Shown here piece by piece: positions 1 through 64,000 of a DNA stretch of 64,000 nucleotides. Below the pieces are notes generated by a model that was given only the letters and a program-made list of their open reading frames with translations, ran no database searches and had not been told where the DNA came from. Made by a program: the position numbers and the translations under genes. The stretch covers positions 2,688,001-2,752,000 of the forward strand of contig OY730476.1 of assembly GCA_963422735.1 (NCBI GenBank), written 5' to 3'. Positions within the stretch are counted from its first letter, which is position 1. Every line of letters starts with the position of its first letter. The DNA comes from Candidatus Latescibacterota bacterium. Lineage in GTDB: Bacteria > Latescibacterota > UBA2968 > UBA8231.

Positions 1-2
1 TC

Positions 3-1919
3 CCCTCCTTCCGCTTTCTCGAAGCCGACTTTCCCCAAATGTTCGACGACGACGGAAATACCGCCTTAGCGGTGAAATCTTCGGGCACGGGGGGAACCGG
101 GGCCTTTGGCCTACTCATCGAATTCGACTTGGGGGCCATCTTTGGCGTCAATCGGTTCAAGTTTTTTCCGCGCAATGCCGATCCGGCCTTTCCGGCCCCG
201 GATTTCCAGTCCCAAGACGACTTTTTGAAGGGCTACGAAATTTTCGTCAATGACGGCCAACCCGAATCGCGCCGCGAGGGCAGTCTGATCTGGGAAACTG
301 TCGCCTTTGAGGGGCAGAACCAAGAAGCGGTGGTGGATGTGCGAATCCCCACCCGCTTCGTGCGATTTTTGCGGCTCAAATCCCTGACGGCCGCGGACTT
401 TGAGATCTCCGAGTTCCAAGTATTTAGCGAGGGCTTTGTGCCGCAGGCCGTGTACATTTCCAACGTATTCGACTTTGGCGACCAAGCGCTTTTGGGCCGT
501 TTGCGCTGGGTTGAAGAGCAGGTGGGCGATCCAACCCGCTCTAGGGTGCAGGTCCGTACCCGCACTGGGGACGATCCCCAGCCGGTCGAGTTTACCCGGA
601 TTGGCAAGCAATCCTCCGGCCGAGTTGAGCAGCGGGGCGATACCGTTTTTGACATCCCCATCGACGCGCCTTGGAAGAGGGCCGAAGGTGTAGAAGACAG
701 CGAACTCAAAAGCCTGATCGCCAATGTCCTCGACAACGAAGAGATGGACGGACGCGAGGCGCTTTTGACCTTTGGCCAGTTGCCTTTTGCACAGCGGTCT
801 CAGATCACCCTCCACGAGGCGGACTACAACAAATTGGGGAGCGACCAAAAATCGGTGATTCGCGAAGACCTCACTAATTGGAGCCCTTGGTCCCCCCCCT
901 ACTCGCCCGAGGGTATTGTCGCCCCAGATCAACTTCAGGTGCAAGGATCGGGGACGCTGATCGCATCGCCTAGCCCGCGGCGCTATTTTCAAGTTATGAT
1001 CGAATTCTTCAACGCCGATGTCGATGCGGCTACTGGCATCGGCGGGGTGGCTTGGGATGTTTTCCGGCCCATCTTCGCCGACTCCCTCATCGCCGAGATC
1101 CTGCCCCGCACCGCCGTTCTAGGCCAAGCCACCCGCTTCACGTATGGCATACTGGTCAAATCCACTCCCCAGAATGCGGGTTTTGACCGCTTTGAAATCA
1201 GCACACCGCTGCGCACCGAGTCGATTGGCCTAGTGGAAATACGCCGGCCCGACGGCACGGCAGAAACTGCGGATTTTTCCGGCTCGTCCCTTGCAGTGCT
1301 CCCGGTCGAGCAGAATGGCTTTAGCGTGGTGGCCGTGCGCGACGACGGCTTTGTCATGGCCTTGCCGCGAATTGAAGGGGATGGGGTGCTTTTGACCTTA
1401 GAGTTTGAAAATACGGTCCTGCGCCTAGGGACTCGCTTTGCCGGCCGGGCACTCAACGCCGACAATGAGGTGCTGGGCCAAGTGGTGTTGGCCGGTAATG
1501 CCGCGGATTTGAGCCGGGAAGGCGTAGATGATCCCGACCGCAAAGCCGTGGGCACCCTCGATCCAGAAAACCTCTTTGTCAACGTGCCAATAACCGACGA
1601 ACTGCTAGTGAATGTGGCGGCCGTCCCCAGCGTTTTTACCCCCAATGGCGATGGGGTCAACGAGCGGGCGGCCATTACCTACGATATCACCAACATAGCC
1701 CACCCGACCCGGGTGCAGCTCAGGATCTACGATTTGAGTGGCCGGCTGATCCGCAACCTCTACGAAGGCTTGGACTTGAGTGGTCGATTTATCCGCTTTT
1801 GGGACGGACGCGACGATGGGGACAACGCGGTACCGCCGGGCCACTATGTCTTTTTTGTTGCTTTGGATGCGGGGACCGGAGAGGAGAAGCGGTTAGGGGT
1901 TGTCGGGGTAGCGTATTGA
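3..1919 (+). CDS. Secreted protein with discoidin-like region and C-terminal FlgD Ig-like / T9SS-CTD-like domain (probably 5'-truncated by the window)
   Basis: Frame is open from position 3 into the 39..1919 ORF. C-terminus VFTPNGDGVNE...IYDLSGRLIRNL...WDGRDD...PPGHY...VVGVAY. Shares many motifs with 8830..10752. Confidence 0.8.
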   Translation, partial: PSFRFLEADFPQMFDDDGNTALAVKSSGTGGTGAFGLLIEFDLGAIFGVNRFKFFPRNADPAFPAPDFQSQDDFLKGYEIFVNDGQPESRREGSLIWETVAFEGQNQEAVVDVRIPTRFVRFLRLKSLTAADFEISEFQVFSEGFVPQAVYISNVFDFGDQALLGRLRWVEEQVGDPTRSRVQVRTRTGDDPQPVEFTRIGKQSSGRVEQRGDTVFDIPIDAPWKRAEGVEDSELKSLIANVLDNEEMDGREALLTFGQLPFAQRSQITLHEADYNKLGSDQKSVIREDLTNWSPWSPPYSPEGIVAPDQLQVQGSGTLIASPSPRRYFQVMIEFFNADVDAATGIGGVAWDVFRPIFADSLIAEILPRTAVLGQATRFTYGILVKSTPQNAGFDRFEISTPLRTESIGLVEIRRPDGTAETADFSGSSLAVLPVEQNGFSVVAVRDDGFVMALPRIEGDGVLLTLEFENTVLRLGTRFAGRALNADNEVLGQVVLAGNAADLSREGVDDPDRKAVGTLDPENLFVNVPITDELLVNVAAVPSVFTPNGDGVNERAAITYDITNIAHPTRVQLRIYDLSGRLIRNLYEGLDLSGRFIRFWDGRDDGDNAVPPGHYVFFVALDAGTGEEKRLGVVGVAY

Positions 1920-1944
1920 TATTGGGCGGGGGAGTTCCCTCGCG

Positions 1945-4764
1945 ATGAATTTTACCATGCAGAATTGGGAGGGTGCGGCATTGAATGTCCGCGGAGCAAA
2001 TTTAACTATTGGGCTGGTACTGTTGGTCGCGTTCCAAGCCGTGCTCCACGCCCAAAACTACGGCACCCGCCTAGGGATCCAGCGCGGCGGCAAAGTTAGT
2101 TTTGAGCCCCGGGGCCCAGGCGTACTCTTTGGATCCCTCGATCCCGCCGTACAGAAGTGGTATGTTCCCCAAGAACTCTACTACGAGTTCAGGTGGCGCC
2201 AATGGGAGTACTCCAACTACGCCCGCGACCAGTACCAGCGCTATATCAACACCAACCTAGAAGGCGACTACTTCTACGACTTTTTCGGCAACTACATCAA
2301 CCGCGGCTGGCTGGTGTACGACTGGCGCCAAGACCAGCCCCAAGAGCTGGGCAGCGGCATCTTCAAGGGCCGCCAATTCGAGCAGTTCTTCAGCTCGGTG
2401 ACCGTAAGCGGCGACTCCAAGGGCCAGTACTCCTACGCCATTACCGTGGGCAACGCGATCCGCACCACCCTCACGCCGATGACCTTTTCCAAGCCGAATT
2501 TCAACGGAGTCCAGATCGACTTCGCCTCGGACAAATACGCCGCCACCGTGCTGGCCTCGCGGATCAATGATCCGGCCGTGGGCGTGACCATCAATCCTAG
2601 ACGGCAATCCAATTCGACCTCCCTGTTCGGTGGCCGGGCCCTCGCTCAGGTGGGTGATTTTGTTACTGTGGGCGGGACCGTGGTCAACGCCCACAACGCC
2701 AATACCGCCTTGGACATGTTCGAAGGCAATCTGCTAGCGGGGAATCTCACCTCGGGCCAGACCAGTACGCCGGTTACTGCCATAGCTATCGTCCTCAGCG
2801 ATGACAGCCCCGAGGACGAGGAGGGCGGCGCGGCTCTTTTCAGCCACGATATACGCATCAAGAGCCGCGATTTCGAGACGGGTTTAGAAACGCTCTCAAC
2901 GTTGGACAAGGTAGTGCGCGAGGGAGCGGAGTGGCCGACCGTATTTGGCGGCTTTCCGCGCACTGGCTTTTTGGCCGCCGACGGCACTGAGCGAATCATC
3001 CTCAATTACGACTTTACGGACCCAGCGTATGTCGGGCCGGACTTAACCTCCATAGTCGAGGTGGAATTCGACTATGTGCTGGCCAACGACTTCAAGGTCG
3101 AAATGTGGTCCAATCTGCAGACTGGCACGCGCCCGGTGCCGCCGCCACCGCTGACCAACCAAGTCATTGAAGAAGCCGAGCCGGTACTCATCGACATAAG
3201 GCGGGCTGCCGGCAATATAAAGGATATATCCAACGCCCAGCGAATTCTTTTCAACTACGGCTTGCCCTCGGCCAATATGGTGGCCGGATTCACCATTGAG
3301 GGCAAGAACGTGTGGGGCTTTGATTTCTACGGCGAATGGAACAACAACCTGCGCTATTTCCAGTACCCTAATGCCGCCCTTTTCAACGCCAACGAAGGGC
3401 ACGAGGTCTCTACGGAGAGCGGTCAGGCGACCATCTTCAACCTGTCCAAAGAGGCCTACCCGTTTTTTGCTTATGGTGAAGCTTACTCGGTGGATGCCGA
3501 CTATTCGACCTCGGCTTTTGTCTCCTTGCCCCAAGGGGATGTTTTCTACGACGATCCCATACGCTCAGTGTACGAATTTGTCGCCGACAACGACGACCAA
3601 GACCGCCAGCCCGACTGGGCCCGGGTAGGCTCGCAGTCGAACGACCGGGAGGTGTTTCCCGGCTGGGACGAAAACCTCGACTTCATTTCGGACTTCAACC
3701 AGAACGACAACCGCTCGGTGCCCAATTCCATTCCCGACTATGAAGAGCCGTTTTTGCGCTATCACGTCGATCGGCCCGAACTCCTCTTTGGCATTGACCT
3801 CAACAACAACGGCTGGATCGACCGTTTTGAGGACGACGAGTTGGCTGACTATCCCTACAAGCCCGACCGGCGCGGGTACAATGTCTTTTTTGGCGTTCAT
3901 CTCTTCCCAGAGGCGCGCTTGCTGGTAGGGCAGCTCGACGAGCGCATGCTATCGGACGATCGGGACAACCGAACTGCGTATGCCATGTTCACCCTCGACA
4001 AGGACTACCCCGATTTGGGGCGGGTGCGGGTCTTCGATATGCTCAAGCGGGTCGCGGACACCGTCCCCGACCCCCGGCGGGCACCGCTGCCCTTCCTTGA
4101 CGCGCCCACGCCGCCGCTGGTATCGGATATGCTGGTCTTTCCCGATACCTATATCAATACCGCGTGGTTGGGGGTGGACTACACCGGCATTTCCAATTTC
4201 GAGATCGTCAACAAACTCAAATACGAGCGTTACAACCAGGTTCAAGACGAATCCCGCGACATCGACGGCCGGATACTCGCTAGTTCGCCCTTCCTCTTGG
4301 GCGTGATCAACAAATTCGAGTACAAGCTGCACCTAGGCCATTTTATTCTACAGCCGAGGCTCAAAAGTGAGTACTTCCGCCAAGACGCCTTTGTGCTGGC
4401 CGAAGAAGACCTAAAACAATGGACTGGGATTGTCTCGCTTTTGGCCCAAGTGCCCCTACTCAACAGCAGCGTAGTTGACTTCGGGGTGGAGTTGGCTCAG
4501 TTCAACGAGCTGGTGCAGCAGGAGGAGGATATGGTCGAGCAGGGGATCGCCGAAGAGACCGGGGATTTGCGCTCTACTGTTTTTGCGGTGCAGCTAACCA
4601 ACAACTCGAACTATTTGGGTTACAAGCTAACGACGCAACTCGGCCTACGCATCGGCCACACTTTCACCGAGGCGGTGCGGGAGGTTGAACCCCGGGTCTT
4701 CGACAAGCGCATCAAAGGTCGGACCGAGACCACTAGCTTTATCACCATCTACGCCGGATTGTAA
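1945..4764 (+). CDS. Large secreted/outer-membrane hypothetical protein (939 aa), paralogue A
   Basis: Long ORF with signal peptide ending VLHA-Q; alternative TTG start at 1981 behind GGGAGGG. Aromatic- and Asp-rich motifs, amphipathic beta-like C-terminus ending FITIYAGL. Collinear similarity to 4764..7676. Confidence 0.85.
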   Translation: MNFTMQNWEGAALNVRGANLTIGLVLLVAFQAVLHAQNYGTRLGIQRGGKVSFEPRGPGVLFGSLDPAVQKWYVPQELYYEFRWRQWEYSNYARDQYQRYINTNLEGDYFYDFFGNYINRGWLVYDWRQDQPQELGSGIFKGRQFEQFFSSVTVSGDSKGQYSYAITVGNAIRTTLTPMTFSKPNFNGVQIDFASDKYAATVLASRINDPAVGVTINPRRQSNSTSLFGGRALAQVGDFVTVGGTVVNAHNANTALDMFEGNLLAGNLTSGQTSTPVTAIAIVLSDDSPEDEEGGAALFSHDIRIKSRDFETGLETLSTLDKVVREGAEWPTVFGGFPRTGFLAADGTERIILNYDFTDPAYVGPDLTSIVEVEFDYVLANDFKVEMWSNLQTGTRPVPPPPLTNQVIEEAEPVLIDIRRAAGNIKDISNAQRILFNYGLPSANMVAGFTIEGKNVWGFDFYGEWNNNLRYFQYPNAALFNANEGHEVSTESGQATIFNLSKEAYPFFAYGEAYSVDADYSTSAFVSLPQGDVFYDDPIRSVYEFVADNDDQDRQPDWARVGSQSNDREVFPGWDENLDFISDFNQNDNRSVPNSIPDYEEPFLRYHVDRPELLFGIDLNNNGWIDRFEDDELADYPYKPDRRGYNVFFGVHLFPEARLLVGQLDERMLSDDRDNRTAYAMFTLDKDYPDLGRVRVFDMLKRVADTVPDPRRAPLPFLDAPTPPLVSDMLVFPDTYINTAWLGVDYTGISNFEIVNKLKYERYNQVQDESRDIDGRILASSPFLLGVINKFEYKLHLGHFILQPRLKSEYFRQDAFVLAEEDLKQWTGIVSLLAQVPLLNSSVVDFGVELAQFNELVQQEEDMVEQGIAEETGDLRSTVFAVQLTNNSNYLGYKLTTQLGLRIGHTFTEAVREVEPRVFDKRIKGRTETTSFITIYAGL

Positions 4765-7676
4765 TGGGGATGAGGGCGCGTTACATCACATTGGCTGCTC
4801 TGGCCGGGCTGAGTCTGTGGGGGGTAGCCGCTGCTCAAATCGACTATGGGGGCCGTCTGGGGGATCGGGTGGGAGATCGCGTCATTTACTACGTGCCCGG
4901 CGTTTCTACTTATATAGAGGCACTGGACCCGACCGTGCAGCGCTGGTACATGCCGGCTCCGCTCTTTGGCGAATTCGGCCGCGATCAGTGGGAGTACACC
5001 AACTACGCCCGCCAAGCCCACAAGCGCTATATCGACCCCTCGTCCGAGGGGGATCTCTTCTACGATCCCTTCGGTCGCCTCATTACGCGAGGTTGGCTGG
5101 TGTACGACTGGCGCCAGACAAAACCACTAATCGCCGAGAGTTCCTCCGTCAGAAAAGGTGCCCAGTACAACAACTGGTTTAGCCGCTTGGTTATATCCGG
5201 GGACACCAAGGGCCAGTATCGCTATTCGATTATGGTCGGAGACGAGATATGGACTACTCTAACGCCGATGACCTTCCGCAAGGCGGGGTTCAACGGGGTA
5301 ATAGCCGACTTTGCCGCAGACCGCTTTCGCGCCACCGGGCTTTTCTCGCGGATTTCGTTCCCGCTCCTTTCTGGGGGCACTGCACGCTTCCAGTACGCGA
5401 CCAACCTCACAGCGGGCCGGGTAGAAGCCGATTTGACCGATTCTTTTACGTTGGGGATGAACTTCGTCAACAGCCACAACAACACCGGCAGCAACGAGAG
5501 CTTCCAAGGGAATGTGTTCAAGGGCGCCCTGACGGCAGGGCAACTGGCCCAGCGGGTTGACCTGCTCTTGGTGAGGCTCTCGGACGACTCGCCAGAAGAC
5601 GGCGAGGGTGGTGCTGTCTTGGTTGGCGAGGAGATCGAGATCCGCACCACCCTAAGCCGTCAGGAGATGGTTCGGGACCAGATGGTCCACGTGGAGCGGG
5701 ATACCGTCATCCTCAGCAGCAGTATCGGCTTTAGACCGGCTATTGAAGGGGGGAGACGAGACCGAGGGTTTCTAACGGCCAATGGTGCGGACCAGATCAT
5801 TTTGCAATATCCCTTAACCCCCCGGGAGACAACCGGGGAAGAGGGAACCTTGCGGGCGCTCTTCCAGCAACACCTAGATCTCACCCTATCTGAAGCCGAA
5901 GCCGCGATTAGCTCCATTCGAGACGTGCGCTTCCGCCTCGTGCTAGCTAACGACTATCGAGTTGAGGTCAGTTCCAATAGACAGACGGACGAATTTGGTG
6001 TGCCTCAATTTTTACCCGCGGCGCGGGCCGATGGCAATATCAAGAACCAGTTGAACCAGCGCGAGGTCGTCTTCGACTATGGACTGCCTACGGCCAACCA
6101 GATCGTCGGCTTGACGGCCGAGGTCCGGGATTTTCACGGCTTCGATTTTTACGGGGAGATAAACCTCAATACCCAGTACCGAAAATACCCCAGCATAGGC
6201 CGCGATTCCCACCGTGCGATCAACGGCATCGCGGGGGACCGCCATGAAGTAGGCTGGTTGGTCAATCTGGCCTTCCGGGAGGGCCCTTGGAAGCTTTATG
6301 GCGAAGGGTTCGGCATGGAAGACGGGTACCGCACCAGCGTCCTGACGGTAAATCGAGACGGGGTGTCGGACTACGCCCCCGAGGCCGTCAACCTGCACTA
6401 CGAGTTTGTAGATGACAACGACGACAACGACCGGCAGCCCGACTGGCTGCGAGTGGGCGAGGGCAGCTTTGTCCCCACCGAGCGCCGCAGCGAGATTGAG
6501 GTTCGCGGCGTGGCCGATCCGGCGGTTTTTCCCGGTTATGACGAGAATCGCGACTTTATATCGGATTTCAACCAGAATAGCACCGTCGATCGGGTAAATT
6601 TTTTTCCCGACTACGACGAGCCTTTTTTGCGCTATGCCGCGGATCGCCCAGAATTTCTCTTCGGCATTGATCTCAACAACAATGGATGGGTGGAACGCTT
6701 TGAGAACGATCAAGAGCCGGATTATCCCTACAAGCGAGACCACTGGGGCTACAATCTCTTCGGCGGGATCGAAGTGGCACCGGGTATCCAGCTACGGGTG
6801 GGTCAGTTGCGGCAAATCCGCTTGGCGAGCGGCCGCCGCAACCTGACTAGCTATGGAATGTTCACCTTGAAACAGAGTGGGCCGAGGTGGGGCCGTCTGC
6901 GGGTTTTCGACATGATTAAGAAGGCCGAGGACGAGATCGCCGACCACTTGGTCCAATGGCTCATCCCTAAGAGCACATTCGGCGCAGCGGCCGAGTCGGC
7001 CGGCAGCAATGTTCCGGTATTAGACCCCTTGGCCGCGGAGGACACTTGGATCAACACTTTTTACGCCGACTGGGAGTACGCCAGCCCGCGTTTGTGGCGG
7101 ACCCTACATCGCTTCAAATGGGAGACTTGGCGGCAGCGCGACAATGAGGTCGAATTTTTGCGCGATACACCGGATGAGGCGGTGGCCTTTGATCCTCTAG
7201 GCCCTGAGGGGCGCAACGGACGACAGACCTCGGGCTTTGTCGGGCTGATCAATAAGATAGAATATGTCTTTTACTGGCGGTCGCTGAGTTTCAGGCCCAA
7301 ACTCAAGAGCGAATTCCTGCGCGAGGTGCCCTTTAGCCGAGCATTCGACAAGCGCCGCTCTTGGGACGGCCTCTTTTTCTTTGTCGGTAGCGTTCCAGTG
7401 CTCAAGACTACCGAGTTCGAGTTCGGCTTGGAGCAGCGCTCTTTCTTCGACCTTGAAGGAGGAGAGGACGAACTGGCGGCGGGGCTTTTCACCGGGGATT
7501 TTCGCGGTTCGGTTTTGGCGTTGCAACTTACCAATATCAGCCAATATCTAGGCTATGAGCTAACCACTCAGGTGGGCATCCGCCTCGATCGCCGCTCGTT
7601 GGAAGTAATTGACCGGAGCCGAGAGATCGAGACCTCGGGCTTGAGCTTTCTGTCGATCATCGCCGGCTTAAAGTGA
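4764..7676 (+). CDS. Large secreted/outer-membrane hypothetical protein (970 aa), paralogue B
   Basis: TAATG overlap with the upstream gene. Signal peptide ending AAA-Q. Shares QWEYxNYAR, RGWLVYDWRQ, LSDDSPEDxEGG, DFISDFNQN and FGIDLNNNGW with paralogue A. Confidence 0.85.
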   Translation: MGMRARYITLAALAGLSLWGVAAAQIDYGGRLGDRVGDRVIYYVPGVSTYIEALDPTVQRWYMPAPLFGEFGRDQWEYTNYARQAHKRYIDPSSEGDLFYDPFGRLITRGWLVYDWRQTKPLIAESSSVRKGAQYNNWFSRLVISGDTKGQYRYSIMVGDEIWTTLTPMTFRKAGFNGVIADFAADRFRATGLFSRISFPLLSGGTARFQYATNLTAGRVEADLTDSFTLGMNFVNSHNNTGSNESFQGNVFKGALTAGQLAQRVDLLLVRLSDDSPEDGEGGAVLVGEEIEIRTTLSRQEMVRDQMVHVERDTVILSSSIGFRPAIEGGRRDRGFLTANGADQIILQYPLTPRETTGEEGTLRALFQQHLDLTLSEAEAAISSIRDVRFRLVLANDYRVEVSSNRQTDEFGVPQFLPAARADGNIKNQLNQREVVFDYGLPTANQIVGLTAEVRDFHGFDFYGEINLNTQYRKYPSIGRDSHRAINGIAGDRHEVGWLVNLAFREGPWKLYGEGFGMEDGYRTSVLTVNRDGVSDYAPEAVNLHYEFVDDNDDNDRQPDWLRVGEGSFVPTERRSEIEVRGVADPAVFPGYDENRDFISDFNQNSTVDRVNFFPDYDEPFLRYAADRPEFLFGIDLNNNGWVERFENDQEPDYPYKRDHWGYNLFGGIEVAPGIQLRVGQLRQIRLASGRRNLTSYGMFTLKQSGPRWGRLRVFDMIKKAEDEIADHLVQWLIPKSTFGAAAESAGSNVPVLDPLAAEDTWINTFYADWEYASPRLWRTLHRFKWETWRQRDNEVEFLRDTPDEAVAFDPLGPEGRNGRQTSGFVGLINKIEYVFYWRSLSFRPKLKSEFLREVPFSRAFDKRRSWDGLFFFVGSVPVLKTTEFEFGLEQRSFFDLEGGEDELAAGLFTGDFRGSVLALQLTNISQYLGYELTTQVGIRLDRRSLEVIDRSREIETSGLSFLSIIAGLK

Positions 7677-7683
7677 TTTTTAC

Positions 7684-7712
7684 TTGACCGTATAAGTTGT
7701 TTTTGTTATAAC
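7684..7712 (+). promoter_or_regulatory. Sigma70-type promoter for the 7803 gene
   Basis: TTGACC (7684-7689), 17 bp spacer, TATAAC (7707-7712) with extended TG; AGGAGG RBS at 7790-7795. Confidence 0.7.
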
Positions 7713-7802
7713 AGAGCGTTAGAAACGCCTTTGCTAATTTCGACCGTCGCATTACCGTACCTAACCTTCAAAACCCCACACCTCTAAAAAGGAGGGTTCG
7801 CT

Positions 7803-8723
7803 GTGAAGAAAGTTTTATCTGCTTTATTTATTCCTGTGTTTTTACTCGGCCTGAGCACTGAGGTCCAAGCCCACGATCCGCCCGATTTTATCGGTGCGGT
7901 GTGGCAATGGCCCGAGACTCATCTTCCGGTCTTAGATGCCGATCTGAGCGAATGGGATATCATTCCCGAGGAATTTTGGATCACCGAGCAGAGCGTCGTA
8001 CAGAGTACGGCCCGGCCGTGGATCTACACCGGCGATCTAGACGTCTCCTCGATTTCCTTCCGCTGGATCCCCACTTGGAACGAGGAAACCAACCGCATCT
8101 ACTGGGCCTACGAGCGCTTTGATGACAAGTACCAGTTGGGCAACGAGTCAGTCGAAACGACTGTGGACGCCGATCACTCGGGCGGCTCCTTCTGGGATCT
8201 GGAAGGCCAGACCGAGGAAGAGATCGCACGCCAGCGCGGTCGCCATGCCCAAGTCAACCACTATTGGTTCGACAATGGCCAAGCCCGTGAAGGACAGTGG
8301 AACTGGTTTTGGATGACCCAAGCCGACTGGTACGACACGCCGCCGTACTCCGACCATGCGTATTGGTTTAGCGGCACAGCTCCCAATTCCTTTGAGGAGA
8401 TGCGCCAACGGGCTGAATGGTGGAGCGTCTATTGGGACGACTTCAACTGGGAAGACCCCCAAGGAAGCGTCCTCCACGACTTCCAGCAGGACGAGATCAT
8501 CGGCCTTGCAGGGCATGTCTTCGATACCGATGCCGAGTTATCCGACGATTGTAACTGCCATTCGCGCTGGGCCATCAGTCCCAACGTCGAATCCTTCGGC
8601 GACGCCGATTTCTTGGCTGACTGGGTGCTGCTGGGCGTTGACGAGTCCGCCTTTGAAGGTGTCGCGCCTACAGCCGTTGAAGACAACACTTGGGGCCAGA
8701 TCAAGGCTTCGTTCGGCAAATAA
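7803..8723 (+). CDS. Secreted Trp/Asp-rich protein (possibly CBM9/DOMON-like) with C-terminal TAVE-TWGxIK tail
   Basis: GTG start behind AGGAGG; signal peptide ending VQA-H; LPVLDADLSEW resembles the PxIDGxLxEW start of CBM9-like domains; ends PTAVEDNTWGQIKASFGK. Confidence 0.85.
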   Translation: MKKVLSALFIPVFLLGLSTEVQAHDPPDFIGAVWQWPETHLPVLDADLSEWDIIPEEFWITEQSVVQSTARPWIYTGDLDVSSISFRWIPTWNEETNRIYWAYERFDDKYQLGNESVETTVDADHSGGSFWDLEGQTEEEIARQRGRHAQVNHYWFDNGQAREGQWNWFWMTQADWYDTPPYSDHAYWFSGTAPNSFEEMRQRAEWWSVYWDDFNWEDPQGSVLHDFQQDEIIGLAGHVFDTDAELSDDCNCHSRWAISPNVESFGDADFLADWVLLGVDESAFEGVAPTAVEDNTWGQIKASFGK

Positions 8724-8754
8724 GCGGTTCTTGCGCCTTCATAAGCGTTTCAGA

Positions 8755-8796
8755 AAGAAGGGGGGGAATTCTATTCCTCCCCTTCTTTTATTTTCT
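8755..8796 (+). terminator. Rho-independent terminator
   Basis: AAGAAGGGGGGGAAT-TCT-ATTCCTCCCCTTCTT hairpin followed by T-rich sequence after the 8723 stop. Confidence 0.65.
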
Positions 8797-8829
8797 ATTT
8801 GAATCATCTACCGGTGTAGGAGGTAGATA

Positions 8830-10752
8830 ATGAGAGGGAATTTGCTGCGACTTTTGTCGGCTGCTCTAGTAGGAAGCTTCTGTTATGGGCTAGCTGAGGT
8901 CGAGGCGCTCACCGTGTATCGCATTGGCGGCGAGGAGTTGCCGCCGCCGGAAGTGGGAGGGAACTTTGAATTTGTCCAGTTATCTTGGGCGGATGTGGAC
9001 GAAAAACGGCTCGGTAGGATAGACCTCTTGGAGGTCGCGACCCATTCTATCGAGCCTCAACGCCTAGATCCCTCCGTCAATCTGACGCCTCTGATTCGGG
9101 AGCGAGGCGGCGGCATACGCTCGAATAATTCCTACGGTTGGCAATCGGAAGCCCTCTTGGACAACTTGATGGACGGCGATCTGACCACTGCTTACTTGGG
9201 AAGCGGTCGTAGCCAGGCGGCCGACTGCCCGCCGTGCAAGAAGGGCATCTGGTTTGAGTTGAACGGACTGTTTCCCATACGACGCATCAAAATTTCTACT
9301 ACGGAGCGCTTTGCCTACCAGCGCTTCATTGAGGTGTTCGAGATAGGCACTAACGATGGCGATTCGCGCAAAAAGGGAACCCGAGAAGGGCAATACCATT
9401 GGCGCGGGGCTTTTCTCGATTATGATATCGCGTTCAAAGTCGCAAATAATTTGGAACCCTTCCTCGATTTAGAAATGCCAGACCGACCCATCGCCGAGAT
9501 TCTTTTTAAGGCACCAGTCGGCAATTGGGAAATCGCCGAATTTGAGGTCTTCGGGGATGGCTTTGCTTCGCAGGCCAGCTATGTATCCAATGTCATTGAT
9601 TTGGGTATGACTTCTAGTCTAGGCGAGTTGACTTGGTCGGGCAGCCGAGATCAGGGAGCAACGGTCAATCTGAGTATGCGCAGCGGCGACGACACGGATC
9701 CCAATTTCTACTGGCGCTTCACGTTCAGAGGCGATGAGCGCTCCCGCTTTGCAACCACTGGCGAACCGCTCACCCTAGACCGCTATAAAAGACTGGAGGA
9801 AGGCGAGAAAGCCGGGATCAGTCCGGACAACGAAAGTTGGGAGTTCTGGACGCCGCCGCTCGACTTCGATAGGGGGCATTCCGAGTTAGTGGGTTTGCGG
9901 CCTCGGCGCTACTTGCAGTTCAAGGCGGACTTCTTCTCGGAGCGAGCCTTTGCGGCCGGACGCATGGAGCACTTGCAGTTTAGCGTCTCCCAACCGCCGG
10001 TGGCTAGCCAAGTGCTGGCCGAGATCGTGCCGCACCAAGTCGAGGTGGGTGAGATCGTCCAATTCATCTACAAAATCCTGCCGAACTTAGAGCAGAATGA
10101 TCTCGGTTTCGACAGCATTGAGATCGACACCCCCATAGAAGTCACGAGCATTGACGCAGTGTACATCGGCGGCGAAGAACAGAATTTTACCATCGCGGAA
10201 AAGGACGCGAAGAGCTTTGTGGTACAATTGCCGCGGATTGATCTCAACCGCACGGGCGAGTTGGTCGAGGTCGAATTTCAGGCCGAGGTATTTCAGGTGG
10301 GCACGGTGTTTTCGGGCCGGGTCTTCGACAGCCAGCGCCCCCACGAAGTGCGCCAGCGCATCACTGAGGGGAACGCCGATGATCTGGCCGAGAGCAATAC
10401 CCTGAGCGTGGGGTTAGGTACGGTGGCCAACCCGGCGGTCAAGGCATTGTGGCTTTCGCCGCGGCTTTTTACCCCCAACGAGGATGGCGTCAACGATGTG
10501 CTACAGATTGAATACGATCTGGTGAACCTCAGCGGTGCTGTGCCCGTGACGATTGATCTCTACGATCTGGCGGGGGTGAAGCGATGCGAGGTGGCCCATA
10601 GTACAGCAGCTAGTGGCCGTTTCTCGGCCACATGGGAAGGCGTGGACGATGTGGGCAACCTGCTACCCCCCGGACTCTATCTCTTGCGTCTCGAAGTGGA
10701 CTCGGACAAGGCCAAGGATGTCGAAGTTGCGATCGTCCGGCTGATTTATTAA
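8830..10752 (+). CDS. Secreted protein with discoidin-like region and C-terminal FlgD Ig-like / T9SS-CTD-like domain
   Basis: AGGAGG RBS, signal peptide; C-terminus LFTPNEDGVND...YDLAG...WEG...PPGLY...IVRLIY; paralogue of 3..1919. Confidence 0.85.
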   Translation: MRGNLLRLLSAALVGSFCYGLAEVEALTVYRIGGEELPPPEVGGNFEFVQLSWADVDEKRLGRIDLLEVATHSIEPQRLDPSVNLTPLIRERGGGIRSNNSYGWQSEALLDNLMDGDLTTAYLGSGRSQAADCPPCKKGIWFELNGLFPIRRIKISTTERFAYQRFIEVFEIGTNDGDSRKKGTREGQYHWRGAFLDYDIAFKVANNLEPFLDLEMPDRPIAEILFKAPVGNWEIAEFEVFGDGFASQASYVSNVIDLGMTSSLGELTWSGSRDQGATVNLSMRSGDDTDPNFYWRFTFRGDERSRFATTGEPLTLDRYKRLEEGEKAGISPDNESWEFWTPPLDFDRGHSELVGLRPRRYLQFKADFFSERAFAAGRMEHLQFSVSQPPVASQVLAEIVPHQVEVGEIVQFIYKILPNLEQNDLGFDSIEIDTPIEVTSIDAVYIGGEEQNFTIAEKDAKSFVVQLPRIDLNRTGELVEVEFQAEVFQVGTVFSGRVFDSQRPHEVRQRITEGNADDLAESNTLSVGLGTVANPAVKALWLSPRLFTPNEDGVNDVLQIEYDLVNLSGAVPVTIDLYDLAGVKRCEVAHSTAASGRFSATWEGVDDVGNLLPPGLYLLRLEVDSDKAKDVEVAIVRLIY

Positions 10753-10777
10753 CCCTCCAAACTATGGTTTTAGCTTT

Positions 10778-12454
10778 ATGAAAAATGGAATACTGCGCTC
10801 TTATCTGGGCGTTTGTATCCTAGGGCTCTCGTTCCCCTGTGCAGCCCAAGACGATGTAGTGCTTGCCCAGATAGAAGACCACCCCATCGCCGTCAGCGAG
10901 TTCAGAGCCTTTGCCGCGAACATTCCCAAAGCCTATCAGATGGGTAAGACCGGTATCGAAGCCAACCGGATTCTGCTCAACGGACTGATCGACAAAAAAC
11001 TATTGCTCGCCGAAGCGGAACGAGCTGGCATTGGCGACGAATTGGAGTTTAAGCGCAAGGTTGAGCAGTTCGCCCAAGACCAGACCGTAAGGCTCTACAA
11101 AAGTAGCGAGATTGATCAGCAGGTTTCCATTGCCAAAGAGGAGTTGATGCAGCACTACCGGGATTCGCACCGGGATCGAGCGTTGCGCTATGCGGGTATT
11201 TTGGTAGCGACCCGGGACGAGGCCCTTGAACTGCTCGACGAACTGGAGGCTGGTGCTGATTTCCGCCAACTGGCCAGAGAGCACTCGCTCTACGAGGCGA
11301 CGCGGGATCAAGGCGGGGATGTGGAAAAGTACTATGCGATTGACGATACGGCTCCACCGCTCCGGAGTATCTTTTCCATGCAGGTCGGCGAGATCTCCGA
11401 GCCACTGCCGTGGGGCGGCGACCCGCAGCGCTATGTGATCGTCAAGGTTTTAGACGACGCTCCGATCGCCTTTCGGGAGGTGGCCCAGTTCGTCAGGGAA
11501 GAGGTCTTCGCCCAAAAGCGCCTACAGCGTGCCCTAGTTCTGCGCGATTCGCTCAGCGGTCAGTACGCGCCGCAGATTCACTACGACAAGATAGACCATG
11601 TACTGATGCGTCTAGCGCTGTCGCCTGAAGAACGGGTAGCGTTGCCCGAGGAGGGCGAAGAGGTATTGTGCCACTACAAAGGCGGAGTGCTCACCATTGA
11701 CGATCTCGTCCTGAGCGCACCGGAGAAAGAAGAGGGTTATTCTCGCGATTACGAGCGAGACTGGATCGTCGATTATCTACAGGATGCGGCCATCCCCAAT
11801 CGGATATTTCTGGAAGAGGCCCGCGGCAAGGGACTGGACAAACATCAGGTGATCCTCGCGGCGGTGGCTAATAAGCGCAGCGATATGCTGGTGAGCGCGT
11901 TGAGAAAGCGAGAGGTTGAGGAGCGGCTGCCGCCGATCACCGATGCAGAGGCGCGCGCCTTTTACGATCAAAATCCCGAGAAGTTTCAAGGCTTTGAGAA
12001 CATTGTCGCGACCGAGATTCTGGTGGCCTTTAAGGAGCAGGCCCACAGTCTAAAAGAGGAGTTGGTGGGGGGTGCCGACGCGGTGCAATTGGCTAGGGAC
12101 TATACGATTCGCAAAGAGCGGGCGCACCACGAGGGGCGGTTGGTCTTGAGTCCGGTAGGGCTGTACCAAGATATCTACAAAGTAGCCAAAAATCTGCAGG
12201 TGGGGGATGTGGGGGGACCGGTAAAGGTGAGAGGGGGGTATTCGGTTTTCAAGGTGGAGGAGAAACAGCCCCCCCCCAAGAAGCCCTACCACATTTTTTC
12301 GCAGCGGCGGGCACGAGCTTATGTAAAAATTGCACGTTCGCAAAAGGCGTACGTGCAGTATATGCGCGGATTGCACAAGAAGTACTCGGTCGAGATTTTC
12401 GAGGATAACTTGATAAAAGTGCAGGAAGAGGAGGAAGCCGTGAAGGGGGGATGA
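10778..12454 (+). CDS. Periplasmic peptidyl-prolyl isomerase (SurA/PrsA-like, two parvulin domains)
   Basis: Signal peptide; GADFRQLAREHS...GGDV...VGEISEP and GADAVQLARDYT...VGDVGGPVKVRGGYSVFKV rotamase motifs. Confidence 0.85.
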   Translation: MKNGILRSYLGVCILGLSFPCAAQDDVVLAQIEDHPIAVSEFRAFAANIPKAYQMGKTGIEANRILLNGLIDKKLLLAEAERAGIGDELEFKRKVEQFAQDQTVRLYKSSEIDQQVSIAKEELMQHYRDSHRDRALRYAGILVATRDEALELLDELEAGADFRQLAREHSLYEATRDQGGDVEKYYAIDDTAPPLRSIFSMQVGEISEPLPWGGDPQRYVIVKVLDDAPIAFREVAQFVREEVFAQKRLQRALVLRDSLSGQYAPQIHYDKIDHVLMRLALSPEERVALPEEGEEVLCHYKGGVLTIDDLVLSAPEKEEGYSRDYERDWIVDYLQDAAIPNRIFLEEARGKGLDKHQVILAAVANKRSDMLVSALRKREVEERLPPITDAEARAFYDQNPEKFQGFENIVATEILVAFKEQAHSLKEELVGGADAVQLARDYTIRKERAHHEGRLVLSPVGLYQDIYKVAKNLQVGDVGGPVKVRGGYSVFKVEEKQPPPKKPYHIFSQRRARAYVKIARSQKAYVQYMRGLHKKYSVEIFEDNLIKVQEEEEAVKGG

Positions 12455-13485
12455 GTATGGCTAGTTGGAGATTGGGTTTTGCAGTATCTGTCTTGGGTAT
12501 CGTCCTTTGGGTCGGCTGTCAGGGGGAGGCTGAAGAGCCGCTAGCTGTTGGTGGGATTGGGGCGATAACTATTGGGTCTCAGGAAGAGTTAGATGCTTGG
12601 GCAGGGGCACAGAAGGGAGCCTTTGTGGTGCAGGGGGATTTTTTATTTGAGAATGCGTATTTGAGTAGTATGGAGCCGCTGCACAATCTGGCCGGAGTAG
12701 AGGGAGATTTAGTTATTCGGAATAATGGAGCATTGACGGACCTGAAGGGGCTGCACAATCTCGGCTATGTAGAGGGGAATTTCCATATTCTCGCCAATGG
12801 ATTGATTGAACTCGAAGGGCTAGAACGGCTAGAGCGCGTGGGGGAAAATTTTGAGATTAGTTGCAATTTTTCGCTGCGGGACTTGGATGGGCTTAAAGCG
12901 CTCAGGCGCGTCGGTGGCCACCTCTTTGTCGATGCCACGACCGAGCTGATGCACATAGATGGTCTGAGCGGGATGACCCACGTGGGAGGTAGCATCAAAA
13001 TCAGGGATAATAAGGCCCTGCGCGATCTAAAAGGGTTGGGCAGCCTCTCAGTGGTGGAAGAGGATTTGCTGCTCATATTCAATGGTGCGCTCAAAGACCT
13101 ACGGGGTTTGAATGGGATTGCGACTATTAGGGGCGGGTTGACCATTGATGGACATCCCGTACTCAAGAATTTGGAGGGATTGGACGCTCTGGCAGAGGTC
13201 GGAGGCACTTTGAGCATAAACAGCAACCAAGCCCTGCAAAACCTGAATGGACTGGACGATCTCAGGCAGGTGGGTAAAAGTCTCTACATTGGCGGCAATG
13301 CCCTCCTGAGCAACTTAGATGGGCTGGCCAAGTTGGGTCAGGTCGGCACCGGAGAGCGGGACTTGATGATTGTCGAATTGAACCCCTTGTTGCCTATGAG
13401 TACTGGTTATGAACTAGCCGAACGCCTCGGATTGGCCGAGCATCAGTTCATCGTCTTCGACAATTTGTCGGCCGGTTCGCCGTAA
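12451..13485 (+). CDS. Receptor-L-domain (LRR-like) repeat lipoprotein
   Basis: ATGA overlap with the PPIase; lipobox-like LWVGC; about 10 tandem ~25 aa repeats LxxLxGLxxLxxVxGxLxIxxN. Confidence 0.8.
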   Translation: MSMASWRLGFAVSVLGIVLWVGCQGEAEEPLAVGGIGAITIGSQEELDAWAGAQKGAFVVQGDFLFENAYLSSMEPLHNLAGVEGDLVIRNNGALTDLKGLHNLGYVEGNFHILANGLIELEGLERLERVGENFEISCNFSLRDLDGLKALRRVGGHLFVDATTELMHIDGLSGMTHVGGSIKIRDNKALRDLKGLGSLSVVEEDLLLIFNGALKDLRGLNGIATIRGGLTIDGHPVLKNLEGLDALAEVGGTLSINSNQALQNLNGLDDLRQVGKSLYIGGNALLSNLDGLAKLGQVGTGERDLMIVELNPLLPMSTGYELAERLGLAEHQFIVFDNLSAGSP

Positions 13486-13515
13486 AACATCTCTAAATCC
13501 CGCTGCACTCCATAC

Positions 13516-15219
13516 ATGGTCGTCCTCTTCCGCCGATTCCATCCCGGCAGATCGGTCCTGTGCTCTCTACTCGCTATCTCAGCCTGCTACTTAGCCGCTC
13601 TCTGCGTCCTCGAAAAACGCGGCTTTTGGATTACCGATAACGCCAACAAATTCCTCCAAGTCCAAGCCGTAGCCAACAGCCGCTACACAGACTTTTCCAT
13701 CCCTTGGCCGGGGCAGATCGTCGACCCTGACTTCATTTACAATCCCCTGCCTTACTATTTCACGCGCGTCGAGTCCGGCAAACTCTATTCAGTCTTCTCA
13801 CCGGTCTTTGCCCTTATCTCCGCCCTTTTCTTTGTCTATTTAGGCCATTGGGGTCTTTATCTGTTGCCGGCCCTCTCCTCGCTGATCATGCTGGCTGGCT
13901 TGGCCCAAGTGGCGCGTTTGATCTCCCAGCGAATTGTGGTCGGGCATACCGCCGTCCTCACGGCCGGACTCTGTACGCCGGTATTCTTCTACAGTCTCGT
14001 CTTCTGGGAACACACCCCGGCGATTTGCTTGGGAATTTGGAGTGTGCGCTATCTGTTGCAGTTTCTCGCAGACTCCGCCCCCAAGCACCTATTCTTGGGC
14101 ATGGCCGCCGCCGGACTATCGGTCTATTTCAGAGACGAGTTCTATTTGCTGTGCCTAGTGCTGGCCCTATGCACCGCCTTGTATGTCAGCGCAGGCAGAT
14201 TAAAAATTCTCGTCTCGTCAGCCCTAATCCTCTTGGTTTCCCTCCTGCCGCTCTGGCTCTTCCAATGGCTGACCATCGGCCATCCCTTCGGGTACCATTT
14301 GAATACGCATCTATCCACTGCCGCCGACTGGGTCCACCATCTCGAGGCGCGGCCGCGGGTATTCTACAATCTCTTCATAGCTTCCAACCCGATCCCCGCC
14401 CTATCCCTCGTCCTCACCCTTCCGTTCGTCCTCGCCTTTGTCCTCAGCCCGCGCTTCGCGTCCCCAGCTTTGCAAAGGGCCGTGCCCGCGTACAGTGCTG
14501 TGGCCCTGATGAACGCCGGTTTATCCCTCGGGGGCTATTTCTTTTCCGCGAGCCCCATCAACTACATGCTCAAATCGTCCAATGCTCTCTTTGCCTCGGC
14601 ACCCTTTGTAGCCCTAGCCTTCTTGCGTTCGGCCGATGCCGACGCGCCTATAAGACGCTGGATTTGGCTGGTCGCCCTGAGCTTTGCCGCCCTCTACGCC
14701 TTGACCGCACCCAAGGTGGGTTCCATGGGCATCCACTGGGGCAACCGCTACTTTCTAATCCTCTACCCGCTCTTCGCGGTCTTAGCGGCCGGAAACTTGA
14801 CTGACTGGCTAGACCGCCAACGGTCCTACTTCAGCGTAGGCGTCCTCGCTGTGGGTGCCGTTATAGCGCTGAGCTTTGCCGCTCAAGTGTATGGAATTTC
14901 GATTCTCGCGGAGAAGAAATCCTTCTCCTATCGCCTCAATAGCGAGATGCGCCAGCGCAGCGAAGAGGTCGTCATCACCAACCAGCGCTGGGTTCCCCAC
15001 GCCCTCTGCGGCGAATTTTACCAACGGCCCTTCTTCTACGTCGCCACCCCCAGACACTACGAGCACCTAGTGCAACGCCTTTCAGACCGGGGGTACAAAT
15101 CCTATATTTTTCTCACCCAAGACCGCGGCGGCCCTCTACAACCCACCGTGGAAGTGGACGATGGGTACTTGAACTACTTCGATCTCCAGTTTTTTTCTCA
15201 AAAAATTCTCGCTCCCTAG
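13516..15219 (+). CDS. Polytopic membrane protein, putative GT-C-fold glycosyltransferase
   Basis: Many hydrophobic segments; acidic loop FWITDNANKFLQ after the first TM; YSLVFWEH and WGNRY motifs as in PMT-like GT-C proteins. Confidence 0.65.
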   Translation: MVVLFRRFHPGRSVLCSLLAISACYLAALCVLEKRGFWITDNANKFLQVQAVANSRYTDFSIPWPGQIVDPDFIYNPLPYYFTRVESGKLYSVFSPVFALISALFFVYLGHWGLYLLPALSSLIMLAGLAQVARLISQRIVVGHTAVLTAGLCTPVFFYSLVFWEHTPAICLGIWSVRYLLQFLADSAPKHLFLGMAAAGLSVYFRDEFYLLCLVLALCTALYVSAGRLKILVSSALILLVSLLPLWLFQWLTIGHPFGYHLNTHLSTAADWVHHLEARPRVFYNLFIASNPIPALSLVLTLPFVLAFVLSPRFASPALQRAVPAYSAVALMNAGLSLGGYFFSASPINYMLKSSNALFASAPFVALAFLRSADADAPIRRWIWLVALSFAALYALTAPKVGSMGIHWGNRYFLILYPLFAVLAAGNLTDWLDRQRSYFSVGVLAVGAVIALSFAAQVYGISILAEKKSFSYRLNSEMRQRSEEVVITNQRWVPHALCGEFYQRPFFYVATPRHYEHLVQRLSDRGYKSYIFLTQDRGGPLQPTVEVDDGYLNYFDLQFFSQKILAP

Positions 15220-15265
15220 CTATGATGGTCGCACGACCTTCGTCTTTGATCTCGCAGCAAAAGCG

Positions 15266-16903
15266 ATGCACGCGCTAGTAAGCGGGGTCCTCATCCTCCT
15301 GTGTACGGCTCTTCTATTAGCCCAACCACTGCCTACTCAGTTCACCGATCAAGCCGCCGCACTCGGCATCACTGCACGGAATGTCTCGGGCAGCACCCAA
15401 GAATACATCGTTGAAACCGCTGTGGGAGGCACGGCCTTTTTCGACTACGACAGCGATGGCGATGTTGATCTATACGTCGCCAACGGCTCCCGCTTTGAAG
15501 GATTTCCTCTAGGCCAAGAGCCGACTAACCACCTCTACCGCAACCACGAGGATCGCTTTTTCGACATCACTACCGCCGCTGGGGTGGGCGATACGAGTTG
15601 GTCCATGGGTTGTGCCGCTGCGGACTACGACAATGATGGCGATCTGGACCTGTATGTGACCAACTTCGGCCGCAATACCTTCTACCAGAATCAGGGCGAT
15701 GGCACGTTTGAAGATGTTACTGAAAAAGCTGGCGTCGGGGACCAAAGATGGGGCGTCGGCTGCGCTTTCGGCGATGCTGATCTAGACGGCTACGTCGATC
15801 TATACGTGGCCAATTATATCGACTTTTCGCGGGACTATACTTCTACTGTCCCCTGCGTGTGGAAGACCGTCGATATTTTTTGCGGTCCGCGCGGCTTGCT
15901 TCCCGCCGCCGATGTATTCTACCACAACAGCGGCGACGGCACCTTGGCCGACCGCAGCGAGGAAGCCGGCATTGTCGGCGCAAAGTACTATGGGTACGGA
16001 GTCGTCTTCGGCGATTTCGACCGCGATGGCTGGCCCGATATTTTCGTTGCCAACGACTCGGCACCGAACAATTTGTACCAAAACCAAGGCGATGGCACCT
16101 TTGTCGATGAGGGCCTCAGCGCGGGCGTGGCTTATAGCGGCGACGGCACCGAACAAGGATGTATGGGTGCGGCGGTCGGCGATTACGACAACGATGGCTA
16201 CTTCGATATCTTTGTCACCAACTTTGAAGGCGAGTACAATACTCTCTACAAAAATCAGCGCGGTGGATTTTTCCTCGACGTATCCTTCGTATCTCACATT
16301 GCGGCGCGAGGCATTCCCGAGGTGGGGTGGGGCGCAGGGTTTTTCGACTTTGACAACGATGGCGACCAAGACCTTTTCGCGGCCAATGGCCACACCTATC
16401 CCCAAGCTGACTTGCCCCATACCAATAGCAGCTATGCCGAGCCTAATTTTCTCTACCAAAACTTAGGCGACGGCACCTTTGCCGAGGTTTCTGCACGCGC
16501 CGGCTCGGGCTTTACCATAGTCGAGGTGAGCCGAGGTGCGAGCTTTGCCGACTACGACCGCGACGGCGATATCGACCTCTTTGTCTTAAATCTCAACAGC
16601 ACTCCCAACCTCCTACGCAACGATGGCGGCAACGAAGGCAATTACTTGCAGATCGCCACCGTAGGCACCCGCAGCAACCGAGACGGAATCGGCACCCGAA
16701 TCGAGATAAGTGCCCAAGGCAAGCGCCAGACCGCCGAGGTGCGCAGTGGCACTGGCTTCCTCTCCCACAGCGATCTCAAGGTACACTTTGGTTTGGGTAC
16801 CGCCTCCATGGTTGAAAGCGTCGTCCTCTACTGGCCCAGTGGCACGGTCCAGATTCTGCGCGATGTGGCGGCCAATCAGGTACTAACCGTGCGCGAACCT
16901 TAA
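15266..16903 (+). CDS. CRTAC1-family protein (FG-GAP/VCBS repeats + ASPIC/UnbV domain)
   Basis: Repeated DYDNDGDxDLYVxN motifs; C-terminal SNRDGIG...SGTGFLSH...HFGLG...WPSG. Confidence 0.9.
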   Translation: MHALVSGVLILLCTALLLAQPLPTQFTDQAAALGITARNVSGSTQEYIVETAVGGTAFFDYDSDGDVDLYVANGSRFEGFPLGQEPTNHLYRNHEDRFFDITTAAGVGDTSWSMGCAAADYDNDGDLDLYVTNFGRNTFYQNQGDGTFEDVTEKAGVGDQRWGVGCAFGDADLDGYVDLYVANYIDFSRDYTSTVPCVWKTVDIFCGPRGLLPAADVFYHNSGDGTLADRSEEAGIVGAKYYGYGVVFGDFDRDGWPDIFVANDSAPNNLYQNQGDGTFVDEGLSAGVAYSGDGTEQGCMGAAVGDYDNDGYFDIFVTNFEGEYNTLYKNQRGGFFLDVSFVSHIAARGIPEVGWGAGFFDFDNDGDQDLFAANGHTYPQADLPHTNSSYAEPNFLYQNLGDGTFAEVSARAGSGFTIVEVSRGASFADYDRDGDIDLFVLNLNSTPNLLRNDGGNEGNYLQIATVGTRSNRDGIGTRIEISAQGKRQTAEVRSGTGFLSHSDLKVHFGLGTASMVESVVLYWPSGTVQILRDVAANQVLTVREP

Positions 16904-16907
16904 AAGC

Positions 16908-18836
16908 CTACCACCGCGTCACTACTGCGTTCCACCCTGCAATCAGATCTACCGCCATCCACAAACCCGCACTGCTAGCTTGACCCAACACCATGCCAAG
17001 AAAAAAGGGCCGCAGTCGGCGAAAGAGTTTGACGCCGCCGTACTTCAGTACGATCCATTTCGCCAGCCAACCCAGCGCCATACTCGACCAAGCAAAAAAC
17101 ATCACATAGGTCCCCCCCACCGGTAGGCCGATCGGGTGGATGGGCCACCACAAGAAGCGGTGGCGCAGGTACAACAACAAAAACATCAGCCCGGCTCCCA
17201 AGCCGGTAAACGCGCCCCTTGGGCCCCAGAAATTCCACTCGGCCACCGGATTGAGCTGATTTGCCGCCATATCGTTAAATGTCCAGCGGCCCATAATGCT
17301 GTAAAACCAGTAGTGTAGATTGACGCCGCCGTAGGTATAGGCAATGGAAAGTACCGTCCAAGCCGAGGCGACCAAACTCACGGCGATGGCGATGAGCAAG
17401 GCCCAAAAGAGCGGCGGCCGGCGCGTCCTGACAACGTCGGCCAGCCGGGTGCTGTTGGAAGCCGCTGCCATAACGGTCGTGCGGATGTCCCCGGCCCAGC
17501 CATTGGCAAACCCGAGCACCATCAAACCTCGCGGCCCAATGGGTGCCGTGCCCAGCGCATTGATCGCAAAGGCTGTTGGCGTCATCTGCGCCCGGCCATA
17601 CCCCATGCCTCCTTCGGCGACAATCCGCGTCAAACCGACGAATACCACAAAGGCGATAACGAGCAACAAAAGCGCCGCCCCCACGGGCAATCCCGCGCTT
17701 TTCAACCATATAACCGCATAGAGGAAGGCCCCGATCAGGAGCCACACTGCCTTGCGGTAGGAGAGCATCTGCCCGGCGTCCTTCTTTTGCCATGCCCCAA
17801 AGACAACCTCTTTTAGATGTCGGCGGGCGGTCCACAAGCTGGCCGCCACGAGGGCAATCAATGCCCCCATGGCCTGCTGGGCAGTGGCGATTGATCCTTC
17901 GGTGTGCATCAGCCGGATTTCTGCAATGCTGAACCCGAGGGTGTTGAAAAGGCCCAACTGGAAGAAATTGAGCAAGTAGAAAAACCACAGACTAAAGGAG
18001 ACCTCTAAACTCAGGAAGTACGTCAGGCCAAGGACGATAAACCACAAGTTGAACAAGACGCCCCGCATGTCGTGGAAGACGGCCAATTGGGTTGATAACT
18101 GGATGGGGGGCACAAAGGGATAGTACTTGTGCAGGGCATTGATTCCCAATAGGACGAAGGGAACGGCAAACCCCAACCACATCAGCGGTTCCTTCAGAAA
18201 GGGATTGATCGCCGAGGGCCTGTCGTCCTCGTGGATCATGTACAGCGGCAACTGGACGAGAGGAAAGATCAAGCGCTCGTTGCGGGCCCATTGTTCGTGG
18301 AGCAGAGCCGACAGGGCGATCATCATCAAATAGAGTGCGCCCAAAAAAGAAGCCCACGCCAACAGGGGCACCAACCATGCTCCCCAAGGGATGGCTACCT
18401 CTTTGGGCAACCCTTCGTAGAAGTACTTGACCGCCATCGGGTCTTGAGGTGCCAGCCACGGCTGGATATAGGGGTGGAGCAGTTCGGCCCAGTTGTTTTC
18501 CGGCGTGGCATAGTAATAAACCCCGGCCAAAAAGGGGACCAATTGAGCCGTGACTCCGGTGGAGGGAATAGCCGAGGCCGCGACCATCATGGCGTAGATC
18601 ACCACCAATTCACGGGCCGATAAGCTCCATTTGCGCCCGATCCATTTGAGTGGAATGTTGACCAACAGCAGGAGAAAGAGGAGAAAAATCGCGCTCAGGG
18701 CGATGAAATCTCCGGTCCAATCGAGAGTCCCCATCACCAAGAGGCCATAGGGAAAAACCGTGTTGATCACCGCGGCCATCAAAGCGCCGACGAGCAAGGC
18801 CCGATACGGCATCCATCCTTTGTCGCTGGCGGTCAT
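16908..18836 (-). CDS. DUF6785/DUF6784-like integral membrane protein (putative permease)
   Basis: Highly hydrophobic; YYYATPENNW, WxxNERLIFPLVQLP, RIVAEGG, WWPIHPIG, KYGG...RPFFLG motifs. Confidence 0.75.
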   Translation of the reverse strand: MTASDKGWMPYRALLVGALMAAVINTVFPYGLLVMGTLDWTGDFIALSAIFLLFLLLLVNIPLKWIGRKWSLSARELVVIYAMMVAASAIPSTGVTAQLVPFLAGVYYYATPENNWAELLHPYIQPWLAPQDPMAVKYFYEGLPKEVAIPWGAWLVPLLAWASFLGALYLMMIALSALLHEQWARNERLIFPLVQLPLYMIHEDDRPSAINPFLKEPLMWLGFAVPFVLLGINALHKYYPFVPPIQLSTQLAVFHDMRGVLFNLWFIVLGLTYFLSLEVSFSLWFFYLLNFFQLGLFNTLGFSIAEIRLMHTEGSIATAQQAMGALIALVAASLWTARRHLKEVVFGAWQKKDAGQMLSYRKAVWLLIGAFLYAVIWLKSAGLPVGAALLLLVIAFVVFVGLTRIVAEGGMGYGRAQMTPTAFAINALGTAPIGPRGLMVLGFANGWAGDIRTTVMAAASNSTRLADVVRTRRPPLFWALLIAIAVSLVASAWTVLSIAYTYGGVNLHYWFYSIMGRWTFNDMAANQLNPVAEWNFWGPRGAFTGLGAGLMFLLLYLRHRFLWWPIHPIGLPVGGTYVMFFAWSSMALGWLAKWIVLKYGGVKLFRRLRPFFLGMVLGQASSAGLWMAVDLIAGWNAVVTRW

Positions 18837-18842
18837 AGACCC

Positions 18843-21374
18843 CTATCTGTCGTGGGGCGATCGTCGGCTGAATTGCTCGGCTAGTAGTTCGAGAAAATAG
18901 GCCGACGATCTATCCGCGGGATTCGCCTGTAGGGCGCGCTGATAAGCCCTTGCCGCGGCCCGATCTCGGCTCTGCAGCCGCATGATATCCCCCTCTAACG
19001 CGTACTCTCCAGCCCTGAAATAGACCTCTATTTTTTTTCGTACTGCAGTAGAAGGTGCCGTCAGTAGCGACAGAGCCGAGGTGCGGTGCGGTGCCAAATT
19101 CTCCAACACCTCCCACGAGCCGCTGCTGTATCCCTTCGGGCCGACAAAGCTGATGTAGGGATGGTCGTCGGTGTTGAGCGGACCTTCCCCCACATAGCGT
19201 CGCAGGGCAACCTCGCCCATCACTAGACTGTTCAAGAGCGCAAATACATTCCCCATATCAATGTTCTCTAAGCTGCGATGCACTCGCGGCGGTGCCATTT
19301 TCTCTTTGAGCTTCTCCCAAGCAATCGCCTGTGGCTGCATGGCCCCTACCATGATCGAGTAGTTATTCGAGCGCCACAAGGTGGCGTGGGGAAAGACGTG
19401 CTGAAAGGTCCGCACGATGGTCTTGTAGTCGTCTGGAGGCAGGCCGTGAAAGGGTAGCCACTGGGCCATGATCCCGTCAGCAGTCAGGTGTGCTCGGCAC
19501 AACTCGTAAAATTCCTTTGTATAGAGCACCCAGCTATCGGCACTCGTCGGATGGGTGGCGTCCCCGGTGATGATTTGGTAGGTGTCGCGGCTGGAGAGGA
19601 GAAAATTGCGGCCGTCGTCGATGATTAATTCGATATTCCACGCAGTCGGATTCTCAAGCACGTGGTGATTAAATTCGCCAAAGTGCAACCGGGCCGCGTC
19701 TATCACCTCCGGCACCAACTCGACACACGTGATGCGTCGCGGCCCGTACTGGGCCGCGGCCCCCAAGGCGATCCCGCCGCCCAAGGAGACGACCAACACC
19801 TCTTGCGGATCGGGATGCAAGAGCAGGGGTAAATGGCCCAACAGACGGAAAATTTGCAGCGAGCTATAGTCGGTAGGCACCTGCCCGCCTCCATTGAGCG
19901 CCATTTTGCGGAAACCATCGGTTTGTTGTTCGACGGTAATGACGCCTTCAGCTCCCTCTCCGTAAAATACCAGTTCTCGGTTTACGGCCGCCGGCTCGGC
20001 AATGCGCCGCAGCACATCCGAGGGTACCAAGGCTAGCAGCAGTGCCAAACCCGCCGCCCCGCTCCAGACTAGTCGCTTGCGTTTCTGGCTAATCAAGGCG
20101 ATGGTTAGGCCAACCAAGCCATTCAACGCCGCCAGCACCTTGACGCTCCACTCGGTCCCCAGCAGCGGAATTAGCACAAACCCCGTCACAAAAGCCCCCC
20201 CAACCGCACCCAAGCTGTTGGCTGCGCCTATATCCCCTATGCCGCGCCCCAGACGCGCCAGTTGTCGCGTGTAGATTTGACTGATCAGCGGAAAGATAAC
20301 TCCCATCGCCAAAGTCGGCAGCAACATGATGGCGACGGCCGTAAAAAACACGCCTGCCCTCGACACCCACCACGAATCCGCCCGCTGGATCGGCTCCACA
20401 AGAGCGGATAAGTGGGCAAAGGCCAACACGGACAGGGCTCCGCACGCGCCGATCAAAAACTGGACCCAGACAAAGATCGAGAGCAAATCTGCCCGCCGCG
20501 TGAGTAGCCGACTGCCCAGCCATCCCCCTAAGGCCAGTCCACTCAAAAAGGCCACCAAGACAATGCTGAACTCGTAGTGTGAATTGAAGGAAAAACTCAC
20601 CATCAAGAGCCGCATCCACGCCACTTCGTAGCCTAGGGCGACAAAACCGGAGAGTGCAAAGCCAGCCAGCACGCCCCACAGGATGCGGTCGGAGTGCGAG
20701 GTCTTTTTTATTGCTTCTTCGCCGATGGTGACGGCTCGTTGGCCCCCCCAAAGCCAAGCCGCGCCCGCCACCAAGAAATTCACTGCGGCGATGGCTTGCG
20801 TCGTCCCCTGCAAACCCAGCCCTTCCATCAGTCCGAAGGTCGCTGCCAACACCCCGACGACCGCACCCAGCGTGTTGACCGCATAGAGTTGTCCGACCCG
20901 ACCGCCTAATCTGCCCAACCGCCGCACCGCAAATTTGGCTATGACCGGTAGGGTCCCCCCCATCAGAGCCGTGGGGATAAGGAGCAAGACAAAGCAAAGG
21001 CCGAAGCGGGTTAGGGAAAAGAAGTAAAAATTCCCCTGTAACCCCACTAAAGCCCCGTAGGCATTGCCCAAATTCGCACTAATACTGGGAAAGAAAAGGG
21101 CAAAAAGACCGACGCCGGCTTCTAGCGCGGCAAAAATCCGCAGCGGGTGCTTGCAGCGGTCGATGTGCCGCCCCAAAACATAGCTGCCCAAGGCTAGGCC
21201 AGCCATGAAGGCACTGAGCACGGTGCTAGTAGCCAGTAGGGTGGTGCCGAAGACCACGGTCAGCATCCGCGCCCACACGACCTGATAGACTAAACTGCTG
21301 ACCCCCGAAAAAAAGAACAGGACCAAGAGCACCTTCTGCTCAGACTGATCCAAGTCCCGACCGCGTTCTTCCAC
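18843..21374 (-). CDS. Fused MFS-like/spermidine synthase-like protein with C-terminal TPR
   Basis: FFFSGVSSLVYQVVWARML membrane module followed by SAM-binding fold (LGGG...CVELVPEV...DDGRNFL...DATHP...YTKEFY...QWLP...NTDDHP). Confidence 0.85.
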   Translation of the reverse strand: MEERGRDLDQSEQKVLLVLFFFSGVSSLVYQVVWARMLTVVFGTTLLATSTVLSAFMAGLALGSYVLGRHIDRCKHPLRIFAALEAGVGLFALFFPSISANLGNAYGALVGLQGNFYFFSLTRFGLCFVLLLIPTALMGGTLPVIAKFAVRRLGRLGGRVGQLYAVNTLGAVVGVLAATFGLMEGLGLQGTTQAIAAVNFLVAGAAWLWGGQRAVTIGEEAIKKTSHSDRILWGVLAGFALSGFVALGYEVAWMRLLMVSFSFNSHYEFSIVLVAFLSGLALGGWLGSRLLTRRADLLSIFVWVQFLIGACGALSVLAFAHLSALVEPIQRADSWWVSRAGVFFTAVAIMLLPTLAMGVIFPLISQIYTRQLARLGRGIGDIGAANSLGAVGGAFVTGFVLIPLLGTEWSVKVLAALNGLVGLTIALISQKRKRLVWSGAAGLALLLALVPSDVLRRIAEPAAVNRELVFYGEGAEGVITVEQQTDGFRKMALNGGGQVPTDYSSLQIFRLLGHLPLLLHPDPQEVLVVSLGGGIALGAAAQYGPRRITCVELVPEVIDAARLHFGEFNHHVLENPTAWNIELIIDDGRNFLLSSRDTYQIITGDATHPTSADSWVLYTKEFYELCRAHLTADGIMAQWLPFHGLPPDDYKTIVRTFQHVFPHATLWRSNNYSIMVGAMQPQAIAWEKLKEKMAPPRVHRSLENIDMGNVFALLNSLVMGEVALRRYVGEGPLNTDDHPYISFVGPKGYSSGSWEVLENLAPHRTSALSLLTAPSTAVRKKIEVYFRAGEYALEGDIMRLQSRDRAAARAYQRALQANPADRSSAYFLELLAEQFSRRSPHDR

Positions 21375-21390
21375 ACTGAATGCTTTTTTT

Positions 21391-21487
21391 AGTGGTTAGT
21401 GATCAGTGGTTAGTGGTTAGTGGCCAGTGGTCAGTCCCCCTCCACCACTCCGAAGGGATGAGTTGGGACTGGATACTGACCACTAAT
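21391..21487. repeat. Heptamer-repeat palindromic element, copy 1
   Basis: Six tandem AGTGRYY units (21391-21432), a spacer flanked by AGTCCC...GGGACT, then inverted units such as GACCACT. Confidence 0.75.
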
Positions 21488-23455
21488 CTAAGGTTCCTCT
21501 ACGGTGAGTCGCTGATTAGTTTGGATGGGGCCGTCCAATATCTGCACCTGACCCGAAGGCCAGCGCACCGTTAGGCGATCCACCACCGCCGCCTCCCCCA
21601 AGCCAAAGTAGAGTCCACAAGCACTCTGCGACAGATACCCCGACTGACCATCCTGCACTTGGGTATATACCTGATTGCCGGCTTCCAACGCGACTACTGC
21701 GCCCAACCCATCCCGATTCGACGATTTCCCCATCAGTACCACTTCCACATAGCGCAACCCCGCCCGCCGTTGACTCAGGTCGCTGAGTAAGACCTGCGGC
21801 ACCCCATTGAACTCATTGGTCACAATGTCGATATCGCCATCGCCCTCCACGTCGAACAGCACCGACGAGCGCGTCCCCAAAGCGCCGTATACCAGCAAGC
21901 CCCCCTCTTGGCCCTCGCAGTTTTTGTGCTCCCTATCCGTCTCGTCGCAGTCGAGGGCGAACCACGGCTGCGCGGTCCGACCGTCGCGTCGCGGCTCCAC
22001 CCCCAACACAAACTCGCTGTCGAGGAAGCCGCGTCCTTGGTCGTTGAGCAAGACGGTGTTGATCCCGTAGCGAAAGGGATAATTCATGCTCGAAGCCACG
22101 AACATATCTTGCCAGCCATCGGCGTTGAGATCGCCGCTGCTCAACCCCCACGGCCAGTAGTTTTCAGCACCGATTAGGTCGGAGGTTTCTTCGAACTGCC
22201 CCTCGTCTATGTGGTGGTAAAAGGCATTGCCGAAGATGCTCAGCCCCTCGCTCTGTAAAAAATCTTCTGGATACTGCATATACGCCTTGAGTTTTTCGTC
22301 CCAAGGACCCACTGGCTGACTCATATCGGAGTGCATATCGGAGATGAAGAGATCCATCCGGCCATCGTTGTCGTAGTCGAGCGCCTTGATCCCCATCGCA
22401 CCCCACGGTGTTTTGGGGAACACCTCGCGGCTCTTTTTGACAAAACGCCGCCCTGCCACATTCTCGTAGTAGGAGTCGTGCCCCTGCATATTGAGCACAT
22501 AGAGGTCCTGCCAGCCATCCCCGTTGAAATCCACCGGACTGGCGTCCCCCGACCAGCTCGAATCCGACAACCCCACTTCGTGCGAGACCTCGGCGAAAAC
22601 CCGCTGACCCAGATTCTTAAACATCGCGCTCTGCTCGGCGCGCTCGGGCTTCAAATGCCCGGAGAAGGCGTCCTTGAAACCCCGGTAGTATTGATATGCC
22701 GCTCCCACTTCCAGCCGCGTCGGATCGACCGCCGCCGTCCTCTTTTCATCTTGGGTATAGACCCCCACATTGGTCAAAAACAGATCCAGCAATCCATCGT
22801 TGTCGTAATCGAAGAACTCACCAGAAGACGAGTGCGCCTGCCAGCCCGTGCCCGAAGGCTCGGTTACATCCTCAAAGCGGCCGGCTCCGTCGTTGACCAA
22901 TAGCCGGTTGCCCAACCGCACCGCCGTGGCATACAGATCGACATCGCCGTCGTTGTCAATGTCGCCAAACGACGCGCTCACCCCGATCCTATCGGCCAAC
23001 TCCAGACTCGGCGTAGTGTAATTCTCAAAGCGCGCTCCGCCGAGATTGCGCCATAGCTGATTGCTTCCTACTTGGGTCGTAAAGTAGAGGTCGTAGAGTC
23101 CATCGCCATCTACGTCCCCCACCGCTAGTCCATTGCCATGGTCGTAGTGGACCGGGATATGATGCTTGCCTGAATCCTCCACCACCCGATTGCGAAACGC
23201 AATGCCACTAGCTTCGAGTTGGTCAGTAAAGGAGAAATCACAAAAGACTTCATAGGCTTGGGCCGCCTCCAATTGGGCTTGTTGGCGGCGCACCAACCAC
23301 GGCGGTTCGACGATTTCGGCCGGCTCGGGAAAGGGCTTGAGAATTTTCCCAAGCCGCAGATCGCCGGATTCAGCGTGGGCAGTTTTTAAGGGAGTGAACG
23401 CAAGAATACACAGCGCAAAGAGAAAAGCCGCATGACAGTTCGGCATGGTCTGCAC
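21488..23455 (-). CDS. CRTAC1-family protein (FG-GAP repeats + ASPIC/UnbV)
   Basis: Signal peptide; GDVDGDGLYDLY, DYDNDGLLDLF repeats; C-terminal SNRDGLGA...SGYLSQS...YFGLG...RWPSG. Confidence 0.9.
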   Translation of the reverse strand: MQTMPNCHAAFLFALCILAFTPLKTAHAESGDLRLGKILKPFPEPAEIVEPPWLVRRQQAQLEAAQAYEVFCDFSFTDQLEASGIAFRNRVVEDSGKHHIPVHYDHGNGLAVGDVDGDGLYDLYFTTQVGSNQLWRNLGGARFENYTTPSLELADRIGVSASFGDIDNDGDVDLYATAVRLGNRLLVNDGAGRFEDVTEPSGTGWQAHSSSGEFFDYDNDGLLDLFLTNVGVYTQDEKRTAAVDPTRLEVGAAYQYYRGFKDAFSGHLKPERAEQSAMFKNLGQRVFAEVSHEVGLSDSSWSGDASPVDFNGDGWQDLYVLNMQGHDSYYENVAGRRFVKKSREVFPKTPWGAMGIKALDYDNDGRMDLFISDMHSDMSQPVGPWDEKLKAYMQYPEDFLQSEGLSIFGNAFYHHIDEGQFEETSDLIGAENYWPWGLSSGDLNADGWQDMFVASSMNYPFRYGINTVLLNDQGRGFLDSEFVLGVEPRRDGRTAQPWFALDCDETDREHKNCEGQEGGLLVYGALGTRSSVLFDVEGDGDIDIVTNEFNGVPQVLLSDLSQRRAGLRYVEVVLMGKSSNRDGLGAVVALEAGNQVYTQVQDGQSGYLSQSACGLYFGLGEAAVVDRLTVRWPSGQVQILDGPIQTNQRLTVEEP

Positions 23456-23617
23456 TTTTCGACGTATTGGCGTTTATGAGAGTGATTTTGTGTTAAGATG
23501 GGCGTTAAACAAGTAGCATGTACCCCTTATGTCAAGAGAATGCGTCTTGCCGCCCCGCCCTTGTGTTGGATATTATGGACTCTCTCAAAAAGCCAAAATT
23601 CTGAGCTTTCGCAAACC

Positions 23618-26185
23618 ATGGTCTTCTACTCATCTGTCCATCGTCTTCTCTTGCTATTCCTGATAGTTCCCCTGCCCTCGACAGCCCAATACGAAGTGAC
23701 CATAGAAGGCAAAGCCTACCAACTCATCCTCGCTCGCGATCTCGTCGCAGCAATCCAGCAAGCCGCTGCCGACACCGCACTCGAATACAACCGCATTGTG
23801 GTGCAGGGACCACTTGAATTGACCGGCGACACCTTGCGCGCGGCACTCGCTTTTGAGGATGTGCGCTTTGCTAGTCCCGTAGTCTTAGAACGCGCCGTTT
23901 TTCTACAACCGATGCGCTTTGTTCGCACCCACTTCCAACAGGGGATCTCCCTGCTCGAAACTCGCTTCGAAAGTGGATTTTCCTGCCGCGACTGCCGCAT
24001 AGTGGGCAAGGCCAACTGCAAACGGACTTTGCTTGCCGACAAAGTAGATTTTTCGGCCACCCAGTTTTTCGGCACGGCCTTTTTTCAGCAGACCAACTTT
24101 AGCGGAGAAACCACCTTTGAGCGCACTCAATTTGAGGACGCGACCTATTTCGACCAGACTGCATTTGCCCGCTCCACCCATTTTCAGGATGCTTCCTTTG
24201 CAGCGCTGGCCTCCTTCAAAGAAGCGGTGTGGCAATCGACCGTCTCATTTGCTGGCGTTCGCTTTGGCGAGGATGCCCTGTTCGAGCAAAGCCGCTTTGC
24301 GGGAGCCACCACGTTCACGGCAGCCTACTTCCGCGGCGCAGCCCATTTCGAGCGAGCCAATTTCTCCGCTACGGCTTCCTTCCGCCGAATCGTCTTTGTC
24401 GGCCCGGCCCGCTTTGTCGATTCCCACTTTCACGACTCGGCTTTCTTTATTGACAGCCGCTTCAAACAGGAGGCCATCTTTGCTGGCGCGACCTTTGCCC
24501 GGCCTTTCCGTCCTAATGCCCATTTTAGTGTCGCCCCCAACTTAGCAGATATGACCGCTCCTCTCATAGACCTAAAACCCAAGGCCGCAGCCCGCCCGGT
24601 TTCCCCTCCAGACACCTCCGACCCTAGCTGCGACCCCATTCAATTGGTCGATATAACCCAAGCGGCCGGCCTTGATTTTGAGCACTACAACGGCTTTTCG
24701 GGCGAATACTACTACGTCGAAACTTTTGGTGCCGGGGCGGCCTTCCTCGACGTGGACGGCGATGGCTGGCTCGATCTCTATCTGGTCAACGGCGCCCCCT
24801 TAAGCGACGAACGCCCCGAGCCAATCCCCGCCAATCGCCTGTACCACAACACCGGTGCTGGCGGTTTCACCGATGTGACGGCTGCCTCAGAGGCCGGGCA
24901 CACTGGCTACGGCATGGGCGGGGCCGCCGCCGACTACGACGCCGATGGGGATGTGGATCTCTACGTGACCAACGTTGGCCCCAACCTCCTGTTGCGCAAT
25001 GAGGGCGATGGGCACTTTGCCGACGCGACCGCAGCCGTGGGCGGGGCCGATGCCCGGTGGGGCACTAGTTGCGGCTTTCTAGACTACGACCTCGACGGCG
25101 ATTTGGATCTCTACGCGACCAATTACGTGGACTTTGACCCACAAAAAAACATCGTCTGCGCCGAGGACGGTATTCGCTCCTATTGCGAGCCAAAATTCTA
25201 CGAGCCGGTAGGCGATGTACTCTACCGCAACGAAGACGGCCAATTCCTCGATGTGGCGTTGGAGGCGGGAATCATCCACAAGGGACGCGGCTTGGGCGTG
25301 GCCTTCTCGGACTACGACCTCGACGGCGACACCGACATTTACGTGGCCAACGACGGCACGATGAACTTCCTCTACCAAAACCAAGGGAACCGCTTTGCCG
25401 AGGTCGGCCTCTACGCCGGAGGGCGCTACAACGAGGATGGCTTGGCCGAAGCCGGCATGGGGGTGGAGTTCGGGGATTGGGACAACGACGGGTTCCAAGA
25501 TATTTTTGTGACCAACTTCGCCCAAGAGACCAATACCTTGTACGGCAACGATGGGCAGGGGCAATTCTACGACATCACTCTTCGCGCTGGCCTAGCCGAA
25601 TGCAGTTACAAACCGCTGGGTTTTGGAACCAATTTCCTCGACTACGACAACGACGGCGACCTAGACCTCTTTGTCGCCAACGGCCACGTCATGGACAAAA
25701 TCACCCAAGTACATCCCGACCATGCCTATCCGCAGCCCAATCAGGTGCTCTGCAACCAGCGGGGGACCCGCTTTGTCGATGTCTCTGCTAGGCTCGGCCC
25801 CGCGCTCGCAGTAGCGGCGGTAAGCCGCGGTTCGGCCACGGCCGACTACGACAACGATGGCGATCTAGACCTGCTAGTGACCAATGTTGCCGCCACCCCC
25901 AACCTCCTGCGCAACGACGGGGGCAACCGGCAGCACTGGCTGGCGGTTCAGTTAGGGGACACCTCGCAGCACGTCCGCGTCGCCGTGACGGCCGATGGGC
26001 AGCGCCAAGTCAAGGAGCACCTATCGGGCGGTAGTTATCTTTCGAGTAGCGACCCCCGTCTCCACTTTGGCCTAGGAAGGGCCACCCAGGCCACAGTAGA
26101 AATCCGCTGGCCCGACGGCAGGCTGCAAAAAATGGAAGAGGTGGCGGCCGATCAGATCCTGCACATAGTTCAACCTAAACCCTAG
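23618..26185 (+). CDS. Pentapeptide-repeat + CRTAC1-family fusion protein
   Basis: Signal peptide from ATG 23618; N-terminal AxFxxxxF repeats, Pro-rich linker, then DYDxDGDxDL repeats and ASPIC/UnbV tail (SYLSSSD...HFGLG...RWPDG). Confidence 0.85.
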   Translation: MVFYSSVHRLLLLFLIVPLPSTAQYEVTIEGKAYQLILARDLVAAIQQAAADTALEYNRIVVQGPLELTGDTLRAALAFEDVRFASPVVLERAVFLQPMRFVRTHFQQGISLLETRFESGFSCRDCRIVGKANCKRTLLADKVDFSATQFFGTAFFQQTNFSGETTFERTQFEDATYFDQTAFARSTHFQDASFAALASFKEAVWQSTVSFAGVRFGEDALFEQSRFAGATTFTAAYFRGAAHFERANFSATASFRRIVFVGPARFVDSHFHDSAFFIDSRFKQEAIFAGATFARPFRPNAHFSVAPNLADMTAPLIDLKPKAAARPVSPPDTSDPSCDPIQLVDITQAAGLDFEHYNGFSGEYYYVETFGAGAAFLDVDGDGWLDLYLVNGAPLSDERPEPIPANRLYHNTGAGGFTDVTAASEAGHTGYGMGGAAADYDADGDVDLYVTNVGPNLLLRNEGDGHFADATAAVGGADARWGTSCGFLDYDLDGDLDLYATNYVDFDPQKNIVCAEDGIRSYCEPKFYEPVGDVLYRNEDGQFLDVALEAGIIHKGRGLGVAFSDYDLDGDTDIYVANDGTMNFLYQNQGNRFAEVGLYAGGRYNEDGLAEAGMGVEFGDWDNDGFQDIFVTNFAQETNTLYGNDGQGQFYDITLRAGLAECSYKPLGFGTNFLDYDNDGDLDLFVANGHVMDKITQVHPDHAYPQPNQVLCNQRGTRFVDVSARLGPALAVAAVSRGSATADYDNDGDLDLLVTNVAATPNLLRNDGGNRQHWLAVQLGDTSQHVRVAVTADGQRQVKEHLSGGSYLSSSDPRLHFGLGRATQATVEIRWPDGRLQKMEEVAADQILHIVQPKP

Positions 26186-26194
26186 GAGTTGCAG

Positions 26195-28174
26195 ATGATC
26201 ACCAACTCCCCCGTACTACGACCACGGTACGGCCTATTTGCCCTTCTAATTCTGGGCGCGGCCTGCGCCCAAGACCCCGACGAAGCCTTAGAAAAACACC
26301 TCCGCCTCACCCGCCAAAACCCCACCGCACCGCCCGCTTACTACAACTTGGCCGTGGCCTATACGCAAGCCGGCCGCTACGACGAAGCCCAGCGCAACTA
26401 CGCCAAAGCACTCGACCTCGATCCAAACTACGCCCGCGCCCACGATGGCTTGGGGCTTTTGGCCCAGCGGCGCGGTGCCTTGGACGAGGCCGCCGCCCAC
26501 TTTCAAAAAGCCCTTGGCCTCGACTCCACCTTGGCTGCGACGAGCAATAATCTGGGCAATATTCACTACCAGAAAGGAGCCTTGGAAAAAGCGGCAGCCG
26601 CGTATCAAGCGGCCGTGCGCCAAGCCCCAGAGCACATTGCGTTCTACATCAATCTCGCCCGCGCCCTGCGCGATCTGCGAGAATTCGACCAAGCGGTAGC
26701 CGCCCTGTTGCGGGCCGTTGACCTCGACCCATTTTCCCGAGAAATCCACGCGGCCTTAGGCCATCTTTACGCCGAAGATTTGCGCGTTGAAGCCGCGGTA
26801 GCCGCCTACGGCGAGGCCCTCCGCATCGCGCCCAGTGCCGACCTCCACATCCGCTTGGGAGATGTCTATACCCGCGTTGAAAAATTGGACGAGGCGGTCC
26901 ACGAGTACGAAAGTGCCATAGAATTGGACGGGGACAACGCCGAAGCTCGTTATAAGTTGGGGGCCCTCTATACCACCCAGCAGCGCATCCCCGAAGCAGT
27001 GACCTTGGCCGAAAAATCCATCGCACTAGATTCGACTCAGACGGCGGCCCTGCAGCTCTTGTCGCGACTATATGCCAACCAAGGCTTCTATGACAAGGCC
27101 GAAAAATCCCTGCTGCAAGCCATTGAAGTGGATTCCAACTTGATGGAAGCTCGTAGCGAACTGGGGGGCCTCTACATCCGCCAAACCCAGTACCAAAAGG
27201 CCGAAGCCATCTTAAAAGAAGCCGTGGCAATGGATCCGCAGCACGGCGAATCTTGGCGCCAATTGGGTCTGCTCTATAGCGAGTTGAAGCGTCCCGAAGA
27301 AGCAGCCAAGATGCTGCGCCAAGTTCTCGCAATCAATCCCTTGCACCCGGAAGCCCTATATAATTTAGCCAATGTCTTACTCGCTCTTGGTCAAGCGACC
27401 GAGGCCGAGCGCCTACAAAACCGCTTTGAACGCCTCGTGCGCCTCCACAACCACATCAACCAGCTACAGCAGACTCTCGACGCCGCCCCTGCCAACGCCA
27501 AAGCCCGCTTGCGTCTGGCTCGCGCTTATCTCGCGCTCCGACAGTGGGAAAAGGCCGAAGCCCAGTACCGTTTGCTGCTCTCCTTTGTGCCCACCCATTT
27601 GGAGGCGCGTCTCCAACTAAGCGGCCTCTATGCCCAGCGCGGCAAACTCGCTAGCGCACTGCGGGTATGCCAAGAGGCCCTAGCGCACAGCCCCCCGGAC
27701 TCTGCCCTCTATAAAATTTACTTTGCGCTCGGTCATCTCTACCACGCACAGGGGCGTATCGAGGAGGCCGAGGCCGCCTTAGAACGCACGTTGGCTCTAG
27801 AGCCGGCCCATGCGCAAGCCTATAATAATCTGGGTAATCTCCACCTAGAAAAGAACGATCTCCAACAGGCGGCAACAGCCTACCAAAAGGCGCTTGAGGT
27901 AGCACCCAACTTTGCCGAGGCTCACTACAATTTGGGCCGCCTCTACGCCCAACAGAAGGCCCGTGCTAAGGCCGTACGCCAGTACCAAGCCGCCCTGCGT
28001 GCGGATTCTACCTACGCCAGAGCGCATTATGCGCTTGGCGTGTTCTATCAAGAGGCGTCCCAGCCCCGCCAAGCCATTCGCGCCTACAAGCATTTTCTCG
28101 CGCAGTGGCGGGGCGATCCCCGCCTAACTCAAGCCGCCCAAAAGGCATTAGCCCAACTTGCAGATCCTCAATAA
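26195..28174 (+). CDS. Tetratricopeptide-repeat protein (possible lipoprotein)
   Basis: AGGAG RBS before ATG 26195; hydrophobic leader ending AAC; many TPR units (AYYNLAVAY, AYNNLGNL, AHYNLG). Confidence 0.9.
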   Translation: MITNSPVLRPRYGLFALLILGAACAQDPDEALEKHLRLTRQNPTAPPAYYNLAVAYTQAGRYDEAQRNYAKALDLDPNYARAHDGLGLLAQRRGALDEAAAHFQKALGLDSTLAATSNNLGNIHYQKGALEKAAAAYQAAVRQAPEHIAFYINLARALRDLREFDQAVAALLRAVDLDPFSREIHAALGHLYAEDLRVEAAVAAYGEALRIAPSADLHIRLGDVYTRVEKLDEAVHEYESAIELDGDNAEARYKLGALYTTQQRIPEAVTLAEKSIALDSTQTAALQLLSRLYANQGFYDKAEKSLLQAIEVDSNLMEARSELGGLYIRQTQYQKAEAILKEAVAMDPQHGESWRQLGLLYSELKRPEEAAKMLRQVLAINPLHPEALYNLANVLLALGQATEAERLQNRFERLVRLHNHINQLQQTLDAAPANAKARLRLARAYLALRQWEKAEAQYRLLLSFVPTHLEARLQLSGLYAQRGKLASALRVCQEALAHSPPDSALYKIYFALGHLYHAQGRIEEAEAALERTLALEPAHAQAYNNLGNLHLEKNDLQQAATAYQKALEVAPNFAEAHYNLGRLYAQQKARAKAVRQYQAALRADSTYARAHYALGVFYQEASQPRQAIRAYKHFLAQWRGDPRLTQAAQKALAQLADPQ

Positions 28175-28240
28175 GTCCATTTAGGTAATGATCATTCCTC
28201 TACCACTCTACTTTGTTGCAACGAGAAAACCGAAAAAGAA

Positions 28241-28684
28241 ATGAGGCTAGCAATAAAAACAGCATACGCCGGTATTTTATTGGTCGCGCTGCTGGCCACC
28301 CAGAGCGCAGCGTTTTCTCAAACCGAGTTTCACCTTCAGTACGGCAAACACAAGAGTCCATTCTCGGCAGCCGCACAACAGACCTTTGTATTTACTGTGC
28401 AACAGGCTGCAGGATGGAAATGGAGGATGGCTCCTTCTTTATCGACTACCTCAATGACGACTCCCGCGGCGGCTTCAACGACCGAGATTTCTATGCCGAG
28501 AGGTATCCAACCCTGAGTTTCGGCAGGCTGACCAACAAGGAATTGCGCGTCGGCCCCATTCGGGATTTTTCCCTGATTGCCGGGATCAACGTCGGCGGCG
28601 ACTCCAAAGTAGTGAAGCACCTGCCCGGTCTGCGGGCCTCTTGGGACCTGCCGGGATTTCTGTTTCTAAATACGGGACCTGATG
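28241..28684 (+). pseudogene. Frameshifted and truncated Tsx/DUF5020-like outer-membrane channel gene
   Basis: Signal peptide + QTEFHLQYGK...QQAAGWKW in one frame; SFFIDY...DFYAERYPTLS...GPIRDFSLIAGIN...LPGLRASWDLPGFLFLNT continues in another frame after ~28425; protein-like sequence stops near 28680. Confidence 0.65.
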
Positions 28685-28905
28685 TAGCGTCTGGCCGCCC
28701 GTCCGTCGTCATGTCCTCGGAGGCGTGACATGCAGACTCAGCGCGTCCGGCGGATCGATGGGACCAGTCCGGGTTCTCGAAGCCTGCTGGTCTTGCTTCT
28801 GCAAGGGGAGCCGCGGCGGACTCAAATGAGGCCGGGAGGGAGGCCCATCCGCTTGGACATGAGCCGCAAGCGGTCTTAAGGTGCGTACCGTCAGTATATA
28901 ATTTT
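28682..28905 (+). mobile_element. Candidate IS110-family left-end remnant (non-coding, no transposase)
   Basis: Starts ATGTAGCGTCTGGC and carries TCTCGAAGCCT, GCCGC, GCCGG and GGTCTTAAGGTGCGTACC blocks in the order I recall for IS110 left ends; begins where the upstream gene breaks off. Recognition from memory, unverified. Confidence 0.5.
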
Positions 28906-28922
28906 GATTTTATCAATGTCCT

Positions 28923-31025
28923 CTAATCGCCTACCCATCCCCCAATTCCCAAGCGCCAAGTGCGGCCCGGAGCAGGTTCAAAGAAGCGGCCTCCAAAGGC
29001 GTTGGGAACCACCGAGCCATTGTACTGGGCACCAAACAGGTTCTCGACCGAGACGAAGGCCCTTGTTGCGCGATAGTCGATCCCCAAGCGCAGATCCACC
29101 CGCAGGTACGCGCGGTTGAAAAACTCGTCGAGCGAAGCGTCGCTTTGGGGCGGAGGGCCGTTGGAATCGTTGGCCCAGTAGCGACCGACCCGCTCTAATT
29201 CGACCTCGGTAAACAAACCCTGTGGACTCTCGTAGCTCAGCGCGGCGAAGAGCCGGTGGCGCGGCACACCCGGCACCTCGTTGCCAGCAAGCTGAGCAAG
29301 TTCACCGGCGTCTCCGTCCTCGACCTCGTAGTCCTCGAAAACATAGTCGCCAAAGGTGTACGCGAGGGCGGCCCGTAGCCCGGGGAGCGGCACCGCTGTG
29401 AGCGAGAGTTCCATCCCGCGGTTGCGCGCTTGGCCGGCGTTGCGGAAGTAAATCTCCTCGCTGTCTGGACTCTCGACCTGAAAGGGAATGAGCGCATCGG
29501 CGATCTGGAGTTGGTACAGGGCCACTGCCAGATTCAAGCGCGCCCGGCGCACATGGCGGCGCAATCCCGTCTCCAGCCCGAGGACGCGCTCAGGGCCTAG
29601 AGCCGGGTTGAAGCCGCCCTCGCCGCCGGGCCGGTTGCCCAACTCAGAGGTGGTGGGGGTCTGGAAGGCCGTGGCAACATGGGCGTACCAGCGGAAGAAG
29701 GGGTCGAGGCGGTACACCACGCCCGCCATCGGACTGAACTGGCCCATGTCGCGTGCGTGGTCGGCCACGACAAAGCGATAGCGATCGTAGCGACCGCCGA
29801 CGGTCGCCGTCAGCGCGGCCCCCAAGTCTTGCTCCAAGGAGACAAAAGGGCCGAAGCTCCGCACCTGTTCCTCTTGATCTACTTGGCTATCGCCGTATTG
29901 CACGAGCGAGAAGACGCGCTCGTCGGCCACGCGGTCGCCTTCGGGCAGGCCCTCGTTGGCGAACTCGCGGCGGTCGTCGCGCTGGAAGTCCACATCGAGG
30001 CCGGTCACAAGGCGAGTACCGGCCCAAGAAAGTTGGTGCTCGGTGCGCAGGCCGCCAGCGCGGCGGTCGAGCTCGACAATGCGGCCTGGGATGGGGTTTT
30101 TGAGCGCACGGCCAACGCCGTACAGCACGAGGCTCGACGTGCGGTGGTGCGGCGCGTGTGGCGGACGATATTCGAGACGAATGCCGGCTTGGCCTTGGCG
30201 AACCTGTTTGGCTGCCCCCTGCCCCACCACGAATCCGCGCACACTGCGCGGGCGGGTGCGGGCGGCGGGCGCGTCGAGCGAACTCGGATTGAACAAATAA
30301 GGGGCATCGTATAAATGCAGCAGGAGCGTCAACTCAGTATGGGGGGTGAGGGCGTGGCCAACGTGCGCGTTGAGGCCGCGGGCGCGGGCATCGGCGTGGT
30401 CGCGGTAGCCTTCGCTGCGCAGGTCGTACAAGCTGGCGAACACGTGGGTGTTAGCGGCTTGGCCTGAAAGGCTCGTCTGTGCGCGGAACAGGCCATTGCT
30501 GCCGGCGATCAAGCGCGGCTCCACGCGCCAAGTAGCCTCTGCCGGAGCTTGGGTGTGGGCCGCGAGTACGCCGCCGCCCGCATTGCCGTACAGCGAAGAG
30601 CTGGGGCCTCGCAGGATCTCGATGCGGCCCGTTGACCCCAAGTCGAGGTTGTTGAGCTGGCTCTGCCCGTCGGGCATGGTCAGGGGGATGCCGTCGAGCA
30701 AGACCTTGACCCCGCGGACGCCAAAAGCTGCGCGCGCTCCTAGGCCGCGCACGCTGAGCCGATCGCCTTGGGAAAAATTGTGGCGGTTGGCGACAAACAG
30801 CCCGGGCACCGGCCGCAGCGACTCGGCGAGTGAGAGCCCGGGCCGCGCACGCCCAACATCCGCGACCACGGCCGTGGCGAGCGGCAGGTCAAATCCCTCG
30901 CGGGGGGCACGCGTCGCCGTGACTTCGGTGGGGGGCAGTTGGTAGCGGGGTGTAGGATCGTCGGCGCGGGCAGCTATGGCGATCATGACTGGCGCTAGGC
31001 ACTGGATTAACTTGTTTTTTTTCAT
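28923..31025 (-). CDS. TonB-dependent receptor (YncD/PqqU-like)
   Basis: EVTATR TonB-box region; GARAAFGVRGVKVLLDGIPLTMPDGQ...RIEILRGPSSSLYGNAGGGVL plug; FQTPTTSEL; C-terminal VENLF...FEPAPGR. Confidence 0.9.
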   Translation of the reverse strand: MKKNKLIQCLAPVMIAIAARADDPTPRYQLPPTEVTATRAPREGFDLPLATAVVADVGRARPGLSLAESLRPVPGLFVANRHNFSQGDRLSVRGLGARAAFGVRGVKVLLDGIPLTMPDGQSQLNNLDLGSTGRIEILRGPSSSLYGNAGGGVLAAHTQAPAEATWRVEPRLIAGSNGLFRAQTSLSGQAANTHVFASLYDLRSEGYRDHADARARGLNAHVGHALTPHTELTLLLHLYDAPYLFNPSSLDAPAARTRPRSVRGFVVGQGAAKQVRQGQAGIRLEYRPPHAPHHRTSSLVLYGVGRALKNPIPGRIVELDRRAGGLRTEHQLSWAGTRLVTGLDVDFQRDDRREFANEGLPEGDRVADERVFSLVQYGDSQVDQEEQVRSFGPFVSLEQDLGAALTATVGGRYDRYRFVVADHARDMGQFSPMAGVVYRLDPFFRWYAHVATAFQTPTTSELGNRPGGEGGFNPALGPERVLGLETGLRRHVRRARLNLAVALYQLQIADALIPFQVESPDSEEIYFRNAGQARNRGMELSLTAVPLPGLRAALAYTFGDYVFEDYEVEDGDAGELAQLAGNEVPGVPRHRLFAALSYESPQGLFTEVELERVGRYWANDSNGPPPQSDASLDEFFNRAYLRVDLRLGIDYRATRAFVSVENLFGAQYNGSVVPNAFGGRFFEPAPGRTWRLGIGGWVGD

Positions 31026-31086
31026 AGCATTATCAAAGAACACCACGAAGAAATACAAACGCAAACTAAAGAGTTGGGGCTAAGCC

Positions 31087-31533
31087 ATGAGCATTGGGAT
31101 CGCACTGGTGCTGTTGCTGGGCGGATGCTTTGCCTCGGAGGACGGGCCGAGCGGCGAGGTGGATGTGCTGCACAGCGAAGTGGCGTTTGTGGAGGACGAG
31201 GGACTAGAGGGCAGCGTATTGATCGACAGCTTGACTTGGTGGCCGTTTTTGCCGCAGCGAGGATTCGGGGAAACAGTAGAATTCGAGGGGGTGTTTGCGG
31301 CCGTGTTTCGCAATGTCGGGGAAACAACCGTGTGGGTGCGCTACGACTTGCGATTTTTCGACCAAGAGGAATTTCTAATCGACGCGTTTATACCGCTTGG
31401 GCAACCGGTAGTTCTCAGTGCCGGGGAAGAGCAACGCGTGGAGGGAGATTTTTTAATTCGCACCGACGACCCGCGCGATTTTGATCGGCTCTCCCTGATG
31501 AGGCTCGTAGCGCGCATCAGGCGACCCGAGTAG
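31087..31533 (+). CDS. Hypothetical lipoprotein
   Basis: Lipobox-like LLLGGC; beta-rich mature part; divergent from the TonB-dependent receptor. Confidence 0.7.
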   Translation: MSIGIALVLLLGGCFASEDGPSGEVDVLHSEVAFVEDEGLEGSVLIDSLTWWPFLPQRGFGETVEFEGVFAAVFRNVGETTVWVRYDLRFFDQEEFLIDAFIPLGQPVVLSAGEEQRVEGDFLIRTDDPRDFDRLSLMRLVARIRRPE

Positions 31534-31664
31534 GGGCAATCCTCGTGGTTGCCTTCTTGTGGTTACCCTTTGTTTAAAAGCCATATCATATATGCCACCG
31601 ACCCGCGTAGGGACGGGTCCCTACGCGGGTCTAGACAGCGGGCGACCACAAGGGTCGCCCCTTC
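31530..31664. repeat. GTAG-type REP / REPIN-like palindrome cluster
   Basis: GTAGGGGCAATCCTCGTGGTTGCC (31530-31553), perfect 15 bp inverted repeat GACCCGCGTAGGGAC-GG-GTCCCTACGCGGGTC (31600-31631), inverted REP GGGCGACCACAAGGGTCGCCCCTTC (31640-31664). Confidence 0.75.
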
Positions 31665-31702
31665 TAGCCAAGGAGCCTGTCTTGGGATATATAAGATTTC
31701 CC

Positions 31703-32500
31703 TCAAAACGCCACGAACCCCCCGCACACGGGAATGCACTGACCAGTGACGTAATCCGAAAGGTCGGACGCCAAAAATTCCACCACCCGAGCGCAGTCTT
31801 CGGGCGTCCCCAAGCGGCGGAGGGGAATCTCCGGCTCTAGGCGATGGCGCGATTCCTCGCTGTTGCGGCCTTGGGCCACGGCGCGGGAAGACAAAATTAG
31901 ACCCGGGGCGATGCAGTTGACGTGGATGCCACAAGGGCCTAGCTCGGCGGCGAGCACCCGCGTGTAGTGGACGATGCCGGCCTTGGCCACCTTGTAGGGC
32001 ATACCGCCGCCGTCGCGCCCGCTCCACAAGCCCGCTTGCGAGGCCACGTTGATGATTTTGCCGGACTGGACCTCCTTCATCGCCGTGCTGACCGCTTGGC
32101 AGCAGTGAATGGTGGCGGTGAGGTTGATGTCCATTATGTAGCGGTAGTGGGCCTCCCCAGCCAAGGAGGCGGCTTGCTCTTCGTGCGAGCGCAAGTTGCC
32201 GCCGGCGTTGTTGACGAGTATGTCGATGCGGCCAAAGGCGTCGAGAGCCTTGGCGACCAAAGCGTCCACCGCTTGGCGATCGGCGACATCCACGGCAATG
32301 CCCACGGCGCGGCGACCGAGATTGACGACTTCGGCTTCCACGGTCTCGGCCGTGAGTTCTTCGCCGTATTCGCGGGCGGCCTGCAGATCTATGTCGGCGA
32401 TGACAATGTCCGCGCCCAAGCGGGCGAGATGGAGGACGTAAGCGCGGCCCAAGCCGCGCGCACCACCTGTGATGAGAGCTACCTTGCCTTCGAGCGACAT
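31703..32500 (-). CDS. SDR-family NAD(P)-dependent oxidoreductase
   Basis: TGGARGLG, NNAG, YxxxK (YKVAK), NCIAPG. Confidence 0.95.
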   Translation of the reverse strand: MSLEGKVALITGGARGLGRAYVLHLARLGADIVIADIDLQAAREYGEELTAETVEAEVVNLGRRAVGIAVDVADRQAVDALVAKALDAFGRIDILVNNAGGNLRSHEEQAASLAGEAHYRYIMDINLTATIHCCQAVSTAMKEVQSGKIINVASQAGLWSGRDGGGMPYKVAKAGIVHYTRVLAAELGPCGIHVNCIAPGLILSSRAVAQGRNSEESRHRLEPEIPLRRLGTPEDCARVVEFLASDLSDYVTGQCIPVCGGFVAF

Positions 32501-32654
32501 CGAAAATCTCCTTTTAGACCAATAATTAGGACATGGCGTCAGTCGTCGGCAACCAACAAGGGGCCAGAGGAATTGAGGAAAACTTGCATGGAAAGAGGGG
32601 CGTTTGACAGATTAGGTACTGACGAATAAACACAACCTACCAGAAAGAGATCTA

Positions 32655-34037
32655 ATGGCAGAGCAAATCGGTGCGATTATTGAACAGGGGCCGGAGGACT
32701 GGCAGATCGTGCAGCAGGACGGGCGTGGAGAGGGGAGGATTGAGTTGGGGGGCAGGTGGAAGTTCGAGACCCCCGGACAAGTGGAGGTACGCTTGGTGTG
32801 GGAGGATACGGGGGTGGCTGTTGCGGCCGGTTTGGACTGGCAGGCTGTGCAGACAGAGGAAGATGGCACTTGGAAAGCTGTTTTGGAACACATCCCCGCG
32901 GGAGGGCTTTACCGGTTGGAGACGCGGTTGCGGACGGCGGATAATCTGGCCGGGGAGTGGTCGCCGCGAGGGGATATGCGGCACTTTTTGGGGGTAGGCG
33001 ATTTGTGGGTGATTGCCGGGCAGAGCAATTCGGCGGGATACGGGCGCGGGCCTTACGAGGATCCAGTGGAGTTGGGGGTGCATCTGTTCAGAAATAGCGA
33101 GCACTGGGCACTGGCGACGCATCCGATGAATGAATCGACGGATACCCAACACGCGGTGAACCAAGAGGCCGCCAATCCGGGGCACTCGCCCTACCTGCAA
33201 TTTGGGCGTACGCTCAAGAAGACGCTCGCGCACCCGGTGGGTTTGGTGCAGACGGCGTTGGGAGGCTCTCCGCTCAGTCGGTGGAATCCCGGTGAACTTA
33301 GGGCGGCGGACCTGTTTGACAATATGGTGCAGTGCGTGAGCAAGGTAGGGGGAAAGGTCCGGGGGATTGTGTGGTACCAAGGGGAAAGCGATGCGGGTAC
33401 GGACGCGGATGCGACCAGTTATACACAGCGGTTCCAGCAAGCGGTCGCCGCTTGGCGGGAGGCCCTTGCAGACGCGGAGTTGCCGGTGCTCACCGTGCAG
33501 CTAAATCGCGTGTACCAACCCGCCGACCCGGATGCCGACCGGCGCTGGAGCCAGGTGCGCGAGGCGCAGCGGCAGGCAGCGGGGCAAACGCCGGGCGTAG
33601 GCGTGGTGCCGGCACTCGACTTGCCGCTTGCGGATCTGATCCACACCAGTCCCGCCGGCAACATGCTCTTGGGCGAGCGATTGGCGCAGGCAGCTTTGGG
33701 GCTTGTCTATGGCCAAGCGGTAGCTTGGAAGGCACCGGATTTGGCAGCGGCCCGGCAGCGGCAGGACCGCGTTGAGCTGGAATTTGCTGCCGTCGAGAGC
33801 CGGATGGACACCATCGACACAGGGGCCAACAGCTTCCGGGTTGAGGATGAGGCCGGCGAGGTGCCGGTTGTAGAGGTGGTCTATCCACAGGACCACCGCG
33901 TCGAACTAGTCTTGGAGCGGCCCTTGCAAGGGCCGGCTAGAGTCCACGGTGGCTACGGCAAGGCCCCGGCGACCGTGCCAGCGGATATGGAGCGATTTTT
34001 GCCCATGTTGGGCTTTTGGGGCGTGGAGATTATCTGA
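32655..34037 (+). CDS. Sialate O-acetylesterase (SASA) family carbohydrate esterase
   Basis: VGDLWVIAGQSN, WYQGESD, DLIH motifs. Confidence 0.9.
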   Translation: MAEQIGAIIEQGPEDWQIVQQDGRGEGRIELGGRWKFETPGQVEVRLVWEDTGVAVAAGLDWQAVQTEEDGTWKAVLEHIPAGGLYRLETRLRTADNLAGEWSPRGDMRHFLGVGDLWVIAGQSNSAGYGRGPYEDPVELGVHLFRNSEHWALATHPMNESTDTQHAVNQEAANPGHSPYLQFGRTLKKTLAHPVGLVQTALGGSPLSRWNPGELRAADLFDNMVQCVSKVGGKVRGIVWYQGESDAGTDADATSYTQRFQQAVAAWREALADAELPVLTVQLNRVYQPADPDADRRWSQVREAQRQAAGQTPGVGVVPALDLPLADLIHTSPAGNMLLGERLAQAALGLVYGQAVAWKAPDLAAARQRQDRVELEFAAVESRMDTIDTGANSFRVEDEAGEVPVVEVVYPQDHRVELVLERPLQGPARVHGGYGKAPATVPADMERFLPMLGFWGVEII

Positions 34038-34759
34038 TGAGTATGGTACTCGCAAGCACCTTCTCGGTTGCTCTGCTATTGGCAAATGGCAGCGCTGAAG
34101 TACAGGCGAGTCTGGTAGGTGCTTGGGAGGGCTGCCGGAGCGAGTTTGGCACCTTCGTAGAGCATTTCTATATCGAGTTCAATGGCGATGGGCGCTTTCG
34201 CCGCGTCGCACTTCGGGACGATCCAGAGCGGCCGGTCGCGGAAGACCAAGGCCGGTACGAGGCCAGTGGCGACGTTTTGACCCTGCATTACACCGCAGAT
34301 GTCGGTGGGGTGCTTGCCGAGCAAAGCGAGGCCGTGCCCTTCCAGCTAGCGGCCGACATCCTGCATTGGGGAGCCGAACCCGCAATCGCCTTGGCGCGAG
34401 CGCAGGAACTAGGCAACGAGCTGTTGGGGAGTTGGGGCATCGTCAATTTTGCCGATGGGACGCTGGTCGGGGACGTGGTCTTCCGGGCGGATGGGACCTA
34501 TGAGCTGGAGTTGGGCGTCGTCGGGCAGAGCGGGGTCTGGGCACAGGCGGGATCTGGCCTAGTCCACTGGCCGACGAAGGCCGACGCTGCCGGGATCGTC
34601 GGGTTGCCGGCGGTGTGGACTAATGTGCGCGTCGAGGGCGACCAACTCTTCTACGACATCGCCTGCAGTTTCACCGTTGAGGCCGTGCGGTTGGCCACAG
34701 CCGTGGCAGAGGTGTCTTGGGGGGCGATCAAGCACCGTCTCGCAGGCCGGCCAAAATAG
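34037..34759 (+). CDS. Secreted protein with two lipocalin-like beta repeats and C-terminal TAV-SWGxIK tail
   Basis: TGATG coupling to the esterase; signal peptide; LVGAW...FNGDGRF and LLGSW...FRADGTY repeats; ends ATAVAEVSWGAIKHRLAGRPK. Confidence 0.75.
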   Translation: MSMVLASTFSVALLLANGSAEVQASLVGAWEGCRSEFGTFVEHFYIEFNGDGRFRRVALRDDPERPVAEDQGRYEASGDVLTLHYTADVGGVLAEQSEAVPFQLAADILHWGAEPAIALARAQELGNELLGSWGIVNFADGTLVGDVVFRADGTYELELGVVGQSGVWAQAGSGLVHWPTKADAAGIVGLPAVWTNVRVEGDQLFYDIACSFTVEAVRLATAVAEVSWGAIKHRLAGRPK

Positions 34760-35681
34760 CCGTGGCGAGCTCCATGGTAGCTATGGCCTCGTCCAAGTCC
34801 GCAGCCGGTGGGCCTATGGGGCGGCCGGCCTTGATGCAGTCAAAGAAGTGGGCAGCTTGTGTTAGGGTGCTATCTGGGCCGGCCTTTTGCAAGTGCTTGC
34901 GCTCTCCGTCGCAGACCAACTCGCAGGTGGAAATTCCCTCTAAATAGGCCGAGATGTCGCGGCCGTGGATCTCGTAGCGCTCTAAGCGGGCGTCGGTGGT
35001 GTAGTTGGCGCAGATCTGGGCGACGCAGTCGTTCTCAAAGACGACCAACGCGGCGTGTACATCCTTGTAGGCGGATGCGCGCCGGACAAAGCTTTCGACT
35101 TCGGCGACCGGGGATCCACCCAAGTGGCGCACCAGATCGATCGCGTGGATCGGGCTTTCGAGCAGCATGTTGTCCATGACGATTTCGGGGAAGCGACCGG
35201 CGGCGATAAAACGGCTCATGCTCTTGTGGAACTGGCCGACTAGCTGGTAGATCGGGCCGCGGGCCGCGATCTCCTTGCACACTTGTAGGACTAGCGGATC
35301 GAAGCGGCGATTCCAGCCGACCATGCCACGGGCACCGCTGGCCTCGGCGGCCTCTTTGAGAGCGCGGGTCTGGTCCAAGCTCATACCCGGAGGTTTTTCC
35401 AGCAGGGTGTCGATGCCTCGCTCCAAACACGGCAGGGCCGCCTCGGCGTTGAGATGGGCCGGGGTCGCGACGATCGCGGCGGTCAATTCCTCGGCATTGA
35501 GCATGGCCTCTGCGTCCGCGTAGCGACGCTCTATGCCCCACTCGTCGCCCACCTGTTCGCGGTTTGCCGCAACGGGATCGCAGATGGCGACCAACTCGAC
35601 CTCCGCCAGCGAGTGCAGGGCGCGTACGTGGCCTCGACCACGGCCACCGCAGCCAATTAATCCGACAGGTATATTTGCCAA
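34728..35681 (-). CDS. Gfo/Idh/MocA-family oxidoreductase
   Basis: VGLIGCGGRG, VATP, LLEKP, GWNRRF motifs. Confidence 0.9.
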   Translation of the reverse strand: MANIPVGLIGCGGRGRGHVRALHSLAEVELVAICDPVAANREQVGDEWGIERRYADAEAMLNAEELTAAIVATPAHLNAEAALPCLERGIDTLLEKPPGMSLDQTRALKEAAEASGARGMVGWNRRFDPLVLQVCKEIAARGPIYQLVGQFHKSMSRFIAAGRFPEIVMDNMLLESPIHAIDLVRHLGGSPVAEVESFVRRASAYKDVHAALVVFENDCVAQICANYTTDARLERYEIHGRDISAYLEGISTCELVCDGERKHLQKAGPDSTLTQAAHFFDCIKAGRPIGPPAADLDEAIATMELATAILAGLRDGA

Positions 35682-35913
35682 CGGAATTTCCTAGTTTACG
35701 GTTGGGGATTCAGGTTTCATTTAGGCGGTTTCACTCGGCTGGCTCGTAGCCCTCGTCCGGGCTAGCGCGGTCCCCCGCGTCGATGTTCCGGGGCCCGTCG
35801 CCGGGTACCCGCCGCCAAGGGGGCGGATGGGACGGACCACGGACCACGGATTAAACAGTCCTTATTCTAGGAAAGCCGTTCGCCATAAACGTAGCCTCTT
35901 TCCCACCAAAGCA

Positions 35914-35950
35914 AAACGGGCTACGCCTTTTGACGTAACCCGTTGTTTTT
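35914..35950 (-). terminator. Hairpin/terminator downstream of tRNA-Arg
   Basis: AACGGGCTACG...CGTAACCCGTT inverted repeat flanked by A and T runs. Confidence 0.5.
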
Positions 35951-35952
35951 AA

Positions 35953-36029
35953 TGGCGCACCCACAGGGACTCGAACCCCGAACCTTCTGATCCGTAGTCA
36001 GGTGCTCTATCCAATTGAGCTATGGGTGC
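35953..36029 (-). tRNA. tRNA-Arg (ACG)
   Basis: GCACCCATAGCTCAATTGGATAGAGC...CT-ACG-GA...GGTTCGAGTCC...GGGTGCGCCA; 77 nt cloverleaf with CCA. Confidence 0.97.
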
Positions 36030-36160
36030 ACAGCAAAATGCAGTGTTATAAAATAGACGCAGCCCCCACGCTCGTCAAGGCACGAGCCCCTCGCGTAGCG
36101 CATCAGTTAATATCCCTTTGGGCCAAGCTTCAAGTAGGGAAAATGATTCAGACTGATGCA

Positions 36161-37330
36161 CTACCGCCCTTCGGACAGAGCTTCCAAGTACTTGTAGCCT
36201 GACCCCGTATTGAAGAGCACCACGCGCTCGTCCGAGGCCACTAGTCCCTGCTCTTTGAGCTTGATTAGGGCCGCGAGCGTTGCCCCGCCTTCGGGCGCGG
36301 GGAAAATGCCCGCGTACGCCGCCATGCTGTGCGAATGCGCGAGCAATTCTTCGTCGCTGACGGCAAGAGCTGTGCCACCGCTTTCCCGCAACACCTGCAA
36401 CATTAGAAAGTCGCCGACCGCACTAGGGACGCGTAGGCCCGAGGCCACGGTGTGGGCGTCTTCCCACGCTTGAGCAGATTCGTGGCCGCGGGCAAAAGCC
36501 CGGACAATCGGCGCACAGCCTTCGGCCTGCACCGAGATCATCCGCGGCCTGTGTCGGCCAATCCAGCCGAGTTGCTCCAGCTCGGCGAATGCCTTCCACA
36601 TCCCGATCAGCCCCGTGCCCCCGCCGGTGGGATAAATCACCACGTCGGGCAGGGACCAATCCATCTGCTCGGCCAGCTCATAGCCCAAAGTCTTCTTGCC
36701 CTCGATCCGGTAAGGCTCTTTCAGGGTCGATACCTCAAACCACCCCTCGGCTTCTTTACGCTCGCCGACGATGCGGCCGCAATCGCTGATTAGCCCGTCG
36801 ACCAGCTCGACTTCGGCACCGCAGGACCGACACTCGGCGACAAAGGCCAGCGGCGTATCGCGGGGCATAAAGACAATCGCCGGCAGGCCACAGGCGGCCG
36901 CGTAGGCCGCCAGCGCACCACCGGCATTGCCCGCCGTAGGGATAGCTAGTTTTTTCGCGCCTCGTGCGCGGGCGCAACTGACGGCGGCCGAGAGGCCGCG
37001 TGCCTTGAAGGAGCCAGTGGGATTGGGCGATTCGTCCTTGATGTAGAGCTGAGCAAAGCCGGTCCAGCGGCCCAAGCGCTCCGGGTGCTGCAACGGGGTG
37101 AAGCCCTCCCCGAGGGAGACGATTTCCGCGGGTGTGCGGATGGGCATGACTTCCCGGTAGCGCCACATCGTCGGCGGGCGGGTGCTAATCGCGGCGCGGG
37201 CCAGCGCGTGGCGAGCTCGGTCGAGGTCGTAGCAGGCGAGGAGGGGTGCCCCCGCCTCCGAGAGGTTGTGCAGCGCGTCGGCGTCGTAGCGCGCACCCGT
37301 GCGGGCGCACTCTAGATGGGTCATGAACAC
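36161..37330 (-). CDS. thrC: Threonine synthase
   Basis: SLGEGFTPL, KDESPNPTGSFKARG, TAGNAG, EPYRIEGKKT, YPTGGGTG, FNTGSGYKY. Confidence 0.9.
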   Translation of the reverse strand: MFMTHLECARTGARYDADALHNLSEAGAPLLACYDLDRARHALARAAISTRPPTMWRYREVMPIRTPAEIVSLGEGFTPLQHPERLGRWTGFAQLYIKDESPNPTGSFKARGLSAAVSCARARGAKKLAIPTAGNAGGALAAYAAACGLPAIVFMPRDTPLAFVAECRSCGAEVELVDGLISDCGRIVGERKEAEGWFEVSTLKEPYRIEGKKTLGYELAEQMDWSLPDVVIYPTGGGTGLIGMWKAFAELEQLGWIGRHRPRMISVQAEGCAPIVRAFARGHESAQAWEDAHTVASGLRVPSAVGDFLMLQVLRESGGTALAVSDEELLAHSHSMAAYAGIFPAPEGGATLAALIKLKEQGLVASDERVVLFNTGSGYKYLEALSEGR

Positions 37331-37908
37331 GGGGCGGCGTACAGTCCTTTCGCAAGTATGTGAGCCTCGACCGCTTCGGGCACCATGTAGCGGATGGACA
37401 GGCCAGCGGCCCGACGCGTCCGAATCTCGGTCGATGATAGCTCAATGAGCGGGGTATCTATGAAGCGCAGGTGCGCCAAAAGCTTCGGGTCGCCGCCCGT
37501 CACCTCGCCTCGGCGCGCCCCCGCCACCACCGTACACTGGGCAAAAATGCCTTTGAGGTCGTACCAAGCGTCGAGTTGGGCGGTGTTGTCCGCACCGATG
37601 ATGAAGAACAGCGCGACATGGGGATGAAGCTGGTGCAGCAGGCGCAGAGTTTCTACGGTATAGGACTTGCCCGGGCGGTCTAGCTCTAAGCGCGAGGCCG
37701 CAAAGTCGGCGCAGCCAGCCACGGCCAGTTCGACCATGGCCCAGCGCTCCTCGGCCGGTGCATACGCGCCCTGTTTGAGCGGCGGATCGGCCGCCGGAAT
37801 GAAGAGTACTTCGTCGAGGGGAATTTTCTCTAAGGCGAAGCGGGCCAAAAGCAGGTGGCCGTGATGGATGGGGTCAAAGGTGCCACCGATGACGCCGATG
37901 CGCCGCAT
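37321..37908 (-). CDS. nadD: Nicotinate-nucleotide adenylyltransferase
   Basis: GGTFDPIHHGH, SYTVETL, IIGAD, LSSTEIR; start taken at MRRIG. Confidence 0.93.
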   Translation of the reverse strand: MRRIGVIGGTFDPIHHGHLLLARFALEKIPLDEVLFIPAADPPLKQGAYAPAEERWAMVELAVAGCADFAASRLELDRPGKSYTVETLRLLHQLHPHVALFFIIGADNTAQLDAWYDLKGIFAQCTVVAGARRGEVTGGDPKLLAHLRFIDTPLIELSSTEIRTRRAAGLSIRYMVPEAVEAHILAKGLYAAPCS

Positions 37909-37910
37909 CT

Positions 37911-38657
37911 TCAACCCGGCGATTGGCTCAGCCCAGAAAGGTGCTTTTGCACGCTCTCCACCAGCACCGGGTCCCCGCTGTCTTGCAGCACTTCCTTCCA
38001 GTAGCGCACCGCTAAATCCACATCGTCTTGGGCGCGGGCGATTTCGCCCATGCGGAAGAGAGTGGTGTAATACCACTCGCCAACATCCGGGTACTCGCGC
38101 AGAACTTCCTCGTAAGCCATTTTGGCCGAGTCGAGATAGCCCTGCTTGTGGTATAGACGGGCACTTAGGTACTGCTTCTTGGCCAAGCGGGTCCGGCACT
38201 CGACAATGCGCTGGCGGGCCTGTTCGGCCATGGGCGAGTCAGGATGGTCCTCGATGAAGTTGCGGAAGGCCGTCAGGGCCTCAAAGGTTTCCTTCTGGTC
38301 GAGCTCCGGGCGGCGCAATTGCTTGAAGTACGACTCGCCTGTCTTGAACTCCGCCTCAACCGCCCACTCGCTAGACGGATAAATATCGACGATGCGCTGA
38401 TACTCAAAGGCTGCGTTGACCCAATCGCGATTGCAAAAGTACGCTTCGGCGAGAAGGAATTGCGCCTCGGCAACCCGGCGCGAGCCGGGAAAATTGCTGA
38501 CTAAGCGCTTGAAGTGCTCGGAGGCCTCTAGACAGCGGTTTTTCCCCATGGCCTTTTGGCCTTCTTCAAAGTAGTAATCTGCGCCTTGGAGTTTCTCGGG
38601 CGGCGTGCTGGCGCAGGCGACAACGCACAGGGCAAGCGGGAAAGCGAGGTGTTTCAT
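37911..38657 (-). CDS. bamD: Outer membrane protein assembly factor BamD
   Basis: Lipobox VVAC; TPR helices; ELDQKET, LAKK...ARLY pattern of BamD/YfiO. Confidence 0.88.
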   Translation of the reverse strand: MKHLAFPLALCVVACASTPPEKLQGADYYFEEGQKAMGKNRCLEASEHFKRLVSNFPGSRRVAEAQFLLAEAYFCNRDWVNAAFEYQRIVDIYPSSEWAVEAEFKTGESYFKQLRRPELDQKETFEALTAFRNFIEDHPDSPMAEQARQRIVECRTRLAKKQYLSARLYHKQGYLDSAKMAYEEVLREYPDVGEWYYTTLFRMGEIARAQDDVDLAVRYWKEVLQDSGDPVLVESVQKHLSGLSQSPG

Positions 38658-38659
38658 AG

Positions 38660-39283
38660 CTAGCGATTAGAAAAGAACAAATAGATAAGCCCACCGAGCA
38701 CGGTGGATACAATCACAGGTTCGACGAACTTGCTCCACGTTTGTTCCTCTAATTCGGTCTTGGCGAATTTGAACTGGTCGTGCTGGAGTATTTCTAGCTG
38801 CTTTTTGGGGATCCGATCGCGCTGCATGCGGGTGATTTCGTCCTGCCAATGAACCACGTCGTCGCGCTCGTCGCTCAAGCGCAGGGCGAGCGTTACCCGG
38901 CCCTGGCGGCTGACCTCGCTGCCGCGCAGTCCCGAGTGCCCTAAGACGCCGAGGTCGAGCACCCGATAGGACAGGCGCATACTCGTTGGTTGGGCCGCGG
39001 TCGAATCCAAGGTCACTCTAAAGCCGCGCGTCAGCAGCCGGTTGGTCAGCAGGTGCTCGACCATCCAATTGGCGTCGTGCTTGCTCTGCGCCACGACCAA
39101 AAAGGGGGCCATCGCAGCGTTGGCTGGCATCTCAATGCGCGCCAAACTCTCATCGACCGCACTCGCCACGGTCTCGACCAACAGGTCCATATTAGTGGGA
39201 AAAGGAGCAGCAACCGACGCGGTGGCACAGACCATCAGCGCGGCCAAAAGGCGATAATAGACTCGGAGCAAGATCGTTCGCAT
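38660..39283 (-). CDS. Hypothetical protein with signal peptide and C-terminal membrane anchor
   Basis: TAATG coupling; ends WSKFVEPVIVSTVLGGLIYLFFSNR. Confidence 0.75.
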   Translation of the reverse strand: MRTILLRVYYRLLAALMVCATASVAAPFPTNMDLLVETVASAVDESLARIEMPANAAMAPFLVVAQSKHDANWMVEHLLTNRLLTRGFRVTLDSTAAQPTSMRLSYRVLDLGVLGHSGLRGSEVSRQGRVTLALRLSDERDDVVHWQDEITRMQRDRIPKKQLEILQHDQFKFAKTELEEQTWSKFVEPVIVSTVLGGLIYLFFSNR

Positions 39284-40017
39284 TAATCGCCTAGTTGCTT
39301 TATCTGTTCGCGAACAGTGGGCACGTATTCGCTGTCTGGATATTCGTTGAGCAGCTTGCGCAAGGCATCAAGCACCCGGTCGCGCTCGCCCAGGGCGAGG
39401 TGGCAGCGGGCGATTTTTAGCTGGGCGTCGTCGGCCTTACCCGTGTTGCTGAAGGCAAACACCTTGGTGAATTCGATGAGCGCCTGCTGGTATTTGTGCA
39501 GCCCGTAATAGCACTCGCCCTTCCAGTACTGGGCGTTGTCGGACCATTCGCTCATGGGTGCTTCCTGCAGCAAGCGGTCAAACTCCACCAAGGCGCGGTC
39601 GTATTGTTCGTGGCGATAGTAGTAGAGCGCACCTTGGTACATGTTGAACGCATCGCTTTTGCCGACATCAGCCCTCGTATCGGCCCGTGTATCGCGGCGG
39701 CTGGTGTTGGCGGCGGCGCGCGGCATCGCACGGCGAGGCAAAGAATCCAGCCGCGCACTTAGGACGCGGCTCTGGCTTTGGAGAACCCTGAGTGCCTGCC
39801 GCAACTGGGCGTTAGATTCCTCTAGCTGGCGCATGCGCTCGGCCGTGGCCTGCTCGCGCTCGTACGCGGCCGCAACAGCGCGTTCGAGGGCCTGGAGAGC
39901 TTCGACTTCCTCTTGCTGGGCTTCTTCCCACTGGACGAGGGGTTGTTCGACTTGCGGTGGCGCAGCGCAAGACCCAAGACCCAAGGCCAACGCCAACGCG
40001 CTTTTCGCGCTTTTCAT
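39283..40017 (-). CDS. CpoB/YbgF-like coiled-coil + TPR lipoprotein
   Basis: Lipobox-like GLGSC, coiled coil, SDNAQYWKGECYY, KADDAQLK, YPDS motifs. Confidence 0.85.
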   Translation of the reverse strand: MKSAKSALALALGLGSCAAPPQVEQPLVQWEEAQQEEVEALQALERAVAAAYEREQATAERMRQLEESNAQLRQALRVLQSQSRVLSARLDSLPRRAMPRAAANTSRRDTRADTRADVGKSDAFNMYQGALYYYRHEQYDRALVEFDRLLQEAPMSEWSDNAQYWKGECYYGLHKYQQALIEFTKVFAFSNTGKADDAQLKIARCHLALGERDRVLDALRKLLNEYPDSEYVPTVREQIKQLGD

Positions 40018-40102
40018 CACATTTTTAATCGGAAGCACAAATGAACCATCTTCGACGAATATAGCACAATCCCCCTCCCAAACCAAATATGCACAAGGGG
40101 CG

Positions 40103-40624
40103 TCACGCGCAGGGCAGTGCCTTGATGCGCTCGACTAATTGGGTGGTGGAAATGCCCGGCCACAGCGGCAAGGCGCGAACTTGGCCGCCGCACACTTCGA
40201 CGTGTTCGCGGCCGACGATGGCGGCTGGGGCGTAATCGCCACCCTTGACCAAGACATCGGGCGCGAGTGCGGCCACGAGATTCTCGACGCTTTCACCAGA
40301 GAAAATGCACACATGCGAAACGCATTCTAAGGCCGCGAGCACGGCGGCGCGGTCGCCTTGCGGGCAGAAGGGCCGGCCCCGTCCCTTGAGGGCGCGGACC
40401 CCGTCGTCATCGTTTAACCCCACTGCGAGGCAATCGCCCAAAGCGCGCGCCGCGCGCAGGTACTCGATGTGGCCGCGGTGCAGTAGGTCAAAGCATCCAT
40501 TGGTGAAGACGAAGGTTTGCCGCGCTTTTTTCAATTGGCTGCGGACGGCAAGCAACTGGTCGCACGTAATGATCTTGGCGGGACCGGCCAAGGCCGGCTG
40601 TGCGTCGGGCGACTGCATGGGCAA
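40103..40624 (-). CDS. rfaE2: D-glycero-beta-D-manno-heptose 1-phosphate adenylyltransferase (HldE domain II)
   Basis: VFTNGCFDLLHRGH, LKGRGRP, PDVLVKGGDY, STT. Confidence 0.92.
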   Translation of the reverse strand: MPMQSPDAQPALAGPAKIITCDQLLAVRSQLKKARQTFVFTNGCFDLLHRGHIEYLRAARALGDCLAVGLNDDDGVRALKGRGRPFCPQGDRAAVLAALECVSHVCIFSGESVENLVAALAPDVLVKGGDYAPAAIVGREHVEVCGGQVRALPLWPGISTTQLVERIKALPCA

Positions 40625-40630
40625 AGACGA

Positions 40631-40718
40631 AGTGATCAGTGGTTAGTGATCAGTGATCACTGATCAGCCCTCACACCGCCCCGGTGAGGATGGGTGGGGT
40701 GGACTAACCACTAACCAC
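40631..40718. repeat. Heptamer-repeat palindromic element, copy 2
   Basis: AGTGATC AGTGGTT AGTGATC AGTGATC ACTGATC, a spacer, then inverted ACTAACC ACTAACC AC; directly 3' of tRNA-His. Confidence 0.75.
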
Positions 40719-40725
40719 AATCAGA

Positions 40726-40802
40726 TGGGGTGGATGACGGGAATTGAACCCGCGCCCTCCAGGGCCACAACCTGGCGCTCTAACCAACTGAGCTACATCC
40801 AC
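40726..40802 (-). tRNA. tRNA-His (GTG)
   Basis: GTGGATGTAGCTCAGTTGGTTAGAGC...TT-GTG-GC...GGTTCAATTCC...CATCCACCCCA; encoded G-1 at 40803. Confidence 0.97.
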
Positions 40803-40812
40803 CATATGTCTG

Positions 40813-40886
40813 CGTGCCCAGTAGGACTCGAACCTACGACCGTCTGCTTAGAAGGCAGATGCTCTATCCAACTGAGCTATGGGCAC
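40813..40886 (-). tRNA. tRNA-Arg (TCT), CCA not encoded
   Basis: GTGCCCATAGCTCAGTTGGATAGAGC...CT-TCT-AA...GGTTCGAGTCC...TGGGCACG. Confidence 0.95.
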
Positions 40887-40958
40887 ATCGCCACGAACAG
40901 TTAAAAAGCGTTTAAAAACATTAGGGGCTATTGCGATCAAAGTCAACGCGCCCCGCGG

Positions 40959-42014
40959 CTAGGCCGGACCGCCGCTTTCATTGTTGACTGCTTGGACTAG
41001 TGCCCGCATATAGGCGATTGAGTACGCGACGCCGGCGCGGCTGCCCCCGATCATCTCGGGAATGTGGTCGGGGATGATGGCTCCGTCGAACTCGACGGCG
41101 CGCAGAGCCTGCATCACGCGGTGCATGTCCTGATAGCCGTCGTCCATCAAGGTTTCGGTCCACGGGTCGGGCATAGGGTTAGAGACGTTGCGGAAGTGAA
41201 TTTTGAAGAGCTTTTTGCGCGTACCAAAGTAGTGTATCGCCTCTTCGACCGACGCTCCCATGCCCTGCTTGCCCCCCTCCAGCCAGCAGCCGACGCACAG
41301 ACAGACGCCGATATTGGGACTGTCGGCGATGTCCATGGCCCGCTTGTACCCAGCGAAGTTGCCGAATATGCAGCGCGGAATCCCGCCTAGGGCATAGACC
41401 GGCGGGTCGTCGGGATGGATGCCGATATAGACCCCGGCTTCCTCGGCGACCAGAGCCACCTTGCGGATCATGTACTCGTAGTTCTCCCACAGCTCGTCTT
41501 CTGTGTAGGCGCGGCCGTGGGTCAAGTCGCCTGCAAAAATCTCGCGGCCCCAGCGACCTTTGGCGTTTTTGACGTCGAGGGTTCGCGCACTCATGCCGCC
41601 GCGGCGGGTGGTCCGGCCAGTGCTCCAGATGCCGTTACCCATGTGGGCATACGTGTGGTAGCGGATACCAGCGGCACCGAGGTCGTGGATGAACTGGATT
41701 AGCTCTGCGACTTTCTCGTCACGGCCGGGCAGGTTGAGCGTAATCTCCGGGACGTTGTGGACCGCGTGATTGGCGATGCGGTAGATCTGCAGGCCGTATT
41801 GGGCAAAGTGCGCCGCGAACTGCTTGTAGTATTCGACGCTGTGCAATACCGGGTCATCAATCCCGAGCATGACCCACTCGACGCCGAGTTGTTGGAAGAA
41901 TTGCAGGTCCTCGTCGCTGGCCTTGTGCGAGGTCTGGACGGCGAGTTGGATCCCCGGCTCGCTGGCGTACAAGCCGGGAACAGCGTGCAGCGCGTAGGGT
42001 CTGTTGGCGGTCAT
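40959..42014 (-). CDS. uxuA: Mannonate dehydratase family protein
   Basis: LWENYEY, IGIHPDDPP, KIHFRNV, IIPDHIP, YSIAYMRAL; divergent N-terminal half. Confidence 0.8.
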   Translation of the reverse strand: MTANRPYALHAVPGLYASEPGIQLAVQTSHKASDEDLQFFQQLGVEWVMLGIDDPVLHSVEYYKQFAAHFAQYGLQIYRIANHAVHNVPEITLNLPGRDEKVAELIQFIHDLGAAGIRYHTYAHMGNGIWSTGRTTRRGGMSARTLDVKNAKGRWGREIFAGDLTHGRAYTEDELWENYEYMIRKVALVAEEAGVYIGIHPDDPPVYALGGIPRCIFGNFAGYKRAMDIADSPNIGVCLCVGCWLEGGKQGMGASVEEAIHYFGTRKKLFKIHFRNVSNPMPDPWTETLMDDGYQDMHRVMQALRAVEFDGAIIPDHIPEMIGGSRAGVAYSIAYMRALVQAVNNESGGPA

Positions 42015-42796
42015 GGAGTGCCTTCCTTTATAAGTTCTGAGACCGGCCGCGACGTTTCCCAGCGCAGGACAATCTCTTGGTCAACGCCGCAGAGCCAGTT
42101 CCAAGTGCGGATGCGCCGCACCCGGTCGCGGTAGGATTCGACTTCGGTTGCGTAGGGCAGACGCGGGCGATCGCGGTAGGCGGGAATCTCCGTATCACAG
42201 AGCCAGTCCCGCTGTGGTGCGGCCGTGCGGTGGTAGGAGAACTTGATCATGCTGCGGGCGCGGTCGTTGGTCTTAGGGCCGGCCTTGTGCCAGATGCCAT
42301 AGCGGGTCAGCACCACGGTGCCGGCCGGCACTGTCAGCGAGACTTGGCCGCAGATATCGCCGTAGTGGGCGATGGCCTCGCGATCGACGGCGCGGCAATG
42401 CGAGCCGGGTAGAACCATAGTCGGCCCGTCGGCGAGCGCGACGCTGTGGGGATAGTAGTAGCACTGGAGTTCGACGACGTCGTAGCTACTACCCGAAAGC
42501 CCGTCCGAATGCCAAGTCTGGCCGAGGTGCGGCTCCTTGAAAAAGTGGTGGTGGCCGCCTCGGGGCACCAAGAAATCCTCGCCCAAAAGCGAGCGAGCGA
42601 CCCCGGCGACTTGGGGATGCAGGAGCACTTGGTGGGTGAAATCGTCCGCGGCGATGAAGGCGTCGCAGTTGCCGGGGGCAAGGTCGTCGCAGCAGCGATT
42701 GAAGCTCTCGTCAATGACGCTTTCGAGGACGACCAAGCCAGAGGAGACAAAGTCCATGACGCCGTCGTCGTCAAGCGTCGGTCTAATTGGGGACAT
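42011..42796 (-). CDS. Phytanoyl-CoA dioxygenase (PhyH) family protein
   Basis: QTWHSD, YYPH...DGPTMVLPGSH, AGTV...IWH...R: HxD...H facial triad. Confidence 0.85.
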   Translation of the reverse strand: MSPIRPTLDDDGVMDFVSSGLVVLESVIDESFNRCCDDLAPGNCDAFIAADDFTHQVLLHPQVAGVARSLLGEDFLVPRGGHHHFFKEPHLGQTWHSDGLSGSSYDVVELQCYYYPHSVALADGPTMVLPGSHCRAVDREAIAHYGDICGQVSLTVPAGTVVLTRYGIWHKAGPKTNDRARSMIKFSYHRTAAPQRDWLCDTEIPAYRDRPRLPYATEVESYRDRVRRIRTWNWLCGVDQEIVLRWETSRPVSELIKEGTP

Positions 42797-42804
42797 AGTT
42801 CCTC

Positions 42805-43164
42805 CTAAACGAATTTTTCGAGCACGAACTCATAGCCGAGATAGTCGTTGTCCTGGCCCTCGTATGTGTAGAGCTTGGCGATGGGAAACTGCACCACGCG
42901 CCAGCCATCGGCCACGGCCGCAAGCACCGATTCATAGAGAGGTTCGGCGCTGGGCAGGGCCGGCGCTTGCGGCTGGGTGGCGTCGTACAAGGCCCAGCTA
43001 GCTAGCGGCGAGCGCATATTGGTTGATTTGGCGTAGAGGTAGAGTACCTGCTGGCGAGGCTCGGCGAGCAAGGCACTAAGGCGGTCGAGATCCGCGGCGG
43101 TAATCGCCTCGGTGTGGAGCTTGTCTCGGCACTGTGCCAACCAGTCTTTTACAGCTTCGTGCAT
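42805..43164 (-). CDS. Hypothetical protein
   Basis: GGGAG RBS before ATG 43164; followed by AGGAGG RBS of the PhyH gene; YESVLAAVADGWRVVQFP...YEFVLEK. Confidence 0.7.
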   Translation of the reverse strand: MHEAVKDWLAQCRDKLHTEAITAADLDRLSALLAEPRQQVLYLYAKSTNMRSPLASWALYDATQPQAPALPSAEPLYESVLAAVADGWRVVQFPIAKLYTYEGQDNDYLGYEFVLEKFV

Positions 43165-43235
43165 ATAGGCTCCCGATGGCGTCGGCAAGATAAGGAAGCG
43201 CTCTCATTCAGCGCGGTCAACAAGCGGCGGCGCGT

Positions 43236-44258
43236 CTAGTAGTCAACGACTACTTTGACGGTTTGGGGCTGGAGTGCTGCGTCAAAACCGGCGACCAAGT
43301 CGGGAAAGGCGACGCACTGCGAGACGAGGGGGACCACGTCTAGCTGCTGCCTCGCCAACAGATCGAGAGCTTGGGAAAATACGTGGGCAAAGCGGAAGGA
43401 ACCGCGGACGGTCAATTCCTTTTGCATGACCAAGTTGACCGGCAGTTCAATCGGGCCGCCCTGGACGCCTAACTGCACGATGGTACCACCGGCCTTGCAG
43501 TGCGCGTACGCGGCTTGCAGGGCAGCCGGGGCACCGGAGGCTTCCACGACCACATCGAAGCCTGCCCCCGCTACCCGCGCTATGACCGCTGGGTCGTCGG
43601 CGCACACGGGCTGATCGGCCCACATCAAAGCCGCCAAATCGAGCGCACTTTGGCGAATATCGCTGACGGCGAGATGGGCCGCTCCGTAGCACCGGGCGAC
43701 CAAGCCGACGAGCTGGCCGATGGGACCAGCACCCGTCACCAGTACGCGCCTGCCAGCGATGCCCCCCGCTTGGCCGACGCCGTGGACGGCGATGGATAGC
43801 GGCTCGAGTAGGGCCGCTTGGCGATAGTCCATCGCAGCGGGAAGCGGATGGCAGTTGTGAGCATGGACTTGCACGTATTCGCGAAACGAGCCGTCTTGGG
43901 GCGGGCTACAGGCAGCGGAACCAAAGTAGCGCATCTGCGGGCAGAGGTTGTAGCGGCCTTGGCGGCAGTGGGTGCAAGTGCGGCAGGGGTGGGAAGGGTC
44001 AATGGCCACTCGGCTACCCGCTGGCAGCACATCTGCGAACGCGCCCGCATCGACGACTTCCCCGGCCGATTCGTGCCCGAGAACGAAAGGGCACTCCGGG
44101 ACGAAGTCGCCGTTTCTGCCGTGTACGTAGTAATGGAGGTCCGAACCGCAGATGCCAGTGGCGCGGATTTGCACCAAGACCTCGTCCGAGGCGATCTGCG
44201 GTCGGTCAATTTCCGCGGCTCGCAGATCGCGAGCGCCGTGTAGGTAGAAGGCTCGCAT
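43236..44258 (-). CDS. Zn-dependent polyol dehydrogenase (L-idonate 5-dehydrogenase-like)
   Basis: GICGSDLHYY, LGHE, CxxCxxC...C, MRYFGSA, GAGPIG, GSFRF. Confidence 0.9.
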   Translation of the reverse strand: MRAFYLHGARDLRAAEIDRPQIASDEVLVQIRATGICGSDLHYYVHGRNGDFVPECPFVLGHESAGEVVDAGAFADVLPAGSRVAIDPSHPCRTCTHCRQGRYNLCPQMRYFGSAACSPPQDGSFREYVQVHAHNCHPLPAAMDYRQAALLEPLSIAVHGVGQAGGIAGRRVLVTGAGPIGQLVGLVARCYGAAHLAVSDIRQSALDLAALMWADQPVCADDPAVIARVAGAGFDVVVEASGAPAALQAAYAHCKAGGTIVQLGVQGGPIELPVNLVMQKELTVRGSFRFAHVFSQALDLLARQQLDVVPLVSQCVAFPDLVAGFDAALQPQTVKVVVDY

Positions 44259-44292
44259 GAAGCGGATAGTAGCGGCCAAGGTGAGGGAGCCA

Positions 44293-44380
44293 TGGTGCCG
44301 AGGGCCGGACTCGAACCGGCACGTCCTAAGCGGACAGTGGATTTTAAGTCCACCGCGTCTACCAATTCCGCCACCCCGGC
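44293..44380 (-). tRNA. tRNA-Leu (TAA)
   Basis: GCCGGGGTGGCGGAATTGGTAGACGC...CT-TAA-AA, long variable arm, GGTTCGAGTCC...CACCA. Confidence 0.97.
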
Positions 44381-44395
44381 GCACAGACAAAAAAA

Positions 44396-44469
44396 TGGAG
44401 GCGACGCCCGGACTCGAACCGGGGATAAGGGCTTTGCAGGCCCCTGCCTTACCACTTGGCCACGTCGCC
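44396..44469 (-). tRNA. tRNA-Cys (GCA)
   Basis: GGCGACGTGGCCAAGTGGTAAGGC...CT-GCA-AA...GGTTCGAGTCC...GCCTCCA. Confidence 0.97.
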
Positions 44470-44652
44470 TCAAAACAGGGGTTTGAAAGTACGGGGCGGG
44501 CAGGCTCCTGTCAACCTGCCTGCCGCTCGCTTGCGCTATGTGTTCCCGAGCCAAAAATAGGTTACACCTCGTCCACGGCACGGTCAAAACCGACCGCACA
44601 AACGCCTTTGACATGATGCACAAAGCCTATAAACTAAAAGAGAGCTTTCACA

Positions 44653-45444
44653 ATGCGACAATACCTCGACCTAGTAAGCCATTGCCTCAACCACGGCGCG
44701 GCCAAAGCCGATCGCACGGGCGTTGGCACCCTCGCCATCTTCGGCTATCAGATGCGCTTTGATCTCGCGGCCGGGTTCCCCTGCCTGACCACCAAGAAGC
44801 TGCATCTGCGCTCCATCATCCACGAACTCTTGTGGTTCCTCAAAGGCGACACCAACACCGCCTATTTGGAAAAAGAAAACGTCAGTATCTGGGACGAATG
44901 GGCCGACGAAAACGGTGACCTCGGCCCCATCTACGGCAAGCAGTGGCGCAACTGGAAAACTCCGGACGGCCCCATCGACCAAGTTCAACGCGCCATTGAT
45001 CTCATTAAGACCGACTCCGATTCGCGCCGCATCCTCGTTAGCGCGTGGAACGTCAGCGAGTTGGAGCAAATGGCCCTCATGCCCTGTCACTGCCTGTTCC
45101 AGTTTTTCGTCGCTCGCGGTCGGCTTTCCTGCCAGCTCTATCAACGCTCTTGCGACGTGGGGCTTGGCGTGCCATTCAATATCGCCAGTTATAGCTTGCT
45201 GACCATGATGATGGCCCAAGTATGCGGCTTGCAGCCCGGGGAATTCGTCTGGACCGGCGGCGATGTCCACATCTATCAGAACCATGTCGCCGCGCTGCGA
45301 CAACAACTCACCCGCACCCCCCGGTCACAGCCGGTGATGACCATTAAAAATCGCGGCCAGTCGATTTCCGACTTCTGCTACGACGACTTCAAACTGCTCA
45401 ACTACCATCCCCATCCCTCTATCTCTATGGAAATCGCCGTCTGA
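44653..45444 (+). CDS. thyA: Thymidylate synthase
   Basis: [42 protein letters not shown]. Confidence 0.98.
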
Positions 45445-45512
45445 CGGGCCTATTGCACCGACCGTGTCGTGCCTGTTGGGCACGGTGAAGCGGTCGATGG
45501 ATACTACTGTTC

Positions 45513-45869
45513 TCAGTCTTGGTTCAAGATCTCCACTTGCGAATGGGCAGCATCTATGGTCCAAGCCCCAATCTGTCCGTCTCCATCCAAGTCGGCCCGC
45601 ACCACTAACCAGAATCCCTCGGTGACGGGCCAGAACTCCCAAGCGTAGCCCTCTACTCGCCACCAAGCGCGCCGCACCTTCTCGTCATTCGGATCAAAGT
45701 AGCGACCGTGCTTGGCAAAATAGGCCTTTTCGACCAAGTAGAGTTGCTCTAACCGAGCCTCCACTTGGATCAAGCGCAGCTCATCAGGGGTCAAGTGAGA
45801 AAAATGCACAACCCCTAGCCCTATGAGCACCAAGACCAAAAGCGCCGACTCGATTAGTCTCAGCGACAT
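45513..45869 (-). CDS. Small pilin-like membrane-anchored hypothetical protein
   Basis: N-terminal hydrophobic helix, LEQLYLVEKAYFAKHGRY helix, ADLDGDG...WTID. Confidence 0.6.
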   Translation of the reverse strand: MSLRLIESALLVLVLIGLGVVHFSHLTPDELRLIQVEARLEQLYLVEKAYFAKHGRYFDPNDEKVRRAWWRVEGYAWEFWPVTEGFWLVVRADLDGDGQIGAWTIDAAHSQVEILNQD

Positions 45870-47422
45870 GGGATAACTACCTCCTCGACGATCTGGCCCG
45901 CGTCTAAGTCAATCGGCTCGCTATAGCGTCCATAAGGTTCAGAATAGCGAAAGGGGTTGAGCGAGCCGCTGCCGTACTCTCCGTCGCCGTCGCGATCTAC
46001 AAACGCCCACAGCGAATAGGTGCCGGCCAGCAGGCCGGCCAGTGCAAACTGCCCCTCTTCGTCGGCCCACTCGGTGTACGTCCGCCCATCCTCGTTGATG
46101 GCCGCGACTCGGACGCGACCCATTTCCCCGGCCTGCACCTGCCCCCGAATTGCCGCGGTCTCCGCGCCGACTGTAAACGAGAGCGCGAGCAAGCTGTCGG
46201 CGAGACCATTGCCGGCCCGGTCCGCGAGCCGAGCGGCTGGCCCCTCGAGCCGATACGCACCTGGTACCAGTGGTTCGGCGGGCGCAAAGCGGGCGCAGTT
46301 GGGCGCTGGCCACAGCCAATCCCCGGCTAATGATTGCGTCGAATCGCTCTCCATCCAAAACCCTTCCAACGCGGCCGGCTCTATAGCTTCAGAAAAAAGC
46401 AAGTCCAGAGCGTCGCTCGGGGCCAGTCGATTCCTAGCCAGCGCGACGAAAGAGGGCGGCTTGCGGTCGAGTCGCGTACTACCGCGAACGGGCGCGTCCC
46501 ACTGCACGGGCGTTCCGGAGATCGCAAGCTGTACGGTATAGCCTCGACCCGGCTCTTGTGCTGCCGTTTCGACGTAAATTTTCTCCTTCGCATCAGGAGC
46601 CGCGTACAGCAACTCCACCGCCAGCCCGGGGACTTCCAGATCTAAATTTTGTGGATCCACGGGCGCGGCAAACAGCAACATCAGCCGCTCGGAGTGTATG
46701 GCTTGGACCCGCTTGAGCACGGGCGCGGGCATCTGCCGACGCACGAGAGCCAAATTGCCAGCCAGCACCTCTTCCTCCCCCACTTCCACAGGAGACGCCG
46801 GCAGGGCCAGCCACTCGTCGGCATCTGGCAGGGCGTTGCGGTTTTTGTCCCTAAAGGCCAACACCCGATAGTGGCTTGGAGCGAGGCGGGCAAACTCGTA
46901 GCCTCCGTCGGCACCGCTCTGAGTTTGATAGGACGGTTCGTCGAATCCTACCTCCCCGCTAAAGGTTCCTAAGTCATAAGCCCAAACATGGGCACCGGCT
47001 ACGGGTTGATGTTCTTGGTACACTCGGCCCCGCACCAAACCCTGGTCGATCTGCGAGCCGGTGGCAAAAGCCAAAGTAAAAGAATTCGCCAAGACATTGC
47101 CCCGCAAATCCCGCGCCCCGGTCCCCACCGTCAGCACATAGGTCCGCTCTTCGGCCAAGGGCATGGTAATGCGCAGCCGCGGGCCGCGCCACGAAAGTTG
47201 CAGCGGCCCGGTCGGCGACGTGAAAATAGCGGCTTCGGTCTGCTCGCGGCTCATGGGTTCGCTGAAGACGATCTCCACTTCGGTATCCCGCGCCACTTCC
47301 AAGGCGTCGCTCTCCGGGTAGTGAGACAGAATACGGGGAGGCTCCTTGTCCACCGGCCCTCCGGTGGGCGGCCCGACTTGGGCGCAGCCCAGCAACAGCG
47401 AAACCAAGACGCTAATCCGCAC
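45860..47422 (-). CDS. Ig-like (Big_5) domain lipoprotein
   Basis: LLGCAQVGPPTGGPVDKEPP, FSEPM, FATGSQID, AFRDKNRN, AFVDRDGDG...SEP. Confidence 0.85.
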   Translation of the reverse strand: MRISVLVSLLLGCAQVGPPTGGPVDKEPPRILSHYPESDALEVARDTEVEIVFSEPMSREQTEAAIFTSPTGPLQLSWRGPRLRITMPLAEERTYVLTVGTGARDLRGNVLANSFTLAFATGSQIDQGLVRGRVYQEHQPVAGAHVWAYDLGTFSGEVGFDEPSYQTQSGADGGYEFARLAPSHYRVLAFRDKNRNALPDADEWLALPASPVEVGEEEVLAGNLALVRRQMPAPVLKRVQAIHSERLMLLFAAPVDPQNLDLEVPGLAVELLYAAPDAKEKIYVETAAQEPGRGYTVQLAISGTPVQWDAPVRGSTRLDRKPPSFVALARNRLAPSDALDLLFSEAIEPAALEGFWMESDSTQSLAGDWLWPAPNCARFAPAEPLVPGAYRLEGPAARLADRAGNGLADSLLALSFTVGAETAAIRGQVQAGEMGRVRVAAINEDGRTYTEWADEEGQFALAGLLAGTYSLWAFVDRDGDGEYGSGSLNPFRYSEPYGRYSEPIDLDAGQIVEEVVIPCR

Positions 47423-48368
47423 CGTGCGGATGGGCCTCGGCGTAGATGGCTTGCAGGTGCTCTAAGCTCACTTCGGTATAGGTCTGAGTCGCGGCCAAAG
47501 TCGCGTGCCCGAGGAGTTCCTTGACGGCCCCTAGGTCGGCACCAGCGTCGAGGAGGTGGGCGGCAAAGGAATGGCGCAGGCGATGCGGGCTGAGCGAATC
47601 GTCTTCTGAGACTGTGCGCAGATGGCGCTCGACAATGCGCTGCACGGTGCGGCGGCTCAAGCGCTTACCACGCCCATTGAGAAAGATGGCACCGGCTTCT
47701 ACTTGGGACATATCAAATTCGAGCAGGACCTCGGCGCGGCGTTGCAGGTACGCTTTGAGTGCCTCTTGCGCCTTTGCACCAATGGGGGCGATGCGCTCCT
47801 TGCGGCCCTTGCCCATCACCTTGAGGGTGCCTTCGGCCAGATCCAGCGACGAGAGGTTGAGCCCCACCAGCTCGCCGAGGCGAATGCCCCCTCCGTAGAA
47901 CACCTCTAGAATGGCCCGGTCCCGCACACCACTGAACCACTCGGTCGAAGGGACTTCCATGGCCTCGGCGACCTGCTCTACGGGCAAATGCCGCGGCAAT
48001 GCACGCTCGACCAAGGGCGATGCCACCGCACCAGCCGGGTTGGCGACGAGCGCACCCTCGCGACAGAGATAGCGGAAGAGAGAGCGCAGGGCCGCCAACT
48101 TGCGGGCGACGGTACTGGCCTTGAGGCCCTTTTCCTCCAGATCGACAACAAAGGACTGCACCTGCTCGCGCTGCACCACCCGCAGCGGCAGTTGCAAATT
48201 ATCGACTCTCGGATAGAGAAAGCGGGCGAATTGCTGCAAGTCGCAGCGATATGAACTGAGGGTGTACTCGGAGCAGTTGCGCTCTTTGTGCAGGTATTCC
48301 AAGAAGCGGGCAATGCCCTCTTCGAGGCTAGATCCGGCGTGCAGAGCACTCTGCGGTGCATCGGCCAT
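47412..48368 (-). CDS. xerC: Tyrosine recombinase XerC
   Basis: ARKLAALRS, RDRAILE...GIRLGEL, GKGRKER, HRLRHSFA, LLGH, TQTY; directly downstream of topA. Confidence 0.9.
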   Translation of the reverse strand: MADAPQSALHAGSSLEEGIARFLEYLHKERNCSEYTLSSYRCDLQQFARFLYPRVDNLQLPLRVVQREQVQSFVVDLEEKGLKASTVARKLAALRSLFRYLCREGALVANPAGAVASPLVERALPRHLPVEQVAEAMEVPSTEWFSGVRDRAILEVFYGGGIRLGELVGLNLSSLDLAEGTLKVMGKGRKERIAPIGAKAQEALKAYLQRRAEVLLEFDMSQVEAGAIFLNGRGKRLSRRTVQRIVERHLRTVSEDDSLSPHRLRHSFAAHLLDAGADLGAVKELLGHATLAATQTYTEVSLEHLQAIYAEAHPHGAD

Positions 48369-48401
48369 GGCGTAGCGAGCCAAGGAGGAAAGAAGGAATA
48401 C

Positions 48402-50693
48402 TCAGGCAGCTTGGGCGCTTTTGTCTTTTTCGCCCTCTTCACTTTCGTACTCGGTGCCGCAGACCCGACAGTACATGACAGGGGGCCCCGAGCGGCTACC
48501 CTTTTCGTAGAGCAAGGCTGCGTCGCAATGCATGCACTTGCGGTCTATGGGGCGGTCCCAGCTAGCGAACTTGCACTGGGGATAAGTGCTGCAACCAAAG
48601 AAGACCTTGCCCTTGCGCGACCGCTTCTCCACGATCTGACCCTCGCAGCCTTCCTCTGGGCACTGGATCCCAAGGACATAAGGCTTGACGTTTTTACAAG
48701 TTGGATAGCTGCTACAAGCCAAAAAGCGGCCATAGCGGCCCGTCTTGACGATCATGGGCGCACTGCACTGATCGCAGACCTCGTCGGTCTCCACCTCGCT
48801 TTGCTCTTCGAGGGGCTTGGTGTTTTTGCACTTGGGATAACCGGAGCAAGCGAGGAAGCGGCCGTTGCGGCCCCACTTGACGACCATGTCGGCCCCGCAG
48901 TCCTCGCAGTCCTCGTCCGACGCCTCTTGCAGCGCGAGCTTTAGCTCTTTGCGGCGGTTGTTGGCCGCGTCTAAGTCACCCTTCCACGAGTCGTAGAACT
49001 GCTGCACGATCGCCACCCAGTTGGTACCCCCGTCTTCGACCTGATCGAGCTTGTCCTCCATCTGGGCTGTGAAAGCCACGTTGAAAAGATGGGGAAAGGT
49101 ATCGACGAGTAGTTTGTTGACGGTCTGGCCGCGATCGGTGGCCACGAAGTAGCGGTTGTCGACCTTTTCGACGTACTTGCGGTCGAGGATGGTAGTGATG
49201 ATTTGCGCGTAGGTCGAAGGACGGCCAATGCCCTCGGACTCTAGTTGCTTGACGAGAGATGCCTCGGTAAAGCGCGGCGGCGGCTTAGTAAAGTGCTGCT
49301 CAGGGGCGATCTGCTCTAACTTCAGCACCTCGCCCTCGGCAATGCCGGCGGGCATGGCCCGTGCCTCGTCCTCTTTTTTCCCCTGGGCGGTCCCATCAGA
49401 CATGGCCTCCGCCTTGTCCTCTTCTTCCTTGCTCTCGCTGTAGAGCAGAGTAAAGCCCGGAAACTTGACGACGCTACCTGTGGCTCGGATCAAATAGGGG
49501 CCGGCCTCGACATTGGCCGTCGTGATGCTGAGCACCTGCGGCTTCATCTGCGAGGCCACGAATCGCTTCCAGATCAGGGAGTACACCCGCGCCTGAGCCG
49601 GCGTGAGCAAGTGCTCGATCTCGTCTGGATGCAGGGCTACAGAGGTGGGGCGTATAGCCTCGTGGGCGTCTTGGGAGCTGTTCCTAGTCCGGTAGTGATT
49701 GGGTGCCTCGGGCACGTACTCGCGGCCATAGAGGGCGTCGATCTGCTCGCGCACCTCGGCGATGGCGTCGGCTGCAACGCGCACCGAATCCGTGCGCATA
49801 TAAGTAATTAGACCACGGGTTTCGCCCTGGACCTCGATTCCTTCGTATAGCTGCTGAGCTACAGCCATGGTGCGCTTGACCGAAAAGCGCATCCGCCGAG
49901 CGCATTCTTGCTGCAAGGTGCTGGTCGTGAAGGGCGGGGCCGGGCGGCGCACTTGGTCGCGCTGCTTGACCTCTTTGACCGCTATATCATGTGTGGCCAG
50001 CTCGGCGGCGATGCGATCGGCCTGCTCCTGATTGACGATATCGAGCTTCTCGCTGTCTTTGGTCAAAAGGCGCGCCCAGAACGAACCTCGGCTTTCGCGG
50101 CCCAAAAGGGCTTCAATTGACCAGTACTCCTGAGAATCAAACGCCTTGATCTCGCGGTCGCGCTCGCAGATTAACCGCACGGCTACGGATTGCACTCGAC
50201 CGGCTGAGAGCCCAGAATGTATGACCTTCCACAAAAGCGGGCTGATCTCGTAGCCGACTAAGCGGTCGAGTACGCGCCGCGCCTGCTGGGCATCGATCTT
50301 GTGAAGGTCCAGCACGCCCGAGTGCTCTAGCGACTCGCGCACCGCCTTGGGCGTGATCTCGTTGAAGAGAATTCGCTTGACGTTGTCGTCCTTGCGGGAG
50401 ATGGCTTGGGCTACGTGCCAAGCAATGGCCTCTCCCTCGCGATCGGGGTCGGTGGCCAAGTAGGTGGTATCGGCGGCTTGGGCTGCTTTGCGGAGGCCGC
50501 TGAGGATCTTGCCCTTGCCCCGAATCGTTACGTAGCGCGGCTTGAAGCCGTCTTCAATGTCGATGCCCAACTCTTTCGGCGGCAGGTCCCGCACATGCCC
50601 CATACAGGGTTTGACAACAAAATTTTTGCCCAAAATTTTGTTGATTGTCTTGGCCTTAGCTGGCGACTCGACAACCACCAATGACTTGCCCAT
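48402..50693 (-). CDS. topA: DNA topoisomerase I
   Basis: VVESPAKAKTI, LATDPDREGE, SAGRVQS, ITYMRTDS, QDAHEAIRPT, GIGRPSTY, C-terminal Zn ribbons. Confidence 0.98.
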   Translation of the reverse strand: MGKSLVVVESPAKAKTINKILGKNFVVKPCMGHVRDLPPKELGIDIEDGFKPRYVTIRGKGKILSGLRKAAQAADTTYLATDPDREGEAIAWHVAQAISRKDDNVKRILFNEITPKAVRESLEHSGVLDLHKIDAQQARRVLDRLVGYEISPLLWKVIHSGLSAGRVQSVAVRLICERDREIKAFDSQEYWSIEALLGRESRGSFWARLLTKDSEKLDIVNQEQADRIAAELATHDIAVKEVKQRDQVRRPAPPFTTSTLQQECARRMRFSVKRTMAVAQQLYEGIEVQGETRGLITYMRTDSVRVAADAIAEVREQIDALYGREYVPEAPNHYRTRNSSQDAHEAIRPTSVALHPDEIEHLLTPAQARVYSLIWKRFVASQMKPQVLSITTANVEAGPYLIRATGSVVKFPGFTLLYSESKEEEDKAEAMSDGTAQGKKEDEARAMPAGIAEGEVLKLEQIAPEQHFTKPPPRFTEASLVKQLESEGIGRPSTYAQIITTILDRKYVEKVDNRYFVATDRGQTVNKLLVDTFPHLFNVAFTAQMEDKLDQVEDGGTNWVAIVQQFYDSWKGDLDAANNRRKELKLALQEASDEDCEDCGADMVVKWGRNGRFLACSGYPKCKNTKPLEEQSEVETDEVCDQCSAPMIVKTGRYGRFLACSSYPTCKNVKPYVLGIQCPEEGCEGQIVEKRSRKGKVFFGCSTYPQCKFASWDRPIDRKCMHCDAALLYEKGSRSGPPVMYCRVCGTEYESEEGEKDKSAQAA

Positions 50694-50853
50694 CTGCTCC
50701 CTCGGTTGATAGCACTTAAGCCGTAAGTTACACAATTTTCTGAATATATAGACGCCCTAAGACAATCGCAAGACGCACTCTTGACAAACCAAAGCTGCCG
50801 CCTTTTTGTAACGCATCCGGTATTACGCGCTACATTCTCTGGGGTTTGCTACC

Positions 50854-51609
50854 TTGATCCATCGCAAGAAATCAAGCGAGATAGAGCACATTGCCGCTAG
50901 CTGCGAGATCGTCTTCGCCGTCCAGCAAAAGCTCGAAGCACTCATCGCGCCTGGCGTCAGCACCCTCGAGTTGGACCAAGTCGCCGAGGCCGACATCCGC
51001 TCCTTAGAGGCTGTGCCCGCCTTCAAGGGATACCACGGCTTCCCCTACTCGATCTGCACTTCAGTAAATGCCGCAATCGTACACGGGTTCCCCGACGAAA
51101 CCCCACTGCAAGAGGGCGACATCGTCAGCATTGACGTGGGTGCCCGCCTCGACGGCTACTATGGCGACGGGGCCTTTACCGTCGCAGTTGGCGCGATCAG
51201 CACCCAAGCGCAACACCTCATTGATGGCACCCGCGCCTGCCTCGCACAGGGCATTGACCGAGCGCGATCCGGCGGACGACTTTCCGACATCTCGCACGCC
51301 ATCCAGTGCCACGCCGAAAGTCAAGGGCTGGCCGTAGTGCGCGAGTACGGGGGCCACGGCATTGGCCGCGAGCTGCACGAGTCGCCCTATATCGAAAACT
51401 ATGGCCCGCCCGGCAAAGGTCCTCTGCTCAAGCCCGGGCACGTATTCTGTATCGAGCCAATCCTCTGCCTAGGCGACCCCCAAATCGACCATCTCGACGA
51501 TTGGACCACCCTTACCTCCGACCGCTCGCTCGCCGCCCACGCCGAGCACACTGTGGCCATTACTGAGGAGGGGCCGCGGATTCTGACTCTGCCCGCTGTG
51601 CCGGCATGA
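50854..51609 (+). CDS. map: Methionine aminopeptidase type I
   Basis: CTSVN...VHGFP, GDIVSIDVG, GHGIG...HESP, IEP, AHAEHT. Confidence 0.96.
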   Translation: MIHRKKSSEIEHIAASCEIVFAVQQKLEALIAPGVSTLELDQVAEADIRSLEAVPAFKGYHGFPYSICTSVNAAIVHGFPDETPLQEGDIVSIDVGARLDGYYGDGAFTVAVGAISTQAQHLIDGTRACLAQGIDRARSGGRLSDISHAIQCHAESQGLAVVREYGGHGIGRELHESPYIENYGPPGKGPLLKPGHVFCIEPILCLGDPQIDHLDDWTTLTSDRSLAAHAEHTVAITEEGPRILTLPAVPA

Positions 51610-52364
51610 AGGTCACTTTCCTCGGCACCGGCACTTCTATCGGGGTGCCGCGCATCGGCTGCTACTGCCCGGTTTGCGCCTCGGACGACCCGAAAAACAA
51701 GCGCTTGCGTTGCGCCTTACACCTAGCACATCAAGGTCGATCAATCCTCGTAGATGCCGGCCCAGATCTCAGAACTCAAGCCCTGCGCTACCAGATCGAC
51801 CGCGTCGATTGCGTACTGTTGACCCACGGGCACGCAGATCATCTGCACGGCCTCGACGACGTGCGCTCCTATTGCTTCGACCGCGACCAGCCGCTGCCCT
51901 GCTATGCGGACCCGCACACCATTGTACGCATCGAGCGAGTCTTCGACTACGCCTTTGACAAAGACGCCCCCAGCGCGACGCCGCAGATCGCCCTGCGTCC
52001 GATTGCCGGGCCGTTCACAGCCTGTGGGATCGCCATCGAGCCACTCACCATCTATCACGGCCGCGCCCCGGTCCTAGCCTTCCGCATCGGCAACTTCGCC
52101 TACGCTACGGACACGAACTACATCCCAGAGACGGCAATGGCGCGGCTGCGCGGCCTAGAGGTTTTGGTCCTCGACGCACTGCGCCACAAAGAACATCCCA
52201 CCCATTTCAACGTCGAGCAGGCGTTGGCCATTGTCGCCGAACTCCAGCCTACTCGCACGTACTTCACGCATATAGCCCACGACCTCGACCACCATCAGAC
52301 CAATGCCGAACTCCCCCCAGGCGTGCAACTCGCCTACGACGGATTGGTGCTGGAGTTGAGATAA
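51606..52364 (+). CDS. PhnP-like MBL-fold metallo-hydrolase
   Basis: FLGTGTSIGVPRIGCxCxxC, THGHADHLHGLDD, THIAH, AYDG. Confidence 0.93.
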   Translation: MKVTFLGTGTSIGVPRIGCYCPVCASDDPKNKRLRCALHLAHQGRSILVDAGPDLRTQALRYQIDRVDCVLLTHGHADHLHGLDDVRSYCFDRDQPLPCYADPHTIVRIERVFDYAFDKDAPSATPQIALRPIAGPFTACGIAIEPLTIYHGRAPVLAFRIGNFAYATDTNYIPETAMARLRGLEVLVLDALRHKEHPTHFNVEQALAIVAELQPTRTYFTHIAHDLDHHQTNAELPPGVQLAYDGLVLELR

Positions 52365-52402
52365 AAAAACGAGGACGCCGCCGGCCTCCCGACGACATCC
52401 TC
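52363..52402 (-). terminator. Rho-independent terminator of nrdJ
   Basis: On the minus strand CGAGGATGTCGTCGG-GAGG-CCGGCGGCGTCCTCG followed by TTTTTTT. Confidence 0.8.
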
Positions 52403-52434
52403 GCCTCAAGCAAAAAGCACTGTCCGGCTTTAGT

Positions 52435-54768
52435 TCAACACTTGGACCACCCGCAGTGCTTGCACAGCAGACAGCTACTCTCATACGATACCGTCGACCC
52501 ACACTCTGGACAAGTCGTCAGCGTCTTCGGCTCGCTGCTCTCGACAAAACTGGGCGGCGCGTCCTCGGAGGCGACAGCATCAAGCTGCTTGCCTGCCTTC
52601 CGCTGCAAATAGCGCTCCATCGCCTTGCCAATGGCGTCCGGCGTCGATAGCACGAGCTCGCCGTCTTCCCACACCGGACTCGGTCCCGAAATGCCCTTCA
52701 ACTGGCTAATGACTTCCTGCGGGTCAACGCCCGAGCGCAACGCGAGCGAAATTAGCCGACTGATGGCCTCGGACTGGGCAGCCGCATTGCCGCCCGCCTT
52801 GCCGATAGTGCTAAAGACCTCGCAGACCCCGTATTCGTCTTCGTTGATGGTTACATAGATCTTGCCCTCGCCGGTGTTGATCCGCTCGGTAATGCCCGTG
52901 GTGACGGCCGGGCGGCGGCGGCGGTGCCGAAAGCCATCCGGCCCCAAGGAATCCGGAGCTTCCTTATTGTCGGCTTGGCCTTCGGTCTGCAGGATGCCCT
53001 CGCGGCTGCCCTCGCGGTACACCGTAACGCCCTTGAGACCCTCCTTGTACGCGGTGATGTAGATGTCGGCGACCGTCTCTATAGCGATGTCTTTGGGCAG
53101 ATTGATCGTCGAAGAAATGCTGCTATCGGTGTATTTCTGGATCACGCCCTGCATCTTGACTCGGAAGTAGGGGTCAATTTCGTGGGCCGTCACGACGTAA
53201 TCGGGCAGGTCCTCGTCTCCGCCGAAGGCGCGCTGGATGAGCGGATGATAGACCTTGTATTCGCGGAAACTCTCGCCGTCGTCCTGCTTTACCCGGCGGG
53301 TGTAGCTAGTGCAGAAGATCGGCTCAATCCCCGAACTCGTCTGCGCCACAATGGAACCCGTGCCCACCGGCGGCATCGTAATCAAGGTGCAATTGCGCAG
53401 GCCGTGCTCGGCGATTTTATCTTGCAGCCCTTGGGGCAGGTTCTGGATGAATTTGCTCTGCTTGAGGCCCGCCCAGTCGAAAAGCGGAAAGGCCCCCTTT
53501 TCACGGGCCAATTCGACGGACATTTCATAGGCGTTGTGGCAGATGGTGGCCATAATGCGGTCGATTCGTGCCAAGGCCTCGTCCGAATCGTATTTGCTCT
53601 GCATCAGGACCAACGCGTCGGCCATGCCGGTGACGCCCAAACCCACCCGGCGATCAGAGGCTACGGCTTCCCGAATTTTGGGCAAGGCATGGTTATCCAC
53701 GTTGTAATCAATGACGTTGTCCAAAAAGCGGGTCGCCACGCGAGCGGCCTGCCCCAACTCCTCGTAGTCGAGCTCGCCGTCGGCACGGACGAAGTTCACC
53801 AAATTGAGATTGCCTAGGTTGCAGGCCGTGTACGACGCCAGCGGCTGCTCGCCGCAGGGGTTGGTGCTAGTGAGCGGATTGGCGTATTCGACATTGTGAT
53901 ACTCGCGCATCGTATCCCAAAAAATAATCCCCGGCTCGGCGCTAGCATGGGCATTGGCGATGATCTTGTCCCACAATTGGCGCGCCTTGACCGTGCGGAA
54001 TACCTTGCCATCCCAGCGCAGGTCAAAGTCCGAGTCGGCCAACACAGCCTGCATGAACTCGTGGGTAATCAGCACGCTGATGTTGGCGTACTGCACTTTG
54101 GCCCGGTTGGCGTCGTTCTTGATGGTGATGAAGTCTTCAATATCGGGATGATCAACCCGCAAGGTCAGCATCAGGGCACCGCGGCGGCCGGCTTGGGAGA
54201 CGGCATTGGTGCTCTCGGAGAGCAGGTTCATAAAGGCGGTGCAACCCGGCGAGGCATCCACCGTGGCGTTGACCGTGGCCCCGTGTGGCCTGAGAATCGA
54301 CAAATCCGTGCCGACGCCGCCGCCCGTGCGGTACACCATCGCCGACTCACTCAGACAGCGATAGATACCCTCTAGGCTATCCTCTTCGATGGGAATGACA
54401 TAGCAGTTGGACAGCGTCGGCTTGCGCCTAGCTTCGTCGCGGCCGGCCCCGTGCATAACGCGCCCGCCGGGGATGAACTTGAAGTCCATCAACAGCGAGA
54501 AGAAGCGGTCGTACCAGTACTGGGGCTCCTTCTCTACTGAGGCCATGGCTCGGGCGATGCGGTCCCAGATGTGTAGCGGCCCGATCTCGCCGGGTGCCAA
54601 GTACTTGTTGTGCAAAACGTCGATGGCGAGGTCGTTGTCCCCGTAATAGGTCTTAGCATCGGCAGCGCGAGCCAAGAGAGCGTCGTGGCCGTTGCGCTTG
54701 AGACCGTGGTCTTCAAGCTGCGCCAGCATATCTTCAAAGCGGTGTGCGACTACGCGTTCGGGTTCCAT
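52435..54768 (-). CDS. nrdJ: Adenosylcobalamin-dependent (class II) ribonucleotide reductase
   Basis: PGGR, TLSNCY, GRRGALM, TNPCGEQPL, ACNLG, TSSGIEP, GLKGVTVYREGSR, TSCPD-type C-terminal domain and Zn ribbon ending GWSKC. Confidence 0.95.
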   Translation of the reverse strand: MEPERVVAHRFEDMLAQLEDHGLKRNGHDALLARAADAKTYYGDNDLAIDVLHNKYLAPGEIGPLHIWDRIARAMASVEKEPQYWYDRFFSLLMDFKFIPGGRVMHGAGRDEARRKPTLSNCYVIPIEEDSLEGIYRCLSESAMVYRTGGGVGTDLSILRPHGATVNATVDASPGCTAFMNLLSESTNAVSQAGRRGALMLTLRVDHPDIEDFITIKNDANRAKVQYANISVLITHEFMQAVLADSDFDLRWDGKVFRTVKARQLWDKIIANAHASAEPGIIFWDTMREYHNVEYANPLTSTNPCGEQPLASYTACNLGNLNLVNFVRADGELDYEELGQAARVATRFLDNVIDYNVDNHALPKIREAVASDRRVGLGVTGMADALVLMQSKYDSDEALARIDRIMATICHNAYEMSVELAREKGAFPLFDWAGLKQSKFIQNLPQGLQDKIAEHGLRNCTLITMPPVGTGSIVAQTSSGIEPIFCTSYTRRVKQDDGESFREYKVYHPLIQRAFGGDEDLPDYVVTAHEIDPYFRVKMQGVIQKYTDSSISSTINLPKDIAIETVADIYITAYKEGLKGVTVYREGSREGILQTEGQADNKEAPDSLGPDGFRHRRRRPAVTTGITERINTGEGKIYVTINEDEYGVCEVFSTIGKAGGNAAAQSEAISRLISLALRSGVDPQEVISQLKGISGPSPVWEDGELVLSTPDAIGKAMERYLQRKAGKQLDAVASEDAPPSFVESSEPKTLTTCPECGSTVSYESSCLLCKHCGWSKC

Positions 54769-54888
54769 TCATGCCCTCCCTTTGAAGCAAAAAAATCCAT
54801 GGGCGACGTGGTAAAACATCGCCAAAAATAGAAAATCGGGTTAATTACTGTTAGAGTTAGGGAAGAGAACAAAAAGTGCAGCCTTGAA

Positions 54889-54935
54889 ATACACTATCTC
54901 AGGGCTGCACACTCGTCGGACACAAGATGTTGTGT
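54889..54935. promoter_or_regulatory. Tandem NrdR boxes upstream of nrdJ
   Basis: ACACAAGATGTTGTGT (54920-54935) matches acaCwAtATaTwGtgt; weaker box ATACACTATCTCAGGG (54889-54904) is offset by 31 bp. Confidence 0.8.
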
Positions 54936-54943
54936 CGCGGCTA

Positions 54944-54972
54944 AAGGTAGAAACGACGTGCGTATTTGTCAA
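54944..54972 (-). promoter_or_regulatory. Sigma70-type promoter of nrdJ
   Basis: Minus strand TTGACA, 17 bp, TACCTT immediately upstream of the strong NrdR box. Confidence 0.6.
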
Positions 54973-55046
54973 GGTAAATTATCTGGTCCAGAGCAGTTTC
55001 TTTTTAATCCGGTTGCGATGCGCTAAAAAGCGCATCAACCTCTTAG

Positions 55047-55499
55047 TTATTTATTGGCTAGTTGCTCCAATTCACGCATGAAATCGCTCTTGTCTTTGAA
55101 CTGGCGATAGACCGAAGCAAAACGCACATACGCGACGTCGTTGAGCTGGCGCAAATGCTCCATGACGCGCTGGCCGATCTGTTTGGAGGGAATTTCCTTC
55201 ACGTTGAGGCTACCCACTTCGGCCTCGACCTGATCGACGAGTTGCTCAATCGCCTCGGCCGATATGGTCGTCTTGTAACAGGCTATCTGAATCTTGTCGA
55301 GCAGTTTGCTGCGATCGAAAGGCTCCCGTCGGCCATCAGCTTTGATAACGGAGAGAGGCACGTTTTCGATGTATTCATAGGTTGTGAAGCGCTTGGCACA
55401 GCTTATGCACTCGCGACGACGACGGATCGCCATACCTTCGCGGCACGACCGCGAATCCACCACCCGATCTTCTTCACAATTACAATAAGGACACCTCAT
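55047..55499 (-). CDS. nrdR: Transcriptional repressor NrdR
   Basis: MRCPYC...VVDSR...IRRRRECxxCxKRFTTYE, ATP cone, VAYVRFASVY; GGAGG RBS. Confidence 0.97.
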   Translation of the reverse strand: MRCPYCNCEEDRVVDSRSCREGMAIRRRRECISCAKRFTTYEYIENVPLSVIKADGRREPFDRSKLLDKIQIACYKTTISAEAIEQLVDQVEAEVGSLNVKEIPSKQIGQRVMEHLRQLNDVAYVRFASVYRQFKDKSDFMRELEQLANK

Positions 55500-55553
55500 A
55501 GACTTCCTCCCACTAGTTTGTTCAGACTTTGTGCTAGGAAGATAGGGCAACCG

Positions 55554-56210
55554 TTAGTTGAGCCTGAAGGTGAAGGGCAGGCTAACCCAGACCTTGACCG
55601 GCCTGTCGTTTTGCATCGCCGGCGTAAATTCCGACTGAAGAGCTGCGGCTTTGGCGACCTCGTGGAAAACCTTGGGGCCAGTAATCTTGCCAATCTGCTC
55701 AACCTTGCCGCCTTTGCCGACTAGCGCCGTGACAAACACCTTGCCGGTGATGTTGGCCTTCTGGGCGGTAGCCGGATACTTCGGCTTTACTTTTTTGATG
55801 ATCACGGGCTGCTTCTCGACCCGCCACAACTCGACGATCTCTTCTTCCTCTTCCAGCTCGACTTTCTCAACCACCTCTTCCTCCAACGGCGGTGGCGGTG
55901 CCAAATCGTCGAGACCGAGGTCGAGATCGGTGTCCTCAATGGTCACGTCATCCGGGACATCCGGGTTGTCGGTAGGCACGGGCACTACCGGCCGGGCTGG
56001 CGGTGGAGGCCGGCGTTCCTGTTTAGTCTCGGGGATTTCTTCGAGTTGAATGATAATCGGCTCTTCGGATTTGGCGTAGGCTTCGGGCTCGAAGGTGGGG
56101 AAGAGGACAAAGAGGGCCACGTGCAAGAGGGTAGAAAGCCCCGTGCAGGCCCATAACGTCTTCCGGTACGTCAATCGCAGGTTGGCTTCAGGCTGCTTGC
56201 CGCGAATCAT
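55554..56210 (-). CDS. tonB: Energy transducer TonB
   Basis: N-terminal TM with SxxxH, Pro/acidic linker, PKYPxxA...FTPA...FTFRL. Confidence 0.9.
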   Translation of the reverse strand: MIRGKQPEANLRLTYRKTLWACTGLSTLLHVALFVLFPTFEPEAYAKSEEPIIIQLEEIPETKQERRPPPPARPVVPVPTDNPDVPDDVTIEDTDLDLGLDDLAPPPPLEEEVVEKVELEEEEEIVELWRVEKQPVIIKKVKPKYPATAQKANITGKVFVTALVGKGGKVEQIGKITGPKVFHEVAKAAALQSEFTPAMQNDRPVKVWVSLPFTFRLN

Positions 56211-56620
56211 CAGTCCTGCTCCCGTTTGGTGGAGAAGTTGACCCGCAGAGCCTCAACCTTGCGCAACTCCTCCATGACATCGGAAATCACCCCGAATTCG
56301 GAATCCTTATCGCCCCGCAACGAGATGATCAACCGAGGATTGGCCGTCAGGTACTTATGCACCAGCTTGCCCACTTCGGAAAGCGGTATGTTCCGGTCTT
56401 CGATATTGACGACTCCCTCGCTATTGACCCAAACCTGCAATACGTTGCGGCGACTTTCGAGTTTCTCAATTTTTTCGGCCTCTGGCAGCTCCACCGGTAC
56501 GCCCCTATAGCGCACAAAAACCGTCGAGACCATAAAAAACACGAGAAGCAAAAAGGATATATCGGCCATAGAGGCCGTGGGAATAACGCCAACTACTTTG
56601 GCTTTGCGTGCGAATTTCAT
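56210..56620 (-). CDS. exbD: Biopolymer transporter ExbD
   Basis: IPTASMADISFLLLVFFMV, LRGDKD...DVMEEL. Confidence 0.92.
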   Translation of the reverse strand: MKFARKAKVVGVIPTASMADISFLLLVFFMVSTVFVRYRGVPVELPEAEKIEKLESRRNVLQVWVNSEGVVNIEDRNIPLSEVGKLVHKYLTANPRLIISLRGDKDSEFGVISDVMEELRKVEALRVNFSTKREQD

Positions 56621-56623
56621 CGG

Positions 56624-57037
56624 CTATTCTTCCGGGTTGGCAATCGAGATTTTGGTGGCCCCGGCCAGTTTGAGCTCGTCTAGTACATCAACGAAGGTCC
56701 GATAGGTGGCCCCGCGCTCGGTCTTGAGCGAGACGATCAGATTCTCGTTTTCCCGCAGACGCCCTTCAATTCGTCCCTTGAACTCGGCAAACGGCACTGG
56801 CGTTAGCTGGTCATTCTCAAAAAAGGCGACCTGATCGCGGGCGTTAATCCACACGTTGAGAATATTCTTTTCTCGTACTTCCTTGGTCTCGCCCACCGGC
56901 GGCAAATGCAACGAGAGGCCCTTGTCTTGGTTCATGGTGGTCGTGACGAGGAAGAACACGATTAGCAAAAAGGCGATATCCGCCATCGAAGCCGTGGGGA
57001 TTTCCGGGGAAACCCGACTCTGGCGCCTCCCGATCAC
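56624..57037 (-). CDS. exbD: Biopolymer transporter ExbD (second copy)
   Basis: IPTASMADIAFLLIVFFLVTT, VDVLDELKLAG. Confidence 0.92.
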   Translation of the reverse strand: MIGRRQSRVSPEIPTASMADIAFLLIVFFLVTTTMNQDKGLSLHLPPVGETKEVREKNILNVWINARDQVAFFENDQLTPVPFAEFKGRIEGRLRENENLIVSLKTERGATYRTFVDVLDELKLAGATKISIANPEE

Positions 57038-57039
57038 GT

Positions 57040-57657
57040 CTAGGCTCCTTGGTGCTGGCGCTCGGCCAATAGGTCGATGAAGTTGGCCGTCTGTTCGGTC
57101 ATGTCGGCGATGATCCTGTCAATGCGATTGGCGCAGAAGTTATAGCAAAACTGGATCAGGATGCCCACGATCAGACCCGCAGCCGTGGTGATTAGGGCCT
57201 CGGAAATACCACCCGCGACCATGGAAGGCTCGACATCGCCGGCTTCCTTGATCGTCTGAAAGGCGTTGATCATACCGCTGACCGTGCCCAAAAAACCTAT
57301 CATCGGTGCCAAGTTAGCCACTGTCGAGAGCCAGACCATGCCGCGCTCGAGAAAGGCCATTTCTACTGCGCCGGAATTGTCAATGGCTTTCTCGACGTGG
57401 TCGATGCCGCGCTCCAAGCGCAGAAGCCCAGCGTGGATGACTGAGGCAACCGGACCGCGCGTATTCGAGCAAAGCTCAGCCGCGGCGTCGGCCCCCCCGC
57501 TTTTGAGTGCATCTTCGAGGCTCGTGAAGAAATTCGCAGCGTCAACCGACGACCGCGACAGATTGTACAGGCGCTCAATAGCTACGGCAACGCCGATGAT
57601 GAGCAGAATGAGTAGAGGATACATCGCCCACCCACCGTCTTGAAAAAGCTCTATCAT
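57040..57657 (-). CDS. exbB: MotA/TolQ/ExbB proton channel
   Basis: GGWAMYPL, APMIGFLGTVSGMI, GGISEALITTAAGL. Confidence 0.93.
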   Translation of the reverse strand: MIELFQDGGWAMYPLLILLIIGVAVAIERLYNLSRSSVDAANFFTSLEDALKSGGADAAAELCSNTRGPVASVIHAGLLRLERGIDHVEKAIDNSGAVEMAFLERGMVWLSTVANLAPMIGFLGTVSGMINAFQTIKEAGDVEPSMVAGGISEALITTAAGLIVGILIQFCYNFCANRIDRIIADMTEQTANFIDLLAERQHQGA

Positions 57658-57712
57658 TTTTTCTCCTCGCGATTATTAATGTTAGTCCCGGCCCAACAGA
57701 CCGGAGCGGTGC

Positions 57713-58876
57713 TTAGTTTTGCTCCTCTTGTGCCTCTTCTCCACCGAAGAACTGCCGCTTGAGCTTTTCTTCCTCGGTCTCGGGCGGCCGGAGCTGCCAG
57801 ATGCGCTGCTGGGCCACCTTCTCCCAAGCTGGATCGGCTTTGGCTTTCTCAAAGGCGACGATGGCCCCTTCCTCGTCACCTTCCCTCACCAGATTGTCGC
57901 CCTTGAGCAGCAGTAGGTGTGCATCATCGGAATTTCCCTGCAGCCCCCGGTCCAACCACGTTTTTGCCGAGGCGAACTCGCCGCGTCCTTGGTGCCATTC
58001 CACTAGTTCAGCTATGCTCTGCAAATCCTTGGGATCGGCCTCGACCATGCCCTTGAGGCCCTTGAAGTGCATGGGGTCGTCGCCCTCTTCAGAGGCGATT
58101 GATGCGATGCGGTTGTAATAGGAATAGGCGTTCTGCGAATCCACCCTCGCTAGTTCCAACAGCGAGCCGTAGGCCCCTTTGACATCGCCGATCTCTAACT
58201 GCAGCTCGACGATGCTCTCTAGTTGGTCAGCACCGCCCGCCCCACCCTCAACTTGGCGGTGGCGCCACGCAAGAGCCTGCTCCATCTGCCCCAGCTCTTG
58301 GTGCAACACCGCAAGTATTTCAAATAGCTCGGCATCCTCGCTCCCGTCCGCAGCCAACTGTTCGTAGTGGGCGACAGCTCGCTCGTTGTGGCCTTCGCGG
58401 CGATAGAGGTCAGCTAGCTTGCGACGGTGCTCGGCCGCGTTCGGCTTTTTGAGCAGTGCGCGTTCTAAGCTCCAAGCAGCCGAATCGGAAGAGTCTGCTT
58501 GATATATCGAATAGAGAAGCAGGTTGGAATTCAGGTGCAGCGAATCGATGCTGACCGCCTGGCGCAGTGCTATGCGTGCGCCGGCGAAATCCTTTTTTTC
58601 GTAATACACCTTCCCCAAGAAGTAGGCGGCCTGCAAGTCTTGGGGACTATATTGCAGAAGAGTCGTGTAATAGCCTATGGCCCTGTCGTACTCTTTGCCT
58701 TGGCGGGCCGTCTTGGCTAAGTATTTGTACTTGCGGATTGAATCGGCTATTGCAACCTCCTGCGCTTTGGCCTCAGTACCCTGCTGGGTAAACGTGGAGC
58801 CGCTTTGTCCCGGCCCGCCACACCCCATCCAGCCGATAGCCAGTACTATGAATCCGAGCGCGATGTGCCGTTTCAT
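57713..58876 (-). CDS. TPR-repeat lipoprotein
   Basis: Lipobox-like GWMGC; several TPR-like helical repeats. Confidence 0.8.
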   Translation of the reverse strand: MKRHIALGFIVLAIGWMGCGGPGQSGSTFTQQGTEAKAQEVAIADSIRKYKYLAKTARQGKEYDRAIGYYTTLLQYSPQDLQAAYFLGKVYYEKKDFAGARIALRQAVSIDSLHLNSNLLLYSIYQADSSDSAAWSLERALLKKPNAAEHRRKLADLYRREGHNERAVAHYEQLAADGSEDAELFEILAVLHQELGQMEQALAWRHRQVEGGAGGADQLESIVELQLEIGDVKGAYGSLLELARVDSQNAYSYYNRIASIASEEGDDPMHFKGLKGMVEADPKDLQSIAELVEWHQGRGEFASAKTWLDRGLQGNSDDAHLLLLKGDNLVREGDEEGAIVAFEKAKADPAWEKVAQQRIWQLRPPETEEEKLKRQFFGGEEAQEEQN

Positions 58877-59312
58877 CTTGCCTCTCTCGTGCTATTTGAG
58901 GGGTTCCAGTTCAAATTTATTGCCCCTGTGGTTGAAAACAAAATTAAGGCGCAGATCATTGAAAAGGATATGCATCAGATTACATTTCACGGTGAGCAAT
59001 CCTCGATATGGCTACGGTCTCCGAGCCACGACAATTCGCGGTTCATTATCATTGCTTAAAGCAGCCTTCGTAGAGCCGTCAAAATATGGATTTACTGTTT
59101 GGGATGCAACTTCAAAGGCCACTTAGATTTTTAAAATAGTAACTGTGTTACATTCTTTCGGCTCGCCTCGCGTCTGCAGATTGACAAGTATTTATTTTTA
59201 ATGCACTTTTTCATTAAATATGGCAATATGGCGACGAGCGCGTTTATCCGAGCTACCGCCATCTTTACTTCGCCGGACTCGAGCGGTGGGGGCTAACCTG
59301 AGAGTAGAAGCC

Positions 59313-60167
59313 TTGAACTGGTTTGAAAAAATGAAAACGGGGATCAAGTCCCTAATAAAGCGCGAAATTCCCCAAGGTATTTGGATCAAGTGCAAAAAGT
59401 GTAGCCGCTCCAACTACGAGGTGGCCCTGCGACGCAGACACTGGATTTGCCCGGAGTGCTCCTTCCACTATCCCATCGGCCCGCAGCAATACATTGACAT
59501 CCTCGTTGATGACGGCACCTTTGCCGAAATTGACCCGGACGTGATGCCCGTTGACCCACTCAAGTTCAAAGGCTATAAGGACAAAATCAAGAAGGGGCGG
59601 CGCGAAAGCGGCACTAAGGAATCAGTGTGCATCGGCGTCGGCCAGATCGACGGGCAACCCATTGCCCTCGCAGTTATGGACACACGCTACCTCATGGGCA
59701 CTTTGGGCGGCGCGACCGGCGAAAAGATCTGCCGCCTCATCGACCGCGCCATTGCCGAGCACCGCACCCTAATCGTCATCTGCCAGTCGGCTGGGGCCAG
59801 AATGCAGGAGAGTGCCTATTCTCTGATGCAGATGGCCCGAATCAGTGCCAAGCTCAACCAGCTTTCCCAAAACGGCTTGCTCTACATCGCCATTCTCACC
59901 GACCCGACCTACGGAGGGGTTACCGCCAGCTTCGCCATGCTCGGCGACATCTCCCTGGCCGAACCAGGAGCGCGCATTGGGTTTGCCGGGCCAGCCGTCA
60001 TCCAGCAATTCCTCGGCACGGAGGCCCCTTTTCCCGCGGGCTTTCAGAAAGCCGAGACCGTCCTCGAACACGGCTTCATCGACCGCATCGTCCCGCGCGA
60101 TCGCATGGCGGCGGAACTAGCGTGCTTGATCGCACTTTTGGTACCGAAGACTGCCAGCCACGCCTAG
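59313..60167 (+). CDS. accD: Acetyl-CoA carboxylase carboxyltransferase beta subunit
   Basis: TTG start giving MNWF; WIKCKKC...CPEC Zn finger; GARMQE...LMQMA; PTYGGVTASFA; IGFAG. Confidence 0.95.
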   Translation: MNWFEKMKTGIKSLIKREIPQGIWIKCKKCSRSNYEVALRRRHWICPECSFHYPIGPQQYIDILVDDGTFAEIDPDVMPVDPLKFKGYKDKIKKGRRESGTKESVCIGVGQIDGQPIALAVMDTRYLMGTLGGATGEKICRLIDRAIAEHRTLIVICQSAGARMQESAYSLMQMARISAKLNQLSQNGLLYIAILTDPTYGGVTASFAMLGDISLAEPGARIGFAGPAVIQQFLGTEAPFPAGFQKAETVLEHGFIDRIVPRDRMAAELACLIALLVPKTASHA

Positions 60168-61477
60168 AAGTTCTGTCCTAGGCTTAGCCAGATATCCATT
60201 TGCTCGTCGGCGACGCCCGTACCCATGCGGATCACGAGATCCGCATCCCAGACCATTCGCACCCCCGCGCCGCCGCTGACGTGCATACCCGACCACCCGA
60301 TCTGATCCAAATCGGGCCATACCCGGCCCGAATCGAAGAAGACCATCCCCTGCCACTCTATGTACTGCCCGTAAAACCAGATATCGTACAGTTGGTAACG
60401 CAATTCGACATTGGAGAAAAAGCGCACATCGTCTGTAAACCGCTGGGTGTCGAAACCCCGCAGCGAATCGCTGCCGCCCAACCCCTTGACCCGGCGACTG
60501 CCCCCAATCTCGCCATAGGCGTAGAGGGGGACTTCGCCACTGAGTACCTCTAGCACGAGACGATAGGAGAAATTTACCCGAGGCGAGAGCGGGATGTAGT
60601 AGGCGTTGGTCAGGGTCACGCGGCTAAAATCAATAGGCTCGAAGAACAGCGCCAGCAGCGAGTTCCGCGCCGACTCGTATGACCATTCCTGAAAGAAGCC
60701 GCGCCGCGGCACCACTTCGTCGTCGCGGGTATCCCACTGGAGAGACGCACTGATAAACCCCGCAAACCCGTCTATCACTCCGTCTGGGGTGCCCCGCTCT
60801 AAATAAAATGCCTGTGTCCCCCGCTGGTCCACATCGACGCGCTCCAGCCCAAAACCGACCGACATGGATACCGGACCGTACAACTGGCGAAAAAGGCTCA
60901 CCAATATCCGCGGGTTTCTTTCTAGAATGTAGTAGTAGTAGTTCTCGTCTTTGAAATCAGCGCTATTAGGCTTGATGAAGTCTCGATTGAATGCGCTGTC
61001 GTTGCCCAACCCATAGTAGCGCGTACGCAGATTGCGCTCGCGGACTAACTCTAGCTCCAAGCCGAAACCCGTCCCCGAAATCCGGGGGACCTTCAATCGC
61101 ACACGGTTTTTTAATTTTCCCTCAGAGGACTGCTGTACGTGCAGGGTCAGCTTGTAGAGATAGGGCTGATGCCGATAGTCGGCCCAATGTACACGTGCTC
61201 CCCAATTCCAGCCCGTGTTGGGGCTGAGAAAGGCGAAAGGAAGGCCGGTTACGCCGTAGGGAATGCCCCGCAAGGTAAACTGGCGTCGCTTTGCCATCCA
61301 GCGCACGGCTTCCACGGTCTGCTCGGTCGCCGACCGCGAGACTTTAGCCAGCAACGGGGACGAAGGCTGGCTGTGGGTGGAATCGACGCGAACCTCTTCC
61401 CCGCCCCACGCGCCCTCTGCGAACAATAGGACGCCGATACAACCGCCGTTTGTGAGAAGCCGCTTAACCACGACCAC
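60164..61477 (-). CDS. BamA/TamA (Omp85) family outer-membrane protein without evident POTRA domains
   Basis: WDTRD...PRRG, LGGSDSLRGF...RF, FFDSGRVW, C-terminal LGQNF. Confidence 0.85.
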   Translation of the reverse strand: MVVVKRLLTNGGCIGVLLFAEGAWGGEEVRVDSTHSQPSSPLLAKVSRSATEQTVEAVRWMAKRRQFTLRGIPYGVTGLPFAFLSPNTGWNWGARVHWADYRHQPYLYKLTLHVQQSSEGKLKNRVRLKVPRISGTGFGLELELVRERNLRTRYYGLGNDSAFNRDFIKPNSADFKDENYYYYILERNPRILVSLFRQLYGPVSMSVGFGLERVDVDQRGTQAFYLERGTPDGVIDGFAGFISASLQWDTRDDEVVPRRGFFQEWSYESARNSLLALFFEPIDFSRVTLTNAYYIPLSPRVNFSYRLVLEVLSGEVPLYAYGEIGGSRRVKGLGGSDSLRGFDTQRFTDDVRFFSNVELRYQLYDIWFYGQYIEWQGMVFFDSGRVWPDLDQIGWSGMHVSGGAGVRMVWDADLVIRMGTGVADEQMDIWLSLGQNF

Positions 61478-62324
61478 CTCGCTTCACTGAGCCTTCAGGC
61501 GTGAAAACGCCGCGCTCAAAGCGCTGGCGATCAACCGAGCTTATTGGGGCACTGAGCGAATAGCGGAGCGGCGTAATCGCGATCGCGCCGTGCGCCAGGG
61601 CCTCCACATCGCTGTTAACTCCATCGCCGACCAACTGCGACCGGCAGCTATGGTATTCAAAGTGCGGCTCGGCCGCGTGCCGGGCAAATAGCGGACCATA
61701 GCTCGTCTTCGCCAAGCCCGTCAGGCATCTCGGGGATTCGCGCCTAGTACTGGCGGGCATGTTCACCGCAATCATGTCGGCACCAGCGGGCAACCCCCCG
61801 CGCAAGATCTCGGCGGCGATGTCGGCAGTGACAGCCGCCGCTGCCACGACCAGCGCATCGAGCGCGGGATCCAGTCGCCGCGACCGCCGCCAAAGGGCAA
61901 AGGCCGGTCCGGGCAGTTCCAGCGAAAAAGCCGCGGACGGCACCCCGGCGAGAAAGCCCTCGACCGCCGCCCCTATGGTGCCGGAACTCAGCGCGAAAGC
62001 GAGGCCGGAGTTGGTGCCCATATTGATGCCGGAAACGACTAGGGCCGGCTTTGCGGAACAGAGGTTGTGAATGCCGATATTGGCGCAGTCGGCTGGCTTG
62101 CCGGTCAGCGTCTGGACGGGAAATTCGCCGCATTCGATCTCGGCCAGCACCAGCGGCTCAAAGCGGCTCATACTCTTGCTGGTCCAACTGCATTCCGCCG
62201 CCGGCACAACCACGCACAGTTCGGCCAACTCGGATAACTTCCGTAGCAAAGGCACCAAAATGGGCGAATCAGCACCGTCGTCGTTTGTCACCAATACTTG
62301 TACTTGGGATTTTACAACGGGCAC
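61464..62324 (-). CDS. surE: 5'/3'-nucleotidase SurE
   Basis: VLVTNDDG, GKPADC, VVSGINMG, SGTIGAAVEG, ITPL. Confidence 0.92.
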   Translation of the reverse strand: MPVVKSQVQVLVTNDDGADSPILVPLLRKLSELAELCVVVPAAECSWTSKSMSRFEPLVLAEIECGEFPVQTLTGKPADCANIGIHNLCSAKPALVVSGINMGTNSGLAFALSSGTIGAAVEGFLAGVPSAAFSLELPGPAFALWRRSRRLDPALDALVVAAAAVTADIAAEILRGGLPAGADMIAVNMPASTRRESPRCLTGLAKTSYGPLFARHAAEPHFEYHSCRSQLVGDGVNSDVEALAHGAIAITPLRYSLSAPISSVDRQRFERGVFTPEGSVKRGGRG

Positions 62325-62450
62325 AGGCGGACTTCCCTTCGCTATAGACGATAAACGCGCTCTGGGGTGGCGTCATTATAATAACAATCCGCCATTCGGC
62401 TCCCAACAATTTCCTTGCTTAGCTGCGGCCTGCGGTCCTATTATTTTGCT

Positions 62451-62714
62451 ATGGATGACTCCATTCTCCTACAGGAACTTGAAACCCTCGCCGAGGGGCT
62501 AGATATCGAGGTGCGCTACGACGATTTCGAAGGCCGAGGTGGGCTTTGCCGCTACGGCGGTAGGTCCTGCTTGATTGTCAACCACGAGCTCGATACTAGC
62601 ACCCGCGTACATTTGTTATGCCGTGCCCTTTCGCGGCTACCTCTCGATGCGGTCTTTATCCGTCCCCAAGTGCGGGAGCGGATCGAAAAATGTAGATCGC
62701 ACGCAGCCGCCTAA
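62451..62714 (+). CDS. Small hypothetical protein
   Basis: 87 aa; LETLAEGLDIEVRY...GGLC...IVN...FIRPQVRE; distant ImmA/IrrE-like look but no HExxH. Confidence 0.7.
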   Translation: MDDSILLQELETLAEGLDIEVRYDDFEGRGGLCRYGGRSCLIVNHELDTSTRVHLLCRALSRLPLDAVFIRPQVRERIEKCRSHAAA

Positions 62715-62810
62715 TCGCCTACAGTTCAGCCGCTGACGCGTCCTAGTTCCAGATGGGATCGCGAGCTTTCCCGACAAAATTTCACCGCCCGCAGAGCGGA
62801 CGGCCCTTCC

Positions 62811-62839
62811 TTGACAGTCCCTATCTCATGGCCTATTTT
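62811..62839 (+). promoter_or_regulatory. Sigma70-type promoter of rpmI-rplT
   Basis: TTGACA (62811-62816), 17 bp, TATTTT (62834-62839). Confidence 0.55.
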
Positions 62840-62876
62840 TTGCTCTCTTACCCAAAATCAAGACAGAAAGACCACC

Positions 62877-63074
62877 ATGCCCAAAATCAAGACGCACAAA
62901 TCCTCGGCCAAGCGCTTTAAGCAGCGCGGATCGGGCCGCCTGAAACGACGCAATGCCTATGCCACTCATCTTTTGGGCGGTCGCTCGACCAAGCGCAAAC
63001 GGGCTCTCCGCAAAAACAACCCAGTCTCGTCCGCAGACCTATCCAATGTTCGCCGTGCCCTGAACCTCAAGTAA
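62877..63074 (+). CDS. rpmI: 50S ribosomal protein L35
   Basis: MPKIKTHKSSAKRFK...H...KRKRALR. Confidence 0.97.
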   Translation: MPKIKTHKSSAKRFKQRGSGRLKRRNAYATHLLGGRSTKRKRALRKNNPVSSADLSNVRRALNLK

Positions 63075-63097
63075 GCGAGTTTAACGGAGAATAATCC

Positions 63098-63451
63098 ATG
63101 CCACGGGTAAATCACGCCGTAGCCACCAAAAAGCGAAAGAAGAAGGTACTCAAGCAATCCAAAGGTTATTGGGGCGCACGTAGCCGCCTCTTCCGCACCG
63201 CTAGAGAAGCCGTCGATCGCGCTCAAGCCTATGCCTACCGCGACCGCCGCCAGCGCAAGCGGGATTTCCGCCGCCTCTGGATTGTCCGCATCAATGCCGC
63301 CGCCCGCCGCAACGGCATGTCTTATAGCCAACTCGTCCACGGGCTGGACCAAGCCGGCGTTGCAATCAACCGCAAAGTCTTGGCCGATCTAGCCGTGCGC
63401 GATCCGGCCGCCTTTACCGCGGTAGTCGAACAAGCCCGACCCCACGTCTAA
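63098..63451 (+). CDS. rplT: 50S ribosomal protein L20
   Basis: MPRV...KGYWGARS...[24 protein letters not shown]...NRKVLADLA. Confidence 0.98.
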
Positions 63452-63468
63452 ATTTACACCCACCTGGC

Positions 63469-63509
63469 AAAAAAGGGGCCGGCGATACGCGCTGGGCCCT
63501 TTTTGTTTT
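63469..63509 (+). terminator. Rho-independent terminator after rplT
   Basis: AAAAAAGGGGCC...GGCCCTTTTTGTTTT. Confidence 0.7.
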
Positions 63510-63521
63510 ATATAGGTCTAT

Positions 63522-64000
63522 ATGCTAGAAGAAGTGCGACAATTAGCGTCGGTGGCCGTAGAGGAAATCGAGGCCGCCCAAGGCGATAAGGCACTGGAGG
63601 CACTGCGAGTTCATCACCTCGGGCGCAAGAGCCGGTTGCGCCGGATCGCACGACAGATCGGCCATCTGCCCGCCGCCCAACGACCAGCACTAGGGGAGGC
63701 CACCGGTCGCGCTCAAAAGGCCATTCAACAGGCTCTAGACGACAAGGCCCTGGCCCTCCGGCAGAGGGCCGAAGCGGCTTCTACCCTCGACGTAACGCTC
63801 CCGGGCCGACGGCCCCTCCTAGGCTGTGCCCACCCCTTGTCCCAGCTAACCGACGAATTGATCGGCATCTTCCAAGGCATGGGTTTTGACGTGGCCGACG
63901 GACCAGAAGCCGAGGACGAGTACCACAACTTCGATGCCCTCAACACCCCGGCCGACCACCCCGCGCGCGACCTGCACGACACCTTCTATCTAGAGAGCGG
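63522..64000 (+). CDS. pheS: Phenylalanine--tRNA ligase alpha subunit (3'-truncated by the window)
   Basis: Manual translation from ATG 63522: LRVHHLGRK...DVTLPGR...HPL...GPEAEDEYHNFDALNTPADHPARDLHDTFY. Confidence 0.96.
   Translation, partial: MLEEVRQLASVAVEEIEAAQGDKALEALRVHHLGRKSRLRRIARQIGHLPAAQRPALGEATGRAQKAIQQALDDKALALRQRAEAASTLDVTLPGRRPLLGCAHPLSQLTDELIGIFQGMGFDVADGPEAEDEYHNFDALNTPADHPARDLHDTFYLES

Follow-up and report, generated by a model that had tools for sequence, protein, structure and literature searches.

Very large predicted outer-membrane beta-barrels and their neighbours in a repeated gene module of a Latescibacterota bacterium

Described systems and how the locus compares

Several large outer-membrane beta-barrels, namely MtrB and LptD (26 strands each), SlpA of Deinococcus (30 strands), SprA (36 strands), and the ushers FimD and PapC (24 strands), all enclose or pass a partner molecule. 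The PorP/SprF proteins are about 300 aa long. SusC/SusD (RagAB) loci combine a big barrel with surface carbohydrate-binding proteins, are present as dozens of paralogous loci per genome, and often have transporter and catabolic genes close by. In Bacteroidota, the genes of type B cargo proteins adjoin those of their PorP/SprF partners (PMC9143113, PMC12618676), and the binding of cargo tail to barrel was followed by co-purification or cross-linking (PMC9143113). The window analyzed here, a whole stretch of 64,000 nucleotides of a Latescibacterota genome, carries two adjacent genes, A and B; their locus is one of 24 repeats of a module in the genome. The source organism is uncultured. In our reading, the module would resemble both SusC/SusD and PorP/SprF systems in function, and not in descent.

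On one hand, the module shares with PorP/SprF systems a barrel gene that adjoins genes of surface proteins with a CHU_C or type-B-like tail, many cognate pairs per genome, and the presence of SprA. On the other hand, no sequence relation was found (neither PF11751 in Pfam nor TIGR03519 in NCBIfam, the PorP/SprF models, matches A or B), and the barrels of the A/B family are three times the size, with 870-1068 aa and about 28 strands, and have a conserved acidic insert. The family is also bound to one family of cargo bodies rather than to the tail, and its module adds a SurA-like chaperone, a CBM9-like protein, and a lipoprotein, while GldM_1st was not found in the genome. The likeness to SusC/SusD lies in the dozens of paralogous loci, the big barrel with surface carbohydrate-binding proteins, and the transporter and catabolic genes often close by. 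However, A and B have neither a Plug domain (PF07715) nor a TonB_dep_Rec match (PF00593), whether searched whole (E ≤ 1) or by their N-terminal regions (E ≤ 10); a TonB-dependent receptor at 28923-31064 of the same window, used as a positive control, matches both models. In addition, the binding proteins here are tail-bearing secreted proteins and not lipoproteins, with a lipobox-like site in only 3 of 67, and no SusD-like protein was found among the flank genes scanned, nor any glycoside hydrolase among 94 flank genes scanned at 20 of the 24 loci, which weakens the analogy to a polysaccharide-utilization locus.

The gene pair and its family of predicted barrels

Gene A (1945-4764, forward strand) encodes a protein of 939 aa and belongs to the upstream clade of the barrel family, and gene B (4764-7676, forward strand) encodes one of 970 aa in the downstream clade of the same family. 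The stop codon of A (TAA, 4762-4764) and the start codon of B (ATG, 4764-4766) have one base in common, so that the open reading frame coordinates bear out the TAATG junction (4762-4766, forward strand) seen in a previous sequence-only reading of this DNA. The blocks which that reading had listed as common to both proteins, from YGxRLG to the terminal AGL, are all found in the BLASTP alignment, which runs end to end at 610 bits with 395 of 1008 columns identical (39%). Judged by sequence, this likeness is far beyond chance, given that the family is matched by 907 of 7997 scored candidates in one database and has 674 matches (E ≤ 0.001) among the 50%-identity cluster representatives of another. 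A production of A and B in a 1:1 ratio, also proposed earlier, is only suggested, by the one-base overlap and by a gap of 10 nt or less in 47 of 70 related pairs.

Full-length paralogues number 34 in the genome (870-1068 aa), spread over 24 loci. The tree sets the upstream clade (support 99) as sister to the downstream one (support 100), their subclades mirror each other, and the pair and triple sets of barrel genes duplicate as units. Among 74 related loci that begin with an A-type gene, a B-type gene follows downstream on the same strand in 70; in one locus, L057, no B-type gene is found within 5,994 nt of the A-type gene. The tree and the gene order mark A and B as ancient duplicates that have been co-inherited.

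Searches for a described relative of this family were negative. Neither Pfam nor NCBIfam matched whole A or B (E ≤ 1), Pfam did not match the acidic insert alone or the N-terminal region alone (E ≤ 10), and the family profile gave only chance matches to PDB sequences (E 0.18 or higher), so that the match to a characterized family that might have undone the earlier reading was not found. Relatives of A and B are all labelled hypothetical and come mostly from Latescibacterota MAGs, with a barrel match in 72 of the 121 genomes of the phylum that were searched. In the ESM Atlas, the nearest clusters are all unnamed; among those with a family label, DUF6029 comes closest (0.89), which we treat as a lead only. 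A full-text literature search, with subscription journals outside its coverage, returned no description of the barrel family or of the module. By these comparisons, A and B are members of an undescribed family that has no name, domain model, or solved relative.

Evidence on the fold comes from B, which was modeled by AlphaFold with a deep alignment (mean pLDDT 81.4, pTM 0.81). It shows about 28 long strands, as counted from those listed, within residues 142-968. All matches listed in the fold searches (about the 50 best per search) are outer-membrane or organelle beta-barrels, none of them specific. The top ones include MtrB (E 3.8e-7), SlpA, LptD, SprA, and ushers, with Z-scores of 9-13; these proteins are of a similar size class, although TM-scores of 0.12-0.24 and sequence identities of 5-10% limit the comparison to fold class. 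Together with a Sec signal peptide, long antiparallel strands, and a conserved C-terminal motif, the model places the A/B family among the very large outer-membrane beta-barrels, with about 28 predicted strands. The large barrel proposed from the sequence is thereby supported, and the alternative outcome, a fold without a barrel, did not occur. No Pfam match (E ≤ 1) was found in A or B for LptD/OstA, POTRA, Bac_surface_Ag, or Usher domains.

Since Deinococcus SlpA ranks high in the fold searches (E 4.5e-8 in one, 4.2e-7 in another, Z 12.0), the barrels could be structural or general-diffusion proteins, that is, a large porin or a SlpA-like envelope tether, with neighbours unrelated in function. 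We regard this as highly improbable: 34 diverged copies in a conserved multi-gene module are unlike a housekeeping porin, Pfam finds no SLH or other wall-binding domain in A or B, and the duplication of pair and triple sets as units also speaks against it.

Both ends of the proteins are consistent with an outer-membrane location. Sec-type signal peptides were read by eye at residues 1-36 of A (1945-2052, forward strand; Met5 is an alternative start), with VLHA before the cleavage site and QNYG after it, and at residues 1-24 of B (4764-4835, forward strand), with VAAA before and QIDYG after, where the model has a helix at residues 3-22. The alignment of relatives to A begins at about residue 20-40. 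A conserved N-terminal region follows in A (2053-2544, forward strand) with the blocks YGxRLG, LDPxVxKWYxPQEL, YxNYAR, and TTLTPMTF, and its first part is of low confidence in the model. At the other end, most of the 34 paralogues finish, by eye, on approximately [FL][IV][TS][VI][YF]AG[LI] plus up to about five residues. The earlier view of the pair thus stands for the giant paralogues and the barrel, whereas its claim that the usual aromatic beta-signal is missing was overstated: the shared end motif holds an aromatic position, [YF]. The window's bona fide TonB-dependent receptor likewise ends without an aromatic residue (...GIGGWVGD).

The best-conserved part of the family is an acidic, Asp/Asn-rich insert of about 125-140 residues, placed between two strands. 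It spans residues ~517-641 of A (3493-3867, forward strand) and 519-659 of B (6318-6740, forward strand). Conservation per 20-residue block peaks at residues 601-640 of A, where Asp, Asn, and Glu are near-invariant. In the model, the B insert is almost without regular secondary structure, with block pLDDT values of 65-91 from residue 581 on. A strand-parity reading of the side on which the insert lies was inconsistent, as it implied one periplasmic turn of 25 residues. Upstream of the insert, a SDDSPEDxEGGA loop (2797-2832 in A, forward strand) is also nearly invariant: in 91 aligned relatives, D286 is kept in 90, S288 in 87, P289 in 85, D291 in 85, and G295 in 88.

Within the insert lies a 12-residue loop of EF-hand type, DLNNNGWIDRFE in A (3796-3831, forward strand, from residue 618) and DLNNNGWVERFE in B (6669-6704, forward strand). 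EF-hand, dockerin, and DxDxDG-type calcium loops have ligands at positions 1, 3, 5, 9, and 12 and Gly at position 6. The family loop, D-x-N-x-N-(G)-x-[IV]-[DE]-x-x-E, keeps these ligand positions in 87-91 of the 91 relatives; the residues D618, N620, N622, D626, E629, and D631 (A numbering) are kept in that same range. Unlike an EF-hand, the loop has no flanking helices and no Pfam match, and only 51 of the 91 relatives have Gly at position 6. The strict pattern, D.[DN].[DN]G.[ILV][DE]..[DE], is found in A and B, in 12 of the 34 paralogues, in 43 of the 91 relatives, and in 6 of the 4081 other genes of the genome. Pfam models for EF-hand, dockerin, TSP3, or other calcium-binding domains did not match the insert. 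Calcium binding by the acidic insert is plausible on the basis of this loop.

Composition and linkage of the module

The module loci have in common three lectin-like proteins with a type-IX-like tail (c0), a CBM9-like protein (c3), a lipoprotein (c6), and a SurA-like chaperone (c4). Directly upstream of A is c0-gamma (3-1919, forward strand), a lectin-like protein with a type-IX-like C-terminal tail whose 5' end lies before the window and which has 784 aa in the genome. It matches CHU_C at 4.8e-9 (36.7 bits, cut-off 27) and FlgD_ig at 2.3e-5 (residues 529-616), and it groups, within the c0 body family, with the genes that directly precede A at the three other pair loci. Downstream of B is c3 (7803-8723, forward strand), a core member of 306 aa that is Trp-rich and secreted, with a signal peptide; its paralogues match CBM9_1 (best 1.7e-9). 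A terminator-like hairpin with a 17-bp stem follows (8753-8789, forward strand), and then c0-alpha (8830-10752, forward strand), a lectin-like protein of 640 aa with a CHU_C/FlgD_ig tail. The SurA-like periplasmic chaperone c4 (10778-12454, forward strand) has two parvulin PPIase domains (Rotamase_2 1.4e-19, Rotamase 3.3e-17). Accessory members are c7, an FG-GAP/ASPIC-UnbV protein (15266-16903, forward strand), and c5, a polytopic membrane protein with DUF6785 and DUF6784 (16908-18836, reverse strand). The latter, in which 12 partly overlapping hydrophobic segments amount to about 10 or more spans, is possibly an inner-membrane permease; one look-alike cluster carries an OPT family label on 11% of its members, a lead only. 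A promoter scan returned 8 sites against 8.0 expected and is thus uninformative.

Other identities were considered for two of the neighbours and rejected. The small protein c6 is not TonB, as it is a lipoprotein (lipobox-like site in 9 of 11 copies) and has no Pfam match, thus no TonB_C. Similarly, c3 is a soluble CBM9-like protein and not a PorP/SprF-like barrel, and a copper "histidine-brace" was dismissed as a family trait given that there is no conserved His column and that only 15 of 22 copies have a His next to the predicted site of cleavage, on its downstream side.

The c0 proteins appear to combine a carbohydrate-binding type of head with a secretion tail. Their family profile matches solved CBM32/discoidin structures at 8.6e-6 to 1e-4 (2j1a 8.6e-6, 4zz5 1.4e-5), and among 36 members, F5_F8_type_C (PF00754/PF22633) is matched in 11 (best 4.5e-8) and CHU_C in 35. 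The match of the tail to TIGR04131 is weak (1.8e-5, 24.8 bits, below the 35-bit cut-off).

Linkage to the barrel genes was compared with a background in which 10.2% of all genes lie near a barrel gene, within 8 genes. By this measure, 22 of 27 copies of c3, 11 of 12 of c6, and 20 of 31 of c4 are near a barrel gene, as are 17 of 42 copies of the accessory c7 and 15 of 37 of c5. The c0-alpha, c0-beta, and c0-gamma orthogroups have one member each in all four pair loci. Across the 121 genomes, a barrel match accompanies the c0 match in all 54 that have one; the 18 of 72 barrel-match genomes without a c0 match (searched with a single query) have only weak barrel matches. RNA libraries contain contigs 90-95% alike to the locus, which cover it and span the A/B junction in 3 runs, each from a different study. 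Contig depth is about 300 for those bearing c3 and 10-20 for those of A/B, a measure that cannot rank genes. The sample labels of these RNA runs place relatives in sponge and marine samples.

A more limited role should be considered here, in which the barrels would be an anchor or shuttle only, taking c0 cargo from SprA and holding it on the surface for adhesin or lectin display, with no passage through the barrel, much as PorP/SprF-like barrels serve type-B-tailed cargo in Bacteroidota. Several observations suit it: the CHU_C matches of the c0 tails and their weak, below-cut-off likeness to TIGR04131, SprA in the genome, and a tail-bearing gene directly upstream, on the same strand, of 18 of the 26 barrel genes that are not themselves preceded by another barrel gene. 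The gene order is also that reported for type B substrates and PorP/SprF (PMC9143113, PMC12618676). The lack of any PorP_SprF match in the genome may mean that the PorP/SprF role is vacant, although the same search was silent in all 14 control genomes, so that its negative result says little either way. Against this role, the barrels track the body of the c0 proteins and not the tail: of the 82 members of the body family, 62 have a barrel gene at a distance of at most 6 genes and 20 do not, whereas about 48 other proteins share the tail and only 2 of them are near one. About 28 strands and a conserved insert of this length also far exceed the needs of an anchor, considering the modest size of PorP/SprF proteins, and the transporters, permease-like c5 proteins, and ExbBD genes of the loci would be left unaccounted for. 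We consider an anchor or shuttle role unlikely. For a complex of mature A (37-939) and the upstream c0 tail (531-626), prediction gave a score of 0.00 in both runs, which has no weight either way.

The order of several subunit-like genes, a barrel, and a periplasmic chaperone is also what a dedicated export pore would show, akin to an usher or two-partner secretion, in which c0 proteins would cross via the barrel with help from the SurA-like chaperone and independently of SprA. The ushers FimD and PapC, of similar length, are indeed among the fold matches (2vqi, Z 10.4), but those matches are generic, and no Usher, POTRA, or TPS match was found (E ≤ 1). Furthermore, SprA is present in the genome, and c0 proteins already carry the tail type that type IX secretion recognizes. 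SprA_N was found in 113 of the 121 genomes, including 41 of 42 in two families without barrels, which indicates that tail and translocon are a system separate from the barrels. An export pore therefore seems quite improbable to us.

Proposed capture and uptake role

The reading that we favour, at about an even chance of being right, is that A and B are the outer-membrane core of a repeated capture-and-uptake module for glycan-type ligands. With 34 copies, each beside sugar-binding surface proteins, the barrels are probably central to a new kind of device for capture or uptake at the surface. The barrels would form the membrane core, with the acidic, probably calcium-binding insert between two strands. 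The three c0 proteins, with their CBM32/discoidin-like heads and type-IX-like tails, would exit via the SprA translocon and then dock on the barrel or barrels, and the secreted CBM9-like protein and the small lipoprotein would complete the device. The locus-specific SurA-like chaperone may ferry the huge barrels over the periplasm. A glycan or similar ligand caught at the surface would then pass through the barrel to inner-membrane permeases, so that the role would equal that of a polysaccharide-utilization locus that has no TonB-type plug. Adjacent barrel genes, as in A and B, would most likely act as a heteromer.

Hints of an inward direction of transport come from the surroundings of the loci. 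Their flanks hold ABC, MFS, and SSF transporters and catabolic enzymes that differ between loci, c5 is enriched near barrels, and ExbB/ExbD genes and TonB-like DUF4159 arms adjoin a divergent barrel subfamily. The flank transporters and enzymes may be mere neighbours of the barrel loci. A bolder version of the capture-and-uptake reading, which we think unlikely, would add the barrels to porins and TonB-dependent transporters as a third class of outer-membrane importer. The calcium-held insert would close the barrel, the three type-IX-secreted lectins would dock on it and load it, ExbB-ExbD motors would open it in the divergent subfamily by way of TonB-like arms ending in DUF4159, and the pairs and triples would be obligate hetero-oligomers.

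To our knowledge, Latescibacterota and their relatives have no cultured member. At about 2.8 kb each, the 34 barrel genes take up about 2% of the 4.95-Mb genome, and with their partners several times more. The conserved A/B pairs and T1-T3 triples are a natural test case for hetero-oligomeric barrels. If the capture-and-uptake reading is true, the module would be a new answer to the passage of large molecules through the outer membrane, and would account for the feeding of Latescibacterota and their relatives.

A new family of large beta-barrel proteins

Genes A (1945–4764, + strand, 939-aa ORF) and B (4764–7676, + strand, 970-aa ORF) are joined by a TAATG overlap (4762–4766, + strand) in which the stop codon of A (TAA) and the start codon of B (ATG) have one base in common, as the sequence-only reading had described them in position, size and overlap. 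The two proteins are 39% identical end to end (395/1008 columns, 610 bits, BLASTP), the alignment contains every motif block previously listed as common to both, and each N-terminus reads by eye as a Sec-type signal peptide.

A and B belong to a new barrel family. Neither matched a characterised family: no Pfam or NCBIfam model was hit at E ≤ 1, neither the acidic insert nor the N-terminal region had a match even at E ≤ 10 when scanned alone, and a family profile found only chance matches among all PDB sequences. Among 7997 candidates scored, 907 matched the family, all called “hypothetical protein” wherever named and carrying Latescibacterota or Gemmatimonadota MAG labels, and 674 matches at E ≤ 0.001 were found among 50%-identity cluster representatives. 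A few distant clusters bear Ignavibacteria or Bacteroidota MAG labels. ESM Atlas look-alikes are unnamed clusters from these same phyla. A full-text literature search found no paper on the family.

The earlier proposal of a large beta-barrel gained support from structure prediction and fold searches. The model of B, built from 91 diverse relatives, reached a mean pLDDT of 81.4 and a pTM of 0.81, and has about 28 long strands (by count of the DSSP listing) across residues 142–968, with low confidence over the first ~70 mature residues. A non-strand insert (residues 318–384) is modelled as a small beta unit and two helices, and the acidic insert (residues 519–659) has almost no secondary structure, with block pLDDT of 65–91 from residue 581 on. 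The model of A, from 32 close relatives, was mediocre (pLDDT 64.5). Among the top matches listed by Foldseek and by a Foldseek-independent search, all were membrane beta-barrels (MtrB, Deinococcus SlpA, LptD, SprA, FimD/PapC, TamA/BamA, porins), with TM of 0.12–0.24, Z of 9–13 and rmsd of about 5–13 Å; the likeness is one of fold class rather than family. The aromatic beta-signal had been thought missing. A terminal aromatic is indeed absent, but paralogue C-termini are mostly close to [FL][IV][TS][VI][YF]AG[LI] plus a few residues, which places an aromatic three or four residues before the end, and the TonB-dependent receptor of the same window ends in ...GIGGWVGD, so that this trait is not peculiar to the family.

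Paralogues and descent of the pair

The window lies within a single 4.95-Mb contig, and a count of paralogues in the genome gave 34 full-length copies (870–1068 aa) in 24 loci, comprising 4 A-B pairs, 2 triples, 2 loci whose two copies are not adjacent and 16 single-copy loci. In a FastTree tree of 68 proteins (34 own copies and 34 from 18 related loci), all upstream partners form one clade (support 99) and the downstream partners its sister clade (support 100), with matching subclades in both; the sole exception is the A-A-B locus L034. In L034 and L035, both from related MAGs, the A-type gene is duplicated (order A, inserted gene, A, B), the only case of a downstream barrel gene within the A clade. 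Among 78 related loci fetched from the best 80 of 649 confirmed, an A-type gene comes first in 74, and a B-type gene then follows on the same strand in 70; of the remaining four, three stop at a contig edge and one (L057) lacks a B-type gene within 5,994 nt. The gap between the two is ≤10 nt in 47 of the 70 loci, 11–200 nt in 11 and holds at least one inserted gene in 12; because genes were called as the longest ORF, start sites are approximate, as are some of the gap lengths. Together, the sister clades and the A-then-B order show that the pair arose once and was inherited and re-duplicated as a unit; nothing else argues as strongly for A and B working together.

In the triples (T1-T2-T3), each position likewise has a clade of its own (FastTree). 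Both triples lie outside the window, at 2324519–2339439 and 2439311–2450614 of the same contig (G000:C1), and with the copies at 368622, 1258641 and 1265544 they make up a divergent subfamily. This subfamily adjoins DUF4159 proteins of TonB-like build (a membrane helix, then a Pro/Lys/Arg-rich linker) and, in one locus, ExbB-ExbD-ExbD genes beside the barrel at 1258641. Further ExbB-ExbD-ExbD genes lie near 2312634. Downstream of the three consecutive barrel genes, both triple loci encode a TPR protein of about 1100 aa, a DUF5683-like protein, a small lipoprotein and a DUF4159 protein that has a TonB-like anchor in the membrane and a linker rich in Pro and Lys.

Contigs 90–95% identical to the window came from three metatranscriptome runs of three studies, labelled sponge, marine and unspecified metagenome in their run records. 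These RNA-library contigs cover the locus, bridge the A/B junction (X15 4389–6191, X16 2814–6403, X19 4188–6577) and also the junction of A with its upstream neighbour, c0-gamma (X19 1–4181), and are by themselves no proof of transcription or of a single transcript. Contigs bearing c3, the gene after B, had a word depth of about 300 vs 10–20 for A/B contigs in the three libraries, depths that cannot rank genes. The 126-nt spacer before that gene (7677–7802) varies among relatives: one RNA-library contig has 48 other letters for 86 nt, and another has many small deletions.

A specific gene module around the barrels

Neighbour clustering and family scans show that the barrels belong to a specific module, together with three tailed proteins of lectin-like type, one CBM9-like protein, one lipoprotein and one chaperone. 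The tailed proteins (family c0) have 600–1000 aa, a Sec signal, an F5/8-type-C/CBM32-like head and a tail matching CHU_C in 35/36 members and FlgD_ig in 32/36. Such tails end 130 genes of the genome; 62 of the 82 c0-family genes lie within six genes of a barrel gene, and only 2 of about 48 other tail-bearing genes do. The barrels associate with one body family rather than with the tail itself. All four pair loci have exactly one member each of the orthogroups c0-gamma (729–784 aa, directly upstream of A), c0-beta (831–907 aa) and c0-alpha (640–681 aa), here at 3–1919, about 6 kb before the window, and at 8830–10752, respectively. Against a background of 10.2% of all genes within eight genes of a barrel gene, the secreted CBM9-like protein c3 (22/27 copies), the lipoprotein c6 (11/12) and the SurA-like double-parvulin chaperone c4 (20/31) are found at that distance. 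Looser members near barrels are TPR (29/72), DUF6785/DUF6784 (15/37), FG-GAP/ASPIC (17/42) and DUF4159 (5/13) proteins.

Several of these genes have features of their own. When c3 of the window (7803–8723) was compared with 21 paralogues near barrel genes, 15/22 copies had His directly after the predicted signal-peptide cleavage site (e.g. ...VQA before and HDPP after it), and a hairpin with a 17-bp stem (8753–8789), itself followed by a T-run, comes directly after c3. The 31 SurA-like double-parvulin genes of the genome (one at 10778–12454) are an unusual multiplication of periplasmic chaperones. The DUF6785+DUF6784 protein (16908–18836, − strand) has 10 or more hydrophobic spans, and may represent an uncharacterised permease family, since the OPT transporter family is found on 11% of the members of one look-alike Atlas cluster. 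Also present are an 843-aa ORF (18843–21374, − strand) with a spermine/spermidine synthase domain and an MFS-like N-terminus (a weak match below cut-off, 21.0 vs 33.4 bits), and an 895-aa ORF (23498–26185, + strand) in which an ASPIC/UnbV domain is combined with pentapeptide and FG-GAP repeats; after it comes a 661-aa protein made up entirely of TPRs (26189–28174, + strand for the 895-aa ORF only). A scan of 94 flank genes, which covered 20 of the 24 loci, found transporters (Opp-type and sugar-type ABC, MFS, SSF) and catabolic enzymes (MR/MLE enolase, aldolase, dehydrogenases, amidohydrolase, S15 peptidase), and no glycoside hydrolase.

Of 121 genomes that the search tool assigns to the phylum, 72 had a barrel match, among them each of the 40 others searched from the family to which the window belongs; none of 44 genomes of three other families had one. 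The c0 body matched in 54/121, and all 54 had a barrel match too; in the 18 barrel-positive, c0-negative genomes, barrel matches were weak (E of 1.7e-73 or weaker), and the c0 query was a single one. SprA_N occurs in 113/121 genomes, including 41/42 of two families without the module, and SprA is one gene (2140-aa open frame) in the window's genome. On this distribution, for which we claim no statistics because related genomes are not independent samples, the module is specific to a clade and was added to an SprA that is present throughout the phylum.

The acidic insert and a possible working of the module

Conservation across the family is highest in the acidic insert. The residues each kept in 84–91 of 91 aligned relatives, with identity down to about 25%, are D548, N549, D550, D551, D553, D557, P572, G573, D575, D579, D583, N587, N594, P597, D598, E601, P602, F603, D618, N620, N621, N622, D626, E629, D631, D635 and Y638. 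Residues 618–629 of A (DLNNNGWIDRFE) and 636–647 of B fit the consensus of an EF-hand-type loop. The strict pattern occurs in 12/34 paralogues and 43/91 relatives, and in only 6/4081 other genes of the genome. The ligand positions are nearly invariant, whereas the Gly is kept in 51/91 relatives; calcium binding by the insert, as first proposed, is therefore a reasonable inference rather than a result.

In function, the closest systems are PorP/SprF barrels, which are reported to hold type-B-tailed cargo (PMC9143113, PMC12618676), and SusC/SusD loci. A and B are members of neither, since they match neither PF11751 nor the Plug or TonB-receptor models, both of which did match the window's own TonB-dependent receptor as a positive control; size, strand number and insert also differ from both systems. 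Anchoring of the tailed proteins without transport is the main rival to the transport reading set out below; the next candidates are a pore dedicated to export and a simple structural porin.

In the transport reading, drawn like everything here from computational evidence, c0 proteins would cross the outer membrane via SprA and dock on the barrels, and the assembly would bind a glycan-like ligand, which would go through the barrel to inner-membrane permeases. The acidic insert, held by calcium, would gate or line the channel, and A and B would form a heteromer. Taken whole, from export to heteromer, we give this account about an even chance of being right.
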